From positions 1-64,000 of the forward strand of contig JAYSWN010000188.1 of NCBI GenBank assembly GCA_043718025.1: a stretch of DNA of 64,000 nt, given 5' to 3'. The position numbers and the translations under genes are program-made. This document shows, piece after piece, positions 1 to 64,000 of the stretch. The notes beneath the pieces are model-generated. The model had not been told where the DNA came from. It saw only the letters and a program-made list of their open reading frames with translations, and made no database searches. Each line of letters starts with the position of its first letter. Within the stretch, counting starts at the first letter, position 1. The stretch comes from Pseudomonadota bacterium. GTDB lineage: Bacteria; Bdellovibrionota; FAC87; UBA2466.

Positions 1-9
1 GCCTAGGGC

Positions 10-657
10 CTACGGCGCCAATCGCTCTTGAACCCAAACCCGCCCTTCGCTTCGATAAATAATGCGATCGTGCAGCCGGCCTTCACGTCCCTGCCAAAAC
101 TCAAAGTGATGCGCCTTAAGCACAAAGCCTCCCCAATATGGCGGGAGAGGAATCCTCTCTTCGTTAGCAAATTTCTTTTCTAACTCCTCAAACTTGAGTT
201 CGAGCACAGCCCGGCTTTTAAGCACCTGACTTTGCTGAGAAGCCCACGCCGCAAGCTGACTAGTGCGCGGCCGCGAATGAAAATAGTTTAATGACTCCTC
301 AGTTGAACAGCGCTCCACGACCCCCTCGACCCGAATCTGGCGATCGAGCAAAGAAAAATAGAAACACAACGAAGCACGAGGGTTTTGCTGCAGCTCTCGC
401 CCCTTACGACTTTCGAAATTGGTAAAAAAGAAGAGGCCGCGTTCATCGATTTTTCGTAAAAGAACCATCCGAACCGAGGGGGTTCCGTCGGTAGAAGCCG
501 TGGCCAAAGCCATAGCGTTAGGCTCTTTCAGCCCCGATTTATCGGCGTCACCGAGCCAAAGCTTCGCCTGCTCGATGGGGGATTGATGCAGGCTGCCGTC
601 GTCAATTTTTGAGAGGTTATAGACGGTATGGCGTTTCAATAAATCATTCGAATCCAT
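10..657 (-). CDS. pdxH: Pyridoxamine 5'-phosphate oxidase
   Basis: Motifs EPNAMALAT, PSVRMVLL, FFTNFESRKG, RQIRVEG, SRPRTSQ, PPYWGG, FEFWQGREGRLHDR, RLAP. Confidence 0.97.
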   Translation of the reverse strand: MDSNDLLKRHTVYNLSKIDDGSLHQSPIEQAKLWLGDADKSGLKEPNAMALATASTDGTPSVRMVLLRKIDERGLFFFTNFESRKGRELQQNPRASLCFYFSLLDRQIRVEGVVERCSTEESLNYFHSRPRTSQLAAWASQQSQVLKSRAVLELKFEELEKKFANEERIPLPPYWGGFVLKAHHFEFWQGREGRLHDRIIYRSEGRVWVQERLAP

Positions 658-691
658 AGATACCTCGACGGGTTTCCATTACAATTTGCCA

Positions 692-2950
692 ATGCAACAG
701 AGCAAAACGGCTAGCGGCATGAAAAACATCGGAACCTCTGCCGTGGCAGCCTTGTATCTGTTGCATTGGCCAGGAGCTTATCACAGCACTCCAGTTCGCT
801 GGACGGTTAGCGCTTTCATTTTCTTAAACCTAATGCTGTGGCTGGTGGACAATGTTATGCGTCCTCGCCAGTTCTCTTTTCTACTACCGGAGTTTTCGGC
901 CAGAATCGATGGCGAAACCGCGGCGGCTAATGAGCGACTCGTAATGGCCGCAACGCTGTTTCTCTTTGTTTGTGGTTACCTTTACCTGCGCACGCTAGGT
1001 CACAATTATTTCAATCAGGATGATAACTTTTCGCAGTTCGGCCCAGTAATCCTGCAGGGCGCCACCAGCCTCATTGAAAAAGGGGTTTTTCCCAATTGGA
1101 ATCCCTTTCAATTCATGGGGGCACCCATTGCGGAGGTGGGTACCTACGCCCTCACCTATCCCATCACCTATTTGTCGGTCGCCGTGGCCAAGTACGCCCT
1201 AAATGAGCCCGAGGCATGGGCCGACGTGTTTTTTCTAATCCACGCCGTGCCCGGACTGTTGCTCGCTTTTCGCGTGCTCCGAATTGCCACCGTGACCTCT
1301 GCCTTGTCGATGGCGGGATCTCTCGCCTTTATCTTTTGCGGATACAACCTAATCGCCGGACGTTCTTGGTTTTACATGCTCCCGCTCATGACTTCGCTGC
1401 CCATCATGGCGTGGCTGCTCTTAACCTTAGAAAAATTTTCTTCACGCCGCTGGTTGTGGACGGCGGCCTTGACCACTGGAGTTGGATTTCATTCTGGCAA
1501 TTCGCAAATGTGGTTTTATTGGGTTCTCTTTCTGGGAATGGGTATTCTCTTTCGCCTGTTTACCACCCCACAGCTGGCCGCTAAAGCTGTCATCCGACGT
1601 TCCTTATCTGCGTTCTTGATGGGTTTGGGCTTCGCGATGCCCTTGCTCCTCCCGCAATTGATATTTGTCGCCGGGGTAAAACGATTTCCGCTCGGCTTAG
1701 AACACATTGCGGATAACCTTCCGTCTCTGTTGATCCCCTTCCCCTTTATTGTTGGCAGCTTTCCCAATGGCATAGAGACGGACGACGTGCGTTTCGGCCA
1801 GATTTATTATGCGGGAACCCTATTCACATTGGTGGCCATTTTTCTTACGGCCTCTTACTACGTCGGGTGGCTCAGAAAACGCACTTTAAAAAAAGACCCG
1901 ATCATTGGCCTTTTTCTCTTTCTCGGAGCCGCGGCCTTTATTCTTTCTCTTGGTGAATTCGGCATTTTATGGAGATTATTGTCGTATTTTCCTCCGTTTA
2001 GTCTTTTCTCTCACCCGTTCAAACTGATCGTTTTCTTACACTTCTTTTGGATCGCGGCGGCCGCCCGGTATTTAAGTTCACTGCACTGGCGTCAGGCGTG
2101 GGTTTTTCCGTTAATCAGCCTCTTGCTCACCGCCTACCACTTGAGTCAATGCACCGAAGCAAAGTATTTATTCACCGAAAGGGAATATACATCCTTACCG
2201 CCCCAGCTGATTGAGAAGCTGAAACAGAATGCCGGCGGATCGCACTATTATCGTATTGATTCTAACTCTCCACTTCGCCACAAAGCTGAGGGTTACCTCT
2301 TTTCGTTGCCCCATAACTTTCCGACGGCTTACGGCATTGCGGCCACTTGGGGCTACGATCCGCTGGTAAATTACTCGGCGGCCAACCGGCCTTTATACGA
2401 ATTGTGGACCCGGGCCCGCTGCGGCGATGCCGACGCCCAAAGCCCCCCTTTTAAGATTCATAAACTGTACCTCTGCCCTCCGGGGAAGACTTTTAGCTCA
2501 GAACCACTCGAGAACCTTTTACGAGTCACCGGCGTTAGCTCACGAATCACCTTTCCGCTGAACGGCGGGGAACCCAGAGTGCGGGCGATAAAAGAGTTCG
2601 ACCCAATCGTCTTCTCGCAAAGCGACCGATCCAAACGCTTTGCGTTCTCGCTAGATTTTTCAGGCCTCACCGTAGAAAATTCAAGAGCGACGCAAACTGA
2701 ACCGATCGTGGTCAACTTCTTGTGGCGAAAACCCTTTACGGTTGCCGCCGATGGGCAGAAGCTACCTATTGAAAAAGACGAATGGGGTCGCATGGTGGTA
2801 AAACCCATCGCACCGTGGAAAACGCTTAAGTTTTCTTACCGTCCGCCTTGGGTGCCAGCAGTTGCGCTTGGAATTCTATTTTTTCTGAGCGGGCTTCTTA
2901 CCCTACGTTTTTCTGTTGCTGTTTCTAAAACATTAGAGAGTTCCCCTTGA
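692..2950 (+). CDS. Polytopic membrane protein, YfhO-like / GT-C fold glycosyltransferase candidate
   Basis: Many TM segments; first loop NQDDN followed by FPNWNPFQFMGAP; large soluble loop then C-terminal TM after FSYRPP. Start placed at ATG 692 (6 nt after TACAAT); ORF track starts at 686. Confidence 0.65.
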   Translation: MQQSKTASGMKNIGTSAVAALYLLHWPGAYHSTPVRWTVSAFIFLNLMLWLVDNVMRPRQFSFLLPEFSARIDGETAAANERLVMAATLFLFVCGYLYLRTLGHNYFNQDDNFSQFGPVILQGATSLIEKGVFPNWNPFQFMGAPIAEVGTYALTYPITYLSVAVAKYALNEPEAWADVFFLIHAVPGLLLAFRVLRIATVTSALSMAGSLAFIFCGYNLIAGRSWFYMLPLMTSLPIMAWLLLTLEKFSSRRWLWTAALTTGVGFHSGNSQMWFYWVLFLGMGILFRLFTTPQLAAKAVIRRSLSAFLMGLGFAMPLLLPQLIFVAGVKRFPLGLEHIADNLPSLLIPFPFIVGSFPNGIETDDVRFGQIYYAGTLFTLVAIFLTASYYVGWLRKRTLKKDPIIGLFLFLGAAAFILSLGEFGILWRLLSYFPPFSLFSHPFKLIVFLHFFWIAAAARYLSSLHWRQAWVFPLISLLLTAYHLSQCTEAKYLFTEREYTSLPPQLIEKLKQNAGGSHYYRIDSNSPLRHKAEGYLFSLPHNFPTAYGIAATWGYDPLVNYSAANRPLYELWTRARCGDADAQSPPFKIHKLYLCPPGKTFSSEPLENLLRVTGVSSRITFPLNGGEPRVRAIKEFDPIVFSQSDRSKRFAFSLDFSGLTVENSRATQTEPIVVNFLWRKPFTVAADGQKLPIEKDEWGRMVVKPIAPWKTLKFSYRPPWVPAVALGILFFLSGLLTLRFSVAVSKTLESSP

Positions 2951-3744
2951 AAAAAAGCTACCTGCGCTACTACGCCAAGCCCCAAGCCTCGGCTCCGCTT
3001 GTTTTTTTTAAAGATGCCTTTTTCGCGAAATCGAAATGGGAGCGGTTTGCTGGTCTGAACCGACAAAAAGACTACTTGTGGCTGCAAGAAAATTTGGAGC
3101 TCATGCCGCTGCACGAAAGACTCAACACTCTATTGTGGGAGGCAAAAGTAAACTGGGAGAGTCTTGATTACGGTTACGGCTACTTTTACCAAAGTCTCGC
3201 CAAAATTGGCGTTACCGGATTCCGAAACACGGAGAAGCGGGTACAGTTGATGAACCTACCTACGCGGCTCAAAGAGCTGCGAGTTCTAGAAATTGGCTGC
3301 AATAGCGGGTTCTTATCGGCCGAAATTTCTTCGGCGGTGAGCTCGGTAACCGCCTTCGACGTTAACCCCTACCTCATTAAGATTGCAGAAGAAACATCGC
3401 GTCATCTGGGAATTGCCAATACTCGGTTTAAAACTTCGTCGTTCGAAGATTGGCCCACCGCGCAGAAGTACGACGCAGTGCTTTCGTTCGCCAATCACAG
3501 CACGCACGATCAAAATACCAAGCAAAGTCGGGGTGAATTTTTTACGAAGTGTGCGAAACTATTAGATGTAGGCGGAATTCTTCTTTTTGAATCTCATCCG
3601 CCCGAAATAGAACCACCCTTTGCGCTGGCGGAAAGCTTAGAGCACATCAGTAAGCACTTCCACATTGAGGAACAAAAAGTGAACTCTTACGGTCCAGGCT
3701 TAGACGCCGGACGCACGTTTGTCGCCGCGCGTAAGACACCTTAA
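2947..3744 (+). CDS. Class I SAM-dependent methyltransferase
   Basis: Motif I VLEIGCNSGFLS, AFDVN, YDAVLSF, LDVGGILLFES; TTGA overlap with upstream gene. Confidence 0.88.
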   Translation: MKKSYLRYYAKPQASAPLVFFKDAFFAKSKWERFAGLNRQKDYLWLQENLELMPLHERLNTLLWEAKVNWESLDYGYGYFYQSLAKIGVTGFRNTEKRVQLMNLPTRLKELRVLEIGCNSGFLSAEISSAVSSVTAFDVNPYLIKIAEETSRHLGIANTRFKTSSFEDWPTAQKYDAVLSFANHSTHDQNTKQSRGEFFTKCAKLLDVGGILLFESHPPEIEPPFALAESLEHISKHFHIEEQKVNSYGPGLDAGRTFVAARKTP

Positions 3745-3816
3745 AAAAAGTATCTCCTCGGCTATCAAGTTACCGCCGCAAGCTACCGAAAAGATTGGGA
3801 CTATTTTTAAATTCCC

Positions 3817-6800
3817 ATGCCCTCTAAAACTAATCAAAAACATCACGTGATCATTTTGGGTGCGGGCAGAAGTGTGCGCGGCAACGTGCCTTCCGTGGTG
3901 CGGGTAATGGATTGGTTAGTGACGGCCTTCCAAACTTTGCCCCGGGCCCGTTTCTCATTGGTATCGGGATTCAATGCGAATTTCCTCATAGAGCAATTTC
4001 CCGATGCCGAAATTTTTTTCAATCCCCAATGGGAAAGCACCGGACCGGTATTTTCGCTCTCGCTGGTGCCGTTGGAAATTAAGTCGCCCACTTACATTTC
4101 TTATGCCGACATCGTCTTTAGACCGAGCTTGGTGCAACAGATGGAAAACCAAACTACGGACGTGGTGCTGGCGGTCGATTCTCGCTGGCGAAATCGGTAC
4201 CAGGGCCGTGCGACATCGGCATTACTAAAGGCAGAACGAATTAGTTTCAAGCGCAAGGGGTCGCCCTTTTTAGATCCTAACTCTGCTCCCGACGAGGCCG
4301 ATGCAGAATTCACCGGGTTGGTCCGCTTTTCGCCGAAAGCCGTAGCCCGGATAAAGAATCTTTTAAAATTAAAAACTAGCTCGCTGTCGACTACTCTGCC
4401 GCAACTCATCGACCAACTTATTCTTAGTGGCTTGAGCTGGAGCACAGTAGATAGCCAAGGTGACTGGGCCGCTCTCGATGCCGCCCAGGATCTCGCGCGA
4501 TTTGTTTTGGGAACTAAAGCCGAATCGCTCCAGCGACTTAAGCCTTTGGTACGTGCCTCACTCATACCCGAGTCAGTTAGCTTCACCGCTAAAGACTGGA
4601 AAAAAAACCCCACTAAGGTCGTCAAAGAAATTCGAAGTGCATTCTCGTTTGGTAACTTAATCGTACGCAGCAGCGCCCTCAATGAAGACAGTTGGAAACA
4701 ATCATTGGCGGGTAAGAACCTTAGCGTCGCCTCGGTACCGAGCCGAGACACAGGCAAAATTGAAAAAGCGATCGAATTAGTTTTAGCTTCGTACGATGAT
4801 CTAGCCCTTGATGACCAAGTTCTGGTACAGCCAATGTTGGAAAACGTTCGCTGTAGCGGAGTCGTGCTGACGCGGGCGCAGGACGGCCGGGCCCCCTACT
4901 ATGTGATCAGTTACGACGACACCACCGCTAGTACCAGCAGCGTAACCTCGGGTAACGGCGCCCACATAAAAACGCTTTATCTCCTACGCGACACCAGGTT
5001 TTCCGACGATTTTCCAAAGCCCCTTTGCGATGTCATTGAAGGGGTCAAAGAGATTGAGAATCTGGTCGGCCACGATTCACTGGACATTGAGTTTGCCATC
5101 ACCGACGACGAACGGTTATGGCTACTTCAGGTCCGTCCGCTTACGGCGGGTAAAGAGATTCGCTCACTCGAAGACAATCAAATACGCGGCGCTATCAATT
5201 TGGCGTCGCGATGGTTTAGTGGCTACCAGACAGCGCACCCCTCGTTGCTAGGAAAAAAAACCATTCTCAACGTGATGTCGGACTGGAATCCAGCCGAGAT
5301 CATTGGCACCAAACCAAAGCCACTTGCCTTTAGTCTTTATCGCCACGTCATCACCGACGAAACTTGGGCCACTCAACGGGCTGAGTTCGGCTACCGTGAC
5401 GTGCGACCGTGCCCGCTGATTGTCAGTGTGCTTGGTCACCCTTACGTCGATGTACGCGCCACTTTCAATTCGTTTGTTCCAGCCGCACTTTCGCAACAAC
5501 TGTCTCAAAAACTCGTTGAACACTACCTCCTGCACTTGCGTGTCGAACCGGAGCTTTACGACAAAGTGGAGTTTGAAATTCTTTTCACCTGTTTGGCGTT
5601 TGATTTTGATCATACTTCAAAGCGCCTCACCGATTCCGGCTTTACCGTGCAGGAAACAACGCAGTTTCGTGCGGCGCTTCGCGATTTGACCGAAAAAGGA
5701 ATTACCCGTTGTGCCAGTGACTTCGCGGCAATACCGGAGCTCGCGGCCCGCCAGGCTCGCGCACGCGACTCTGCCCTGCCGCCTTTGGCGATGGCTTTTT
5801 TACTGCTCGAAGACATTCGACGTTTGAGTGCGCTAAATTTTGCGCACCTCGCGCGCCAAGGTTTCATTGCCATGACTCTCTTGCGGTCGCTTGAAAAAGT
5901 TGAGGCCATCACCGCTAACGAGAAAGAGGCATTTTTAGCCTCCCTGATTACGGTCTCCGGCCAAATGAGAACTGACGCCTGGCTGGTGAAAGAGTCAAAA
6001 AAGACTCGCGCTGAGTTCATCGCCACCTACGGCCATTTAAGGCCGGGAACTTACGACATCACTTCCAGCCGTTACGATGTCGACCCTAGCCGTTTTCTCG
6101 AACCGTTAGTTGAGGAGGCAGTCGCCCCGTCGACCATCGAAACCTTTGTTTGGAATGCAAAAACCGCTGATAAAATCGCAATGGCCTTAGAAAAGGCGCG
6201 CCTGCCCTTTACTCCGCAGTTTCTTGCTAACTATTTCAAACAGGCCATTGAAGGACGAGAACTCAGCAAGTTTCAATTCACTAAGGGCCTGAGCGACGCC
6301 CTAGAAATGATTGCCCAATGGGGACAAAGTTTGGGGTTTTCTCGTGAAGAGTTAAGCCACGTTTCAATCTCTCAACTGCTGAGCTTGCGCGAACCCATAT
6401 CTGCCCAACCCGCAGAGGTGGTCAAAGCTATGTTAACGAGAGGCCGAGCGAAACAGGAACTGCTTCATTCGCTCTGCCTTCCGACCCAAATCTTTTCGAA
6501 CGATGACTTTTTTGGCCACAAGCAAATGACGGCAGAGGCCAATTTCATTACCCGGCAACGTGTTTGCGCAAACGGGGTGCACTACGAAAGACTTGGCGAA
6601 GCCCAACAAGATTTGCGCGGCCATATCATTCTGATTCCAAGTGCCGATCCTGGCTACGACTGGATCTTGGGTCAGGGCATTTCTGGGCTGATCACCATGT
6701 ACGGCGGCACCAACTCGCACATGGCGATTCGCGCGGCCGAGTGCCGTCTGCCCGCCGCCATTGGCGTCGGTGAGGTACTGTTTTTAGAGCTGACTCACGC

Positions 6801-6882
6801 TAGGCTTATCGATCTGGACTGCGCTAATCGGCGGGTTGCGGCGGTAAGCACCGAAACTACCAAACAAAAGAAAGCGGCTTAA
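3817..6882 (+). CDS. Fusion: N-terminal nucleotidyltransferase-like domain + L-glutamine kinase (Cj1418-like; PPDK-type ATP-grasp, central domain, phosphohistidine domain)
   Basis: N-term IILGAG, FNPQW, YADIVF; ATP-grasp LIVRSSALNED, LAG, VLVQPM, SGVVLTR, LDIEFA, LLQVRPL; MSDWNPAEIIG; YGHLRPGTYDI; C-term ADPGYDWI and YGGTNSHMAIRA (phospho-His); neighbours match Cj1416/Cj1417. Confidence 0.85.
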   Translation: MPSKTNQKHHVIILGAGRSVRGNVPSVVRVMDWLVTAFQTLPRARFSLVSGFNANFLIEQFPDAEIFFNPQWESTGPVFSLSLVPLEIKSPTYISYADIVFRPSLVQQMENQTTDVVLAVDSRWRNRYQGRATSALLKAERISFKRKGSPFLDPNSAPDEADAEFTGLVRFSPKAVARIKNLLKLKTSSLSTTLPQLIDQLILSGLSWSTVDSQGDWAALDAAQDLARFVLGTKAESLQRLKPLVRASLIPESVSFTAKDWKKNPTKVVKEIRSAFSFGNLIVRSSALNEDSWKQSLAGKNLSVASVPSRDTGKIEKAIELVLASYDDLALDDQVLVQPMLENVRCSGVVLTRAQDGRAPYYVISYDDTTASTSSVTSGNGAHIKTLYLLRDTRFSDDFPKPLCDVIEGVKEIENLVGHDSLDIEFAITDDERLWLLQVRPLTAGKEIRSLEDNQIRGAINLASRWFSGYQTAHPSLLGKKTILNVMSDWNPAEIIGTKPKPLAFSLYRHVITDETWATQRAEFGYRDVRPCPLIVSVLGHPYVDVRATFNSFVPAALSQQLSQKLVEHYLLHLRVEPELYDKVEFEILFTCLAFDFDHTSKRLTDSGFTVQETTQFRAALRDLTEKGITRCASDFAAIPELAARQARARDSALPPLAMAFLLLEDIRRLSALNFAHLARQGFIAMTLLRSLEKVEAITANEKEAFLASLITVSGQMRTDAWLVKESKKTRAEFIATYGHLRPGTYDITSSRYDVDPSRFLEPLVEEAVAPSTIETFVWNAKTADKIAMALEKARLPFTPQFLANYFKQAIEGRELSKFQFTKGLSDALEMIAQWGQSLGFSREELSHVSISQLLSLREPISAQPAEVVKAMLTRGRAKQELLHSLCLPTQIFSNDDFFGHKQMTAEANFITRQRVCANGVHYERLGEAQQDLRGHIILIPSADPGYDWILGQGISGLITMYGGTNSHMAIRAAECRLPAAIGVGEVLFLELTHARLIDLDCANRRVAAVSTETTKQKKAA

Positions 6883-6887
6883 ACAAG

Positions 6888-7517
6888 ATGAAATTGGGCA
6901 TTACCCAAAGGGTGGACTCCAGCACGGCGGAAAGACGCGATTGCCTAGCGCAAGAGTGGAACCGGCTTCTCTCCTCGCTGGGTCATATCGCCATTGCGCT
7001 TCCTAACCGCGCCGGACTGGCACGCCAATGGGTTAGCGAACTAGGCCTTGAGGGAATCATTTTGAGCGGCGGCAACGACGTGCCTTCCGCACCCGGCGCA
7101 AAAGATTTAGTTCCCGAGCGCGATGCGCTGGAGGGTGAACTGATCGAATTGTGCGTAGAGCAGGCATTGCCCCTGCTTGGCGTCTGCCGCGGCATGCAGA
7201 TGCTGCTTTCCCATTTTGAAATAAAACCGCGCCCGGTGCAAAAACACATCGGCACTACGCACGCACTGATTTCGGTGTCTGATCTTCCTGGCTTTAACGA
7301 AGGTGAGTTAGTGAATAGCTTTCATCAGTACGGTTTTGCCGTAGACCAAATCGTCGCCCCTTGGAAGGTCCTGGCCACGGCTACCGACAAAACCGTCGAG
7401 GCCGTCAAGCACGAAGCTCTGCCGCTGTGGGGTATTCTGTGGCACCCTGAGCGTAGTCCCGACATTTTACCAAATAGGACTCTGCTCAATGCAATTTTCA
7501 CACGGAGTCAGAAATGA
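6888..7517 (+). CDS. Class I glutamine amidotransferase-like (peptidase C26) protein, probable gamma-glutamyl-CDP-amidate hydrolase (Cj1417-like)
   Basis: GITQRVD, ERRDCL, ILSGGND, LGVCRGMQ (Cys nucleophile), VNSFH, WHPER (His-Glu); gene context. Confidence 0.85.
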   Translation: MKLGITQRVDSSTAERRDCLAQEWNRLLSSLGHIAIALPNRAGLARQWVSELGLEGIILSGGNDVPSAPGAKDLVPERDALEGELIELCVEQALPLLGVCRGMQMLLSHFEIKPRPVQKHIGTTHALISVSDLPGFNEGELVNSFHQYGFAVDQIVAPWKVLATATDKTVEAVKHEALPLWGILWHPERSPDILPNRTLLNAIFTRSQK

Positions 7518-8293
7518 AAGCAGTTATTTTGGCGGCCGGGCAAGGCACACGTTTGTATCCTTTGACGGCCGAAAAACCTAAATGCCTGGTTGAACTCTGT
7601 GGAAAACCGTTGCTCGAACACCAACTGGCGGCACTGGGCACCGCCGGCATTACTGACGTAGCCATCGTATCGGGGTACAAAGCCGAACTTTTAGAAAAGT
7701 ACCCGCTGACTCATTTCTACAATAAGGCCTACGCCATTACCAACATGGTCGCCTCGTTAATGACTGCCCGCGCTCTCTTCGACGGCGAAGACGATGTTTT
7801 AGTGATTTATGGCGACGTGGTTTTCGAACAAGCCGCGATTCACGCGCTACTAAAACCAACGTACCCAGTCTGCGTGGCAATCAACACGCAATGGCTTTCG
7901 CTATGGAAAACCCGCATGGCCGATCCGTTAAGCGACGCCGAAACGCTCAAGGTGAATGCCCAAGGCTTTATTACCGAGCTTGGTCGCAAAGCCAAAAACC
8001 TCGGTGAAATTCAAGGCCAGTACATGGGCCTATTCTCAATTGCCGCTTCGTCAGCTAAGCAGTTCGTGAAAGAGTTTGATGCCCTAACCCCTTCCAGTCT
8101 GGTTGAGGGTCGGCCTAAGAACCAAATGTTTATGACCGGTTTTTTACAACGGCTGATTGAACAAGGCTGGAAAATGAGAGGCTGCCCGGTGCCGGGCGGC
8201 TGGCTAGAGGTCGACACGGTTGAAGACCTACGTGGCTATGAAGCCTTAGCCAAAACCGGAAAACTTGAAAAATTTTGGAGCTCCAACCGGTGA
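7514..8293 (+). CDS. LicC/phosphocholine cytidylyltransferase-family enzyme, probable CTP:phosphoglutamine cytidylyltransferase (Cj1416-like)
   Basis: ILAAGQGTRLYPLTAEKPKCL, TNMVASL, YGDVVF, DPLSDAETL, WLEVDTVEDL; ATGA overlap. Confidence 0.85.
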   Translation: MKAVILAAGQGTRLYPLTAEKPKCLVELCGKPLLEHQLAALGTAGITDVAIVSGYKAELLEKYPLTHFYNKAYAITNMVASLMTARALFDGEDDVLVIYGDVVFEQAAIHALLKPTYPVCVAINTQWLSLWKTRMADPLSDAETLKVNAQGFITELGRKAKNLGEIQGQYMGLFSIAASSAKQFVKEFDALTPSSLVEGRPKNQMFMTGFLQRLIEQGWKMRGCPVPGGWLEVDTVEDLRGYEALAKTGKLEKFWSSNR

Positions 8294-9465
8294 AAACCGT
8301 CACCAACTTTTTCCGCGCGCTTTCAGAAGTGCGACGATTCAATTCTCTGCCGCTTGAGCAACGCGAATTCGTTTTCTACGCAGAAGATGCCGGAAGTTAC
8401 GCTCACTTCTCCGAGATGCTTCAGAAACTGACCGGTGAGTTCGGAAAGACCGCGTGTTACCTCACCTCAAGCAGTTCCGATCCGATTTTGTCTTCGCCAC
8501 CCGCCGGCGTCCGCCCCTTTTTCATTGGCCATGGCATCGTCCGCACCTACCTTTTTCAAACCCTAAGGGCGGGTGTGATGGTGATGACCATGCCCGATCT
8601 CGAAACTTTTCATCTCAAACGATCTCGCTACCACCCAGTGAAATATGCATACGTCTTTCACTCGATGGTTAGCACTCACGCGATCTACCGGGAAACCGCG
8701 TTCGATCACTTCGACGCGATCTTCTGCGTTGGTGACCACCACATTATTGAAATCAAAAAACGAGAAGCACTTTTTTCGCTACCGGCCAAACAGCTGTGTC
8801 AATTGGGTTACGGCAGACTCGACAGCTTGCAAAGGCAAGCCAAGGGCGAAGCTAGGCCAGCAAATGATCCCTTAAGGATAACCATTGCTCCCTCGTGGGG
8901 CCCCGATGGCCTATTGGAAAATCACGCCGAAGTAATTGTAGAAAAACTATTGGATTATGGATTTGGAGTAACGTTGCGTCCGCACCCCCGCACCCTGCGC
9001 AGCCATCGAAGTACTATTGAAAGCTTAGCGGCAAAACACTCCGCCAATCCCTGTTTCAAGCTCGACGTTAGTTCGCATAGCGATCAAACCTTTCGAACGA
9101 CCGATGTGCTCGTCTCGGATTGGTCGGGCGCGGCGTTTGAGTTTGCCTTTGCCTTCGAACGGCCCGTACTTTTTGTAGAGGTGCCGCAAAAAATTAACAA
9201 CCCCAACTTTGCAAAACTCGACCTAGAGCCAATTGAAAAAAAACTACGCCACCAGCTCGGAACGGTATTGGCGCTCGGCGAACTCCCTCACCTCGGGGCG
9301 ACAATCGCAAAGTTGCACGCCGGTGCGGAAGAGTTTCAGAAAGGCCTTCGGAAGGTTAGGGCCAAAACCGTGTATAATTTAGGTAGCAGTGGACGGGCCG
9401 GGGCCCAATACCTTGTCGAGATGTCCGCAACTTCACTCTCAAAGCGCCAAGCTCATGCAAAATGA
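8290..9465 (+). CDS. CDP-glycerol:glycerophosphate transferase (TagB/TagF) family protein
   Basis: YVFHS, GYGRLD, IAPSW, LRPHPR, DVLVSDWSGAAFEFAF, RPVLF; start set at GTGA overlap 8290 (ORF track 8275). Confidence 0.8.
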   Translation: MKTVTNFFRALSEVRRFNSLPLEQREFVFYAEDAGSYAHFSEMLQKLTGEFGKTACYLTSSSSDPILSSPPAGVRPFFIGHGIVRTYLFQTLRAGVMVMTMPDLETFHLKRSRYHPVKYAYVFHSMVSTHAIYRETAFDHFDAIFCVGDHHIIEIKKREALFSLPAKQLCQLGYGRLDSLQRQAKGEARPANDPLRITIAPSWGPDGLLENHAEVIVEKLLDYGFGVTLRPHPRTLRSHRSTIESLAAKHSANPCFKLDVSSHSDQTFRTTDVLVSDWSGAAFEFAFAFERPVLFVEVPQKINNPNFAKLDLEPIEKKLRHQLGTVLALGELPHLGATIAKLHAGAEEFQKGLRKVRAKTVYNLGSSGRAGAQYLVEMSATSLSKRQAHAK

Positions 9466-9928
9466 AACAATTTCGGCCAACATCCCAAGCCGCTACCTAT
9501 TGCAAAAGGTGACTGAACAATTGCCGTGTGAGCCTTCGGGTACTGACTGGGCCAACCCCGTCTGCATTGCCAAAACCGCTCGCCACTTGGCCGAAAAAAC
9601 CCGCGAAGAAGATCCGTCGAGCTTTGCCGTGGCCGATCGCTTTTGCCGCCTGCTGTCACTTCACCGCACCCTACATAGTGCGTATGACGAGCAATGGAAA
9701 AAAACGGGCCGGGCCGAGTTAAACGAAGCCGAAGCGTGGCGCGTCTTGGTGGCGAGCCTACTCTCCTTATCCCTTAAGGGCGCCCGAATAAATAAAGGGC
9801 GTTCGCTCAAATACCTAAATGCCACCTTCACCGCCCTCGATGCGTGGGAACGCGTGATTCCCGACACCGAAACGCAACGAGAAATGGCGGCGCTCGCCGA
9901 TGAAGTATGGGAACAGGTTATCTCGTGA
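9455..9928 (+). CDS. Hypothetical helical protein, coupled to downstream formyltransferase
   Basis: ATG 9455 overlaps end of upstream gene; stop overlaps next start; no motif recognised with confidence. Confidence 0.65.
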   Translation: MQNETISANIPSRYLLQKVTEQLPCEPSGTDWANPVCIAKTARHLAEKTREEDPSSFAVADRFCRLLSLHRTLHSAYDEQWKKTGRAELNEAEAWRVLVASLLSLSLKGARINKGRSLKYLNATFTALDAWERVIPDTETQREMAALADEVWEQVIS

Positions 9929-10800
9929 GCCAATTAAAAAAGCTTAACCTGTCTGTGCTCGCTTACGATGGCCCGATGGCGAGGATATATCTCGAAGTTT
10001 TGAAAAATGAAGGGTTCGTTCCTGAACACGTTTGCTTAATGGTACAGCGCCGTTGGTTTCCGGCGGGCCGAATTCTGAGTTGGCTGCCCCAATCCTACGT
10101 TCAGCGACTGGCCAAGTGGCGCCAAGCTACGGCGATAAACCATTGGCCACGGCGTTTACTGCCGCTAGCCCATTACCAAGAAACACTGGAAGGGCTTAAC
10201 CAACTTTATCCCGACGCCACCAAGATTTTTGCGAGGGCGTACCAAAAATTTTCGTTTTCGGACTTCGGTGCCAGCTATTCCGAGGTGGTAACCGACGGCT
10301 ACCAAGATCCCTCCCTAGTTGATCGGATTAACAAGCTTCCGGGCAAGCACCTGCTTTTTACGGGGGGGGGAATTGTGCCCGAAAAACTGCTGACCAGGTC
10401 GAACAAAAAATTTGTGCATGTGCACCCTGGTTTTTTGCCGGAAGTGCGTGGCGCCGACGGGCTCTTGTGGTCAGCCCTTTCGCGCGAAAAGCTGGGCGCT
10501 TCGGTATTTTTTTTGGATGCCGGGATTGATACCGGCGAAGTGCTATACCGCCAAGAAGTGACCCCAATTGCGCTGCCGCTGCCGCTTAATGAAACCAGTG
10601 ACAACAACCTCTACCGTACCCTCTTCAGTTTCTATGATCCCTTGCTGCGGGCCGTCACGCTGACCAACTTCCTAATGCGGCACCCCGAAATCACCAACGT
10701 TACCCCAACCCCGCAGGCAACCGATATCGGAACCACCTTTCATTTCATGCACCCCCGCGTTCGCGCCGCGGCGCTGCAAAAACTCTTTTTCTCCGCTTAA
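9925..10800 (+). CDS. N10-formyl-THF-dependent formyltransferase family protein
   Basis: HVHPGFLPEVRG, ASVFFLDAGIDTGEVL; start at GTGA overlap 9925 (ORF track 9907). Confidence 0.8.
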   Translation: MSQLKKLNLSVLAYDGPMARIYLEVLKNEGFVPEHVCLMVQRRWFPAGRILSWLPQSYVQRLAKWRQATAINHWPRRLLPLAHYQETLEGLNQLYPDATKIFARAYQKFSFSDFGASYSEVVTDGYQDPSLVDRINKLPGKHLLFTGGGIVPEKLLTRSNKKFVHVHPGFLPEVRGADGLLWSALSREKLGASVFFLDAGIDTGEVLYRQEVTPIALPLPLNETSDNNLYRTLFSFYDPLLRAVTLTNFLMRHPEITNVTPTPQATDIGTTFHFMHPRVRAAALQKLFFSA

Positions 10801-10845
10801 GCTTCTTTGCCTTACCGACGATAAATAAACAATAGGTGGTCGACG

Positions 10846-11103
10846 ATGAAATGTTCCTTTCTCGCATTAATTTTTATTGCGCTGTGGCAATCTGATTCAG
10901 CTTACGGCTACATTGACCCGGGTCCTAGTCACCTCATCATGCAGTTTCTCGTAGCAATCCTGGCGAGTAGCGCTTTCTTCATCCGACGCATTTTTACTTT
11001 TGTAAAAACTGCCATGTCCAAACCCAAAACTAAAAACTCAGCAAAAAAAGCCGATGGAAAAAGCACAAAAAAAAACGAAAAGGTCCCGCGCAAGGCCGCC
11101 TAA
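10846..11103 (+). CDS. Small membrane protein: signal peptide, YIDPG motif, one TM helix, Lys-rich tail
   Basis: RBS AGGTGG; hydrophobic N-terminus ending SAYG, then YIDPGPSHLIMQFLVAIL, basic tail. Confidence 0.75.
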   Translation: MKCSFLALIFIALWQSDSAYGYIDPGPSHLIMQFLVAILASSAFFIRRIFTFVKTAMSKPKTKNSAKKADGKSTKKNEKVPRKAA

Positions 11104-12832
11104 TCGCTTAAAGGGCTTGTTAACCGCCCTTTCATCGCTTTTCTCCGACCGACTCAATGCAGCGGCCGCTTTTTCGCTCGCCCATCTACTATTTCTACGC
11201 CTCTGGATCGATCACGCTATTCCGCTTGAGAATGCCTATTTTGACTACACCCGTAAAAATGCCTCGTGGCAAAATTTGGCGGGGCTGTGGCTGGCCGCCC
11301 TGGTTTTATTTGTGCCGCTAACGTACCTCTTCGCCTGCGCCACCCGCACCACAAAAACGCTTGTCGCCAAAAGCGCGGCGTGGACGATCGTCCTGCTATT
11401 TCTGGCGCAGGCCATTTTAATTTGCAACGTCATGGGGCAAACCGGCACGGATCCGTTTCACTCAAAAAATCTTTTTTTTGGATCGCTTTCTGCAGATACC
11501 TTATGGCTCATCTTAGGCCAAAGTACCTTGCTGCTGTTATGGGCACTTCTACGGCACTCGCTTAGATTGATTCTGGCTACCCGCATGGCTCTCGTGCTCA
11601 TTGCCCCCTTCCCTTTTTTTATATCTGCGCAAATTTTGGCTGACCTCTTCAATTCTCATCCGCGCTCATCGCTGGCTGGCGAGGTGACTCCTCCCACTGA
11701 AAAAACCAAACTCAACCGTACCGTGGTGATAGTTTTTGACGAACTGGATTACCATTTGGTCTTTGAGAACGAAGCCAAACTTTCCCAATACCCTAACTTT
11801 TTGCAATTCAAGAAACACAGTCTTTCGGCCACCAATGCGTTGCCGCCCTCACAAAACACCTTGCTTACCCTGCCTTCGTATTGGTTCGGCAAAAACGTGA
11901 TTGCGTTGAGCGTAAAATCGCGGGAAGCGCCGCAGTTTATGTTTTTTGGAGAAACAAACGACCGCGGACTGGCCTCAGCGGGGCAACTTTTTTCTCAAGC
12001 CGCCGGGTACGGGGCCAACACAGAAATTGTGGGGTGGGCACACCCTTACTGCGAATTATTTGGACGACAAGTAGCGCGTTGCCTTCAGTCTTCGTATCTA
12101 GAGCCAAATAATGGCGCCGGGGTGGGCGACTCTTTCGTGCAGGCAATCAAACGATCTTCAGAGGTACTCTCACTAATGGGGATCAGCGAGCCCACCATGG
12201 TTCGCCGCGCTCATCTTGAGGTTTACCAACTTTTTTTAGAACGCGCCCTGAGCGCCGTAGGAAATGCTTCGCGAGATCTGGTTTTTCTTCACCTTCCCGT
12301 TCCCCATGAACCCACTATCTACTCTCGCGCAACAAAAAACTTTGTCGCGGGCGGGGCCCTCGTCGATGCCTCCTACGATGACAATGTCGCGCTGGCCGAC
12401 GAAATGCTGGGTTTACTCAAGCGCGAAATGCAGACGAGAGGGCTGTGGGAAAGCACCAGCGTACTTTTAGTTTCCGATCATGCCTACCGCCACACGGCGA
12501 GAGGCGAGTCGGGTGGCGATCAGAACAATCGCTTTAGAGTTCCCTTTTTGCTAAAGCCCGCGCTAACCGAACCTCCCGCCGCAACTTACGAACTGCCTTT
12601 TTCAACCCGGGTGGTTGGGCCTCTGACGCTGCAATTACTAACTGGAAAAACGCTCACGATTGATTCAATACGGACTTGGCTTAATCAACAAAGAGGCTTC
12701 GATCGTGCGTTTATCACCGCCGCCTACGCCGGGGGCAAAAAGCGGTGCCTCCACCATCCCTTCACCTCCCAACCCGAGCTTTTTTCAATGCGCACCGAGT
12801 TTGACCCTGACTGCGCCCGCACTAATCGCTAA
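11054..12832 (+). CDS. Membrane-anchored alkaline-phosphatase-superfamily protein (LtaS/EptA/sulfatase-like)
   Basis: About 5 N-terminal TMs; VIVFDEL, NTLLTLPS (Thr nucleophile position), FLHLPVPHEP, YDDNVALAD, VSDHA, VPFLLK; true start may be TTG 11117. Confidence 0.75.
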   Translation: MEKAQKKTKRSRARPPNRLKGLLTALSSLFSDRLNAAAAFSLAHLLFLRLWIDHAIPLENAYFDYTRKNASWQNLAGLWLAALVLFVPLTYLFACATRTTKTLVAKSAAWTIVLLFLAQAILICNVMGQTGTDPFHSKNLFFGSLSADTLWLILGQSTLLLLWALLRHSLRLILATRMALVLIAPFPFFISAQILADLFNSHPRSSLAGEVTPPTEKTKLNRTVVIVFDELDYHLVFENEAKLSQYPNFLQFKKHSLSATNALPPSQNTLLTLPSYWFGKNVIALSVKSREAPQFMFFGETNDRGLASAGQLFSQAAGYGANTEIVGWAHPYCELFGRQVARCLQSSYLEPNNGAGVGDSFVQAIKRSSEVLSLMGISEPTMVRRAHLEVYQLFLERALSAVGNASRDLVFLHLPVPHEPTIYSRATKNFVAGGALVDASYDDNVALADEMLGLLKREMQTRGLWESTSVLLVSDHAYRHTARGESGGDQNNRFRVPFLLKPALTEPPAATYELPFSTRVVGPLTLQLLTGKTLTIDSIRTWLNQQRGFDRAFITAAYAGGKKRCLHHPFTSQPELFSMRTEFDPDCARTNR

Positions 12833-12903
12833 TTTCTGGCGATTTTGCTTTCCTAATAAAACAGATCTAGGCACGCCCCGTCATTTCGCAGTAGGATTCT
12901 GCC

Positions 12904-14310
12904 ATGTCATCTAGTCTTAATACGCGAGGTAGGCTGAAAACCTGGCTCTTTTACCTTGTTATGGTGACCCTCTCGATTGGAATTTTTGCCCTGATCAACC
13001 AACGCGGAAAAATGCTAATGGGGCCAGAAGCCATCGCTCGTATCGCGGGAGGCGAAGGGCACGCGCAGATCAATTACCTTTTGCAAATTCTGTTGGCGCT
13101 TTCGGTGGTGATCGTGATGGCGAGGGCGATGGGGGCGCTATTTTCGCTACTTGGCCAACCTAAAGTGATCGGCGAAGTGGTCGGTGGAATTTTACTAGGC
13201 CCCTCTTTTTTGGGGTCAATCTCGCCAAACCTATACGGTTTTTTGTTACCCCCGGCCGCCGCCCCTTTCTTAGGGCTGATTGCTCAGCTTGGTGTCATTT
13301 TTTATATGTTTGTGGTGGGGCTAGAGCTTGATCTCAAAGTGCTCAAACGCAGTGGGCACGTGGCACTGGCTATTTCTCATGCGAGCATCGTGGTTCCTTT
13401 TTTGCTGGGTGCCTTGCTTGCCCTTGGCATTTATAAACGGGTGGGCCTGCCTGAAGTGAGCTTTACCAGCTTCGCCCTCTTTCTTGGCGTATCGATGTCG
13501 ATCACCGCCTTTCCCGTGCTGGCCCGTATTCTCACCGATCGAAAAGTAAATAAAACTAAGATGGGCACCATCGCCCTGACTTGCGCAGCGGTGGATGACG
13601 TGACCGCCTGGTGTTTGCTTGCCGTGGTGGTAAGCGTCTCGCAAGCCAAAATTGGCGGCGCCATTCTCACCCTAATTCTTACCGCGGTTTACATTACGGC
13701 CATGTTCGTTCTGGGTGGCCCCTTAATTCGCCGGCTGGTACCGTGGTTAGAAAAATTTGATCGGCTTACCGAGGGGGGGGTCGCCATTTTTTTTGTGGGC
13801 CTTTTGCTTTCGGCGTTGGCTACCGAAGTGATCGGCATTCACGCTATCTTCGGTGCCTTTCTGCTGGGGGCGATTACGCCGCACGATAGCCGTGTGGCCA
13901 AAGAGCTTACCGATCGCATTGATGACTTGGTGAAAATTATGTTTTTACCGGCCTTCTTCGCTTTCACCGGAATGCGAACCCAAATTGGGCTACTGCATTC
14001 GGCGGACGACTGGATGCTCTGCGGGCTAATTATTTTAGTGGCGACGGTAGGAAAATTTGGCGGAACATTCGTGGCGGCTCGCCTTACCGGCCTTAATACG
14101 CGCGATTCCGCTTCGCTCGGAATTTTAATGAACACCCGCGGGCTGGTTGAACTTATCGTGCTTAACTTAGGTTTAGACTTAAAGATCATCTCGCCTCAAT
14201 TATTTACGATGTTGGTGATCATGGCGCTGGTAACCACCTTTATGACGTCGCCCATTCTGCACTTGCTTACTCGCCACCACCCCTGGGAGAACCCTAGGTT
14301 GAAGCCTTAG
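12904..14310 (+). CDS. Cation:proton antiporter, CPA2 family
   Basis: GQPKVIGEVVGGILLGPS, FVVGLELD, SITAFPVLARIL, AAVDDVTAW, MNTRGLVELIVL. Confidence 0.93.
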   Translation: MSSSLNTRGRLKTWLFYLVMVTLSIGIFALINQRGKMLMGPEAIARIAGGEGHAQINYLLQILLALSVVIVMARAMGALFSLLGQPKVIGEVVGGILLGPSFLGSISPNLYGFLLPPAAAPFLGLIAQLGVIFYMFVVGLELDLKVLKRSGHVALAISHASIVVPFLLGALLALGIYKRVGLPEVSFTSFALFLGVSMSITAFPVLARILTDRKVNKTKMGTIALTCAAVDDVTAWCLLAVVVSVSQAKIGGAILTLILTAVYITAMFVLGGPLIRRLVPWLEKFDRLTEGGVAIFFVGLLLSALATEVIGIHAIFGAFLLGAITPHDSRVAKELTDRIDDLVKIMFLPAFFAFTGMRTQIGLLHSADDWMLCGLIILVATVGKFGGTFVAARLTGLNTRDSASLGILMNTRGLVELIVLNLGLDLKIISPQLFTMLVIMALVTTFMTSPILHLLTRHHPWENPRLKP

Positions 14311-14358
14311 CCACCATTGAAATCATTAGCTTTTTAGCCACCCCCGGGCCCTCAGTTT

Positions 14359-14374
14359 GGGCACTGCTTTTGCA
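14359..14374 (+). promoter_or_regulatory. Putative sigma54 -24/-12 promoter
   Basis: GGGCACTGCTTTTGCA = GG-N10-GC, upstream of ATG 14412; IHF-like AATCATTAGCTTT at 14321. Confidence 0.6.
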
Positions 14375-14411
14375 ATTTCTAAGCAAGCAACCTAACGAGG
14401 ACACAGCTAAG

Positions 14412-14894
14412 ATGAAGCAACTACAGGTACTATTTGCGTTCGCCACCCTTCTGCAAACCGCCTACGGCAAAGACAGTTTACGTGTCTTAGTCACCGCGAG
14501 ATCCACCCGGGTTCCCGTGGTTTCGTGTAGTCTCACGCCTGAGTCTCAGCCACCGAAGATTGAGAACGACGTAATGAAATTTAAGGCCACCATCAATGGC
14601 TACATCGGTCCGGTGAGTTGGCGCATTCCCATTTATCAAGGGCAAAATGGCGAGACCGACGTTGCCGTAAACCGTGTGGGCTCGCTAACGCCGAACGAAG
14701 ATGGCTCTTTTCCCATCGAACTTTTTGCCGACGACGTAATCAAGGCCAGCGCCAAAACAAAACTCTATTTAGAGGTGCGGGCGCAATCGGGCGAAGTGGC
14801 TTTTTGTGACACGTCACTTGAAGCCCCTCGACGAGCCACGGCAAGTTTGCCCGAAAAAGACTTGCTGATCGTAAACGGCAGCCTGGGCGAATAA
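14412..14894 (+). CDS. Hypothetical secreted protein
   Basis: RBS GAGGA then MKQLQVLFAFATLLQTAYG signal peptide; ORF track start 14370 likely too far upstream. Confidence 0.65.
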   Translation: MKQLQVLFAFATLLQTAYGKDSLRVLVTARSTRVPVVSCSLTPESQPPKIENDVMKFKATINGYIGPVSWRIPIYQGQNGETDVAVNRVGSLTPNEDGSFPIELFADDVIKASAKTKLYLEVRAQSGEVAFCDTSLEAPRRATASLPEKDLLIVNGSLGE

Positions 14895-15010
14895 CCATAG
14901 TTTGCGCCCAACTTTGCGATGTGGGTCTCTTCATAATTCAACCGCACTTTGCGCTGAACTCTCCTTGCCGAACCAACACTTCTCACCCAAAAACTCCTTA
15001 ATTTGGAGAG

Positions 15011-16246
15011 ATGGGGTACTCAAAAGTCTCGTTAGCCTTGTCTGCATTGGCTCTAGCGGTATTTAGCGCGCCGGCATTTACCGCCGATACCTGTCCCTCC
15101 GCAAACGCTATCACCTCTAAATGGGATCTGTGGGCGCGGGGCACCTGCCTGCGTGGCGCTAACCTTTGGCAAAAGGTGATCGACGCGGACATCGACGGCA
15201 ATGAGCTGGGCAACGAAGTGGTAGGCCCAACCTACGATCAGGCCAACCTAAACCGCCTGGCCGCCACCGGCGCCAATTACGCCAATCTCTCTTTTCCTGG
15301 CCTCATGGCTGAAAAACCAAACGCGAAAGGACAATACGTCTGGCGCGAAGACATCGCGGTGTACTTAGATAAATTGATTGAACGAGCTCGCCAGGCCGAC
15401 CTATACGTTGTGATCAGTTTTCGTACGGGGCCGGGGCGCAGCGAATCTGGTTTCGGTGATGATGCCAGTGCCGACCATTCCGTTTGGAAAGACTCGCGCC
15501 CGCAAGCGGCGTGGGCCCAGATGTGGAAGAAAACGGCCGCCCGCTACCGCAATCACGCTAACGTAGTTGGTTACGATTTGATGGTTGAGCCGAATGCCAA
15601 CGACGTGCTTTTAAAAATTTGGGAGCCCGATACTTTTTTTAAGAAATATAAGAACACCACTTACGACTGGAACCCTTTTGCTCGCAAACTGATCGCCGAA
15701 ATCAGAACCAACGACAAAGAGACCCCGGTGCTCGTCGGCGGCATGAACTACAGCAGCCTCGACTGGCTAACGGCCACCGAAGCCACGGCCGATCCCAAAG
15801 TGGTTTACGCCGTCCACAACTACGAGCCTACCAACTACAGCCACCAGATTGCTAGGAGCGGCGTAACCTATCCCGGTAACTTTTCTCCCGATGGAGACTC
15901 CCCAACCACCGTGGATAAAAAATGGCTCGCCAAAAAACTGAGTGTCATTTCGCAATTTCAAGGCGCGCGTCGGGCCCCGGTGGCCGTGAATGAGTTTGGG
16001 GCCATGCGCTGGGCCCGCGGCGCCGATCAATATTTTAGAGACTCAACCGATCTGTTCGAAACCATGGGGGTCAATCACGCGGTCTGGCTGTGGGAAACCT
16101 CACTCAAAATTAGCTGGGATGAATTCAATTTTAAATACGGCCCCAGCGCCAAGTCGCACGCCGATGTGAACAACAGCGCCCTTTTGCAGGCAATTCGCAC
16201 AAACTGGTCGCGCAATCACTTGCGCCCCTCGCAAACTCACTGGTAG
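15011..16246 (+). CDS. Secreted glycoside hydrolase family 5 (cellulase family)
   Basis: Signal peptide; LRGANL, VVGYDLMVEP (acid/base Glu), VHNYEP, VAVNEFG (nucleophile Glu), VWLW. Confidence 0.82.
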   Translation: MGYSKVSLALSALALAVFSAPAFTADTCPSANAITSKWDLWARGTCLRGANLWQKVIDADIDGNELGNEVVGPTYDQANLNRLAATGANYANLSFPGLMAEKPNAKGQYVWREDIAVYLDKLIERARQADLYVVISFRTGPGRSESGFGDDASADHSVWKDSRPQAAWAQMWKKTAARYRNHANVVGYDLMVEPNANDVLLKIWEPDTFFKKYKNTTYDWNPFARKLIAEIRTNDKETPVLVGGMNYSSLDWLTATEATADPKVVYAVHNYEPTNYSHQIARSGVTYPGNFSPDGDSPTTVDKKWLAKKLSVISQFQGARRAPVAVNEFGAMRWARGADQYFRDSTDLFETMGVNHAVWLWETSLKISWDEFNFKYGPSAKSHADVNNSALLQAIRTNWSRNHLRPSQTHW

Positions 16247-16252
16247 TGGGGG

Positions 16253-17413
16253 TTACTTAGCAGAAAGGCGAGCCAACTCTTGTAGCCGGCGTTTGGTGTA
16301 GTCACTCCAAGACAAACTTTTTTCAACCGTGGCCCGGGCCTTAGTCCCCATCTCAAAAAGCGCCTCCTGGTTGTGAAAAGCCCATTCAAATTTTTCGATC
16401 AGCGCGTCACTACTTTTCGCGGCCACCACAAAACCGTTTTGCCCCGACTGAATCAGCTCTTCGCTACCGGTGTTAGCGCTACAAATCACCGGGCTGCCGG
16501 AAGCCATCGCCTGCAAAGCCACCTGGTTAAAGCCGTCGTGCACCGACGGCAAACAAACCACCGAAGCCCGGCTTAGCGCCCTTACAAAATCAATTCCTTT
16601 TTTCGGTCCGTAAAAGTTAATGCGCGAATCCGGCCAACGAGAAAGTAGCGACGCCATCTCGGCACTCACCGAGCCCACTAAATGCAGTTCGGCGTTTGGC
16701 TCTTTCCACTGACGAAAAGCCTCCAACAAATAAGCGACCCCTTTTTGTAGTGAAATATTTCCGGCGTAGAGAATGGTAAATTTGGGGGCCTTATTATTTT
16801 GCGGGGAGAAAAAATGAAGATCGGCAGCCAAGGGATGGTGCAAGAGTCGCGATGACGAAAACCCCTTTTGCACGAATGAGTTCAGCGCAAAACGGCTCGG
16901 CAGCGAAATATAGTTGGCGGCCGCGTACTCATTTTTCTCTTTTTCAATCATTTGCGGGTGCGTGCCCACAAACCTAAGACCGAAGCGCGCGTATTCGCTT
17001 TGCAACAACTCCTGCTGCACTTCAATGTGGGCGCTGTGCCGCTCAAGAATCGTTTTTTGACCCAACTCCCGGGCACGCGCCAAAGAACGCTCGGAATTTC
17101 CAGACCAGCCAATAAAAAAGTCAGCGCCGGCTTTTAGTCGCTCGGCCGCCGCGCGGTCAAACCAGTCATTAAAAAGAAACTGGCCGTTTGAGAGTTTGAT
17201 CACCTTCGAAAGCTTTTCGCGCGCCCGGCGCGCCAACTCAATTCGTGAAAGCGTCGTGATACCGGCCCCTTCCAACTTCCAGCGGCGCAAAAACCAACGT
17301 GGGTACGGGGTAATCAGTTGGTGTAGCGCCCCAGCGTTCTGCAGGGCGGCCGCAAATTCAAAAGCGTGAAACCTTCCGTTTACCGAAAGCGAGACTTTAG
17401 GAGTGGTGGGCAC
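16253..17413 (-). CDS. Glycosyltransferase family 4
   Basis: GRFHAF, LYAGNISLQKGV, LPSVHDGFNQVALQAMASGSPVI, NGFVV. Confidence 0.9.
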   Translation of the reverse strand: MPTTPKVSLSVNGRFHAFEFAAALQNAGALHQLITPYPRWFLRRWKLEGAGITTLSRIELARRAREKLSKVIKLSNGQFLFNDWFDRAAAERLKAGADFFIGWSGNSERSLARARELGQKTILERHSAHIEVQQELLQSEYARFGLRFVGTHPQMIEKEKNEYAAANYISLPSRFALNSFVQKGFSSSRLLHHPLAADLHFFSPQNNKAPKFTILYAGNISLQKGVAYLLEAFRQWKEPNAELHLVGSVSAEMASLLSRWPDSRINFYGPKKGIDFVRALSRASVVCLPSVHDGFNQVALQAMASGSPVICSANTGSEELIQSGQNGFVVAAKSSDALIEKFEWAFHNQEALFEMGTKARATVEKSLSWSDYTKRRLQELARLSAK

Positions 17414-17528
17414 AGGGGAATGTTATCCGATTTGTTTAAGTTTTCGTAAGGCCTATCTACGGTGCCTGCGAAGCTTCCCTTTACAAGGGGGGCCTCCTTT
17501 GGAATATTCGGTCCTCTCTTATTCATGT

Positions 17529-17604
17529 TCCCGGGTAGCTCAGTTGGTAGAGCAAGCGGCTGTTAACCGCTTTGTCGGGGGTTCGAATCCCTCCCCGGGA
17601 GCCA
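17529..17604 (+). tRNA. tRNA-Asn (GTT)
   Basis: TCCCGGG/CCCGGGA acceptor stem, TAGCTCAGTTGGTAGAGC D-arm, AGCGG-CT-GTT-AA-CCGCT anticodon arm, GGTTCGAATCC T-arm, encoded CCA. Confidence 0.97.
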
Positions 17605-17798
17605 TAACTTTTAAGGTTAACCTTAAGTTTAACCTTAACATTCCGCGGCGTAGCCGCTCTGGTGGGCCGGCCCGGGCCCGTTTCGAAATACCGAATTAGC
17701 CCCGAAAGCATTTTCCCCAAAGCCACTAAATGAAGCCTTCACGCCGCCCACCCACCCACCAAGGCGGTTCGAAAGTAGTCCACTAGGGGGAGCCATAA
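17597..17798 (+). repeat. 11-bp direct repeat GGGAGCCATAA (tRNA-Asn 3' end) at 17597-17607 and 17788-17798
   Basis: Seen directly; both copies are preceded by GGTTCGAA. Confidence 0.7.
17611..17638. repeat. Five TTAA units at 6-bp period including a perfect 16-bp palindrome
   Basis: TTAAGG TTAACC TTAAGT TTAACC TTAA; TTAAGGTTAACCTTAA is self-complementary. Confidence 0.8.
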
Positions 17799-17832
17799 AA
17801 AAGGAGTCAGCCACCACGCTGGCTCCTTTTTT
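17797..17832 (+). terminator. Rho-independent terminator (bidirectional form)
   Basis: AAAAAAGGAGTCAGC-CACCAC-GCTGGCTCCTTTTTT. Confidence 0.8.
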
Positions 17833-17922
17833 CGTTCACTACCCCCTAAATTAATGCAAGGCGTAATTCTGCTGGCGCAGCCTTCCCCCTTGCTGGTACG
17901 ACGGTTGGATTGGAGGGGTTTT

Positions 17923-19980
17923 ATGCGCTGGTTTATCGTCGGTTTCTTGGCTTTTACCGGGTTGGTTCAGGGTCAGGTAGAGGTCAAAGAGAAAAAGGAC
18001 TCGGCTCAGCCCCTTCCCGAAACCCGCACCATTACGGTGGCAGCCGAGGTCGACGACCTCTTCGGAAAAATCTACTTCAGCCAAAATAGCGATCTGCAGG
18101 GCAACCCCAAGTTTGTAGTGGCCAGAGACCCCATCGTGGCCGAGCTGGCTTTGATGGACCGTTTTATCGAAAAGCTGCAAAAGGGGACGATTGACCCCAA
18201 GGCCGGCTACTTGGTGGTGACCCGCTACCATATGGCCGATGGCCGCGTGCGCGACCGCATGAAAAAGGCCGCCGAATTGGGTGCGGCCGTAGACTTCATC
18301 TCCGATTTCAATGATTCGGTAGACGTTAAGTTCTTGCCGGGTGAAAAAATGGTGAGCGACTTCTCACTCTCGCGCGTCACCCCCAATAAAGGGCTCAACG
18401 GTAAGATGCTGCAAGAGTTTTTAGACATGGGATTTCAGTACGGCCAGGCCAATCAGTTTCCTCGCCTAGGTCTCTATAGCCAGCCGGTGTTTAACAAATT
18501 CGATGACAACGGAAAGCCGCGAAACCAGATGTTCGATATCATGCACGAAAAATCGATCGTCGCGGCCCACGTTAGTGAGGGAAAAGTGCTTTGGGTGCAA
18601 GCCACCTCGGGATCGGCCAACATGGTGGCCCACACCGGTGAAGGTGGCGTCACACGCGTAAACTTAGTGCGTGAAATCACCAACCCGGAATTGGCCCAAG
18701 TTCGTTTTCACCACGCGCAAGCACTGCGCAAAAACTTTGCCCAAGGCAAAGCGATAAAGGATCTTCCCGCCGAACCGCTCTTTCGCGTTGAGACTAAAAA
18801 TGGTTTCGTCGAAACCGGCTTTACCAATGGCCGCTACAACTTAAACGATCGCATTGCGGCGATGATGTTGCTGGCCACTCCGGGGGTCACCAAAGAGATC
18901 GTGGCCAAGGGTTTCGATAAAGGGGTGGAGAGTTACTATAACCGAATGGAAGCCGAGTTTAGCGGTTGGAAAATTGCGCTCATCAAAGAGATGGAATTTG
19001 TAAACACGCACACCGAAAGCCGGGTAGCCGAAAAACTTCTTTTTGAAAACGACGACAACGTGAAAAAGCTTGGCCTTTACGATGCTAAATTCAGCACCCC
19101 GACGGGCTACGGTTTTCCGCCCATTCAAGTGGGGGTGGATCTGATGCGGCCGATGGGCGGCACCATTGCGGCATACTCGCGCAAGATCTCGGACCGTATG
19201 AAAACTATGATTTATCAACGTGCCCTTCCGGGCGTGGTCGAAGAAGACTTGGAAGGCCCCCCGATTTCTCGTTACTTGCTGCACACCAAAACCAAAATGC
19301 TCCGGGGCACTCTGAAAAATGGAAAAGCAATTACCGTCGTCTTTGATGGCAGCTTAAACAACAGCAATCACGAGGAAAACGCCGAGGACCAGGACATGAT
19401 TGTGGTGGCGGGCAGTTCGCCGCTGATTGATGGCTACTGGGCGATACCCGAAGCGCTTTTGCTTTCGGATAGAGATTACTTTTATCAAGGCGCCCAACAA
19501 TTGGTTTATGACGGCGTGGCCCGCTTGACCGGACGAAGCCCGCTGCAGTTGGTGCAAGAGCATGAGGAAGAGGCGCGCAAATTTTGGAAGTCGCTAGTAT
19601 CCGGAGATCTCGACACTTCGCGAACCGCGATCAGTAAAATTGCGGTTAAGAAGCCAAAACTTAAAGATCCGATTGGCCCCACTGAAGCAAAAAAACGGAT
19701 TGCCAACCTGTTCTCGTATTTGAAGTGGCACAAAGAGACGTTTCCTAAAAGCTACGGCAAAGACGACTACTACCTACGCAAGCACCTGAACGTGATCGCT
19801 ATTTTGAGCAACCCCAAAATGCCTTCGGGGCAAGTGGCTGGCGCTCTGGTGTTTATGCACTGGCAGCCGGGGGTGACACGGCCGCAGCAAGAGGAGTGGG
19901 CGCGCGAGGCGTGGAAGCGGTTAGGCTTTAGCGCTGAATTCCCCGAGCGCAAACCAGAAGGGACTACGCCTAACCCCTGA
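17923..19980 (+). CDS. Secreted phospholipase D superfamily protein (two HxK motifs)
   Basis: RBS GGAGG before ATG 17923, signal peptide; MHEKSI...TSGSAN and LHTKTK...DGSLNNS..ENAE. Confidence 0.7.
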   Translation: MRWFIVGFLAFTGLVQGQVEVKEKKDSAQPLPETRTITVAAEVDDLFGKIYFSQNSDLQGNPKFVVARDPIVAELALMDRFIEKLQKGTIDPKAGYLVVTRYHMADGRVRDRMKKAAELGAAVDFISDFNDSVDVKFLPGEKMVSDFSLSRVTPNKGLNGKMLQEFLDMGFQYGQANQFPRLGLYSQPVFNKFDDNGKPRNQMFDIMHEKSIVAAHVSEGKVLWVQATSGSANMVAHTGEGGVTRVNLVREITNPELAQVRFHHAQALRKNFAQGKAIKDLPAEPLFRVETKNGFVETGFTNGRYNLNDRIAAMMLLATPGVTKEIVAKGFDKGVESYYNRMEAEFSGWKIALIKEMEFVNTHTESRVAEKLLFENDDNVKKLGLYDAKFSTPTGYGFPPIQVGVDLMRPMGGTIAAYSRKISDRMKTMIYQRALPGVVEEDLEGPPISRYLLHTKTKMLRGTLKNGKAITVVFDGSLNNSNHEENAEDQDMIVVAGSSPLIDGYWAIPEALLLSDRDYFYQGAQQLVYDGVARLTGRSPLQLVQEHEEEARKFWKSLVSGDLDTSRTAISKIAVKKPKLKDPIGPTEAKKRIANLFSYLKWHKETFPKSYGKDDYYLRKHLNVIAILSNPKMPSGQVAGALVFMHWQPGVTRPQQEEWAREAWKRLGFSAEFPERKPEGTTPNP

Positions 19981-20232
19981 GATTGATACCGGGATTGGCC
20001 TTAAAACCTAATGTTTTCAATGACTTAAATCGTAACATTGTCCCTCACTTAGGCCAGGGGTAAGCGGGTTCTGTCCGCTACTTAAATTCGTCTGAACTCT
20101 AAACGAATACGGCTATAAAGTGGTCGTTGTGAAACGACGCGAGCGACCACCGTTGGTCTACACTTATCCCCCATTTTTTAAAAACCATTCAGCATCTGAA
20201 CACTTAGAATGCGGCCTCCGTTTTCGGGGGCT

Positions 20233-20248
20233 TGGCCTTGGCTTTGCT
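20233..20248 (+). promoter_or_regulatory. Putative sigma54 -24/-12 promoter
   Basis: TGGCCTTGGCTTTGCT = GG-N10-GC, ~70 bp upstream of ATG 20319. Confidence 0.55.
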
Positions 20249-20318
20249 CTACTAATCACCATTGGATTTTGATTCTACTTTTTGATTTTACTTTTTGATT
20301 CTCCGGGGGGGGATTTCA

Positions 20319-22112
20319 ATGAGACTTCTTTTAGCCGCTACGCTGGTTCTTTTAACTACTACTCAATTTGCTTCGGCCGGTGGTCCTCGCTGCGGCGGAG
20401 GAGGCCGCGGTCCACAGATTTGCGGCGGCAATCCTGGTTTTTTAAACATGGGCGGCGGCTTTCAAGGGCAAGTAAATTCAGGAGTGGTGCAGTCAGGATT
20501 CGATCCACTCACGTTTAACGGCCAAATCGCTCTTCAACAAAACGGAAATTTAGTTTCACCATCAAACGGACAAATCGATATAAGCGGTTTGACGTTTGAT
20601 CAAGTGATCCAGGGAAACCTGCTTATTGCGCGCGCCTTGCGCAATGGCACCGTTGTGGACCAGACCAATAATTTCGACGGCAGCAATCGCCCGATATTTT
20701 CAAGGCTCGGGACAATTGCCTCAACGTCGCAAACGGCATCAACCCCTTCTACCGTAGCGGCAACGGCCGGTGCCTTGGCCGGCTCATCCAATGGCAAACT
20801 GGGGAAAGCTGTGCTGGGGGAGAAACCCGACGGCAGCTTTACGCAAAGACGTGAGGGGCAGCCCGATCAACCGATCGAAGTGGTGACCAGTAGCAACGCT
20901 CAAGGGTTTCGTCGAAATTCAGAAGGTGGTTTTGACCGCATCACTCTACAGCCCAAAGACTTGGTGGTGCGGATCGATAACGGCCAACCGGGCGGCGCCT
21001 TGGTTTTACTCGATGAAAATGTGCGACAAGATTTGGTAAAGCGTTATGTCGCTGCAGATAAAACCGGCATGCCTAAGGAGCAGTGGGATTTAATCGTAGG
21101 CATCCGCAACCACCACAACGCCGGTCGTACGGGAACGGTGAGCGCGCCTTCAACGCGGGCGGTGGCAACGCACAACGGCGGCGGAAGCGCCCAACCCAAT
21201 CGAGAGCCGGCTAACACTCCTCCACCTTCGGCTTTTGAGAAATTAGCGGCGGAGTTTAAAATTGACCCTGTCTCCCCGCCCAATGCGCTTGACGAGTTTA
21301 TTAAAAAACCAAAGTGGGGAAAATGGGATTCGAAAGAAAAGTCACAACTTGCACTAGTAAAAATGAGATGCGTTTCCGACGGAAAGTGGTCTGATGCGAC
21401 GATGTTCTTACAGAGAGAAAAGTCAGAGGTGCCGCTAGGCACTTGGCGTAACAATTTCGGCATGCTCCCAAGTGTTAGCGCTAAATTTGATGTCAGTGAA
21501 TTAACTGACAACAACCGCAAATTTACGATGGTCGGCCAAAATTCCGATAACAAATCATACGTGGTGAAACAAGATGATACGAGCTACGAAATAAAACTCG
21601 TCATGGACACCACCGACAAAACCAAGGTCAGTAAAATGCTGGTTAAAATCACGGGGGAAATAGCTGGCCTTCCAAGCACCCAGATGTGCGAGAGCACGGG
21701 GTTCGTTCCGAGTCCGGCTTTTTTTGAGCCGGCTAAGACCCCAGACGCGGCCAACTCAAACCTCGGAGAAGAAACAGAGGAAACCGGCCGAGTTCAACTC
21801 TCCTCGAAAAGCGCAGGCCTGGCCTTTCCCACATTCATGAAAGCCAAATGCGTTGATTGCCATACTGCTCCAAAGGCCAAGAAGGGACTCACCGTCGGCG
21901 ATAACGGAATAGTTTTTGGCAAAGACAAATACTCTTCGATCAAAGCGGCGGCCGTGGCTCTAGCCACAGGCCTTAAGAGAATGGTTGATGCCCAAGGGGT
22001 GGACTTTAAAGACCAAGAAAAAACCGAATTAAAAAATTGGATAAGCGCCTTCAGCACAGGCATGGATGATACGCAATCTACCGCATTAACTGCGGCGCTA
22101 AAGGCTTTATAA
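20319..22112 (+). CDS. Secreted protein with Gly/Asn/Gln-rich N-terminus and C-terminal c-type cytochrome domain
   Basis: Signal peptide MRLLLAATLVLLTTTQFASA; single CxxCH (KCVDCH) near C-terminus followed by Met and helix EKTELKNWI. Confidence 0.7.
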   Translation: MRLLLAATLVLLTTTQFASAGGPRCGGGGRGPQICGGNPGFLNMGGGFQGQVNSGVVQSGFDPLTFNGQIALQQNGNLVSPSNGQIDISGLTFDQVIQGNLLIARALRNGTVVDQTNNFDGSNRPIFSRLGTIASTSQTASTPSTVAATAGALAGSSNGKLGKAVLGEKPDGSFTQRREGQPDQPIEVVTSSNAQGFRRNSEGGFDRITLQPKDLVVRIDNGQPGGALVLLDENVRQDLVKRYVAADKTGMPKEQWDLIVGIRNHHNAGRTGTVSAPSTRAVATHNGGGSAQPNREPANTPPPSAFEKLAAEFKIDPVSPPNALDEFIKKPKWGKWDSKEKSQLALVKMRCVSDGKWSDATMFLQREKSEVPLGTWRNNFGMLPSVSAKFDVSELTDNNRKFTMVGQNSDNKSYVVKQDDTSYEIKLVMDTTDKTKVSKMLVKITGEIAGLPSTQMCESTGFVPSPAFFEPAKTPDAANSNLGEETEETGRVQLSSKSAGLAFPTFMKAKCVDCHTAPKAKKGLTVGDNGIVFGKDKYSSIKAAAVALATGLKRMVDAQGVDFKDQEKTELKNWISAFSTGMDDTQSTALTAALKAL

Positions 22113-22117
22113 AGACT

Positions 22118-22300
22118 ATGATGCCCAAACTAAAAACCGCCCCCCTGCGTTTCGCCGCCGTAGGCCTACTACTCGCTTTGGGCGTGGGGGCCACGGAGTG
22201 GGTAGCGCCGTCAAATAAACCGAATTCGCAAACCGCGATCACCGGCGCAAAAAAACCCAGAGCGCTTGAGCCGATGGGATCAAACAAAGTCCCTCAATAA
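22118..22300 (+). CDS. Small hypothetical protein with one hydrophobic segment
   Basis: Starts 5 nt after upstream stop; hydrophobic N-terminal stretch. Confidence 0.4.
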   Translation: MMPKLKTAPLRFAAVGLLLALGVGATEWVAPSNKPNSQTAITGAKKPRALEPMGSNKVPQ

Positions 22301-22422
22301 GAAACGGCCTTTCGCTTACCCCCTGCCCAAATTGTCACCTCAACGCCAAATTTGGCAGAGCCATTTAGGCTAAAGTATCTGCTTTCTCAAGTCGTTAGGT
22401 TCAACTTCAACGCCATTTCCGT

Positions 22423-22438
22423 TGGCCTTCAGCGTGCA
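22423..22438 (+). promoter_or_regulatory. Putative sigma54 -24/-12 promoter
   Basis: TGGCCTTCAGCGTGCA = GG-N10-GC; IHF-like TCTCAAGTCGTTA at 22385. Confidence 0.5.
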
Positions 22439-22482
22439 GAAAGGCTCGGTGCCACTTAAGCCCAAATCAGGAAATTAATTTC

Positions 22483-23190
22483 ATGAAAATAAAATCAATC
22501 AGTCTATTTTTGCTAGTCACCAGTTTTACGATCATTTTCGGATGTGGAAAAGACACCCCAAAAAATGGGGGAAATGGGAACCAAGATATTAAACCTCCCG
22601 TTTTGCCCGACTGGAGATCAGTCACTCCAGACGACACGCACTTTGCTTTCTCGAGTGGGCAACGGTTTGTCGTAAAATCACAGTTTGTGGTTAAGAAAAA
22701 AGAGGCTGATTTTGAACCCTTCTCAACCAATAAATTTACCCACGTCAGCTTGTTCCAAAAGGGGACCATCGTGGCCAAAACCGCCGAAATTGCCGCCGAC
22801 ACCCCTTTTTGCGGATTGGGCACCAGCAAAACGATGAACGGAATTTATCAATTAACCATCAGCGATGGAACCGGAACCGCAATGTACATGTTCAAAGATA
22901 CGATTATCACCCTCGAAGCCGGCGGCAACATGGGCGTAGTGCCAATCCTACCGCAAAACCGTTCGCTCTATTACACGGCGAAAGAGGCGCATGCGCTTCG
23001 CGATGGCTCGTCTGACCGTTGGTCTGGGTGGGTCTTCTGTGGAGTGTTTAGCGATAAGGTCATTTTGGCCGGCGACACCTTCGCGTTTCAAAAGCACGCC
23101 CTTGAAGTGCTCGGCATGCCCAAAGCTAAGGTGGCGTTAGAATCGTTTGGGGCGCACGTATTGCTTGAGATTCCCCAGAAGACGAAGTGA
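22483..23190 (+). CDS. Hypothetical lipoprotein
   Basis: RBS AGGA; lipobox IFGC after hydrophobic signal. Confidence 0.75.
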   Translation: MKIKSISLFLLVTSFTIIFGCGKDTPKNGGNGNQDIKPPVLPDWRSVTPDDTHFAFSSGQRFVVKSQFVVKKKEADFEPFSTNKFTHVSLFQKGTIVAKTAEIAADTPFCGLGTSKTMNGIYQLTISDGTGTAMYMFKDTIITLEAGGNMGVVPILPQNRSLYYTAKEAHALRDGSSDRWSGWVFCGVFSDKVILAGDTFAFQKHALEVLGMPKAKVALESFGAHVLLEIPQKTK

Positions 23191-23214
23191 GGGAAAGGGC
23201 CCTTCGCCGCTACG

Positions 23215-24456
23215 CTAGAGAATAGTTAGCGTCTTTAAAAACTCTTCTTTAGGCACTAAGTAGAAAAGTTTGGCGTTGCCCTTAATCACCCCGGCATTTC
23301 GCTTGGCTTCGGGCCCCGGCCCCCAGAATAGATCCACCCGTCCGGTGCCGCGTATGGCGCCGCCCGTATCGTCGTCGAGCACAAAGCGCGAAACCCTATC
23401 CCACTTGGTGGGCACGTCACCCGTGGCGTTCTCCCAATTTGGTTTATCGAATTCCATAAACCCCAAGGTGCCCTTCGGAAAGTAGCGTGAGTCGCTGGCA
23501 ATGGTGCGGCCCGGGGTGGTGCGGGTGCCAAAAAACGTGACCGGCTCGCCATCACGCTCTTTAAAAAAAACGTAGCTTGGGTTTTTAAACAAAATGTTGC
23601 GGCTCTGCTCCAACGGCATTCCCGAAAGCGCCCGTTCGATCGTTTGCAGCGTCATTTGCTCTTTGGGAATTAAACCGTTCATGAATTTACCAATCGATTC
23701 ATAACGGTGACCGTTTTGTTCGGCGTAACCCACACGAACTCTCGACCCATCCGAAAAAACCACGGTGCCCGAACCCTGCACCTGCATAAAAAAAGAGTCG
23801 AGCGGCGTTAGGTAAGCCAGCTCTAGGCCGCGTTTGGCCAGCACCCCTTTGCCATCGATCTCTTCGCGGTTGAAGTACGGCACCAGTTGAAGTTTGCCCG
23901 GAGGGTATCCCAGCGGCACCAGCCGACCGCGCATCGGGGTGATGTCGGGGCAGCGCTCTTCAAACATTTTGGTGGCCACTTCGATGATGTCGGCGGGGGA
24001 CTGTAACAACGGCGTTGAATATTTTTCGGTTTTTACTTTAGAGCCTGACACCACTGGCTCGTAGTAACTGGTCAAAAATATCTCTCCCCATTTTTCGGTG
24101 CCGTACACCTCGTTGAAGTCGAAGCGAGTTTCCACCCAAGTCTGCAAACTCTCCTTGTTGGGTTTAGTGCCAAGAAAATCGATAAACTGTTGCATCGCGG
24201 CCGCGTAGGCCTCGCGTTTCATTTTACGATCACCAAACGAAAGGGTGCCCTGGGCCTTAGCCTGTTGCTGGTGAATTGAGATTTGGTTTTTGATCCCCTC
24301 AATCAAGGTATCGAGACTTAAGTCATCTATGATTTTTGCCGCTGAAGTGGGCCGCATCGCCCCTTCGCGCCCCTTAATGGGTTGGCGTCCGGCACAGCCG
24401 GCAAGCAGCAGTTGGGTAGAAACAGACAGAACGGCAATTTTTAGGAAGGGGTTCAA
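23215..24456 (-). CDS. mltA: Membrane-bound lytic murein transglycosylase A
   Basis: Lipobox LAGC; TSYYEP, FFMQVQGSG, YAEQNGHRY, NPSYVFF, DTGGAIRG..RVDLFWG (3D domain). Confidence 0.93.
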   Translation of the reverse strand: MNPFLKIAVLSVSTQLLLAGCAGRQPIKGREGAMRPTSAAKIIDDLSLDTLIEGIKNQISIHQQQAKAQGTLSFGDRKMKREAYAAAMQQFIDFLGTKPNKESLQTWVETRFDFNEVYGTEKWGEIFLTSYYEPVVSGSKVKTEKYSTPLLQSPADIIEVATKMFEERCPDITPMRGRLVPLGYPPGKLQLVPYFNREEIDGKGVLAKRGLELAYLTPLDSFFMQVQGSGTVVFSDGSRVRVGYAEQNGHRYESIGKFMNGLIPKEQMTLQTIERALSGMPLEQSRNILFKNPSYVFFKERDGEPVTFFGTRTTPGRTIASDSRYFPKGTLGFMEFDKPNWENATGDVPTKWDRVSRFVLDDDTGGAIRGTGRVDLFWGPGPEAKRNAGVIKGNAKLFYLVPKEEFLKTLTIL

Positions 24457-24503
24457 GATAGAAACAGTTTATCCCGCTAAACAGGCAGGCTCAACCAATT
24501 GCA

Positions 24504-25046
24504 TTAAAGTGGCGTGGCCGACAAAAAAGCTTTGAGATCTTGTTTTTCCTGAGCCGATAAAGTGACGCCGGAGTCCCGAGGGGGCATGGTATTGGCGTCT
24601 ATCCGCGCAATGCCTTTTCCCGAAGTGATTTTAGGCGGCGAGGTAGCGCCGCCGTTGTGACAGGTCATGCATTTGGCCATGATTACCGTTGCGCCGGGTA
24701 GAGTCGACGCCGTTACGCTAGAGGGCACCGTGCCCGGGGGAATGCTGGCCTGAATCAAACCGTCGCCAAAATTTGCGCCGCCTTGGCCCAAGGCTCCCCC
24801 TGCGCCAGCTACGCCGGCGCCCGTAATTCCCGCTCCGCCACCAATTCCGACTCCCGTACCTAAACGACCGGCTCCGCAAGAACTTAAAACATTATTTAAA
24901 TTATTAGAGCCACCCACTCCGCCGGAGAATGACCGTCCGCCTGCATCGAAAAGGTGACTCTGGTCATATTCGGCCGATGACGGCAGCATGACGGTGAGCG
25001 ATAAAAACGCCACCATCTTAAGAAGTAAATTTCTCTTACCGTACAT
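24504..25046 (-). CDS. Secreted Gly-rich protein with C-terminal monoheme cytochrome c domain
   Basis: Signal-like N-terminus; AKCMTCHNG, distal MPP, LSAQEKQDLKAFL helix; start at ATG 25046 preferred over 25082. Confidence 0.72.
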   Translation of the reverse strand: MYGKRNLLLKMVAFLSLTVMLPSSAEYDQSHLFDAGGRSFSGGVGGSNNLNNVLSSCGAGRLGTGVGIGGGAGITGAGVAGAGGALGQGGANFGDGLIQASIPPGTVPSSVTASTLPGATVIMAKCMTCHNGGATSPPKITSGKGIARIDANTMPPRDSGVTLSAQEKQDLKAFLSATPL

Positions 25047-25106
25047 TGAGAGTCTCCACAAATTTCCACGATCCACAGTCACTTAAACGTATGTTCGTCT
25101 ATACTC

Positions 25107-25122
25107 TGCAACCCAAGTGCCA
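25107..25122 (-). promoter_or_regulatory. Putative sigma54 -24/-12 promoter
   Basis: Minus strand TGGCACTTGGGTTGCA, exact match to TGGCAC-N5-TTGCA. Confidence 0.75.
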
Positions 25123-25299
25123 GAGGCGTGGGTTCAAAGTTCGGCCGCGCACCGCAAGTGGGGGTAAGATTTTTGACGCTTTTAGGGCGAACTGGCGAAG
25201 ACCAGAAGTGGGTGAATACACCCTGAATGCGCGGTGAGGTGACAAATAACGTCACCAGCCCAGATAGCGTTCTGACGCTTCTCACACGCTGGTGCGACG

Positions 25300-25812
25300 C
25301 TATTTTGCGACGATTACCTGAAGCTCAAAAGGTAGGCTCTTGGGAAAGAAGCAGGTCTTTTCATCACAGGCTTGGTAGCGCAACTTTCCCTTCCAAGGAA
25401 AACGCGCTAAGGCCACTTTTTGCGGGGTTTTTACCGGTACCTTTATTTCAACCACGCCATCGTAGGTTGAAATCTCGCTGTTCGAACTTTTCAATCGATA
25501 GGGTTTACCCACGGGGTAGATCGGCGGCAGTACCTCTAAGTTGTTGGCGGCGGGCAATTGCAGCGTGGTGGGAATCAATTGCGGCGTACTGGCCGGATTA
25601 GCCTGGACGTGAAAACCCGGGGCCACTTTAAATCTTACCATCACCGCCGACTCAGAATGGGGCGAAAGGCGAATCGGGCCTTTGCTTTCCAACGTAATGT
25701 ACTCCACCTCTTTTTCCGCGGCGAAAACGTGAAGGCAAAACATTGAAGACGCGGCCACCACGCTAACGCAAAAAAGGCGCCGCAAATTTCCGAGGGTCAT
25801 GGCAGAGGTCAC
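25300..25812 (-). CDS. Stand-alone DsbD N-terminal (alpha) domain protein
   Basis: Signal peptide; VAPGFHV, YP, YQACDEKTCFFP (Cys pair). Confidence 0.8.
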   Translation of the reverse strand: MTSAMTLGNLRRLFCVSVVAASSMFCLHVFAAEKEVEYITLESKGPIRLSPHSESAVMVRFKVAPGFHVQANPASTPQLIPTTLQLPAANNLEVLPPIYPVGKPYRLKSSNSEISTYDGVVEIKVPVKTPQKVALARFPWKGKLRYQACDEKTCFFPKSLPFELQVIVAK

Positions 25813-26144
25813 TTTCCGGCGGCTGCAGAGATAAGCTTCTCCAGCTCACCACTTTGGTACAAGTCCTTAACAATATCATAGCCTCCCACAAACTCTCCCT
25901 TGATGAAGATTTGGGGAATGGTCGGCCATTGGGTAAATTGCTTCACGCCTTCGCGAATCAACGGATCTTCAAGCACATCATAAGTTTTGAAAGTGGCGCC
26001 AAGGTGAGAAAACACCTCCATCACTCCTTTCGAAAACCCGCACATCGGCATGTTTTGCGTGCCCTTTACGTAAAGAACGATGGGGTCTTTGTGGATGGCG
26101 GCTTCGATTTCGGTTTTGATCGTTTCTAAATTGCGTTCGCTCAT
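25809..26144 (-). CDS. grxD: Monothiol glutaredoxin Grx4
   Basis: KGT..PMCGFS, WPTIPQIFIKGEFVGG. Confidence 0.95.
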   Translation of the reverse strand: MSERNLETIKTEIEAAIHKDPIVLYVKGTQNMPMCGFSKGVMEVFSHLGATFKTYDVLEDPLIREGVKQFTQWPTIPQIFIKGEFVGGYDIVKDLYQSGELEKLISAAAGK

Positions 26145-26383
26145 GGTTTTACCTCATTTGGAGTTTTGGCCTGAATAGAAAGGGCGTGAATTTCGCCCCC
26201 CACGGCTGGTCCGATGGCAGCGTAAATCATCCGATGCCGAGCCACCAGATTCTTGCCCTCAAAGGCAGTTGAGATCACTCTGAGTTCAAAATGATCTGCC
26301 GTACCCGTGGTATCGCGCACTTCAGCCTGCGCTCCGGGAATGCCCTTTTCTACCAGCCTTTGGATCTCACCTGCATCAAACAT
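26141..26383 (-). CDS. bolA: BolA/IbaG family protein
   Basis: DHFELRVIS..FEG..LVARHRMIY, EIHALSI; adjacent to grxD. Confidence 0.92.
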   Translation of the reverse strand: MFDAGEIQRLVEKGIPGAQAEVRDTTGTADHFELRVISTAFEGKNLVARHRMIYAAIGPAVGGEIHALSIQAKTPNEVKP

Positions 26384-26454
26384 AGGTTAGTGATATAGCC
26401 GCCTACCCCACGCCGGATCAAGATGTTATCTTACCGATTTTTCGGAGTCTTAAT

Positions 26455-27381
26455 TTGAGAATCGTTTCCCTTATCTCTAGTGCTACCGAAATCTTATGTG
26501 AACTGGGCCTGGCCGACCAACTGGTCGGAATTTCGCACGAATGCGACTACCCAGCTTCTATTCAATCGCTGCCCCGCCTTTCTAGCCCCAGGCTCGACCC
26601 GCGGCGCCCCAGCCACGAGATTCACGACGAAGTTCTAAACAAACTCAAAAAAGGATTAAGCCTTTATGACATTGACGCGCAAAAGCTTACCGACTTGAAG
26701 CCCGACCTGGTGATCACTCAGGATCAGTGCGAGGTCTGCGCGGTGTCGCTAAAAGATGTCGAAAACGCCTTGTGCGGCTGGACTGGCACCTCCACCCGCC
26801 TTTTGTCGTTACGCCCCTATACCCTGGCCGAAATCAAAGCGAGCTTTCTGCAGGTGGGCGAGGCGGTCGGACAGGTGCCAGCCGCCCAAGCACTACAGGC
26901 CAGATTCCAGGCAAAACTGGACGGGGTGGCGGCCGCGGTAAAACCGGCCACTGCGTACCCACGAGTGTTAAATCTCGAATGGCTAAACCCGCCCATCGTC
27001 GGCGGTGGTTGGATTCCGGAGCTCGTAAGAATTGCGGGCGGAGTGCCACTAATCGTGAGCGAGCCTGGCCATTTCGTAAAAGCCGAATGGAGTGAGCTTG
27101 AAGCGGTCAATCCCGAAATCATCACCATTTACCCCTGCGGATTCGATGTGGCTCGCACGCTTGAAGAAATGAAAATGCCGCTAGTGATAGAAAAATTGCT
27201 GCGTTTCACGGCGGTGCGAGAAGGCAAAACTTACGTGTGCGATGGCAACGCGTACTTCAACCGGTCGGGGCCGCGCATCGCCGACAGTGCCGAGCTATTA
27301 GCTGGCCTTTTTCATCAGGAATTAGGTTCGGCTTACCGAGCAAAGCACGCCGCCTTTTTCAAAACGTGGGTTATCGCGTGA
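26455..27381 (+). CDS. BtuF-like / iron-siderophore-cobalamin ABC substrate-binding family protein
   Basis: MRIVSLISSATEIL, GISHECDYP, KPDLVITQDQCEVCAV, EWLNP, PCGF, YFNRSGPR. Confidence 0.85.
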   Translation: MRIVSLISSATEILCELGLADQLVGISHECDYPASIQSLPRLSSPRLDPRRPSHEIHDEVLNKLKKGLSLYDIDAQKLTDLKPDLVITQDQCEVCAVSLKDVENALCGWTGTSTRLLSLRPYTLAEIKASFLQVGEAVGQVPAAQALQARFQAKLDGVAAAVKPATAYPRVLNLEWLNPPIVGGGWIPELVRIAGGVPLIVSEPGHFVKAEWSELEAVNPEIITIYPCGFDVARTLEEMKMPLVIEKLLRFTAVREGKTYVCDGNAYFNRSGPRIADSAELLAGLFHQELGSAYRAKHAAFFKTWVIA

Positions 27382-27448
27382 GAGCCAAAAGGGGAGCAGC
27401 TTAAATTGCACCCGCCACCTTTTCAGCTGAAAAGTGGATGGGCACCTT

Positions 27449-30789
<3,341 letters not shown>

Positions 30790-30793
<4 letters not shown>

Positions 30794-32259
30794 ACCACCC
30801 CTTCCGACCAGCGCGGAAGCGAAAAACTTCCTCGGGCCGACTCGAAAGCACGCGCCAACTGAAAGAGCGTATTCTCATCAAAGTGTTTACCAATAAACTG
30901 CAAGCCTACCGGCAAGCCTTGGGAGTCTTTTCCGCAAGGTACCGAAAGGCCCGGTAGACCGGCCAGATTTACCGGCAGAGTGTAAATGTCGGATAGATAC
31001 ATCGTGAGCGGATCATCGGTCTTTTCACCGAGTTTGAAAGCAGTAGACGGCGAGGTTGGCGCGACGATGCACTGTACCGTTTTATAAGCGTCCAAAAAAT
31101 CCATCTGAATTTGGCGGCGAACACGATTTGCCTTGAGGTAAAAAGCGTCATAATAGCCTGCCGACAGCGCGTAGGTGCCAAGCATAATACGCAGTTTCAC
31201 CTCACGGCCAAAACCTTTGCCCCGCGACTTGGCGTATATGGCGTCGGGCGAATCAAGATCGCCACTACGAAATCCATAGTGCACGCCATCGAAACGGGCC
31301 AAGTTGCTGCTCGCCTCGCTGGTCGCAAGTAAGTAATAGACCGACAGCGAGTACTTAGCGTGCGGTAGCTTAATGTCGACCAGCTTGGCGCCTTCGGCTT
31401 TCAGTAACTCTAACGAAGCCTCAAATGATTTTCTAACGTCGCCATCGAGCCCTTCGACCCAATCACGGGGCACGCCAAGCACGGCGCCCTTTAACGAAGC
31501 ACGTTGCAAGGTTTCGGTGTATTTAGGAACCAGGTTACGGGCGCTGGTAGCGTCTCTTCCATCGTATCCGGCCATCACTTCAGTAACCCGAGCGGCATCC
31601 CAAATGTTTTTCGCAAAGGGGCCAACTTGGTCGAGCGAACTGGCAAAGGCCACCACACCATAACGACTCACCCGCCCATACGTTGGTTTTACGCCAACCA
31701 CGCCGCAGAGGGCGGCGGGTTGACGGATACTTCCGCCGGTATCGCTGCCCAACGAAAACGGGCAGAGCGAAGCCGAAACGGCGGCCGCCGAGCCGCCGCT
31801 ACTTCCGCCCGGAACGCGATTGTGATCAAACGGATTTTTTACCGGACCGAAGGCGCTGTTCTCATTCGACGATCCCATGGCAAATTCATCAAGGTTAGTT
31901 TTGCCGATGCAAATCGCGCCGGCCGCTTCCAGCCGTTCGACTACGGTTGCGGTGTACGGGGCAACGTAATCGCCTAAAATTTTTGAGCCGGCCGTCATTC
32001 GCCAGCCCTTCACCAAAAAATTATCTTTCACGCCAAAAGGCACGCCGAAGAGTGGCAGTTTTTCAACTTCGCCCATTCTTTCGTCGAGTTCTTTAGCGCG
32101 GCGAAGTGATTCGGCCTCGTTGACGTGCAAAAAGGCGTTGAGCGAAGGGTTGCGCCGCTTGATTTCGGCCAAGTACTTCGCCACCACTTCAGAGGGTTTA
32201 AATTGTTTTTTTTGATACCCCTCGAGCAGATCGAGAATCAAAAATTTATCTAGTTCCAT
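30790..32259 (-). CDS. gatA: Asp/Glu-tRNA amidotransferase subunit A
   Basis: GKTNLDEFAMGSS, PGGSSGGSAAAV, GSDTGGSIRQPA, SSNLARFDG. Confidence 0.98.
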
Positions 32260-32261
32260 AA

Positions 32262-32552
32262 TTAATCACCTTCAAGAACGGCAGGCAGACGAAAGCTGTT
32301 TTCTTCAGAGTCGGGGGCATTTTTTAATAGCCCCGCAATGTTGGCGAAGTGCACCACTTTATCTTCACGCACCGAAACGGCGTCTTTGGGGACGTGGCGC
32401 ACAAATTCATTGGTATCGCCGCCAACCGAATCCAGCTCTTTAACGTACTCAAGAACGCGAGTGAGGCGGGTCTGAAAGAATTCTACCTCGGCCGACGTTA
32501 ACTCCAGACGGGCTAAACGGCCGATCTTTAATACTTCTTCTTTGGTTAACAT
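32262..32552 (-). CDS. gatC: Asp/Glu-tRNA amidotransferase subunit C
   Basis: MLTKEEVLKIGRLARLEL, VRED, NAP...F.LP.V; upstream of gatA; start reset to ATG 32552. Confidence 0.92.
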   Translation of the reverse strand: MLTKEEVLKIGRLARLELTSAEVEFFQTRLTRVLEYVKELDSVGGDTNEFVRHVPKDAVSVREDKVVHFANIAGLLKNAPDSEENSFRLPAVLEGD

Positions 32553-32559
32553 GGGCGCC

Positions 32560-32618
32560 AAGATACCCGTGCTCACCCCACCGCGCAACTTGGGTTTCGG
32601 CCGCCGAGGCCCTATAAT
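32560..32618. promoter_or_regulatory. Back-to-back divergent sigma70-type promoters
   Basis: Minus: TTGCGC-17-TATCTT-7-ATG(gatC); plus: TTGGGT-17-TATAAT-7-ATG(32626). Confidence 0.6.
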
Positions 32619-32625
32619 AGCCAAC

Positions 32626-33285
32626 ATGCGATACCGTAACCCCACTTTTGCCCAGTCGATAAAACTGGTAGCCCTATTTTTCGCGGTTTTCAGCGGCTTT
32701 ACCGCCTGCAAAATAGGTTCAAAAGACCTTCAGCTTGACCCAGAACTTAAAAGATCGATTTTCCCCATCGCCGATGGCTGGACTTGGACCTACAACCTAA
32801 TCACCTTCGGCAACTCAACTTTTGGCGTGCCCTGTCAACCCGGCACCCGAACCCAATCGATGTCGGCCACGGCCACCATTCAAGGCAAAACCGCGGTGTG
32901 GTTGCCCCTGCTCTGTGCCTCCACCCCCACCAATGCGGCCTACTCGGTAACCGGCGATCAGGTCTGGAAATGGACCGGCACAGAGTGGATCTCTTACCTG
33001 GATGCCCCGCTCACCGAAGGGCGAAGTTTTATTTCGGGCACCCGGGCCTACACTTGGTACCGCCCTTACAACGTTACCGTTCCCGCCGGAACCTTTAACG
33101 ACTGCTGGACCAAAAAAGACAACCGCAGCGACAGCTTTGAAACCTTTTGTCGCGGAGTAGGATTGGTAATTAGCCACAACGCCGATGCCGCCCCAAACGG
33201 CTGGCGCGCCACTTTAGAGAGAACTTTTGGTCCTACCGTTCGCCAGAGTGGCGATGAGAACGATGGCTTCGACGAACTGCCTTAG
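32626..33285 (+). CDS. Hypothetical lipoprotein
   Basis: Lipobox FTAC; FP..DGWTWTY and VTVPAGTFNDC...F.RGVGLV beta-rich pattern; start reset to ATG 32626. Confidence 0.72.
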   Translation: MRYRNPTFAQSIKLVALFFAVFSGFTACKIGSKDLQLDPELKRSIFPIADGWTWTYNLITFGNSTFGVPCQPGTRTQSMSATATIQGKTAVWLPLLCASTPTNAAYSVTGDQVWKWTGTEWISYLDAPLTEGRSFISGTRAYTWYRPYNVTVPAGTFNDCWTKKDNRSDSFETFCRGVGLVISHNADAAPNGWRATLERTFGPTVRQSGDENDGFDELP

Positions 33286-33290
33286 GCAGT

Positions 33291-34199
33291 TCACCACCAG
33301 TCGCCATATTGTAAATCTACGAAGCGGGTTGAATTGGGGTACTTTAGACTCCACGCCATGGGTACCGAAGCTCCGGGTGACGGCTCGTCACTCAGTTTCC
33401 AGGTAAAGAATTTTTTAATTCCCGTGGCGTGCGAAACCAGCTGCGCCGCCCGGCGAGCCGCTCCTACGTCAGTAGCAAACAGAATTTTAATTTCGCCCTT
33501 AGCAAAATCAGGCACCACGATCGCAAATTCGTCACCCACTTGGTAGCAGACTTCGGGCATCGGTTTGCTTTTCAGCTCGGCAAAGAAACCAAACTTCAAT
33601 AACTCCCAATCCACCCATTGCGGGTCGGGCAGTAGTGCCAAGCCAGGGCCACCACTTTGAACCAAATCGGTACGCCACTGGCGAATCACCCTTACGGCCT
33701 CTTCCATGGGCACCGCTTCGGGTTCGACCAGCCGCGCTTCAGTCGACTCGTAGGTGGGAATGATTTCGGTGATTTCGGCCACGGGTGTCGCGAAAAAATT
33801 AAACCGCTCGTAAAACTTTGGGGGGATGTCGGAGTACAGACACCACGATTTGTCGGCCTGGGTTTCGAAAAGTTCTTTTAACATTTTCGAAGCGTGCCCT
33901 TGCCCCCGTCGTTCTTTTGGCGTGAATACCGAAGCCAGCAACAACCCGCGCTCTTCGGCGTAGCCACCTTTATCGTCCTGGGTAGCAAAATCTATATCGA
34001 GGGTGTCGCAAGAGGACAAGATGGCCCCCGTGCCGTCTAAATAAACGTGGGTCTCAATGCGCGACTGGCCGAAGGGGTGATCGTAAAGCATTTCATTTCT
34101 TTTCACGAACTGATCGCCCGATAGGCCCTCGGCCCAGGCCTCGGCACGAAGAGTAGCTAGTTGAGTACGGTGTTTGGAGCTTCCGGTAGTTAAAAACAT
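33291..34199 (-). CDS. GNAT family N-acetyltransferase
   Basis: LASVFTPKERRGQGHAS (motif A), LYSDI..FYERF. Confidence 0.8.
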   Translation of the reverse strand: MFLTTGSSKHRTQLATLRAEAWAEGLSGDQFVKRNEMLYDHPFGQSRIETHVYLDGTGAILSSCDTLDIDFATQDDKGGYAEERGLLLASVFTPKERRGQGHASKMLKELFETQADKSWCLYSDIPPKFYERFNFFATPVAEITEIIPTYESTEARLVEPEAVPMEEAVRVIRQWRTDLVQSGGPGLALLPDPQWVDWELLKFGFFAELKSKPMPEVCYQVGDEFAIVVPDFAKGEIKILFATDVGAARRAAQLVSHATGIKKFFTWKLSDEPSPGASVPMAWSLKYPNSTRFVDLQYGDWW

Positions 34200-36484
34200 C
34201 AGCCCTTGGGTAGCATTTGTGCGAAGCGGAGAGAAATCTTTTTTAAGCCTCGGCCGACAAAATTTACGATTACTTTGTCTTTTCCCAAATGCCCCTGAAT
34301 CACCCCTTCGCCAAAAATGGGGTGCATCACTCGCTCGCCTTTGCGTAAACCACCGTCTTCGCTAAAAGAGGCTTCACGAAGGTCGTCGACGCCGCCACTT
34401 CCGTATACCTGGCTAAAATCGTCTTCGAAGGCGCCGGGCGTGTCAAAATCGTCGTGGGCCTGCGGTAAGGCCTTTCGCTCGGTAAAGCCACGCCGCCGGC
34501 CAAAGTAGTCGGCTTTCTGTGCCGCCACGTAGTTGGCCGGTATCTCTTCTAAAAAACGGCTCATCACCCGAAATTGCGGGTTACCAAACACCACCCGGTT
34601 TTTTGCGAAGAACAGACCCAAAGTTTTCTTGGCGCGAGTCATGCCCACGTAGAAGAGACGACGTTCTTCCTCAATATCACTCGGGTCAACTGGCTCCCAC
34701 GAGCGAATGTTGGGAAAAAGCTCCTCCTCGAGCCCCACGATAAAGACGTGCTCGAACTCAAGGCCCTTGGCCATGTGAATGGTCATCATCTTCAACGAGG
34801 GCGAATCAGGATCAAAACGGTCAAAGTCAGAGACCAGGGCCACCTCTTCCAAAAAACCCTGTAGTGAAAGGGGGGAGTTGGGAGATTCTGCCCCTTTTCG
34901 AAGTTCGTACTCAACAATGCTCTGGCGCAATTCGGCCAAGTTTTCTAAACGCGCCTGCGACTCCACCGTGGCTTCATCGACCAGCGACTTACGGTAACCT
35001 GAATCTTCCAACACTTGATTGATCAGATCAGAAGGCAAAAGCTCGGTGGTAGCCCGCTGCAGTCGTTTCATAAGCTCGTAAAACTTTTGAAACGATTTCA
35101 TCGCCCGACCCAGCTCCGAGCTTGAGCACACCGGCGAATCCCCAAAGTAACTCTCTAAGGTCTGGTAGCACGACTGCCCCAGCCCACGCGCCTTAGCGGT
35201 AAAGCGCTCCATCGATACCGCGCCAATGCCTCGGCCGGGCACGTTGATAATGCGGCGAAAGCTAACATCATCGGAAGGGTTATTGAGCAGCTTCAAATAG
35301 GCCAAGCTGTCTTTGACCTCGAGCCGATCATAAAACTTTAAGCCACCGTAGATCTGATAGTTGACCCCTTTGGCCCGCAAAAAGTCTTCGAGCACGCGCG
35401 ATTGGGCATTGGTACGATAGAAAATAGCCAGTTCGTTGAGCGAGGCGCCATTCGACACGGTGGCGCCCACTTTGCTCATCACCTTCTGCGCTTCATCGTG
35501 CTCGTCGTAGCACTCTTGCACATCAATTTTTTCGCCCTCTTCATTGTTGGTGAAGAGTTTTTTATCGCGCCGTTCGGTGTTGTGCGAAATAACGTGACTT
35601 GCCGCCTCGATAATATTTTGGGTCGAACGGTAATTCTCTTCTAATTTAAAAATCGCGGCATTCGGATAATCTTTTTCAAAGCTCAAAATATTTTGAATAT
35701 CAGCGCCGCGCCAACCGTAAATAGACTGATCTTCGTCACCCACGGCGCACAGATTAGCGTGCGGGCCCGCCATCAATTTCATCAACCGGTATTGGCAATG
35801 GTTGGTGTCTTGGTACTCATCGATAAAAAGATAGGGCAGCCGCTCTTGATACGCCGCCAGCACCTGGGGCTTAGTAGCAAAGAGAGTGACGGTCTTTAAA
35901 ATAAGATCCGAAAAGTCTAGCGCCGCCGAAAGTTTAAGCACCTGTGCGTAGCGGGCAAAGGCTTGGGCGAATGCCTCTTCGAAAGGGCCGCCGTAATTGG
36001 GTTTGAAAGTGTCGGCGTCAATGCCTTCGTTTTTCAATTTATTGATGCGGCTCTGAAACGCCTTTGGCGAATAGGCACTTTCGTTGAGGTTGAGTTCTTT
36101 CAGCACCGCCTTCACCACCGAGAGCTGATCGGAATCATCGTAAATAGTAAACTGGTTCGGATAGCCCAGGTGCTGAATTTCCGATCGCAAAATTCGTACG
36201 CAAGCCGAATGAAATGTGCTTACCCACATTTCGGCGCGTGGACGAGTGTCGGTCTGGGCCAGCAGTTTCCCCACGCGGGCCCTTAGCTCAGCCGCCGCTT
36301 TGTTGGTAAAGGTGACCGCAAAAATTTCGCTTGAGTCAATTCCCAGATCGGAGATGAGATGGGCAATACGGTGAGTGATAACCCGCGTTTTACCGGAACC
36401 GGCGCCGGCCAAAATAAGGATGGGCCCCGCGCCATAAGAGACGGCGGCCCGCTGACTGTCATTTAATCCGGCAAGAAGATCCAT
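34199..36484 (-). CDS. uvrD: ATP-dependent DNA helicase UvrD/PcrA
   Basis: LAGAGSGKT, TFTNKAA, DEYQD, VGDEDQSIYGWRGA, LEENYRS, MTIHMAKGLEF, EERRLFYVGMTRA, C-terminal Tudor-like RVMHPIFGEG; start reset to ATG 36484. Confidence 0.97.
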   Translation of the reverse strand: MDLLAGLNDSQRAAVSYGAGPILILAGAGSGKTRVITHRIAHLISDLGIDSSEIFAVTFTNKAAAELRARVGKLLAQTDTRPRAEMWVSTFHSACVRILRSEIQHLGYPNQFTIYDDSDQLSVVKAVLKELNLNESAYSPKAFQSRINKLKNEGIDADTFKPNYGGPFEEAFAQAFARYAQVLKLSAALDFSDLILKTVTLFATKPQVLAAYQERLPYLFIDEYQDTNHCQYRLMKLMAGPHANLCAVGDEDQSIYGWRGADIQNILSFEKDYPNAAIFKLEENYRSTQNIIEAASHVISHNTERRDKKLFTNNEEGEKIDVQECYDEHDEAQKVMSKVGATVSNGASLNELAIFYRTNAQSRVLEDFLRAKGVNYQIYGGLKFYDRLEVKDSLAYLKLLNNPSDDVSFRRIINVPGRGIGAVSMERFTAKARGLGQSCYQTLESYFGDSPVCSSSELGRAMKSFQKFYELMKRLQRATTELLPSDLINQVLEDSGYRKSLVDEATVESQARLENLAELRQSIVEYELRKGAESPNSPLSLQGFLEEVALVSDFDRFDPDSPSLKMMTIHMAKGLEFEHVFIVGLEEELFPNIRSWEPVDPSDIEEERRLFYVGMTRAKKTLGLFFAKNRVVFGNPQFRVMSRFLEEIPANYVAAQKADYFGRRRGFTERKALPQAHDDFDTPGAFEDDFSQVYGSGGVDDLREASFSEDGGLRKGERVMHPIFGEGVIQGHLGKDKVIVNFVGRGLKKISLRFAQMLPKG

Positions 36485-36605
36485 TGACCGAGATTTATCC
36501 AATGAATCCGAGCATAGAGCAAGCCTAGTAACCCAGAACAAAATAAGGGAGGGGCGCTCCCAACCCAAAACGCACGCCCCCCCCCTTTAAACCGAAACCG
36601 TTTAA

Positions 36606-37037
36606 TTAAAACGTTTCTGGTTTCCCCTTTAGATACCGGGTGCAAGTAAGCCCGTGGCCCACTTCCCCTTCTTCCCCCAAGAAACTTAAATACCCGCCCA
36701 CGGTCTTTAGCCCGCGTTTTTCATCAACGCCCTCTTTGAATTTGACCGTAAGTGACACCCGATCAGAATGGGTTTCAGCATTTCCGAAAACCGAATAAAG
36801 CGTGCTCGTAGAAAAACTGGTCTTTGCAATTTCTGAGTCGTAACGCACTAACAAAGTACCCCGATCTACGGAGCTTAAAACGAACGTAGCCGGATTGCGG
36901 GTGCCTTTGCTCGGGTTAATGTGGTGGTACAACTGTACCCGGTAGCCATCCACTGAATCGCAAATAAACCCACTGGCAAAACTGGGCCGCGCTAAAACCG
37001 CGCACAAGACGAGAGAGACGAACAAGAGACTTTTCAT
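36606..37037 (-). CDS. Hypothetical secreted protein
   Basis: Signal peptide ending SFA; terminal Cys pair (FICD...LTC). Confidence 0.7.
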   Translation of the reverse strand: MKSLLFVSLVLCAVLARPSFASGFICDSVDGYRVQLYHHINPSKGTRNPATFVLSSVDRGTLLVRYDSEIAKTSFSTSTLYSVFGNAETHSDRVSLTVKFKEGVDEKRGLKTVGGYLSFLGEEGEVGHGLTCTRYLKGKPETF

Positions 37038-37304
37038 GAGTTACCCTTCCAATTGGAAAATTCGAAGCCCAACGCCTCGGTAAACCGTTTTACAGTTTAG
37101 GAATCCGCCGCTTGGCTTTGAGCCAGGGCGAAAGGGGCGCCGAAGAATTCGTTGGTGCTTTCAAGCACCGCGGTAAGACAGGCCCCTAACTCTTCTTAGG
37201 TAGAGATCAGATTTAGCACCGCAAAATTACGCGTCAACCGTTTATCGACGACATAGCGCGTTACTATCGCCCGTTTGCGAAGGATAGTGTAAATTTTATT
37301 CCTC

Positions 37305-39344
37305 ATGAATCGATACTCTCTTCTTATCTTCTTGGTGATGGCGATAACTTCTGCGGCCTTCGCGGGCCGAGGCTCACGCAGGCCGCAAGCCACCTCGGGC
37401 TCGTCCGATAACGCCGCGATGGCACGTATTCTACAGGCGGAAGACAACCGCATTACCGGTGACAAACGGTTGCTCAGTCACTTCTCCAGCTCTTCCCGCC
37501 GCGTGGCCAAGGCCGCCATTCTGGCCGCGGGGAGAAACCGCGACGCTTCGTATTTAGAGCCACTCGCCAATTTGCTCAATCGCAAAGACAAAGAGTTCAA
37601 ACAGCTCGCCGCCTTTTCAATGGGCATGATCGGCACCGAGCTTGCTCTCAAAATTTTGCAGCAACATCTCGCCATGCAGAAAGATGCCGAAACCATCACC
37701 GCTATCATCAACGCCATGGGAATATCGGGAAGCGATAAGTTGCTCTCAACCGTTGCCCAGTTTTTAAGACCCGGCAATAAGGCTGAGGTTATGGAAGCCG
37801 CCTGCGAAGCAATGGGAAAAATTTTTTCCACGCTGGGAACCACTTCCCCATCCGGCATTCAAGAAATACTGAAAGATTTGGCGACGCTAGCGGCGGGCCC
37901 GGAGCCAGTAGCCCGAGCAGCGGCATTTGCCTTATCCCGTTGGAAAAATGAAATGACTCCTGTCACCCCGGCCCAGCTGATTGCCGCGGCAAAGAAGTCT
38001 AACTGGCCCGAAACGCGCGAGCTTTTGTTGCGATCGCTTAGTCGATTTAAGACTGCAGAAGTTTCTTTGTATTTGGCCAGCGAACTCGCCAATGCCACCA
38101 GTAATCCGGGCGTGCGCATCGAAGCCGCCAAGGCACTTTCGAGCCATCCGGCGTCCGAAATTATTTTTGCCGCATTGAAAACCGGTTTTTCAGAAGGTTC
38201 GTCACACTTGATCTATCAGGTGCTCGAAACCGTTTACAACATGGGGCCGGCCGCTGGTCCGCGACTTACCGAGAACATTGAAGCCTTATTAAAAAACACC
38301 CAATCGGTATGGTTGCGCGGTGGCGCCTTGAAAACGCTGGCGGCAATCAATCCGCCGCTGGCCCGTCAACGCGTCATCGAGCTAATGCCAAAAGCCGGTC
38401 CGCCGCTACTCGAAGCGTGCATTGGAGCGCTGGGAACCCTTGGCACCACCGAAGACTTGGAGAAGGTTTTGACCTTCCTCACCCACACACGAATGACGGT
38501 GGTACAAGCCGCGCTCGAGGCCCTTGCCCAAAGTTCAGAGGATAAATTTCCGGCCACGACCAAACCGCTGGTCCGAAAAACCTTGGAAACGGCCGATATT
38601 GGCGTCACCGCATTGGTGTCCCAAATCGTGGAGAAAAATCGATGGAAGGATTTTTCTGGTCCCCTGAGTCTGACCTACCGTCTGCTTTCGAAGCCAGACC
38701 AAGTGGAGGCCCGGGTAGCGATTTTGGGAGCGCTAGCGGTCGTGGGAGATCCCTCGCAGCTAGATGTGATTGAAGAGGCGTTCAAAGACAACGAACGGGT
38801 GGTGGTAGAAGCGGCGGTAAAGGCTAAGAAAGCGCTCACCGGAAAAGATGAGAGCGAACGCATTCCGGTGAATAGCAAAATCACCAAACCAGCCACCACC
38901 AAATATGATGAAATCAAAAACACCGGTGGCCGCACTCTGCTGCTACGAACGACCCGCGGCGACATCACAATTAAGTTTTTCGAAGAAACTTCGTTGGTGA
39001 ATTTTCAGGTCATGAAACTGGTGAAAGAGGGTTTCTACACCGGAAAGTCGTTTCACCGGCTGGTGCCTAATTTTGTTGGGCAAGGCGGCGACCCCCGCGG
39101 CGATGGTTTTGGGGGCCCGGGCTTTTTGATTCGCGATCAATATTCGCTGATCTCCCCCGAGCGCGGTCTGGTGGGGATTGCCACGGCGGGTCAAGACACG
39201 GGCGGCTCACAATTCTTTTTCAATTTAGCGCCCAACTTGCACTTAAGGGGCCGCTATTCCTTCTTTGGCGAAGTGACCCGGGGGCACGAGGTGCTCGACC
39301 AGCTCGAGGTTGACGACAAGATTATCGCCGCAAAACTTCAGTAA
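37305..39344 (+). CDS. Secreted HEAT-repeat protein with C-terminal cyclophilin-type PPIase
   Basis: Signal peptide; repeated helical VR..AA.AL units; TTRGDI, GFYTG..FHRLVPNFVGQGGDP, AGQDTGGSQFF, HL..RY..FGEV. Confidence 0.88.
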   Translation: MNRYSLLIFLVMAITSAAFAGRGSRRPQATSGSSDNAAMARILQAEDNRITGDKRLLSHFSSSSRRVAKAAILAAGRNRDASYLEPLANLLNRKDKEFKQLAAFSMGMIGTELALKILQQHLAMQKDAETITAIINAMGISGSDKLLSTVAQFLRPGNKAEVMEAACEAMGKIFSTLGTTSPSGIQEILKDLATLAAGPEPVARAAAFALSRWKNEMTPVTPAQLIAAAKKSNWPETRELLLRSLSRFKTAEVSLYLASELANATSNPGVRIEAAKALSSHPASEIIFAALKTGFSEGSSHLIYQVLETVYNMGPAAGPRLTENIEALLKNTQSVWLRGGALKTLAAINPPLARQRVIELMPKAGPPLLEACIGALGTLGTTEDLEKVLTFLTHTRMTVVQAALEALAQSSEDKFPATTKPLVRKTLETADIGVTALVSQIVEKNRWKDFSGPLSLTYRLLSKPDQVEARVAILGALAVVGDPSQLDVIEEAFKDNERVVVEAAVKAKKALTGKDESERIPVNSKITKPATTKYDEIKNTGGRTLLLRTTRGDITIKFFEETSLVNFQVMKLVKEGFYTGKSFHRLVPNFVGQGGDPRGDGFGGPGFLIRDQYSLISPERGLVGIATAGQDTGGSQFFFNLAPNLHLRGRYSFFGEVTRGHEVLDQLEVDDKIIAAKLQ

Positions 39345-39462
39345 AATGCCGACCGTTTCGACCACGGAGGGCCGAGTAAACTTCTAACCCAAAAAAAGAC
39401 CAACGCGCTGCATTCAGTTTTACTTCAGAAGATTCCGAAAAGATCGTGAGGAGTCTTCTAAA

Positions 39463-40221
39463 TTGTTTAATCGCTTTTCCAATTTTGCCGCCGTATTGAC
39501 CGCGCTGGTTTTTTGCGTGCCTACGCACGCTCGCCGCGTACAGCGTGAAGTGGTTAAAATTACTTCCGGTAAGCAATGGCGAGTGAATGACTCGGTCTGT
39601 TTTCATCGCTCGGACAAGATCATCGCGTGTGGAAAAGTGATTGGAAATAGTTCGTACTTAGTTTCGATTCGATCCCCGGCCCTAACCGAGAGAGTAAGCA
39701 GCGGCGAAACACTTTATGTTTTCGGCGCCGGCCCCGGCCGCCAGCCCAGCAGCTACGGCGACCGTTACGTAGTGAAACGAACCGTGCCGCTTTTCCACCG
39801 CTCGTTATCGTTCGGCGGCTACGGCGGCGATGGTTTTTTTCTTCCCGCCCTCCATTTCCAGCTATCGTTAGGCCGCGGGTTGGCGATTGGCTTGATGCCG
39901 GCATTTTATCGTCCGGCTACGGATTCGAGCATTTTGGGGTCGTTTGCCACGTTAGAGTTCTATCTAAGCGGAAACACTTTTAGCGGCATCAACCTATCAT
40001 TTGGTGCAGGAATTTATTCTTTTCAAGACTCTAATCTTCCCGCCAAATGGGTGCCGACGGCCCAAGCCACTTTGGGTTACCGCTTCTTGGCGCGCGGCGG
40101 GATTAATTTAGGCTTAGGCGTAGGCGGCCAATATGTCGACTCAGAGTCGAAGTTTCTGCGCGGTACCCGCACGTCCATCTTCCAGCCGTTAGCCAAGGCC
40201 GACATTGGCTTCTCTTTTTAA
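39463..40221 (+). CDS. Hypothetical outer-membrane beta-barrel protein
   Basis: Signal peptide; alternating amphipathic strands; C-terminal DIGFSF. Confidence 0.6.
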   Translation: MFNRFSNFAAVLTALVFCVPTHARRVQREVVKITSGKQWRVNDSVCFHRSDKIIACGKVIGNSSYLVSIRSPALTERVSSGETLYVFGAGPGRQPSSYGDRYVVKRTVPLFHRSLSFGGYGGDGFFLPALHFQLSLGRGLAIGLMPAFYRPATDSSILGSFATLEFYLSGNTFSGINLSFGAGIYSFQDSNLPAKWVPTAQATLGYRFLARGGINLGLGVGGQYVDSESKFLRGTRTSIFQPLAKADIGFSF

Positions 40222-40233
40222 AGCCGCCAAAGA

Positions 40234-41376
40234 TTAGATGTACTCGCCACGTTTGATCTTATCGACGATGATTTTTTCTGGCATCTGCGGATCGCGTGGG
40301 TCCACCATAAAGTACGATTGCTGCTCACAACGCCGCTTATTTTTCAGCAACCATTCGAGAAGCTTTGAGACCCCCCGGTTCTTTTTATCGCGGAAGAAGG
40401 GATCATTTTTTAGAGCGTCGGCCGCCTTTTTTAAAGCGCGCCCTTCCGAAGGGTCAGATTCTTTAACTGGATAATCACTCAGGTCGAATTTTTTTATGTC
40501 TTCGGGCAGTACGCCCAAAAACCGCACTTCGGGGGCACTAAAATCGGAATTACGAATTAAACTCGCGGCCGATCCCGCTTTTAACGTGCGGTAAATATTC
40601 TGCAGAGTGTAGGCGTCGAGGTCGCCAAAGAAGTAGATGGGCACCGACAGTTCGTCAGAAATCAGTTTGCACCAACCACGAACCGCATTGCTCGGAACGC
40701 CCTGCGCGCCCATCAATATACAGTTGTGCCGTTTGCAAAAACCGTTGGCCACGAGCGTATTCGCCGTACCTTCGGATTCAACCACCAAACAAAAATCGAT
40801 TTTCTTTTTGGCCTTAAGCCGTAGGCTTTGCGGCCGGTTTTTAGGCTGAAAAGGGGTTGTTCCCAATGAGCTTAAATCGACCACCGCTTTGGTACCGTCG
40901 AGCAGCGTTTCGGTAACCACCAGTTGATTAGAATAGGTTTGGCCGCCACGATCGTTGGCATAACAGTTTAACTCTTCGCGGTAGCATTCCAGCATTTCGC
41001 AGATGAAATCGATGATCGAATCACTTTCGGTCTGGTCGCCAAAATCGAGCGGGCCCAGGTCGGGAGAGTGTTTCACTTCACCTTTGCAGATGTAATAAAT
41101 TTCACGCTTGGTATTCACCGCGCCGGTTTCTAAATTTCGGAGAAAAATCTCTAAAACAAAGATCGCCCGCGACATCTTTTGCACCGATGCCACATTGAGT
41201 TCCGTGCGAACTTTTTTGCCGGCAGGGGTTAAATAACCCACCTTCGGGTTGTATTCCGAATTATCTAAAGAACATTTCACCGCTTCTAAAACCGGCCGGC
41301 GCGCATGTTCTAAATCGGTGAGCAAACGCTCGCACAAGGTTTTAGAAAGTTTTGGGATATCGCTAACTTTTTCCAT
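40234..41376 (-). CDS. top6A: DNA topoisomerase VI subunit A
   Basis: TKREIYY (catalytic Tyr), DQTESD, TOPRIM VVESEG, QGVP, FGDLD, EQQS. Confidence 0.92.
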   Translation of the reverse strand: MEKVSDIPKLSKTLCERLLTDLEHARRPVLEAVKCSLDNSEYNPKVGYLTPAGKKVRTELNVASVQKMSRAIFVLEIFLRNLETGAVNTKREIYYICKGEVKHSPDLGPLDFGDQTESDSIIDFICEMLECYREELNCYANDRGGQTYSNQLVVTETLLDGTKAVVDLSSLGTTPFQPKNRPQSLRLKAKKKIDFCLVVESEGTANTLVANGFCKRHNCILMGAQGVPSNAVRGWCKLISDELSVPIYFFGDLDAYTLQNIYRTLKAGSAASLIRNSDFSAPEVRFLGVLPEDIKKFDLSDYPVKESDPSEGRALKKAADALKNDPFFRDKKNRGVSKLLEWLLKNKRRCEQQSYFMVDPRDPQMPEKIIVDKIKRGEYI

Positions 41377-41378
41377 GA

Positions 41379-43148
41379 TTACCGTTCCGCCGTTTTTTCT
41401 TTACCAGATGCGCGGCGCCCTTTTGATTTCTTGCCCGTCTTCTTGTTCGTTTCGCCTTCTGACTCGGAAGCATCATCGCCATCCACGATCGGTGCTTCTT
41501 CTTCGATGACCTGAAACTTGCCCTTTGATTTGGCAAGCTCCGCATCAGCCACAGCTTGATCCAGATGCACTTTGGCCTGACTGATGTCGCGTCCTAAAAG
41601 TTTGATTAGACCGTCTGAAGCCTTCTTTTTGCGCGACGCCGGTGCTTTGGCGATACGGCACAAACAGTCCACCAGAATGGGGCAAAACTGTTCAATGTGG
41701 CGCAGCTTTTCTTCCAGATCGGCTTCCCGATTTTCTTTTCTAATGTGCCGCGACAGGCGTTGTCCCGCTTGAATAAGGGCACGCCGAATCTCTTCAACCA
41801 GCTCATCGCTGGCGTCTACGGTCTCTTTCGAGGCATTTTTAAATTTAATAAACGGCGACACCAAACTTACGGCGATGACGTAAGGGCCTGACGGCACGCT
41901 TTCGCGGCTCTGGGCCAAGCCGTAAGTGCGCCAATTCACCGTTTCAATCGCTTTCACCATGGCGCAGGCCGCTTTGTCGAACTGAAGGGGTACGCGGTTG
42001 GCAAAACGCATTACCTGCGCCTGTTGCTCTTCCCCATCCGCGCCTTTTCCAGAAACCTTCAAACGGGCAATCGCCACTTCGATCACCACCGGTTTAGAGT
42101 CACAAATGGTAGGCTTGCGGGTCACCACCGCAAAAAAATCGACTTCGCCCAAACGACGAACGCTTTGCGAAAAGGCCGTTTCCCCGATCGTAATTACCGA
42201 TCGGGTGCTAGGGGCCATCAGCTCAGTCTTCTGCACGGCGGCAAAGACCTCTTTGAATTGAGCTTCATTCAGCTTGTCGATGGACTCATCGAGTAACTTT
42301 TTGTTCATCCCATTTTTGGTGAACTCTTGAACCACGTTGTCGCTAATGCGCGAAAAACCTTTTTTAAACCAGCTCTTCAGCGCCATTTTTCCAAACAGAT
42401 GGGAGTGAGCAATAAATTCGCCAAGCTTCATCGTATGCGGGTGTGGCTCAACGGCGTCAGGGATCGCAGGCACAACTTCAGACACCCGCTTAATCGTCTG
42501 CCACTCTTGCTCCGGCAACCGGTACTTTAGGGTGAGGTGGGGATTTACCAGCGTGGTTCCCAATAAATAAGAAATCAATCCGCCTTCGCCCTGCAGCTGA
42601 ATACGGCCGTCAATTTGAAACTCCACCGACACGCCCGAAGGGCGATCCCAGTCCACGTTCTTTTTATCGCGGATAATTCCCTTATTGTGTTTGATATCAA
42701 CTTCCACCGTCATCGAAACGGCCTGTTTCATCTTAGCCGTTTTGGTGATGACTTTAGCGCCGGTCGCGCTGGTGAGCTGGGCCCAAGTGGTGGCGGCAGA
42801 AATACCGATGCCCTGTTGACCACGCGAGCAGCGGCCCCGGCCAAATTTGGACGAAGCCAAATATTCGCCAAAAACCGACGGCACATCTTCAAGGGCCAGC
42901 CCCGGGCCGTTGTCTTCTACGAAAACGGACACTAGGTCCGTATTTTTCATCGTGCCCGCGCCCTTTTTCTTAATCTCAACGGTGAGCTCGGGCAGAATTC
43001 CCTCTTCCTCACAAGCATCGAGGGAGTTATCCACGGCTTCTTTCAAAGTGGTGAGCACCGCTTTGGTGGGCGAGGAGAAACCAACCTGTTGTAGGTTCTT
43101 AGAAAAATATTCAGCCGTACTGCTGGAGGTGATCTTTTGTTTGGCCAC
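41379..43148 (-). CDS. top6B: DNA topoisomerase VI subunit B
   Basis: AEYFSKN, KEAVDNSLDA, EDNGPG, SRGQQGIGISAA, NPH, RFANRVPL; start reset to GTG 43148 (RBS GAGG). Confidence 0.94.
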   Translation of the reverse strand: MAKQKITSSSTAEYFSKNLQQVGFSSPTKAVLTTLKEAVDNSLDACEEEGILPELTVEIKKKGAGTMKNTDLVSVFVEDNGPGLALEDVPSVFGEYLASSKFGRGRCSRGQQGIGISAATTWAQLTSATGAKVITKTAKMKQAVSMTVEVDIKHNKGIIRDKKNVDWDRPSGVSVEFQIDGRIQLQGEGGLISYLLGTTLVNPHLTLKYRLPEQEWQTIKRVSEVVPAIPDAVEPHPHTMKLGEFIAHSHLFGKMALKSWFKKGFSRISDNVVQEFTKNGMNKKLLDESIDKLNEAQFKEVFAAVQKTELMAPSTRSVITIGETAFSQSVRRLGEVDFFAVVTRKPTICDSKPVVIEVAIARLKVSGKGADGEEQQAQVMRFANRVPLQFDKAACAMVKAIETVNWRTYGLAQSRESVPSGPYVIAVSLVSPFIKFKNASKETVDASDELVEEIRRALIQAGQRLSRHIRKENREADLEEKLRHIEQFCPILVDCLCRIAKAPASRKKKASDGLIKLLGRDISQAKVHLDQAVADAELAKSKGKFQVIEEEAPIVDGDDASESEGETNKKTGKKSKGRRASGKEKTAER

Positions 43149-43291
43149 GTGCCTTCTCTTTGTTGTTAAACCAAGCCAATAAGACTCAAAAAAAGCCGGC
43201 GCCGTAGTTTTTGCGCGCCACTTCAGAACTAATGATACTCGAGAATAGGGTATCAAGGGGAAACGAGGCAAGCTCGCTCTCCCTCAAAAAT

Positions 43292-44575
43292 TTAACCGCG
43301 CTGAGTTAAAGGCACGAAAGAACGCTCTTTTTCGCCCACGTAGATCTGCCGAGGCCGACCAATCTTAGCGTTTGGGGCGTCGAACATCTCTTTCCACTGC
43401 CCGATCCAACCCGGTAAACGACCGATGGCAAACAGCACGGTGAACATATTTGTCGGAATTCCCATCGCCCGATAAATGATGCCGCTATAGAAGTCGACGT
43501 TCGGATAGAGCTTGCGCGAAACGAAGTAGTCGTCTGACAACGCCGCCTCCTCAAGCTTCTTCGCGATTTCCAACAGCGGATCGTGCACGCCCATTTTGTT
43601 CAAAATTTCATCACAGGCCTTCTTGATAATGGTCGCGCGGGGGTCAAAGTTTTTGTAGACGCGATGGCCAAAACCCATCAAGCGAACCCCGCTTTCGCGC
43701 TTTTTCACCCTATCCACGAAACGAACTACGTCGCCCCCACCCTCATTTTTAATAAATTTGAGCATCTCAACCACTTCTTGATTGGCGCCGCCGTGCAGCG
43801 GACCCCACAAAGCTGAAATTCCGGCAGATACCGAGGCGTAAACGTTGGCGCGGCTGCTCCCGACCAACCGGACGGTGGAAGTACTGCAGTTCTGTTCGTG
43901 ATCGGCGTGCAAGATCAACAACAGGTCAAGCGCCTTTGCTACCGTGGTATCAACGCGATAATCCTCAGCCGGAACGCCAAACATCATCTTCATGAAGTTG
44001 GCCGAATAATCGAGCGCATTGGTTGGATAAACAAACGGCTGGCCGATCGATTTTTTATACGAGAACGCCGCAATCGTGGGCAACTTGGCCAGGAGGCGGA
44101 ACATCGACAGGGTACGCCCGTCCTCCGTATCCCCTTCATTCTGATAAAAAGTAGATAGCGTGTTTACCGCTGACGAGAGAGTGGCCATGGGATGGGCATC
44201 GCGGGGGAAACCATCGTAAAATCGTTTCATGTCCTCGTGGATCATGGTGTGGCGGGTAAGTTGATTGGTAAACGCGCTCAATTCATTTACCGTGGGTAAC
44301 TTTCCGTAAATGAGCAGATAGCTAACTTCGGTAAACGATGCCTTTTCGGCGAGTTGTTCAATCGGATAACCGCGGTAACGAAGAATGCCCTTTTCCCCAT
44401 CGAGAAAGGTGATGGCACTCGAGCAGGCGCCGGTGTTCATGTAACCGTTGTCTAATGTGACGTATCCGGTCTGGGCGCGGAGAGTGGTGATGTCTACTGC
44501 TTTTTCGCCTTCGGTTCCTTCCACAATCGGTAGTTCGTAAACCTTGTCACCAATGGTCAATTTAGCCGTAGTCAT
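43292..44575 (-). CDS. gltA: Citrate synthase (type II)
   Basis: LRYRGYPIEQL, HADHEQNCST, LWGPLHGGAN, GFGHRVYK, YPNVDFYSG. Confidence 0.98.
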   Translation of the reverse strand: MTTAKLTIGDKVYELPIVEGTEGEKAVDITTLRAQTGYVTLDNGYMNTGACSSAITFLDGEKGILRYRGYPIEQLAEKASFTEVSYLLIYGKLPTVNELSAFTNQLTRHTMIHEDMKRFYDGFPRDAHPMATLSSAVNTLSTFYQNEGDTEDGRTLSMFRLLAKLPTIAAFSYKKSIGQPFVYPTNALDYSANFMKMMFGVPAEDYRVDTTVAKALDLLLILHADHEQNCSTSTVRLVGSSRANVYASVSAGISALWGPLHGGANQEVVEMLKFIKNEGGGDVVRFVDRVKKRESGVRLMGFGHRVYKNFDPRATIIKKACDEILNKMGVHDPLLEIAKKLEEAALSDDYFVSRKLYPNVDFYSGIIYRAMGIPTNMFTVLFAIGRLPGWIGQWKEMFDAPNAKIGRPRQIYVGEKERSFVPLTQRG

Positions 44576-44636
44576 AGAATCTCCTGCCTCGCTTTTGCCT
44601 ACCGCTTATCACAGAAAGATTCCCGTTGGCGACCGG

Positions 44637-45467
44637 TCAGCGTTTTTTAGCCGCTTTAGCCAAGCGGCTGGCGCGTTTGGTGGCCTGCACCACCGCCTTA
44701 ATCAGGGTAACGCGAAGCTTACCCTCTTCCAACTCCATGAGCCCATCGATGGTGCAGCCGGCGGGAGTGGTGACTTCGTCTTTCAACGCCGCAGGATGGC
44801 GGCCTGTGTCGAGCAACATTTTTGCGGCGCCCAAAACAGTTTGCGCGGCAAGCTGGGTGGCCATGTCCCGGGGTAAGCCCACCTTGATTCCGCCGTCCAT
44901 CAGAGATTCAAGCACCACGTAAATGTAGGCCGGGCCACAGCCACTTAGGCCGGTAACCGCGTTCATGTGCCTTTCTTCAACTTGGATGATTTTCCCCAAA
45001 GGCTTAAAAAGCATTTCGGTGCGTTGCCAATCACGCTCTGACGCGTGGGCCCCCAAACAGGCCGCGGTAATTCCAGCCCTTACGAAGGCCGGGGTGTTGG
45101 GCATAGCCCGAACGACTGCAGCATTTTTTCCTAACGCCTCCTCCAGGCTTGCGGTGTCGATACTGGCGGCAATGGAAATAAGTGTTTTATCCTTCGCAAA
45201 GTGCCGGCCAATCTTTTTCAACACCTCGGCCGCCCCTTGGGGCTTAACCGCCAGAACAATAATATCGCACTGCTTTACCAGCGCCTCATTGTTAGCCACG
45301 GGAGTGATTTCAAGCTCACGGGCCGCCGCCTCTCGGCTTTCGGGATGCGCGGTCGTAAAAAAAATGTCGTGACGGCTAACCGTCTCCGATTCAATTAACC
45401 CCTGGACCATGCACCGGCCCATGCGCCCTAACCCTAGAATTCCAATTTTTTGTTTTTGAGCAGCCAT
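44637..45467 (-). CDS. proC: Pyrroline-5-carboxylate reductase
   Basis: GLGRMG, LAVKPQ, RAMPNTP, TGLSGCGPAY, LKDEVTTPAGCT. Confidence 0.96.
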   Translation of the reverse strand: MAAQKQKIGILGLGRMGRCMVQGLIESETVSRHDIFFTTAHPESREAAARELEITPVANNEALVKQCDIIVLAVKPQGAAEVLKKIGRHFAKDKTLISIAASIDTASLEEALGKNAAVVRAMPNTPAFVRAGITAACLGAHASERDWQRTEMLFKPLGKIIQVEERHMNAVTGLSGCGPAYIYVVLESLMDGGIKVGLPRDMATQLAAQTVLGAAKMLLDTGRHPAALKDEVTTPAGCTIDGLMELEEGKLRVTLIKAVVQATKRASRLAKAAKKR

Positions 45468-45546
45468 AAGTTTTTAAGAAGCTCCATTTTAGCATGAACT
45501 TGATAAAAACCGGCGGTTGCGGCATACCATCCCTTCCACTTCAAGG

Positions 45547-45623
45547 GGGCGGATAGCTCAGTTGGTTAGAGCACCTCGTTTACACCGAGGGGGTCCACGG
45601 TTCGAGCCCGTGCCCGCCCACCA
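45547..45623 (+). tRNA. tRNA-Val (TAC)
   Basis: GGGCGGA...CCCGCCC-ACCA, D-arm TAGCTCAGTTGGTTAGAGC, CCTCG-TT-TAC-AC-CGAGG, CACGG-TTCGAGC-CCGTG; A7-C66 mismatch. Confidence 0.95.
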
Positions 45624-45673
45624 CTTTCACTCCCCTAGTCACCAACCGACAAGAGCCCAAGAGCCAGCCTTTT

Positions 45674-46693
45674 TTAGTCCAAGTGGCCCAACGGTTTTTG
45701 GTTCTTTTCAATAGGAAGCAAGAACGACAAACCGTTTAGGATGGTTTCGGCACCCTCCACCTCTTTTTTCTCCCCCCCGGCGAGTTCGATCCACATGTCT
45801 TTGTCATTGGCGGCGCGAACTAAGTAGACCAACCGGTGTCCGTGAAGGTCATCAGTCGTACAGCGGAGCGAAAAGCGTTTTTTAAATCTATCGGTCGAGA
45901 GGCACTCTCGTGTTCTCTTCATATTCGTCCAAACCTCTGCGTTGTGAGGAAAAAGAGTAAATATGACCGTCACCCGCGACCTCTCACCGTCAAGTGACCC
46001 GGCAATATAAGCCGCGAGCACTTCAGAAGTTAGCTCCGGGAAGGTTCCTAATCGAACCTCTTTATTCACCGAAAAACGACCCGCATCGAAATTTACCGTA
46101 GCCACTTCACCTAACTTCACAAAATTTTCAACCCGATTTCTGGCCTCGGGCACCGACTTCAAGGTTTGCGCACCAACTCCGCCGCCCTGAAAAGACTCTG
46201 AAATTGGCGCAAACATCGCCTTGGTGGCAGCCGTCGCCAACACTTCGGCGCGCACTAATGATCTTTTTGTGGTTACGAAAAAGTAAGTCGCCGAATAAAC
46301 GCCGTCGCCCTCGGATACCGATTTCACGCCAATGCTTCCGTTGATCGTCACTTTCTCAAAGCGTCGTCCCGGCGCCTCAATGCGTGAGAAGATCATGAGG
46401 TCGTCGGCAGTTCCCGCCTGGGTTCCAGGCGTGATTATGAATTTTACCGATGACACAGGTTCATTCGTGCCGGCCCGGCGTAGAACCGCAGCCGTGGCGC
46501 CAGGTTTTTCGTTTGAAATCGTTACCTGCGTTTTGTCGGGGCTTTCTTTTACCGTCAACGACTCATGATACTGAACTTCAAACCCAAAGTCGGATTGGTA
46601 CTTCTTTAGCCCATTGCCGACGTGAACGCCGCAGCCGCCTAAAGCGACGATTGCGAAACCAATTAACCATCTATTTTTTTTCACTTGCTTCAT
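45674..46693 (-). CDS. Hypothetical lipoprotein
   Basis: Lipobox LGGC then GVHVGNG; Y.SDFGFEV.Y resembles the start of a PsbP-like fold; ATGA overlap with upstream gene. Confidence 0.7.
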   Translation of the reverse strand: MKQVKKNRWLIGFAIVALGGCGVHVGNGLKKYQSDFGFEVQYHESLTVKESPDKTQVTISNEKPGATAAVLRRAGTNEPVSSVKFIITPGTQAGTADDLMIFSRIEAPGRRFEKVTINGSIGVKSVSEGDGVYSATYFFVTTKRSLVRAEVLATAATKAMFAPISESFQGGGVGAQTLKSVPEARNRVENFVKLGEVATVNFDAGRFSVNKEVRLGTFPELTSEVLAAYIAGSLDGERSRVTVIFTLFPHNAEVWTNMKRTRECLSTDRFKKRFSLRCTTDDLHGHRLVYLVRAANDKDMWIELAGGEKKEVEGAETILNGLSFLLPIEKNQKPLGHLD

Positions 46694-47565
46694 GCGTCTG
46701 TTCCTTTTACGACCGGAAACGTTAAGGGGAAAAATTGAATGTTGAGTTGGTACACTTCGTTGGCTTCGCTCTGGTGTTTGTCGAGCAAAGCATCGATGTT
46801 TTCGCGAAACTGCCGAATCAGTTGTTTCACCTCATCTAACTTGTTCAGCGGCAGACCAACCGTAAGACCGGTGATTTCGCGAATTTCTTGCGGTAACTCT
46901 AAGGCCCGAGCCGAAAGTTCAATCATGCGCCGGTGATACTGACGCACCGAAAGGTGGCGCACCTCGTCGCCGGTTTTTAATACCGTGCCCGAGGTCTGTA
47001 CCAACGTGCCGTTCTCATCCTTTAAGAGTTCGAGATCCAGCATATTGCCGATCGCGTCTTCAATATTCTTAGCCGAAATGTAACGCCCCAGCCGCTGCGA
47101 AAGCCAACTAGGGTCGCGGCGAAAATGGGGCAAACCAACCAGCACGTAAATCACGCTGTAGTACCAGCGCGCGATAAACTCGTACTGCTTCACCTCGAGG
47201 TGTTTTGCTTGTGCCAAATGCTTGATGTAAAAAAGTTCTTCTTTCAAAGCCATTCGCCCTTCCGAGTCTTTAGCCCGGGTGAGTGCCGACAATGCTTTTA
47301 GATACCTCTTACGGTTCCCCACCAGCTTGAGGTAACGCATCAGCTTATCTTCGACCTCTTCGCTGATCGACCGTTTTCCGCGCATCACCAGGCTGAGCGT
47401 GGCCGGTGATTTCAACCCCGACCACTGAGTGAAGGAGCGTAGGCTCTTGCCCGAACGCGCCTTTTCATCGATGACGGCGCGAAGATACTCGGCCGCCGAA
47501 CCAAAATTCAGCACATCGATTTCGGCTCGCACTGCCGCAACGGGGTTTGTACTTGAGGAGATCAT
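46690..47565 (-). CDS. TIGR02147/DUF4423-like protein with N-terminal HTH
   Basis: SLRSF..GLKSPATLSLVMRGKR, WYYSVI, VRQYHRRMIELS..AL, REITGLT, VYQLNIQFFPLT; start at ATG 47565 preferred (ORF track 47619). Confidence 0.85.
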   Translation of the reverse strand: MISSSTNPVAAVRAEIDVLNFGSAAEYLRAVIDEKARSGKSLRSFTQWSGLKSPATLSLVMRGKRSISEEVEDKLMRYLKLVGNRKRYLKALSALTRAKDSEGRMALKEELFYIKHLAQAKHLEVKQYEFIARWYYSVIYVLVGLPHFRRDPSWLSQRLGRYISAKNIEDAIGNMLDLELLKDENGTLVQTSGTVLKTGDEVRHLSVRQYHRRMIELSARALELPQEIREITGLTVGLPLNKLDEVKQLIRQFRENIDALLDKHQSEANEVYQLNIQFFPLTFPVVKGTDA

Positions 47566-47723
47566 ATAAATGAGTGCCAGGCTTATACTCCATAACACCC
47601 ACTTAACGCAATGCAGCATTGTTTATACTTGTGCCTGCCCTTACCGCTTAAGTTTCAAATAACTTATTTATTTTCAATTAGTTAAACTAAAAAAGTGTTT
47701 CGGCTGCTCTCTTTGCACGGTCT

Positions 47724-48371
47724 TTAGCGAAACGCTTGGGTGATGGCTTCCGTGGCCGGTATCACGATGCCCGCAGGTAACCTTAACGAGCCGTCTTCAA
47801 CGTAGAACTGATTGTTGGCGTAATCATTCACCCACAGGGCCTTCAGATTTTTCGCCTTTAGGGTGGTCACCAGCTTGGCCGTATCGGCGAGCAGAAGATC
47901 TAAGATCGCGATCTGAGACGGCGAAAAGGAAACTGTCCGCTGGCTCAACCTGACTTCGAGATCAATCTCGCTGGCCGTAAGCGCCTTTCGCAAGGCTTGC
48001 CCGCGCTCCACTATCGCCTTCAAAGTGTTGATCGGCTCAGGGAGTGATTCAGATCCGCTAATTTTATCGCCCACTACATTTCCGCTAGAAAACTGGGTGC
48101 CGTTAAAGCTGTAATCGGCCCGCTTTACATCGCCCAGATAGTTGCGCACAAACGCGGCGTTGGTGCCGTAACCCTCTTTTTGTAACGTATAGAGCCCTTT
48201 ATCGGGGGTTACGACAAAGTAAGGCACTTGGGCGGCCTTCATGAGTTCGCTGGTGGACTGGTAAACGCCCACCGCCGCCTCCAGTTTTTCAGCTGGTTTT
48301 AGTTTCCCGCAGCCCACCATGGCAAAAAGGGAAACGATTCCGATCACTAGGTAATTGATATTTGTTTTCAT
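47724..48371 (-). CDS. Hypothetical lipoprotein
   Basis: RBS GGAG; lipobox MVGC. Confidence 0.72.
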   Translation of the reverse strand: MKTNINYLVIGIVSLFAMVGCGKLKPAEKLEAAVGVYQSTSELMKAAQVPYFVVTPDKGLYTLQKEGYGTNAAFVRNYLGDVKRADYSFNGTQFSSGNVVGDKISGSESLPEPINTLKAIVERGQALRKALTASEIDLEVRLSQRTVSFSPSQIAILDLLLADTAKLVTTLKAKNLKALWVNDYANNQFYVEDGSLRLPAGIVIPATEAITQAFR

Positions 48372-48445
48372 AAGTTCTCCGTGTTGGAGGTCTTATAGAA
48401 AATGTTGAAAGGCACCACGATGAAGAAAGTTGAAATGAGCACGTT

Positions 48446-48467
48446 AGTGTTTAGCCGGCGAAACACT
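48446..48467. promoter_or_regulatory. 22-bp near-perfect palindrome, candidate operator
   Basis: AGTGTTT-A-GCCGGC-G-AAACACT; no U-tract; half-site AGTGTTTCG also at 47694. Confidence 0.45.
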
Positions 48468-48501
48468 TAAGCCTTGGGCGATTTTACCAGGCAAGTAGCG
48501 A

Positions 48502-49797
48502 TTACTCCTTCGCGGGAGTGACGAGTCGGGCGCCCCGTTGCGAAAAAAAGTAGGACCAGGCCCATTCGACAAGCACCACGATGCGATTTCTAAAACCGAT
48601 CAAATAGAAAATGTGAACAAATAGCCAAGCGATCCAAGCGACTAGGCCGGTGAGCCTTAACGAGCCTACCTCTGCCACGGCGGCTGATTTTCCGATCGTC
48701 GCCAGGTTGCCTTTGTTGAAATAGCGAAAGGGTTTTGAAATAGATCTACCCCGAATCAAACTCTTAATTGCCAAGGCGGCATAATGCCCTTGTTGCATGG
48801 CAACGGGAGCCACGCCCGGAAGGGAGATCCCCTTGTCATCGAGAACGCACGCTGTATCGCCGACTACAAAAATCTCGGGGTTGCCGGGAACCTGTAGGTA
48901 CTCGTTCACTATTACCCGTCCGCCCCGATCGGCCTCAACGTTAAGCCACTTCGCGGCGGGCGACGCCATCACTCCGGCCGTCCATAAAATAGTACGCGCG
49001 TAGAGTGTTTCCTGCGCCAGCCTGACTACGCCCTCTTCAATCTTCTCAACCCGCGTACCTTCTCTAATCACTACGCCCAAACGTTCTAAGTCTTGCTTGG
49101 CACGTTCGCTCAAGCTTTCGGGAAACGCCGCGAGAATCCGTGCACCAGCTTCGATCAAAGTGATTCGCACGTCGCTGGGCTTGATCCTGCGAAAGTCACG
49201 GCTCAACGAGATTCGTGCGAGCTCAGAAATGGCGCCGGCCATTTCAACCCCCGTAGGCCCTCCCCCCACTAAAATAAAATGAAGTAATACCGAGCGGCGC
49301 AGCGGATCGTCTTCGGTTTCGGCGTCTTCAAACGCCAACAATATTTTTTGCCGAATCGACGTCGCGTCCGGAATTGATTTAAGTCCAGGGGCAAAGGGTT
49401 GCCATTCATCGTGCCCAAAATAGGTTCCGCGCGCCCCGGTGGCCACCACCAAATAATCGTAGTCGATTTGTCTCTCTTGCTCGGAAACCAGCGCCGTTAT
49501 TTTGCGGCTAGTCCTGTCGATTCCCTTTACGTCTGCTAACAACACGCGCGTGTTTTTCTGACCGCGAAGCACGCTACGAATTGGCATCGCAATTTCGGCC
49601 GGCGATAGAGTTGCGGTAGCCACCTGGTAAAGGAGAGGCTGGAAAAGATGGTGGTTCTTCTTGTCCACCACCACGATTTCAGCCGGTAAATTTTTCAGGT
49701 CTCGCGCGCAGTTTATGCCCGCAAAACCAGCGCCTAAAATGACCACTTTCGGAGTTTTCACATCGCAGAGACTATCGCCAAAAGTTACAATTGCCAC
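48502..49797 (-). CDS. ndh: Type II NADH dehydrogenase (NDH-2)
   Basis: ILGAGFAG, HLFQPLLYQVAT, VGGGPTGVEMAG, FVVGD, APVAMQQG, KGNLATIG; start may be GTG 49761. Confidence 0.93.
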   Translation of the reverse strand: MAIVTFGDSLCDVKTPKVVILGAGFAGINCARDLKNLPAEIVVVDKKNHHLFQPLLYQVATATLSPAEIAMPIRSVLRGQKNTRVLLADVKGIDRTSRKITALVSEQERQIDYDYLVVATGARGTYFGHDEWQPFAPGLKSIPDATSIRQKILLAFEDAETEDDPLRRSVLLHFILVGGGPTGVEMAGAISELARISLSRDFRRIKPSDVRITLIEAGARILAAFPESLSERAKQDLERLGVVIREGTRVEKIEEGVVRLAQETLYARTILWTAGVMASPAAKWLNVEADRGGRVIVNEYLQVPGNPEIFVVGDTACVLDDKGISLPGVAPVAMQQGHYAALAIKSLIRGRSISKPFRYFNKGNLATIGKSAAVAEVGSLRLTGLVAWIAWLFVHIFYLIGFRNRIVVLVEWAWSYFFSQRGARLVTPAKE

Positions 49798-49851
49798 GCC
49801 GCATCTCCTCAGGCTACCTCAGTCACACATGGTGTGGTTGGAGGAGAAAAA

Positions 49852-50916
49852 ATGTTCAAAGTTATATTCCTAATGATGGCCGTCGCAGTGGCTTCGCCCG
49901 CGGAGCACGTAAAGTATGAGGTAAGCCAACAACAGTTTAATCAGCTACTAGAAATGACGGCACACCTTAACGATATGGCCGCCGCCATTGAAAAGGACTT
50001 TGGATCAAACGAAGTCATGCCGCGCGAGCGCGACCGCCGCGATTTCAAGCGCGACATGGGCGATCTTAAAAACCATTCAACCCAAACAGTGGCACGCTGG
50101 ATCGACAGAGTGAAAAAGAGTGATTTTATTCCGCCCGTGGTGACTCCGCTTTTGCCGGCTCCGGCTCCGAACGATGTCACGCTGACTGAAACCTTCGTTC
50201 AAACGTCTGGCTTTTCCACTTTCTATGCTGCGGATTTCAATGGAGCCGCAACCGCCATGTCTGCTCAGTGCGCGGAATGGCGAGAAACCGTGAAAAAAAA
50301 TACGCTGGGTAGCGTAACCATTGCTCAGTGTTCGGGCCCCGAACAAGTGAAGTTGGAAGACGGTAACATTGGGGCCAAAGTCACCGGCCAGATCAAGTTA
50401 TCTTTTGCTCAATATTCGGGCTACGTCGCCGTAAAATCAGTTTCGGCTACGTTTTCGAACAACTCCGGTTTTGGCACTTACTACGCGGGGGACTTCGGAA
50501 AAGCCGCAGCCAATTCAAAACGGCAATGCGGCGAGTGGGTTTCCGGAGTTCGGGCTCAGTCGCAAGGATTAATTCTCTATACTTCGTGCGGTGGCACTCA
50601 GACGGTAAAAGGCTTGGGTGGTAATTTGCACGCCTCAGTAACGGGAACGGTAACTTACACGCATCGTCCCTCTAAGTCTGAAGCCAATGTGTTGAATCAA
50701 CAGTTCACAAACAACAGCGGTTTTTCGACTTATTACGAAGGGGACTACAATAAAGCAGCGGCGGCGTCTCGTGCGCAATGCCAGGCGTGGATTGCCGATA
50801 CGATCAACAATTCGTCGGCGCTTCCGGTTTTCGCCAGCTGCGCGGGACCTGAGCCGGTGATGAATTCGAATCTATACGCACGTTATAGCGGACAGGTAGT
50901 TTTGCTTCCGAAATAG
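49852..50916 (+). CDS. Secreted protein with three tandem ~85-aa Cys-pair repeats
   Basis: RBS GGAGGA, signal peptide; repeats F..(T/N)SGF.T(F/Y)Y..D(F/Y)..AA.....QC..W...C.G. Confidence 0.78.
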   Translation: MFKVIFLMMAVAVASPAEHVKYEVSQQQFNQLLEMTAHLNDMAAAIEKDFGSNEVMPRERDRRDFKRDMGDLKNHSTQTVARWIDRVKKSDFIPPVVTPLLPAPAPNDVTLTETFVQTSGFSTFYAADFNGAATAMSAQCAEWRETVKKNTLGSVTIAQCSGPEQVKLEDGNIGAKVTGQIKLSFAQYSGYVAVKSVSATFSNNSGFGTYYAGDFGKAAANSKRQCGEWVSGVRAQSQGLILYTSCGGTQTVKGLGGNLHASVTGTVTYTHRPSKSEANVLNQQFTNNSGFSTYYEGDYNKAAAASRAQCQAWIADTINNSSALPVFASCAGPEPVMNSNLYARYSGQVVLLPK

Positions 50917-50941
50917 GTTTCGAAAGAAAATCGTAAATTGG

Positions 50942-50977
50942 AGAGCCGGTGCCTTGATAAGGAATCGGCTTTTTTTA
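50942..50977 (+). terminator. Rho-independent terminator between convergent genes
   Basis: AGAGCCGGTGCCTT-GAT-AAGGAATCGGCTTTTTTT. Confidence 0.6.
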
Positions 50978-52009
50978 TTTTCCGCCCGCGGCTTTTTTAA
51001 AAGCATCGGGCATGCAAGGATCGAAACCTTCGGGAAGAACAAATGGCGCGCGGCTTGAAAAATTGGTAACGAAAGACTGAAAAACTTTGGGATCAAATTT
51101 TCCGGGCTGCATGCGAAACATTTTCTCCATTGCCCCCTCCGCGTCCAGAGCCTGGTGATAAGAACGGTCGGTGGTGAGCGCATCAAACACATCGGCAATT
51201 GCCACGATGCGAGCTAAAAGAGAAATATCTTCGCCGTGCCGGCCATCGGGATACCCTTTGCCGTCAAAGTTTTCGTGATGTTCGTAAACTACTCGCAACA
51301 CTTCCGAACCAACGTTAACGCCTTGAAGCGCGTTACGGCCGTATTCAGGATGACGCTTCACCTCGGACCACTCTTGCTTAGTGAGCGGCCCGGGTTTGTT
51401 AATTACGTTCCACGCTAAATTTCTTTTTCCTAGGTCATGGAGCAGACCGCCAAGACCGGCTTGAACTAAAATAGCTTTGTCGTCGCCGAACACCCGTCGC
51501 GCAAACGCGATGGCGTAGATAGCCACGTTTACCGAATGGTTAAACGTATAAAAATCGTGATTCACCAGTGCCATCAATTTTTGAACGGTCCCTAAATCTG
51601 AGGTCACCCGATCTACCATCGCCGCAACCAAATCTTTCGCCATTTCGATGCCAGGAGAAATATCCGGACGAAGAAACAGCTCACTAACGTGAAGCAAGGT
51701 GGTCTGCTTAATGAAATGGCCCCATTCCGTTTCTGCTGCGACACGAATGAGGCTGCACTCTTTCAGATACAAAAGGTAGTAGGGGCGGTGCTCTTCGGGG
51801 ACCCAAAAACGGGTAATTCCGTGCCGCGAAAGCGCTTCGATACGGTGAGTAGAAATGCTCTCTCCCCGTGTCTTAAAAATCACGTCACGGCCTGCCACCT
51901 TGAGAAACAGATCCACCGGAAGCGGTTGATCGGGCAGTAGTGAGCTCAAGTGAATTGCGAACAAATCCACGACAACCTCATGTGATCGGAGCTTGAGGGC
52001 GCCAACCAT
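50975..52009 (-). CDS. HD-GYP domain cyclic dinucleotide phosphodiesterase
   Basis: YTFNHSVNVA, LLHDLGK, HHENFDGKGYP, ADVFDALTTDRSY. Confidence 0.92.
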   Translation of the reverse strand: MVGALKLRSHEVVVDLFAIHLSSLLPDQPLPVDLFLKVAGRDVIFKTRGESISTHRIEALSRHGITRFWVPEEHRPYYLLYLKECSLIRVAAETEWGHFIKQTTLLHVSELFLRPDISPGIEMAKDLVAAMVDRVTSDLGTVQKLMALVNHDFYTFNHSVNVAIYAIAFARRVFGDDKAILVQAGLGGLLHDLGKRNLAWNVINKPGPLTKQEWSEVKRHPEYGRNALQGVNVGSEVLRVVYEHHENFDGKGYPDGRHGEDISLLARIVAIADVFDALTTDRSYHQALDAEGAMEKMFRMQPGKFDPKVFQSFVTNFSSRAPFVLPEGFDPCMPDAFKKAAGGK

Positions 52010-52077
52010 GACGCACGTCCCCGCACTAAGCTTATCGGCTACGCGTTAGATGCCTTTAGTCATTTTTATTAGCCGCG

Positions 52078-53730
52078 TTAAATATCGAGAATCAAAGGCA
52101 TTACCACCGGCTTATGGCTAACCCTTTTTCTAAAAAAGCGGCGCACTTCAACCCGCAAAGCCTCAAGCGGATCTTGGGCCGCGATGATCTCTTCGTACAG
52201 ATCTTCAATCCAGTCTTTAGCCCGTTCCACAGTCTCTTTTTCTTCTTCGCCTTCGCGGTATAGCAAGCCGTAGGGCATGATCGACGGTCGGCAAAGTAAA
52301 TCTTTGGTGCGCTTGTCACGAAGCAGACTGGCAAAAACCAAACCCGTTTTGGCCAGCTGAACTCGCTTTGAAAATTGGGCCGTCGAGCTTTCCATCGAAA
52401 ACCGATCGACCACTACGCCCTTTTCGAGCTCGTGTTTTTCGCCCAACCGAACGCCGTCGACTCCCACTTCAATTGACTGGCCGTTTTCGATAATAAAAAT
52501 ATTCTCTGGCTTTACACCAGATTGCCGAGCCAACTTAGAGTGCTTAGAGAGGTGCCGGTACTCACCATGTAAAGGAACAAAATACTTCGGTTTACACGCG
52601 TTCAGCATCATTAACAGCTCATCTTGATAGGCGTGACCTGAAACGTGAATAGTGTGATGCGATTCGTACACCACCTCCGCACCCTGCCGGTAAAGCTGGT
52701 CAATTAAGGAGGTAATGTTTCGCTCGTTACCCGGAATGAAACGACTCGAAAAATAGATCGTGTCGTTGTCCCGAATCGATAGATCCTTGTGATCTTCATT
52801 GGCAATCCGCACTAACGCTGACTGTGGTTCGGCTTGGCTACCGGTTAGCAAGATGATCACTTTATCGTCTGTAACTTCGCCGATTCTCTCGACCAATACC
52901 AAAGTATCCGGCGGAATTTTTAACGTGCCCTGCTCGTGCGCCAACCGCGAGTAGGTGTGCATACTGCGCCCCACCAGGGCCACTTTTTTTCCAAGTTTGT
53001 GGGCAAGGTGCAAAAAGCTTTCGATGCGGCGGATGTTCGAGGCAAACAACGCAATTAAAATACGCCCCGTCTGTTTCGAAAAAATGTCTTCGAACGTAGC
53101 GGTAATTTCTAGCTCAGAAATGGTGTGGCCCAAGCGCTCCGCATTGGTGCTATCCGACATCAAAAGCTTTATGCCCTGATTGCCCCATCTTTCAAATTCA
53201 TCGAAAGAGAAAGAGTCGCCACCAATTTCCTGCGTTTCGTGCTTAAAATCGCCGGTGTGAACCACCACCCCCACCGGAGTTTCAATGGCGAAAGCGTGAC
53301 TCTCAATAATGGAATGCATCACCGGAATGGGATGAAACGTAAATGGCCCTACCACAAAGCTTTCGTTGGGTTTGTACTCAACAAACGTCACTTCTTTAGC
53401 GGCGGGATGTTCAACTAACTTGTTGTTGAGCAACCCACGCGGAAACGGGGGCGTATAAACCGTAACCGGCATGTGCTCAGCCAGGTAAGGAATAGCGCCG
53501 ATGTGATCGTCATGACCGTGGGTTACCACCACTCCGACCAATTTCTTTTTGCGCTCGATGATGTAGCGCAAGTCAGGAATCAGCATCTCGGCGCCGGGAT
53601 AACTTGGCCCCGGAAACTGAACGCCACAGTCGATGAGTACGATTGAGTCTTCCCATTCGAAAGACAGGCAGTTCATTCCAATTTCACCCAAACCGCCTAG
53701 GGGAAGCACTTTCAGCATTTTTTCTGGCAT
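52078..53730 (-). CDS. rnj: Ribonuclease J
   Basis: PLGGLGEIGMN, THGHDDHIG, HTGDFK, SDSTNA, TGSQAEP, HVSGHA, PLHGE. Confidence 0.96.
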   Translation of the reverse strand: MPEKMLKVLPLGGLGEIGMNCLSFEWEDSIVLIDCGVQFPGPSYPGAEMLIPDLRYIIERKKKLVGVVVTHGHDDHIGAIPYLAEHMPVTVYTPPFPRGLLNNKLVEHPAAKEVTFVEYKPNESFVVGPFTFHPIPVMHSIIESHAFAIETPVGVVVHTGDFKHETQEIGGDSFSFDEFERWGNQGIKLLMSDSTNAERLGHTISELEITATFEDIFSKQTGRILIALFASNIRRIESFLHLAHKLGKKVALVGRSMHTYSRLAHEQGTLKIPPDTLVLVERIGEVTDDKVIILLTGSQAEPQSALVRIANEDHKDLSIRDNDTIYFSSRFIPGNERNITSLIDQLYRQGAEVVYESHHTIHVSGHAYQDELLMMLNACKPKYFVPLHGEYRHLSKHSKLARQSGVKPENIFIIENGQSIEVGVDGVRLGEKHELEKGVVVDRFSMESSTAQFSKRVQLAKTGLVFASLLRDKRTKDLLCRPSIMPYGLLYREGEEEKETVERAKDWIEDLYEEIIAAQDPLEALRVEVRRFFRKRVSHKPVVMPLILDI

Positions 53731-53950
53731 CGCGGCTATTTAACCCCACCCCGCCACCTTAGGGAAGCATCAAGTCATAGAGTAGTGTAGTGGCACGGCT
53801 CGTCACCGTGAACGGCAGGCCAACCAGCCAATGCGGACGCCGAACCTTTTTTAACGCCTCACGCCAAACTGAACTCCTCAATTGTGTGATTTTCGCTAAA
53901 CCCGCTACACAAAAGCTCCGATAAGCAGAGGAGTAGAAAAGGGGCAATCC

Positions 53951-55435
53951 ATGAGATTCCGAGAATTTCTCCTACCTTTGGTCACCGGCCTTGCGATTTT
54001 TAGCATGAGTGTTTTCATTTCATGCGCGAGCAAAAGCCGAATCGATGAAGATGGAAATGAGATTGAAGAGACATCGGTAAGCGAATCTGGTGAAGACTCT
54101 GGCTCGACCGCCCCGCCGACAAAAGGCGAAGATAATCTTGGCGAACTGCCTCCCTCGAATGAAAAAATTGCCGCAATCACCCCTCCTCCTCCTGCGGCAG
54201 AACCCACTCTATCCGCGGACGCATTGCCTCCCGCCGATCAAGTACCGCCTCCTGGTGGTGACCTTGCGAACCTGCCGCCCGAAACTGCGCCTCCGCCAGC
54301 CGACAGCTTGCCGGCCGATAGCCTGCCTGCCGACGGCTTGCCAACCGACAGCTTACCGCCCGATTCGGCTCCGACGGGAAAGATTGCCGCGGCGGCTCCT
54401 CCCACAGAGGCTGGTTTGCCTCCGGCTAGCGATTTGCCTCCGGCGGGCGATTTACCTCCCGTCACTGACTTGCCAGCGGTCGCCGCAACCGACATTCCTC
54501 CGGTTATTGGTGAAGCGCCAATCGACGGAGAGCCAAAGCCTCGCGCCGCCGTAGGCGGCGGCAGCAGCGTGCCCAAGATTCCGGCAAATGCCGTCACTCG
54601 GGCCGGCACGCCATTAAATCGTTTTTATTTTTTGCGTAAAGGCGACACCAAAAGTTCAGTCGCCGAAATGATTTACGGAGACAGCTCAAAAGCGAAAGAG
54701 CTGAGCAAATGGAATAAGGGCGGTTTCAATACCGGCCGCTTGGTCTTCTACCAATCGCCAGTCCAACCCGATGATAAAGAAATGAAGCCTTTTTATCAGG
54801 AAAAATCCATCGCCCCCGTCGACTACACGGTGCAAAAGGGCGACTGGCTCTCGAACATCGCCGCTAAGAAATTGGGGAGTGGTGCCAGCTGGAAAGAGAT
54901 TGCGGTTTTAAATGGTATTGAAAGCCCGAGCGCTTTAGAAGTTGGCCAGAAGTATTCAATTTACCCCCTTCAAGGCAACTCCCAGTCGATGGCCGCTAAC
55001 GAGGCTCCGCCTGCGCCGGCTCCCGACGCTGAACCGATTAAAAAATCTGGCAAAAAGAAGCGCGGTAAAAAGACCGCCGTGGCTGAAAACGAACCCAGTA
55101 ACCCGAACTTCAAATCGGCAGACGCTCCGATCCCGACACCTGGAGCGTCTGATGCCCCGTTGATTCAGGCCGAAGGCACTCCGCAAGCCGCCGCGCCCGT
55201 GCCGCTTCCGACTGAATCGGTACCGGCCGTCGAAACTTTCAAAAAGAAAAAGAAAGCAGGCGGTTTCGACTTACTTCGCCTCATTGAACAGAACCTTTTC
55301 TTCCTTATCTTGGGGTTGGGCGTGGTGGTCTTGGTAACCGCCCTTTTCTTTGTAAACAAGCGCCGCAAGGCCAAGGCTGCCGAGGCTGAGTTTGGTGACG
55401 ACGCCTTTGCAAGCCCCAAAGCTAAACGCCGCTGA
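53951..55435 (+). CDS. LysM-domain protein with lipoprotein signal, Pro-rich repeats and C-terminal TM helix
   Basis: FISC lipobox-like; PADSL and LPPxxD repeats; YTVQKGDWLSNIA...WKEIA..N...LEVGQ LysM plus a degenerate LysM upstream; TM then KRRK. Confidence 0.82.
   Translation: MRFREFLLPLVTGLAIFSMSVFISCASKSRIDEDGNEIEETSVSESGEDSGSTAPPTKGEDNLGELPPSNEKIAAITPPPPAAEPTLSADALPPADQVPPPGGDLANLPPETAPPPADSLPADSLPADGLPTDSLPPDSAPTGKIAAAAPPTEAGLPPASDLPPAGDLPPVTDLPAVAATDIPPVIGEAPIDGEPKPRAAVGGGSSVPKIPANAVTRAGTPLNRFYFLRKGDTKSSVAEMIYGDSSKAKELSKWNKGGFNTGRLVFYQSPVQPDDKEMKPFYQEKSIAPVDYTVQKGDWLSNIAAKKLGSGASWKEIAVLNGIESPSALEVGQKYSIYPLQGNSQSMAANEAPPAPAPDAEPIKKSGKKKRGKKTAVAENEPSNPNFKSADAPIPTPGASDAPLIQAEGTPQAAAPVPLPTESVPAVETFKKKKKAGGFDLLRLIEQNLFFLILGLGVVVLVTALFFVNKRRKAKAAEAEFGDDAFASPKAKRR
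54296..54477 (+). repeat. In-frame 15-bp (PADSL-type x5) and 18-bp (LPPxxD x3) tandem repeats
   Basis: CCAGCCGACAGCTTG CCGGCCGATAGCCTG CCTGCCGACGGCTTG CCAACCGACAGCTTA...; TTGCCTCCGGCTAGCGAT TTGCCTCCGGCGGGCGAT TTACCTCCCGTCACTGAC. Confidence 0.8.
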
Positions 55436-55458
55436 CCTGAGGCACCGCATTTTTCTCT

Positions 55459-55509
55459 GGCCCCCTGCTTTCCCGCTTAAAACCGGGTTAAATCAGGGGG
55501 CCTTTTTTT
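55459..55509 (+). terminator. Rho-independent terminator
   Basis: GGCCCCCTG...CAGGGGGCC followed by T7. Confidence 0.65.
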
Positions 55510-55626
55510 AGGCGCTTGCAGCAGAACCGTCGGCCGGAACCCGTTTATCCAAGCCTTCTCGACAATTGACAATGGTGCCAGGCCAAAGCAATTTAGGCGT
55601 TTTCTCAAAGACCGAGGCACTCATAA

Positions 55627-56802
55627 ATGAACCTACGTAACTGCCTTTTTACTTCCGAATCAGTCACCGAAGGCCATCCGGATAAGATGGCCGATCAGAT
55701 TTCGGACGCCGTGTTAGACGCCATTTTAGCCCAAGATCCACGCGGTCGTGTCGCCTGCGAAACCATGCTGACCACCGGACTGGTAATCGTCAGTGGGGAA
55801 ATCACCACAAACGCAATCGTAGATTTTCAAGATATCGTACGAAACACCGTCAAAAAGATCGGTTTCACTTCGAGCGACCTTGGTTTTGATTACAAGACCT
55901 GCTCGGTAGTCACCGCGATTGGCCGCCAGTCGGCCGACATTTCTCAGGGTGTGACCGAAGGCGAAGGGTTGTTCAAAGAGCAAGGCGCCGGCGATCAAGG
56001 CTTGATGTTCGGTTATGCTTGCGATGAAACGCCCGAGTTCATGCCAGCCACCATCGCGTTCTCGCACCGGCTAACTCGACGGTTGGCCGAAGTTCGTAAA
56101 GAAGGCGTGTTAGATTTCTTGCGGCCCGATGGCAAAGCTCAGGTGACGGTTCAGTACGACGCCAATGGCGCCGTGAAACGCGTTGAAGCAGTTGTGGTTT
56201 CAACACAGCATAACCCTGACGTCAGCCACGAAAAGCTCGTAGCCTCGGTTCAAGAAGAGGTGATTGCTAAATCGATTCCGGCGAAGCTCATCGATTCTAA
56301 AACCAAGTTTTTTGTAAATCCCACCGGTCGTTTTGTAGTGGGTGGTCCGATGGGCGACTGCGGTCTGACTGGCCGTAAAATTATTGTCGACACGTATGGC
56401 GGCCATGGGGCCCACGGTGGCGGGGCTTTCTCCGGAAAAGATCCGTCTAAGGTAGATCGCTCGGCCAGCTACATGGGCCGCTACATTGCCAAAAATATTG
56501 TGGCCGCAGGACTCGCCAAACGTTGTTTGGTTCAATTGGCTTACGCCATTGGTGTCGCCGAGCCGGTATCATTGATGGTGGATGATTTTGGCACCGGCAC
56601 GATGTCGGCCGAAAAACTGAGCGGAGCAGTTCGCGAAATTTTCGGCGTTAAGCCGGCCGACATTATTAAACGGCTGGATCTACTTCGGCCCATTTACGAA
56701 GAGACTGCCGCCTATGGACACTTTGGCCGTAACTCCGCAAAAGGTTTTACGTGGGAGAAGACAGATCGCGTGGACGATTTGAAAGCTCTGCTAAAGCATT
56801 AG
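55627..56802 (+). CDS. metK: S-adenosylmethionine synthetase
   Basis: [55 protein letters not shown]. Confidence 0.99.
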
Positions 56803-56814
56803 TCCCGCACGAAT

Positions 56815-57021
56815 TTAGGTATCAAACGGGCCGTTCCTCTTTGCCTCTTCCGCAGTGGCCCCCGCTTCAACGTAGGCTGGAGCGTTGTGCGGAATTGCCG
56901 CCTCTTCAATTTCCATCTCTAGATCGATGAGTAGCTCATCGCATCGAAAACAGAGCTGGCGATGGCCCAGGAAAAACAACGACTTTTCATTTGTGCAAAT
57001 AGAACAGTTTGCTTTCGTCAT
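56815..57021 (-). CDS. Small putative zinc-binding protein
   Basis: CSIC...CFRC (two CxxC), acidic tail; GGGGG RBS-like before ATG 57021. Confidence 0.55.
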   Translation of the reverse strand: MTKANCSICTNEKSLFFLGHRQLCFRCDELLIDLEMEIEEAAIPHNAPAYVEAGATAEEAKRNGPFDT

Positions 57022-57256
57022 ACGTACCCCCAAAAACTACATGCGGAGCGGCACCTAAAACCAACCTATGTCCTGCGGTTCGAGCTGCTTATAAGTTAGG
57101 CGACTGAGTAAGAAGGATTCGGGTGACAACTTTATTGTGAGACATTTTACGCGCCGTATCAATAGGGAACCGGCAGCATACGGTGTATACAGCGCGAATA
57201 CAGTGAGGTTGCTCACCAAATACGTCGATATGCTGATGATTCTAACCCTCTCGGCA

Positions 57257-57288
57257 AAAAAAAAGGCACCCTAGTGGGGCGCCTTTTT
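57257..57288 (-). terminator. Rho-independent terminator after lon
   Basis: A9-GGCACCC-TAGT-GGGGCGCC-T5 on plus strand. Confidence 0.75.
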
Positions 57289-57311
57289 CTCAATGGGTAG
57301 CTCGAAAATAA

Positions 57312-59735
57312 CTAGTGCGTCGCGGGCAATGGCTTATCGGTAATTACGTCGGCCACAATCCCCGGTTCAACCACCGGCACTACCTCGCCAGGCTTTACAA
57401 AGATTTCGTCCGCGACCAACGCTTCGCGCAGCACTTGATCCATGTGACTTACCGCCGTTACTTTTACAACCTTGAGAATATTTTTGGGAATATCTCGTAG
57501 GTCCTTTAAGTTGTCCTTCGGTATTAGCACGTGGGTAATGCCGCCGCGGTAAGCGGCAAACAGTTTTTCCTTTAGCCCGCCAATGGGAAGCGCGTTTCCG
57601 CGAAGGGTAATTTCACCCGTCATCGCCACATCTTTACTCACTGGCTTTCCCGTCAACGCGCTTACTAGTGCGGTTGCCATGGTGATACCGGCGGAAGGGC
57701 CGTCTTTAGGAATAGCCCCTTCGGGGACGTGAATGTGGATGTCGATTTTCTGGTAAAAGTCGGGAGCCAATCCCAGCAAACTGGCACGTGACCGCACGTA
57801 GCTCATTGCGGCCTGTGCCGATTCTTGCATCACATCACCAAGTTTTCCGGTGACGGTAAGTTTCCCCTTACCGGGCACATGAATCACTTCGATGCTTAGC
57901 ATGTCGCCACCCGTTTCGGTGTACGCCAAACCATTTGCCAATCCGACCTCAGAACTTGCCTCGCGCTGCTGGTACCGATAGCGATGCGGCCCAAGCAAGA
58001 CTTGAAGCTTCTTTGGTGAGATGACTGCTCTGGATTTCTTATCGGTTTTACGGGCAAATTTGCGAGCCGTCTTACGGCAAACCGCGGCAATTTCCCGTTC
58101 CAAATTACGAACCCCGGCTTCGCGCGTGTAGTGGCGAATCAGGCTTTCTAGGGTTGGAATGCCTATCTCAATTTTCTTTTCATTGAGACCGTGACGCTCT
58201 ACCTGCTTGGGAACCAAGTGGCGCACCGCGATCTGCACCTTTTCTTCTTCGGTGTAGCCGCTCAGGTGTATCACCTCTAAACGGTCTAACAACGCCCATG
58301 GAATGGTGTGTTGAGAATTAGCCGTTGTGATAAACATCGCGTGCGAAAGATCGTATTCGACCTCAAGGTAGTGATCTGAAAAATATTTATTTTGCTCCGG
58401 GTCCAACACTTCGAGCAGAGCCGCGCTTGGATCACCACGGAAGTCGTTGCTCATCTTATCGATTTCATCGAGCAAAATCACCGGGTTTACCGTCTCGGCC
58501 TTTTTCATGCCCTGAATCAACTTGCCAGGAAGTGCGCCAATATAGGTACGGCGATGACCACGAATCTCCGCTTCGTCCCGCACTCCACCGAGCGAAATCT
58601 TTACAAAATTGCGGTTGATGCTGCGAGCAATCGAGCGCGCCAACGAAGTTTTACCGACGCCGGGAGGGCCAACCAAACAGAGAATGGGCCCTTGCGAACG
58701 CTGCACCAAGCTTTGAACAGCTAGGTGTTCGAGAATCCGCTCTTTTACCAACTGTAAGCCGAAATGATCGGTATCGAGCACTTTCTCTGCAGCATCCACA
58801 TCAATGCGCTCTTCGTTTCTCTCTGACCAAGGCAGGCTTACCATCCAATCAAGGTAGTTACGCACTACGGTGGCTTCAGCTGACATCGGCGACATCATCT
58901 TGAGCTTCTTAAGCTCGGTGCGGGCTTTTTTGGCGGCCTCTTCGGGCATCCGCTTTCGCTTGATGGCTTTTTCGATTTCAAATAGCTCGTTCTTGAACTC
59001 GTCACGTTCGCCGAGCTCTTTCTGAATCGCCGACATCTGCTCGTTTAGGTAATACTCCTTCTGCGAGCGTTCCATCTGTTTCTTTACGCGGCTGCGAATC
59101 TTTTTTTCAACCTGAAGAATTTCAATTTCGCCTTCAAGCAGGCCCACCAAACGCTCTAAACGTATGCAAGCGTCAGTGAGTTCAAGAAGCTTTTGTTTCT
59201 CTTCAACCTTGATATTGAGATGCGGCACAATTGTGTCAGAAAGTTTAGCCGGATCTTCGATGGCCAACACCGACATCAAGAGTTCAGGTGGAATTCTTTT
59301 ATTTAGCTTAACGTAAGATTCAAACGTGGTTTTGATGCTGCGGTTATAGGCCGAGGCTTCCACTTCCGAGCGCACGGTCTCTTCCAAAGGTTCGCCTTCG
59401 ACGCGAAAGATGCTGTCCTTTTCAAGGTAGTTCACGATGCGCACTCGCTGCACACCTTCAACTAAAACTTTCAGCGTACCGTCCGGTAGTCGGAGTAGCT
59501 GAATTATATTGGCCAGCGTGCCAATCGAAAAAATGTCTTTTTCTTCGGGATTATTGTTCTGCGCTTTCTTTTGCGCAGACAAAATAATCTGCTTCCGGTT
59601 TCCCATCGCCTCTTCCAGCGCGCGAATGGATTTCTCACGGCCCACGAATAGGGGCACCACCATGTGCGGAAACACAATGATGTCACGGAGGGGCAGCAGA
59701 CAGTACGACTGGGGCTCTACGGACTTCTTCGTCAT
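57312..59735 (-). CDS. lon: ATP-dependent protease La
   Basis: [34 protein letters not shown] (Ser), IGGLKEK (Lys); start reset to ATG 59735 after AAGGAG. Confidence 0.98.
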
Positions 59736-59928
59736 TGCAAGGCTCCTTGAGGTGGGTGGGGCCAACGTCCAACGAACAGACCATCTTCATTATAACTACT
59801 TTCCAAATATTAATCACACGAAGTGAGCGCGCGAAGCGTCGAATGTTAACGCGCAGGGTTTGACTTCGGACGCGCGATCAAAACGAGCAGCGATTGGCTT
59901 CTCTGAATTGGTAGTGCCTTAGCCAAAT

Positions 59929-59959
59929 AAAAAGGGCGCTCCCTCCGGAGCGCCCTTTT
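59929..59959 (-). terminator. Rho-independent terminator after clpX
   Basis: AAAAAGGGCGCTCC-CTCC-GGAGCGCCCTTTT. Confidence 0.8.
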
Positions 59960-59985
59960 CAAAGAAAGCTTACTGACTAAAGCTA

Positions 59986-61302
59986 CTAAGCGTTTTCCGC
60001 CTTTTTAGTGTAGCCCGGAGGAGTAGCGGCCGCGGCGGCCTCTTCGGTAGCCGCACCAAACACCAACTCTGGCTTGCCCTTCTTATTAATTACATCCTCA
60101 TTGATGATGCACTCTTTGAGGTTAGGAATTGATGGCAGCTCATACATGATGTCTAACATTGAATTTTCGAGAATCGACCGCAAACCGCGGGCACCGGTCT
60201 TAGACCGAAGTGCGTCACGCGCCACGGCGTTCAAAGCCGCTTCGGTGAAGGTCAACTTAACATTCTCGTACTCAAACAGCTTTTGGTACTGCTTCATGAT
60301 CGCATTTTTGGGCTCGGTGAGAATCTTGATAAGAGACTTCTCATCCAGCTCATCTAAGGTTGCGATTACCGGCAAACGACCAATGAATTCCGGAATCATG
60401 CCGAAACGCAAAAGATCTTCAGGCTGTACGCGATGAAGCGGATTTTCTTTCTTTTTATCGGTAGCCGTTTTCACGTCCGCGCCAATACCCATGCTGCGTT
60501 TTTGTCCACGAGCCTCCACAATTTTATCCAAGCCGACGAAAGCGCCGCCGCAGATAAAAAGAATGTTCGTAGTATCCACCTGCAAAAACTCTTGCTGCGG
60601 ATGCTTACGGCCACCTTTAGGGGGAACGTTGGCACGGGTGCCTTCAAATATTTTTAAAAGCGCCTGCTGTACGCCTTCACCCGAAACGTCTCGGGTAATC
60701 GAAGGGTTTTCCCCTTTACGTGCAATCTTGTCGATTTCGTCGATGTAGACGATACCCTTTTGCGTTTTCTCAATGTCGTAGTCGGCGTTTTGCAGCAAGT
60801 AGAGGATGATATTTTCCACATCCTCGCCCACGTAACCGGCTTCGGTCAGCGTGGTGGCGTCTACGATAGTAAACGGCACTTTCAGCACCCGCGCCAGGGT
60901 TTGCGCAAGCAGCGTTTTTCCGCTACCCGTTGGGCCAACCAAAAGAATGTTGCTCTTCTGCAGCTCAACTTCTTTGGTTTCGCTGGCACCCGGCAAGCGG
61001 CCGCCGCCAATTCGTTTGTAATGATTATGAACGGCAACGGACAAAGTTTTTTTGGCTCTGTCTTGGCCAATTACAAAATCATCTAAAACGATTTTGATTT
61101 CTGTGGGCTTGGGGATCTTCGTAGTTCCCGTCTTTACATCCTCTTTTTCCGCCTCTTCCGCGATGATGTCGTTGCACAGTTCAATGCACTCATCGCAAAT
61201 GTGGACGGTTGGGCCAGCGATCAGTTTTTTCACTTCTCGTTGGCTTTTTCCACAGAAGCTGCAGACCAGATTTCCGAAACTATCGCTATCTCTCCGGCTC
61301 AT
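59986..61302 (-). CDS. clpX: ATP-dependent Clp protease ATP-binding subunit
   Basis: CSFCGK...ICDEC zinc finger, [31 protein letters not shown]. Confidence 0.99.
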
Positions 61303-61335
61303 GGGAGCCCGCCTTTCTAATAGATGTCTTCTCTA

Positions 61336-61968
61336 TCAACCTTTTTCCTTGTCAGCTTTCTTTCCCCGCTCCGTAATCACGTGATCAACGAGGCCATAAA
61401 TTTTGGCCTCTTCAGAAGACATGTAGCGATCTCGGTCGGTGTCGCTTTCAACTTTGGCGAACGCCTGACCCGTATGCCTAACCAAAATGTGATTCAACTT
61501 TTCACGTAACAATAAAATCTGCCGGGCCTGAATCTGAATGTCAGACGCTTGCCCCTGAGCCCCACCCAATGGTTGGTGGATCATGATCTGAGAATGCGGA
61601 AGTGAGTAACGCTTACCCTTGGTACCCGCGGTAAGCAGCAAAGCGCCCATGCTGGCGGCAAGGCCAGTGCAGTAAGTGCAAATATCGGGTTTTACGTACT
61701 GCATCATGTCGTAAATTCCTAAACCGGCAGAAACACTTCCGCCCGGGGAATTAATGTAGAGATGAATATCAGCTTCTGGATCTTCAGATTCTAAAAAGAG
61801 CAATTGCGCCACGATTAGGTTAGCGATGGCGTCGTCCACCTGAGAACCCAAAAAGATAATGCGCTCTTTTAAAAGGCGCGAATAGATATCGTAGCTGCGC
61901 TCGCCACGAGCCGTCTGTTCAACGACCATCGGAACTAAGTAATTCTGCACATCAAGCGGATTCTTCAA
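61336..61968 (-). CDS. clpP: ATP-dependent Clp protease proteolytic subunit
   Basis: [38 protein letters not shown]; start reset to TTG 61968 after GGAGG. Confidence 0.98.
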
Positions 61969-62130
61969 CGGAGTGCCTCCAAAGTAGTATCGGGTGGCTA
62001 CGAACAGTGGCGGGACGTAAGTCGGCCACTTGCGCAACCTCCCACGTCCTATTTAACTCAACTTAAGGCATTAATACAAGCAGCCGCGCCCCATTTAACC
62101 GTAAGCGATATATTGGAAATTATGGATTTT

Positions 62131-63453
62131 TTATACTGAAGGGCCGGCAGCCATCACTTTAGCGTTCTGCGTCAAGTATTCAAACACCTTCTCGGTCAAC
62201 AGTTCGTCGCGAATCTCGGCCATGGCACCGCGCTCTTCTAACAGTTTCATGGTTTCTGAAAAAGGGCGCTTAATCTCTTCTGAAAGCGCCTGAACCTTGA
62301 GTTCGAGCTCTTCGTCACTGACCAAAAAACCCTGTTTGGTGGCAATTTCACTCAAAAGTAGTGAACCACGGGCGATCTGTTCGGCTCGGGTTTGCAAAGA
62401 CTTTTTATCCTCGTCTTTCAAACCCTCGGGCTGCCGCCCCATCCGTTTGTACTCTTCAGCCAGCCGCGAAATCATCTTGTACTTCTCGCGTTCAACCAGA
62501 GTGGCTGGCGCTTCAAATGAATGCTCTTTAACCAAATAATCGATGATCTGATTGCGGTAAGAGCTTTTCTGCTCGTCCTTTTTCATCGCTTCGATATTCT
62601 GAACCAGATCGCTTTTCAAAGTGTCGGCGGTGGCACCTGGTTTAATCTGCGCGGCTAAGGCGTCATCAAAGGCGGGCATGACCCGCTTTTTGACTTCGAG
62701 CACCCGAAACTTAAACTTTGCCAACTTGCCCTTCATTTCAGGGTTGTTGTGCTCTTCGTCGTATTTAGTTTCTACCGTGGCCCATTCGCCGCCCACTTTG
62801 GCTTTTTGGATCGCTTCGTCGAGCGCGGGCAGCAGACGATTCATTCCCACTTCAACCGTTACGGTTTCGGGGGCACCCACTTTGTTTTCTTTACCTTCGA
62901 TCTCAGTCTCTATTTCAATTACGGCGTAAGACTCCTTAGGTGCTTTTTCAACCTCTAGCGGTTCCATGGTGGCAAAACGCTCGCTCAAATTCTTAATGGT
63001 TTCCGCAATCTCTTTTTCTGAAGCCTTAATCGAGTATTCCTTTAGCGGAATGCCTTCGATCTTTTTCAGCTTAATTTCAGGGCGCACGTCAAACTCAGCC
63101 TGAAAATCAAAAGGGGTCAGATCGCCATGGTTGCGCTCGGCAACCTTGGTTAAACGAGGCTGGCTAAGGGGTTCCAAGTTGTTATGGGCTATGGCGTGAT
63201 CAAGCCCCTCACGAATCAAAGTGGTAATGGCGTCTTTTTGAATGTCGTCTTTGTACTTCTCGGTAACCAGTTTGATCGGTGCCTTGCCCGGGCGAAAACC
63301 CGGAATCTGTGCCTGTCGGTGGTAGCGCTGGGCCGCCTTTTTCTCGTACTCTTGAACACTTTCTAAAGGATATTCAACAGTTAGACGAACACGGGTAGGG
63401 CTAACCCGATCTACTTTTACGTTCTGGGTATGCGAACAGTTTTCATGGCTCAT
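62131..63453 (-). CDS. tig: Trigger factor
   Basis: IPGFRPGKAP ribosome-binding motif; position upstream of clpP-clpX-lon. Confidence 0.93.
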   Translation of the reverse strand: MSHENCSHTQNVKVDRVSPTRVRLTVEYPLESVQEYEKKAAQRYHRQAQIPGFRPGKAPIKLVTEKYKDDIQKDAITTLIREGLDHAIAHNNLEPLSQPRLTKVAERNHGDLTPFDFQAEFDVRPEIKLKKIEGIPLKEYSIKASEKEIAETIKNLSERFATMEPLEVEKAPKESYAVIEIETEIEGKENKVGAPETVTVEVGMNRLLPALDEAIQKAKVGGEWATVETKYDEEHNNPEMKGKLAKFKFRVLEVKKRVMPAFDDALAAQIKPGATADTLKSDLVQNIEAMKKDEQKSSYRNQIIDYLVKEHSFEAPATLVEREKYKMISRLAEEYKRMGRQPEGLKDEDKKSLQTRAEQIARGSLLLSEIATKQGFLVSDEELELKVQALSEEIKRPFSETMKLLEERGAMAEIRDELLTEKVFEYLTQNAKVMAAGPSV

Positions 63454-63645
63454 AATATTTTTCCGAAAAAGTAAGCGAAAGCGCTTGAAAGTGAGTGGGA
63501 AATAACACGCCGAGACGCCCTGTGTCCAGGCGTATGGGAGGGTTTTCAGGCAACAAAAAAGCGGGTTTACGCCCTTTTCAACCTAACTCTAACCAGGTGA
63601 CCTGCAGCGTAGATTTCTAATGGTAAGACAAAGTCCTATAGCGAA

Positions 63646-64000
63646 TTATGCTTGAATGGCCTCGGGCGGCTTGCCCCACGACAAAATGAAGAGAATACAA
63701 ACGCCTAATACAATGCAGGAGTCGGCCACGTTGAAGGCTGGCCAGTGGTAGAACTCTTTCCAATGAAAATCCAAAAAGTCGATCACGAAGCCAAAACGCA
63801 ATCGATCGATTAAATTCCCAACCGCGCCCGCCAGCACCAAGCTGAGTGAGGCCGCCATAAGCCGCTGCTCGTCCCTTAGCCGAATAAAGATAATGAGTAT
63901 GACTGCCATCGCAACCAGCGGCACAATGATGAAAAAGGGTTCGCGAAACGCAACCGGAGCCCGGTTCAAAAAACCGAAGGCCGCGCCGGTGTTGCGTACG
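63646..64000 (-). CDS. lspA: Lipoprotein signal peptidase (5' end outside window)
   Basis: RNTGAAFG at window edge, [21 protein letters not shown]. Confidence 0.95.

Follow-up and report, generated by a model that had tools for sequence, protein, structure and literature searches.

A widespread bacterial gene cassette predicted to install phosphoramidate on the cell envelope

The ten-gene cassette described here represents a widespread variant, seemingly without a published description, that is likely to add phosphoramidate to the cell envelope. It lies in a 64,000-nucleotide stretch of contig JAYSWN010000188.1 (the window), the ORF listing of which contains ten co-oriented open reading frames on the + strand spanning 686-12832 (Table 1). 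Neighbouring genes overlap at g1 stop/g2 start (TTGA at 2947), g4/g5 (ATGA at 7514), g5/g6 (GTGA at 8290), g6/g7 (ATG at 9455, 11 nt ahead of the g6 stop) and g7/g8 (GTGA at 9925), so that all ten genes and all five overlapping junctions listed in an earlier sequence-only reading are seen. The remaining intergenic gaps are 72, 5, and 45 nt; with a g10 start at 11054, the g9 and g10 reading frames share 50 nt. The synteny of g2-g10 homologues is repeated in other phyla, and the cassette ORFs are genuine genes, not chance ORFs. Domain, profile and fold searches upheld the earlier domain calls for all ten.

Table 1. Features of the cassette in the window.
Feature	Position	Strand	Basis and remarks
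g1, GT-C-fold polytopic membrane protein	686..2950	+	Foldseek; alternative start ATG 692
g2, class I SAM-dependent methyltransferase	2947..3744	+	Methyltransf_25/31/11
g3, N-terminal nucleotidyltransferase-fold domain	3817..4485	+	g5 paralogue; degenerate signature loop
g3, kinase domain, Cj1418-type, predicted L-glutamine kinase, PEP-utilizer swivel domain	4486..6882	+	NF004508
g4, class I glutamine amidotransferase-fold, predicted gamma-glutamyl-CDP-amidate hydrolase	6888..7517	+	NF045546, Peptidase_C26/GATase
g5, LicC-like, predicted CTP:phosphoglutamine cytidylyltransferase	7514..8293	+	NTP_transf_3, LicC 1jyk
g6, TagF-fold phosphotransferase, no TM segment	8290..9465	+	PF04464, AF2/Foldseek; longest ORF from 8275
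g7, small helical protein, g8 partner	9455..9928	+	Locus profile; longest ORF from 9389
g8, formyltransferase-fold, altered catalytic triad	9925..10800	+	PF00551, PseJ; longest ORF from 9907
g9, 85-aa membrane microprotein	10846..11103	+	Locus profile and alignment
g10, membrane-anchored alkaline-phosphatase-superfamily enzyme, LtaS/EptA type	11054..12832	+	PF00884

In Campylobacter jejuni, Taylor and Raushel (2017-2018) reportedly identified Cj1418 as a glutamine kinase, Cj1416 as a cytidylyltransferase and Cj1417 as a hydrolase; Cj1415 is said to be a 3'-kinase, Cj1419/20 methyltransferases, and Cj1421/22 transferases. The likeness of g3-g5 to the Campylobacter enzymes was judged via NCBIfam models. 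As had been proposed for the protein starting at 3817, g3 sides with PRK05849/NF004508 and not with PEP synthase or rifampin-type enzymes: residues 224-1010 score 882.5 bits against NF004508 (cut-off 501; a model carrying only the name 'hypothetical protein'), compared with at most 43 bits for PEP synthase models and 17 bits for rifamycin phosphotransferase. Both PF00391 and PF01326 match g3 in Pfam, and the GGxNSH motif, which includes the swivel His (H968), is invariant in 23 g3-family sequences. JGI labels g3 homologues 'glutamine kinase' or, in many cases, 'choline kinase'. The N-terminal domain of g3 is 23% identical to g5 (BLASTP, E 2e-9) and its family profile matches the GlmU N-terminal domain (E 3e-6), while a Pfam search with the window's own copy gave no match; its loop, GAGxPxxGxxPSAL, lacks the conserved Arg/Lys that are the usual basic residues of the signature loop.

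The predicted hydrolase and cytidylyltransferase genes adjoin in the cassette, as first read. The top NCBIfam match of g4, which has GVCRGMQ and WHPE motifs, is NF045546 (gamma-glutamyl-CDP-amidate hydrolase) at 130 bits, below the cut-off of 250, with the runner-up family at 40 bits. The same model gives 94-123 bits on the six scanned GATases of cassettes of the APS-kinase/unfused type, the NF004508-type kinases of which score 930-942 bits. For g5, the top PDB match is LicC (1jyk, E 1e-13), and identity to the sole NTase of other cassettes is 33-52%. By these sequence scores, g3-g5 are jointly as near to the Campylobacter-type models as are the APS-kinase-bearing cassettes.

As in the Campylobacter jejuni MeOPN system, the genes for the kinase, the GATase-fold hydrolase, and the LicC-like NTase lie side by side and belong to the same families, and the cassette includes a SAM methyltransferase. 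Unlike that system, the kinase has an NTase-like domain at its N-terminus, a TagF-fold transferase replaces the step of PAPS logic, and the genome has no APS-kinase-type 3'-kinase: PF01583 has no match in this 92%-complete genome, with the control positive in 11 of 14 genomes. Beyond MeOPN, the cassette adds g7/g8, the microprotein, and the LtaS-like and GT-C genes. A precedent is the unmethylated phosphoramide that the portion of PMC8042644 consulted describes in the Xanthomonas campestris LOS core.

The sequence-only reading had considered the combination new. No published description was found in a literature search, but the combination is widespread and not special to this genome: g2 and g6-g10 recur with NTase-fused kinases in many phyla among 80 genome loci, a sample biased by its selection as the top hits of a fused-type query. 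Carriers include the culturable Pseudomonas brenneri DSM 15294 (locus L015). Within that sample, a TagF-like gene accompanies 31 of 47 fused kinases and 2 of 30 unfused ones, whereas the APS-kinase-like gene (1/47 versus 12/30), the cluster-5 methyltransferase (0/47 versus 20/30), and Sulfotransfer_3 (0/47 versus 6/30) show the opposite distribution. The kinase tree likewise has two clades (99% support), one of 46 fused kinases plus 2 other sequences and one of 27 unfused plus 1 other. Other transferases may serve in some loci, since 16 of the 47 with fused kinases, some on short contigs, have no TagF-like gene within 10 kb. The expected co-occurrence of accessory genes with the core elsewhere was found for the TagF-like, formyltransferase-like, methyltransferase, peptide, and LtaS-like genes but not for the GT-C gene g1, which is in none of the 80 loci; g6-g10 are absent from three same-family relatives that have the core.

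The g6 protein is the candidate transferase. It matches PF04464 at 31.9 bits (threshold 22.1), and its profile matches TarL, TagF, and Cps3D (E 1e-4 to 1e-3) with APSW, RPH, and SDWSG aligned; in this alignment the donor-site motifs are kept in the g6 family. The AF2 model (pLDDT 92.5) returns TagF at Foldseek ranks 1-10, followed by Cps3D. Thus g6 resembles these CDP-glycerol/CDP-ribitol phosphotransferases in fold, donor-site motifs, and predicted chemistry, in which a hydroxyl attacks the distal phosphorus of a cytidine-nucleotide donor and CMP leaves; however, it is only 13-14% identical to them and is a single 396-aa TagF-fold unit without extra polymerase domains. One transfer rather than polymerisation would be expected, because the predicted donor offers no hydroxyl group for further growth. 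In the part of PMC11924219 consulted, TagF-like enzymes are described as having two essential His residues.

A second sample, 80 metagenome loci seeded by the TagF-like gene alone, contains more than one type of donor gene: the kinase in 23, PEP mutase in 13 (10 of these with PnPy decarboxylase and/or Fe-ADH), and an ATP-sulfurylase-like gene in 4, with a single long locus having no donor type and 39 loci too short to tell. The g6/g9/g10-type module also adjoins phosphonate genes, which include a LicC-like cytidylyltransferase. This recalls the Ppm-PntC phosphonate tailoring clusters, where, in the sections of PMC6697681 consulted, the small phosphorus compound used to tailor the cell surface is likewise activated by a LicC-like cytidylyltransferase. 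The donor of those clusters is P-C and that of the cassette is predicted to be P-N; the transferases named there are LicD-like, with no occurrence of 'TagF', 'LtaS', or 'sulfatase' in the text searched, while in the 13 loci the neighbours of the Ppm, Ppd, and Fe-ADH genes are those of the TagF-like/microprotein/LtaS-like module.

The motif of g9 and the domain of g10 are predicted to lie outside the membrane. The g9 microprotein has a signal-like segment, a Y-I-D-P-G motif, one TM helix (28-46), and a basic tail, with Y22 and D24 invariant. It resembles DltX, the acyl-shuttle microprotein of the D-alanylation pathway, as presented in the available part of PMC12148441, in being a membrane microprotein encoded beside transferases and in carrying its invariant Tyr close to the outward end of the TM helix. 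The g9 motif is Y-x-D-x-G on the N-terminal side, whereas that source gives FxYxxF at the DltX C-terminus, and the cassette lacks the MBOAT/SGNH pair of that pathway; a covalent role for the g9 Tyr is a conjecture. The g10 protein matches PF00884 at 34.2 bits (threshold 25), has at least three N-terminal TM segments, and belongs to a family found in 22 of the 80 genome loci; D229, T269, H413, D475, and H476 (a D/T/H/DH catalytic set) are invariant in 20 sequences, and the profile matches sulfatases, LtaS/LtaP, and MCR-1. It is like LtaS, EptA (MCR-1), and OpgB in its N-terminal TM segments, outward alkaline-phosphatase-fold domain, and invariant Thr and metal ligands, but identity is low, its top PDB profile matches are sulfatases, and it is paired with a Tyr microprotein.

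No Pfam or NCBIfam match was found for g1, which has at least nine hydrophobic segments. Its AF2 model (pLDDT 84) retrieves only GT-C enzymes at Foldseek ranks 1-13 (STT3, AftD, AglB, ALG12, Pmt4, ArnT; E 4e-5 to 1e-2, TM 0.30-0.46), and an atlas search gave a lead to YfhO. A homologue search gave 15 rows, one of them the g1 of the window itself and the other 14 further homologues, with D112 and D113 invariant. Separately, a YidC copy was observed in 10 of the 80 genome loci.

In an alternative to the scheme preferred below, which we consider unlikely, g6 uses the same donor but attaches the phosphoramidate in the cytoplasm and directly to the end acceptor (a nucleotide sugar or an undecaprenyl-linked glycan), the route ascribed to Cj1421/Cj1422, and g9 and g10 do a separate job such as moving, trimming, or anchoring a polymer. 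On the inner side of the membrane, TagF modifies glycans carried on lipids, and g6, with no TM segment predicted, should be cytoplasmic; g9 is undetected in 12 of approximately 33 TagF-like loci, and GT-C genes adjoin the cassette here and in loci L021 and L026. Against this, 21 of the 24 loci with g9 (by profile, among 80) hold g6 and 19 hold an LtaS-like gene, and the trio stays intact where phosphonate genes replace the donor genes.

Less probable still is that the fused-kinase clade makes another activated group, CDP-L-glutamine or an amidate N-substituted (formyl/methyl) via g7/g8 and g2, and that the installed group is therefore not plain or O-methyl phosphoramidate. Fused kinases do form their own clade with an extra NTase-like domain. 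Nine of the 47 fused-kinase loci have a methyltransferase of the g2 type, which belongs to a different family from the one in APS-kinase-type cassettes (no significant similarity, E 0.06). The co-travelling g8 matches PF00551 over residues 156-219 only (34.9 bits, threshold 26.1), and its top PDB match is the sugar N-formyltransferase PseJ (E 8e-10), one of a class that acts on nucleotide-linked amines. However, its invariant H171-x-H173...D208 corresponds to N-L-H in PseJ, and this replacement of the catalytic Asn by His makes N-formylation, and with it the N-formylated phosphoramidate originally suggested, doubtful. Its partner g7 has no Pfam or atlas match and only Y77 and N122 invariant; by profile, 22 of the 80 loci have g7, each time adjoining g8 or sharing one ORF with it. 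The g7/g8 pair is optional, being present in no more than 20-22 of the 47 fused loci. Also against this reading, 69 of the 80 loci retain the GATase, and its scores resemble those of its counterparts in the APS-kinase class.

A soluble phosphoramidate metabolite (natural product or signalling molecule) would have precedent in the P-N natural products covered in the part of the review PMC6429109 consulted, and the cassette names no acceptor, but this is very improbable: the operon has three membrane proteins with predicted outward-facing domains, domain searches found no exporter, NRPS, or peptide-ligase genes within 686-12832, and the module also occurs with PEP mutase/PntC-like genes, a kind assigned to cell-surface tailoring in the sections of PMC6697681 consulted. 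Scarcely credible is a misread kinase within a conventional system for glycerol phosphate or phosphocholine, of the teichoic-acid or Lic-like kind, despite the 'choline kinase' labels, the LicC match, and the teichoic-acid roles of TagF and LtaS, as the proteins so labelled match the same NF004508-matching part of g3 at 730-814 bits, no APH-fold choline kinase or TagD-type cytidylyltransferase was seen in domain searches, g6 is a single unit, and a GATase has no role in such pathways.

We give about an even chance to the scheme that we prefer, in which g3-g5 make CDP-amidate and g6 moves phosphoramidate directly onto a membrane-bound hydroxyl acceptor without 3'-phosphorylation; the substrates of the g3-g10 enzymes are those that we infer. 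Glutamine, ATP, and CTP would be converted by g3, g4, and g5 to cytidine diphosphoramidate, as in Campylobacter, and g6 would likely transfer the group with loss of CMP, skipping the Campylobacter 3'-phosphorylation step and loading at the cytoplasmic face, possibly onto lipid. The group may be O-methylated by g2 and tailored in some way by g7/g8, and the acceptor glycan may, in the genome studied here, be a substrate of the GT-C protein g1. After crossing the membrane by a route that we purely infer, the phosphoramidate group would be delivered by g10 and the Tyr-bearing g9 to a glycan or lipid of the outer-face envelope.

Judged from sequence, the ten-gene cassette in the window, g1 to g10, is a genuine variant of the phosphoramidate pathway, conserved and widespread, with predicted chemistry. 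The ten co-oriented genes and the five gene junctions described in the sequence-only reading are all present, and there is a 50-nt overlap between g9 and g10. The source genome is 4.14 Mb in length, in 234 contigs (the window is its contig C99), and is 92.4% complete.

The remainder of the window consists of housekeeping genes. A recent-island origin was considered and rejected, as the window has a uniform GC content with no anomaly. A promoter and terminator scan of the locus gave no signal exceeding shuffled sequences. A possible glycan context for the cassette is given by nearby genes for a GH5 cellulase-like protein, a GT4 glycosyltransferase and a GDP-mannose 4,6-dehydratase. Both topoisomerase VI subunits are encoded in this bacterial genome, with a DUF4423 gene close by.

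Positions of features in the window and in homologous loci (L-numbers)
Feature	Position (nt)	Strand	Remark
Pyridoxamine-phosphate oxidase gene			divergent, upstream of cassette
Cassette g1-g10	686-12832	+	ten ORFs
Junction TTGA	2947
Junction ATGA	7514
Junction GTGA	8290
Junction ATG	9455		11 nt ahead of g6 stop
Junction GTGA	9925
Na+/H+ exchanger gene			downstream of cassette
GH5, GT4 and GDP-mannose 4,6-dehydratase genes	15011-17413 and 28393-29349
Topoisomerase VI subunits A and B	40234-43271	-
DUF4423 gene	46690-47619
Microprotein, fused kinase, LtaS-like gene	L006:1099-7780		in a row
LtaS-like gene with T2SSG domain	L015:7844-9937
Other GT-C genes	L021:21155-24397; L026:22489-24387; L041:2653-4377

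The donor core, g3 to g5, probably makes CDP-amidate. Residues 224-1010 of g3 (1021 aa) match NF004508/PRK05849 at 882.5 bits (cut-off 501; model positions 4-788 of 789), and g3 belongs, as proposed earlier, to the Cj1418-type family of Campylobacter jejuni rather than to PEP synthase (at most 43 bits) or rifamycin phosphotransferase (17 bits). From this likeness to an NCBIfam model, g3 is predicted to be a Cj1418-type L-glutamine kinase that phosphorylates the amide nitrogen; its homologues are named 'glutamine kinase' in JGI, and a search of the kinase against the PDB returned no match. The PEP-utilizer swivel domain (PF00391, residues 935-1003) contains a GGxNSH motif in which G963, G964, N966, S967 and H968 are invariant among 23 sequences; we take H968 to be the phospho-carrier. 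The N-terminal domain of g3 (residues 1-223) is a paralogue of g5 (23% identity, E 2e-9) with no Pfam match even at E up to 10. Its family profile matches the nucleotidyltransferase (NTase) domain of GlmU (E 3e-6), and the signature loop of the family, GAGxPxxGxxPSAL, is without the conserved Arg and Lys. The g5 protein is a LicC-like NTase (PF12804) with an intact loop (AAGQGTRL...EKPK) and is 33-52% identical to the sole NTase of other cassettes; it is the predicted CTP:phosphoglutamine cytidylyltransferase (Cj1416 type).

The g4 protein has a class I amidotransferase (GATase) fold (PF07722/PF00117), with the GVCRGMQ and WHPE motifs of the Cys-His-Glu triad. Its best NCBIfam match is gamma-glutamyl-CDP-amidate hydrolase (Cj1417; NF045546) at 130.4 bits, under the cut-off of 250; the next family scores 40 bits. 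Six GATases scanned from unfused or APS-kinase-type cassettes (unfused kinases have no N-terminal NTase-like domain) score 94-123 bits with NF045546, which suggests that the cut-off admits little beyond the relatives of Campylobacter. The order g3-g4-g5, with the GATase between kinase and cytidylyltransferase, is found in the window and in most homologous loci.

The Campylobacter layout is a cassette with an APS-kinase-like gene (the Cj1415-type 3'-kinase). Calibrated on NCBIfam models, the window core is as near to these models as full-layout cassettes are, since its kinase and GATase score 882 and 130 bits, against 930-942 bits (NF004508) for kinases from cassettes with an APS-kinase-like gene and 94-123 bits for the GATases. 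The C. jejuni MeOPN system has the APS-kinase-type 3'-kinase Cj1415, whereas the APS-kinase family PF01583 gave 0 matches across the window's own genome (92.4% complete) and, as a control, matches in 11 of 14 genomes. Genes resembling Cj1416-18 are assigned to archaeal elements in a passage of a Borg preprint (10.1101/2024.11.05.622173).

The combination is not unique to this genome: the fused-kinase cassette, in which the kinase carries the N-terminal NTase-like domain, is widespread. Database searching identified 5082 kinase relatives at E <= 1e-3 among 7997 candidates scored; most of the 120 matches listed are approximately 1000 aa in length and thus fused. A relative is encoded in at least 867 species genomes. 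In the best 80 loci of these at least 867 genomes, tblastn with the window proteins and profiles detect the g2 and g6-g10 families, bearing out the expected co-occurrence of accessory genes with the core. Iterated profiles lift g7 to 22 and g9 to 24 of the 80 loci; LtaS-like genes are found in 22 and a YidC copy in 10. A 60-nt rule, by which at least L041 was mis-sorted, divided the loci into 47 fused and 30 unfused, with 3 cut at a contig end.

Gene families in the 80 kinase loci (classes by the 60-nt rule, at least L041 mis-sorted)
Family	tblastn (/80)	Fused (/47)	Unfused (/30)
g3 kinase	80
g3 N-domain	70
g4	69
g5 (including cross-matches to the fused domain)	74
g6, TagF-like	34	31	2
g8	24	22	2
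g2-type methyltransferase	11	9	0
g9	1	22	1
g10	1
g1	0
g7	0	20	2
APS-kinase-like		1	12
Other methyltransferase family (cluster 5)		0	20
Sulfotransfer_3		0	6

A FastTree analysis of 76 kinase domains (no bootstrap, midpoint root) gives two clades with 99% support: one of 46 fused rows with L010 (a full-length match) and L029 (cut at a contig end), and one of 27 unfused rows with L083. The tree does not follow taxonomy, as the window kinase groups with those of a Phycisphaerae MAG (L008), L006 and Actinomycetota. Within its own phylum, the kinase is found in 7 of 201 sampled genomes (5 of 32 in its family, 0 of 3 other genomes of its genus), and three same-family carriers have the core with no g6, g7, g9 or LtaS-like gene within 20-kb stretches. 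Because of this patchiness and the disregard of the tree for taxonomy, horizontal spread is likely and the cassette is probably mobile.

Two loci are exceptions to the two-class split: L082, with a fused kinase and two APS-kinase-like genes, and L083, which is fused and falls in the unfused clade. In L006, genes for a microprotein, a fused kinase and an LtaS-like protein of 1003 aa follow one another. The next 10 kb downstream contain no GATase, g5-type NTase or TagF-like gene, and 1.4 kb upstream the contig comes to its end. A Sulfotransfer_3 gene is present in the unfused APS-kinase-type cassettes L051, L053, L078, L079, L081 and L084; its product is a candidate for the transferase that uses the 3'-phosphorylated donor.

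The TagF-like protein g6 passes PF04464 (31.9 against 22.1 bits), and its profile (21 sequences) matches TarL, TagF and Cps3D. Its AF2 model (pLDDT 92.5) retrieves TagF at all of Foldseek ranks 1-10 (E 6e-13 to 3e-11). H129, H135 and H237 are invariant in the 21 sequences; H237 (RPH) aligns with the His of the TagF LRMHY motif. Two histidines are essential in TagF-like enzymes (Schertzer 2005, according to the passage citing it in PMC11924219). We lean slightly towards g6 transferring the phosphoramidate with CMP leaving, which would render a 3'-kinase needless.

The microprotein g9 (85 aa) consists of a signal-like segment, a Y-I-D-P-G motif and one transmembrane (TM) helix followed by a basic tail. 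All 22 aligned sequences keep Y22 and D24, and no Pfam match was found at E up to 10. N-terminal TM segments precede an alkaline-phosphatase-fold domain (PF00884) in g10, the profile of which matches sulfatases, LtaS, LtaP and MCR-1. Five g10 residues are invariant in 20 sequences (D229, T269, H413, D475 and H476); by analogy, T269 is presumably the nucleophile and the others metal ligands. Gene neighbourhood suggests that g9 and g10 are paired. The LtaS-like protein of Pseudomonas brenneri DSM 15294 (L015) has a C-terminal T2SSG (pseudopilin-like) domain.

For g1, the AF2 model (pLDDT 84) retrieves GT-C enzymes at all of Foldseek ranks 1-13, at modest TM scores (0.30-0.46); D112 and D113 are invariant, in keeping with the acidic motif that GT-C enzymes have in their first outer loop. 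There is no Pfam family at E up to 10, and 14 homologues were found besides its own entry (15 rows). Its supposed place as a conserved cassette part did not hold up, with 0 of 80 loci positive by either tblastn or profile: g1 is a local addition to the cassette. It would serve the acceptor glycan in the window's lineage. Among the matches listed, P0122 is the closest g1 homologue (53% identity) and P0037 the closest kinase fragment (61%); both are given a 5068-nt longest contig and may share one contig, which would link g1 and kinase in a near relative. Other GT-C families (AftD-like, PMT_2) are located beside an LtaS-like gene or near the cassette in L021, L026 and L041, whose hosts are Actinomycetota and a gammaproteobacterial MAG, L021 and L026 being close kin.

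Three genes may act in tailoring. The g2 protein is a class I SAM methyltransferase, not related to its counterpart in APS-kinase-type cassettes, and would methylate the transferred group. The helical protein g7 has no Pfam family at E up to 10 and no match in an atlas search. The catalytic triad of formyltransferases (PF00551) is Asn-His-Asp. The nearest match to g8 is PseJ, a sugar N-formyltransferase (E 8e-10); g8 has invariant H171-x-H173 and D208 (11 sequences) where PseJ reads N-L-H. The formyltransferase assignment of g8 thus failed at the triad, where His replaces Asn; because of this alteration, and because the protein passes PF00551 over residues 156-219 only, we do not file it as a formyltransferase. 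As g7 and g8 share one ORF in several loci, the two appear tied to each other, and they would tailor the group by other than canonical formyltransferase activity.

A second search, seeded on the TagF-like gene alone, was made in metagenome contigs and gave 518 relatives, the best 80 of which were kept. These loci contain a kinase (23), a PEP mutase (Ppm; 13) or an ATP-sulfurylase-like gene (4); one is long and has none of these, and 39 are too short to be assigned. A PnPy decarboxylase-like gene, Fe-ADH and a LicC-like NTase are also held by 6 of the 13 PEP-mutase loci. The TagF-like/microprotein/LtaS-like module stands beside PEP mutase in L108-L115, L142, L144, L149, L159, L160, L162 and L164 (with Ppm fused to an NTase in L160 and L162), and most of those loci have the PnPy decarboxylase, Fe-ADH and LicC-like NTase genes, a phosphonate version of the cassette. 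In each of these three settings, the microprotein and LtaS-like gene are found together with g6. Since phosphonate tailoring runs through LicC-like cytidylyltransferases (a passage of PMC6697681), the position of the module beside phosphonate genes lends the strongest indirect support to the view that g6 accepts a cytidine-activated small phosphorus group. A word search of that article gave 0 occurrences of 'TagF', 'LtaS' and 'sulfatase'.

In L139, L147, L152 and L161, the TagF-like gene and microprotein lie directly upstream of the ATP-sulfurylase-like gene, which takes the place of kinase or PEP mutase, and these loci may represent a third donor kind. L147 also has a pyruvate-kinase-like gene. 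The LtaS-like proteins most similar to g10 are those of L147 and L152.

By analogy with PE and EptA, and with PG and LtaS, g10 and g9 might deliver the group to the outside after its loading onto a membrane carrier, a route that we regard as rather doubtful. Less probable, and put forward as a long shot, is that the TagF-like protein, Tyr microprotein and LtaS/EptA-like enzyme would form a general, donor-agnostic machine, loading small cytidine-activated phosphorus head groups onto a membrane carrier inside and passing them to envelope polymers outside. The head group would be phosphoramidate in this cassette, phosphonates in others and perhaps a third kind where ATP-sulfurylase genes are adjacent, and the microprotein Tyr would carry the phosphoryl group covalently, much as DltX shuttles D-alanine. 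A passage of PMC12148441 offers DltX as precedent for a Tyr-bearing shuttle microprotein. If the donor-agnostic reading were true, P-N envelope decoration would be common across bacterial phyla, and the machine could supply the genetic basis, so far missing, of the phosphoramide that a passage of PMC8042644 describes on the LOS core of Xanthomonas campestris.

A section of a review (PMC6429109) presents phosphoramidate decoration as a speciality of Campylobacter, and in the literature searched, a scope outside which the original Campylobacter enzyme papers fall, no glutamine-kinase cassette is described as having a TagF-like or LtaS-like partner. The donor genes are found in at least 867 species genomes, and a distinct clade of them is coupled to another route of transfer, in teichoic-acid style. 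Should the predicted chemistry prove right, envelopes modified with P-N groups would be widespread among soil, marine and gut bacteria, TagF-fold enzymes would gain a new donor class, and culturable, harmless strains would allow tests of a microprotein/LtaS-like delivery module that phosphonate decoration shares.
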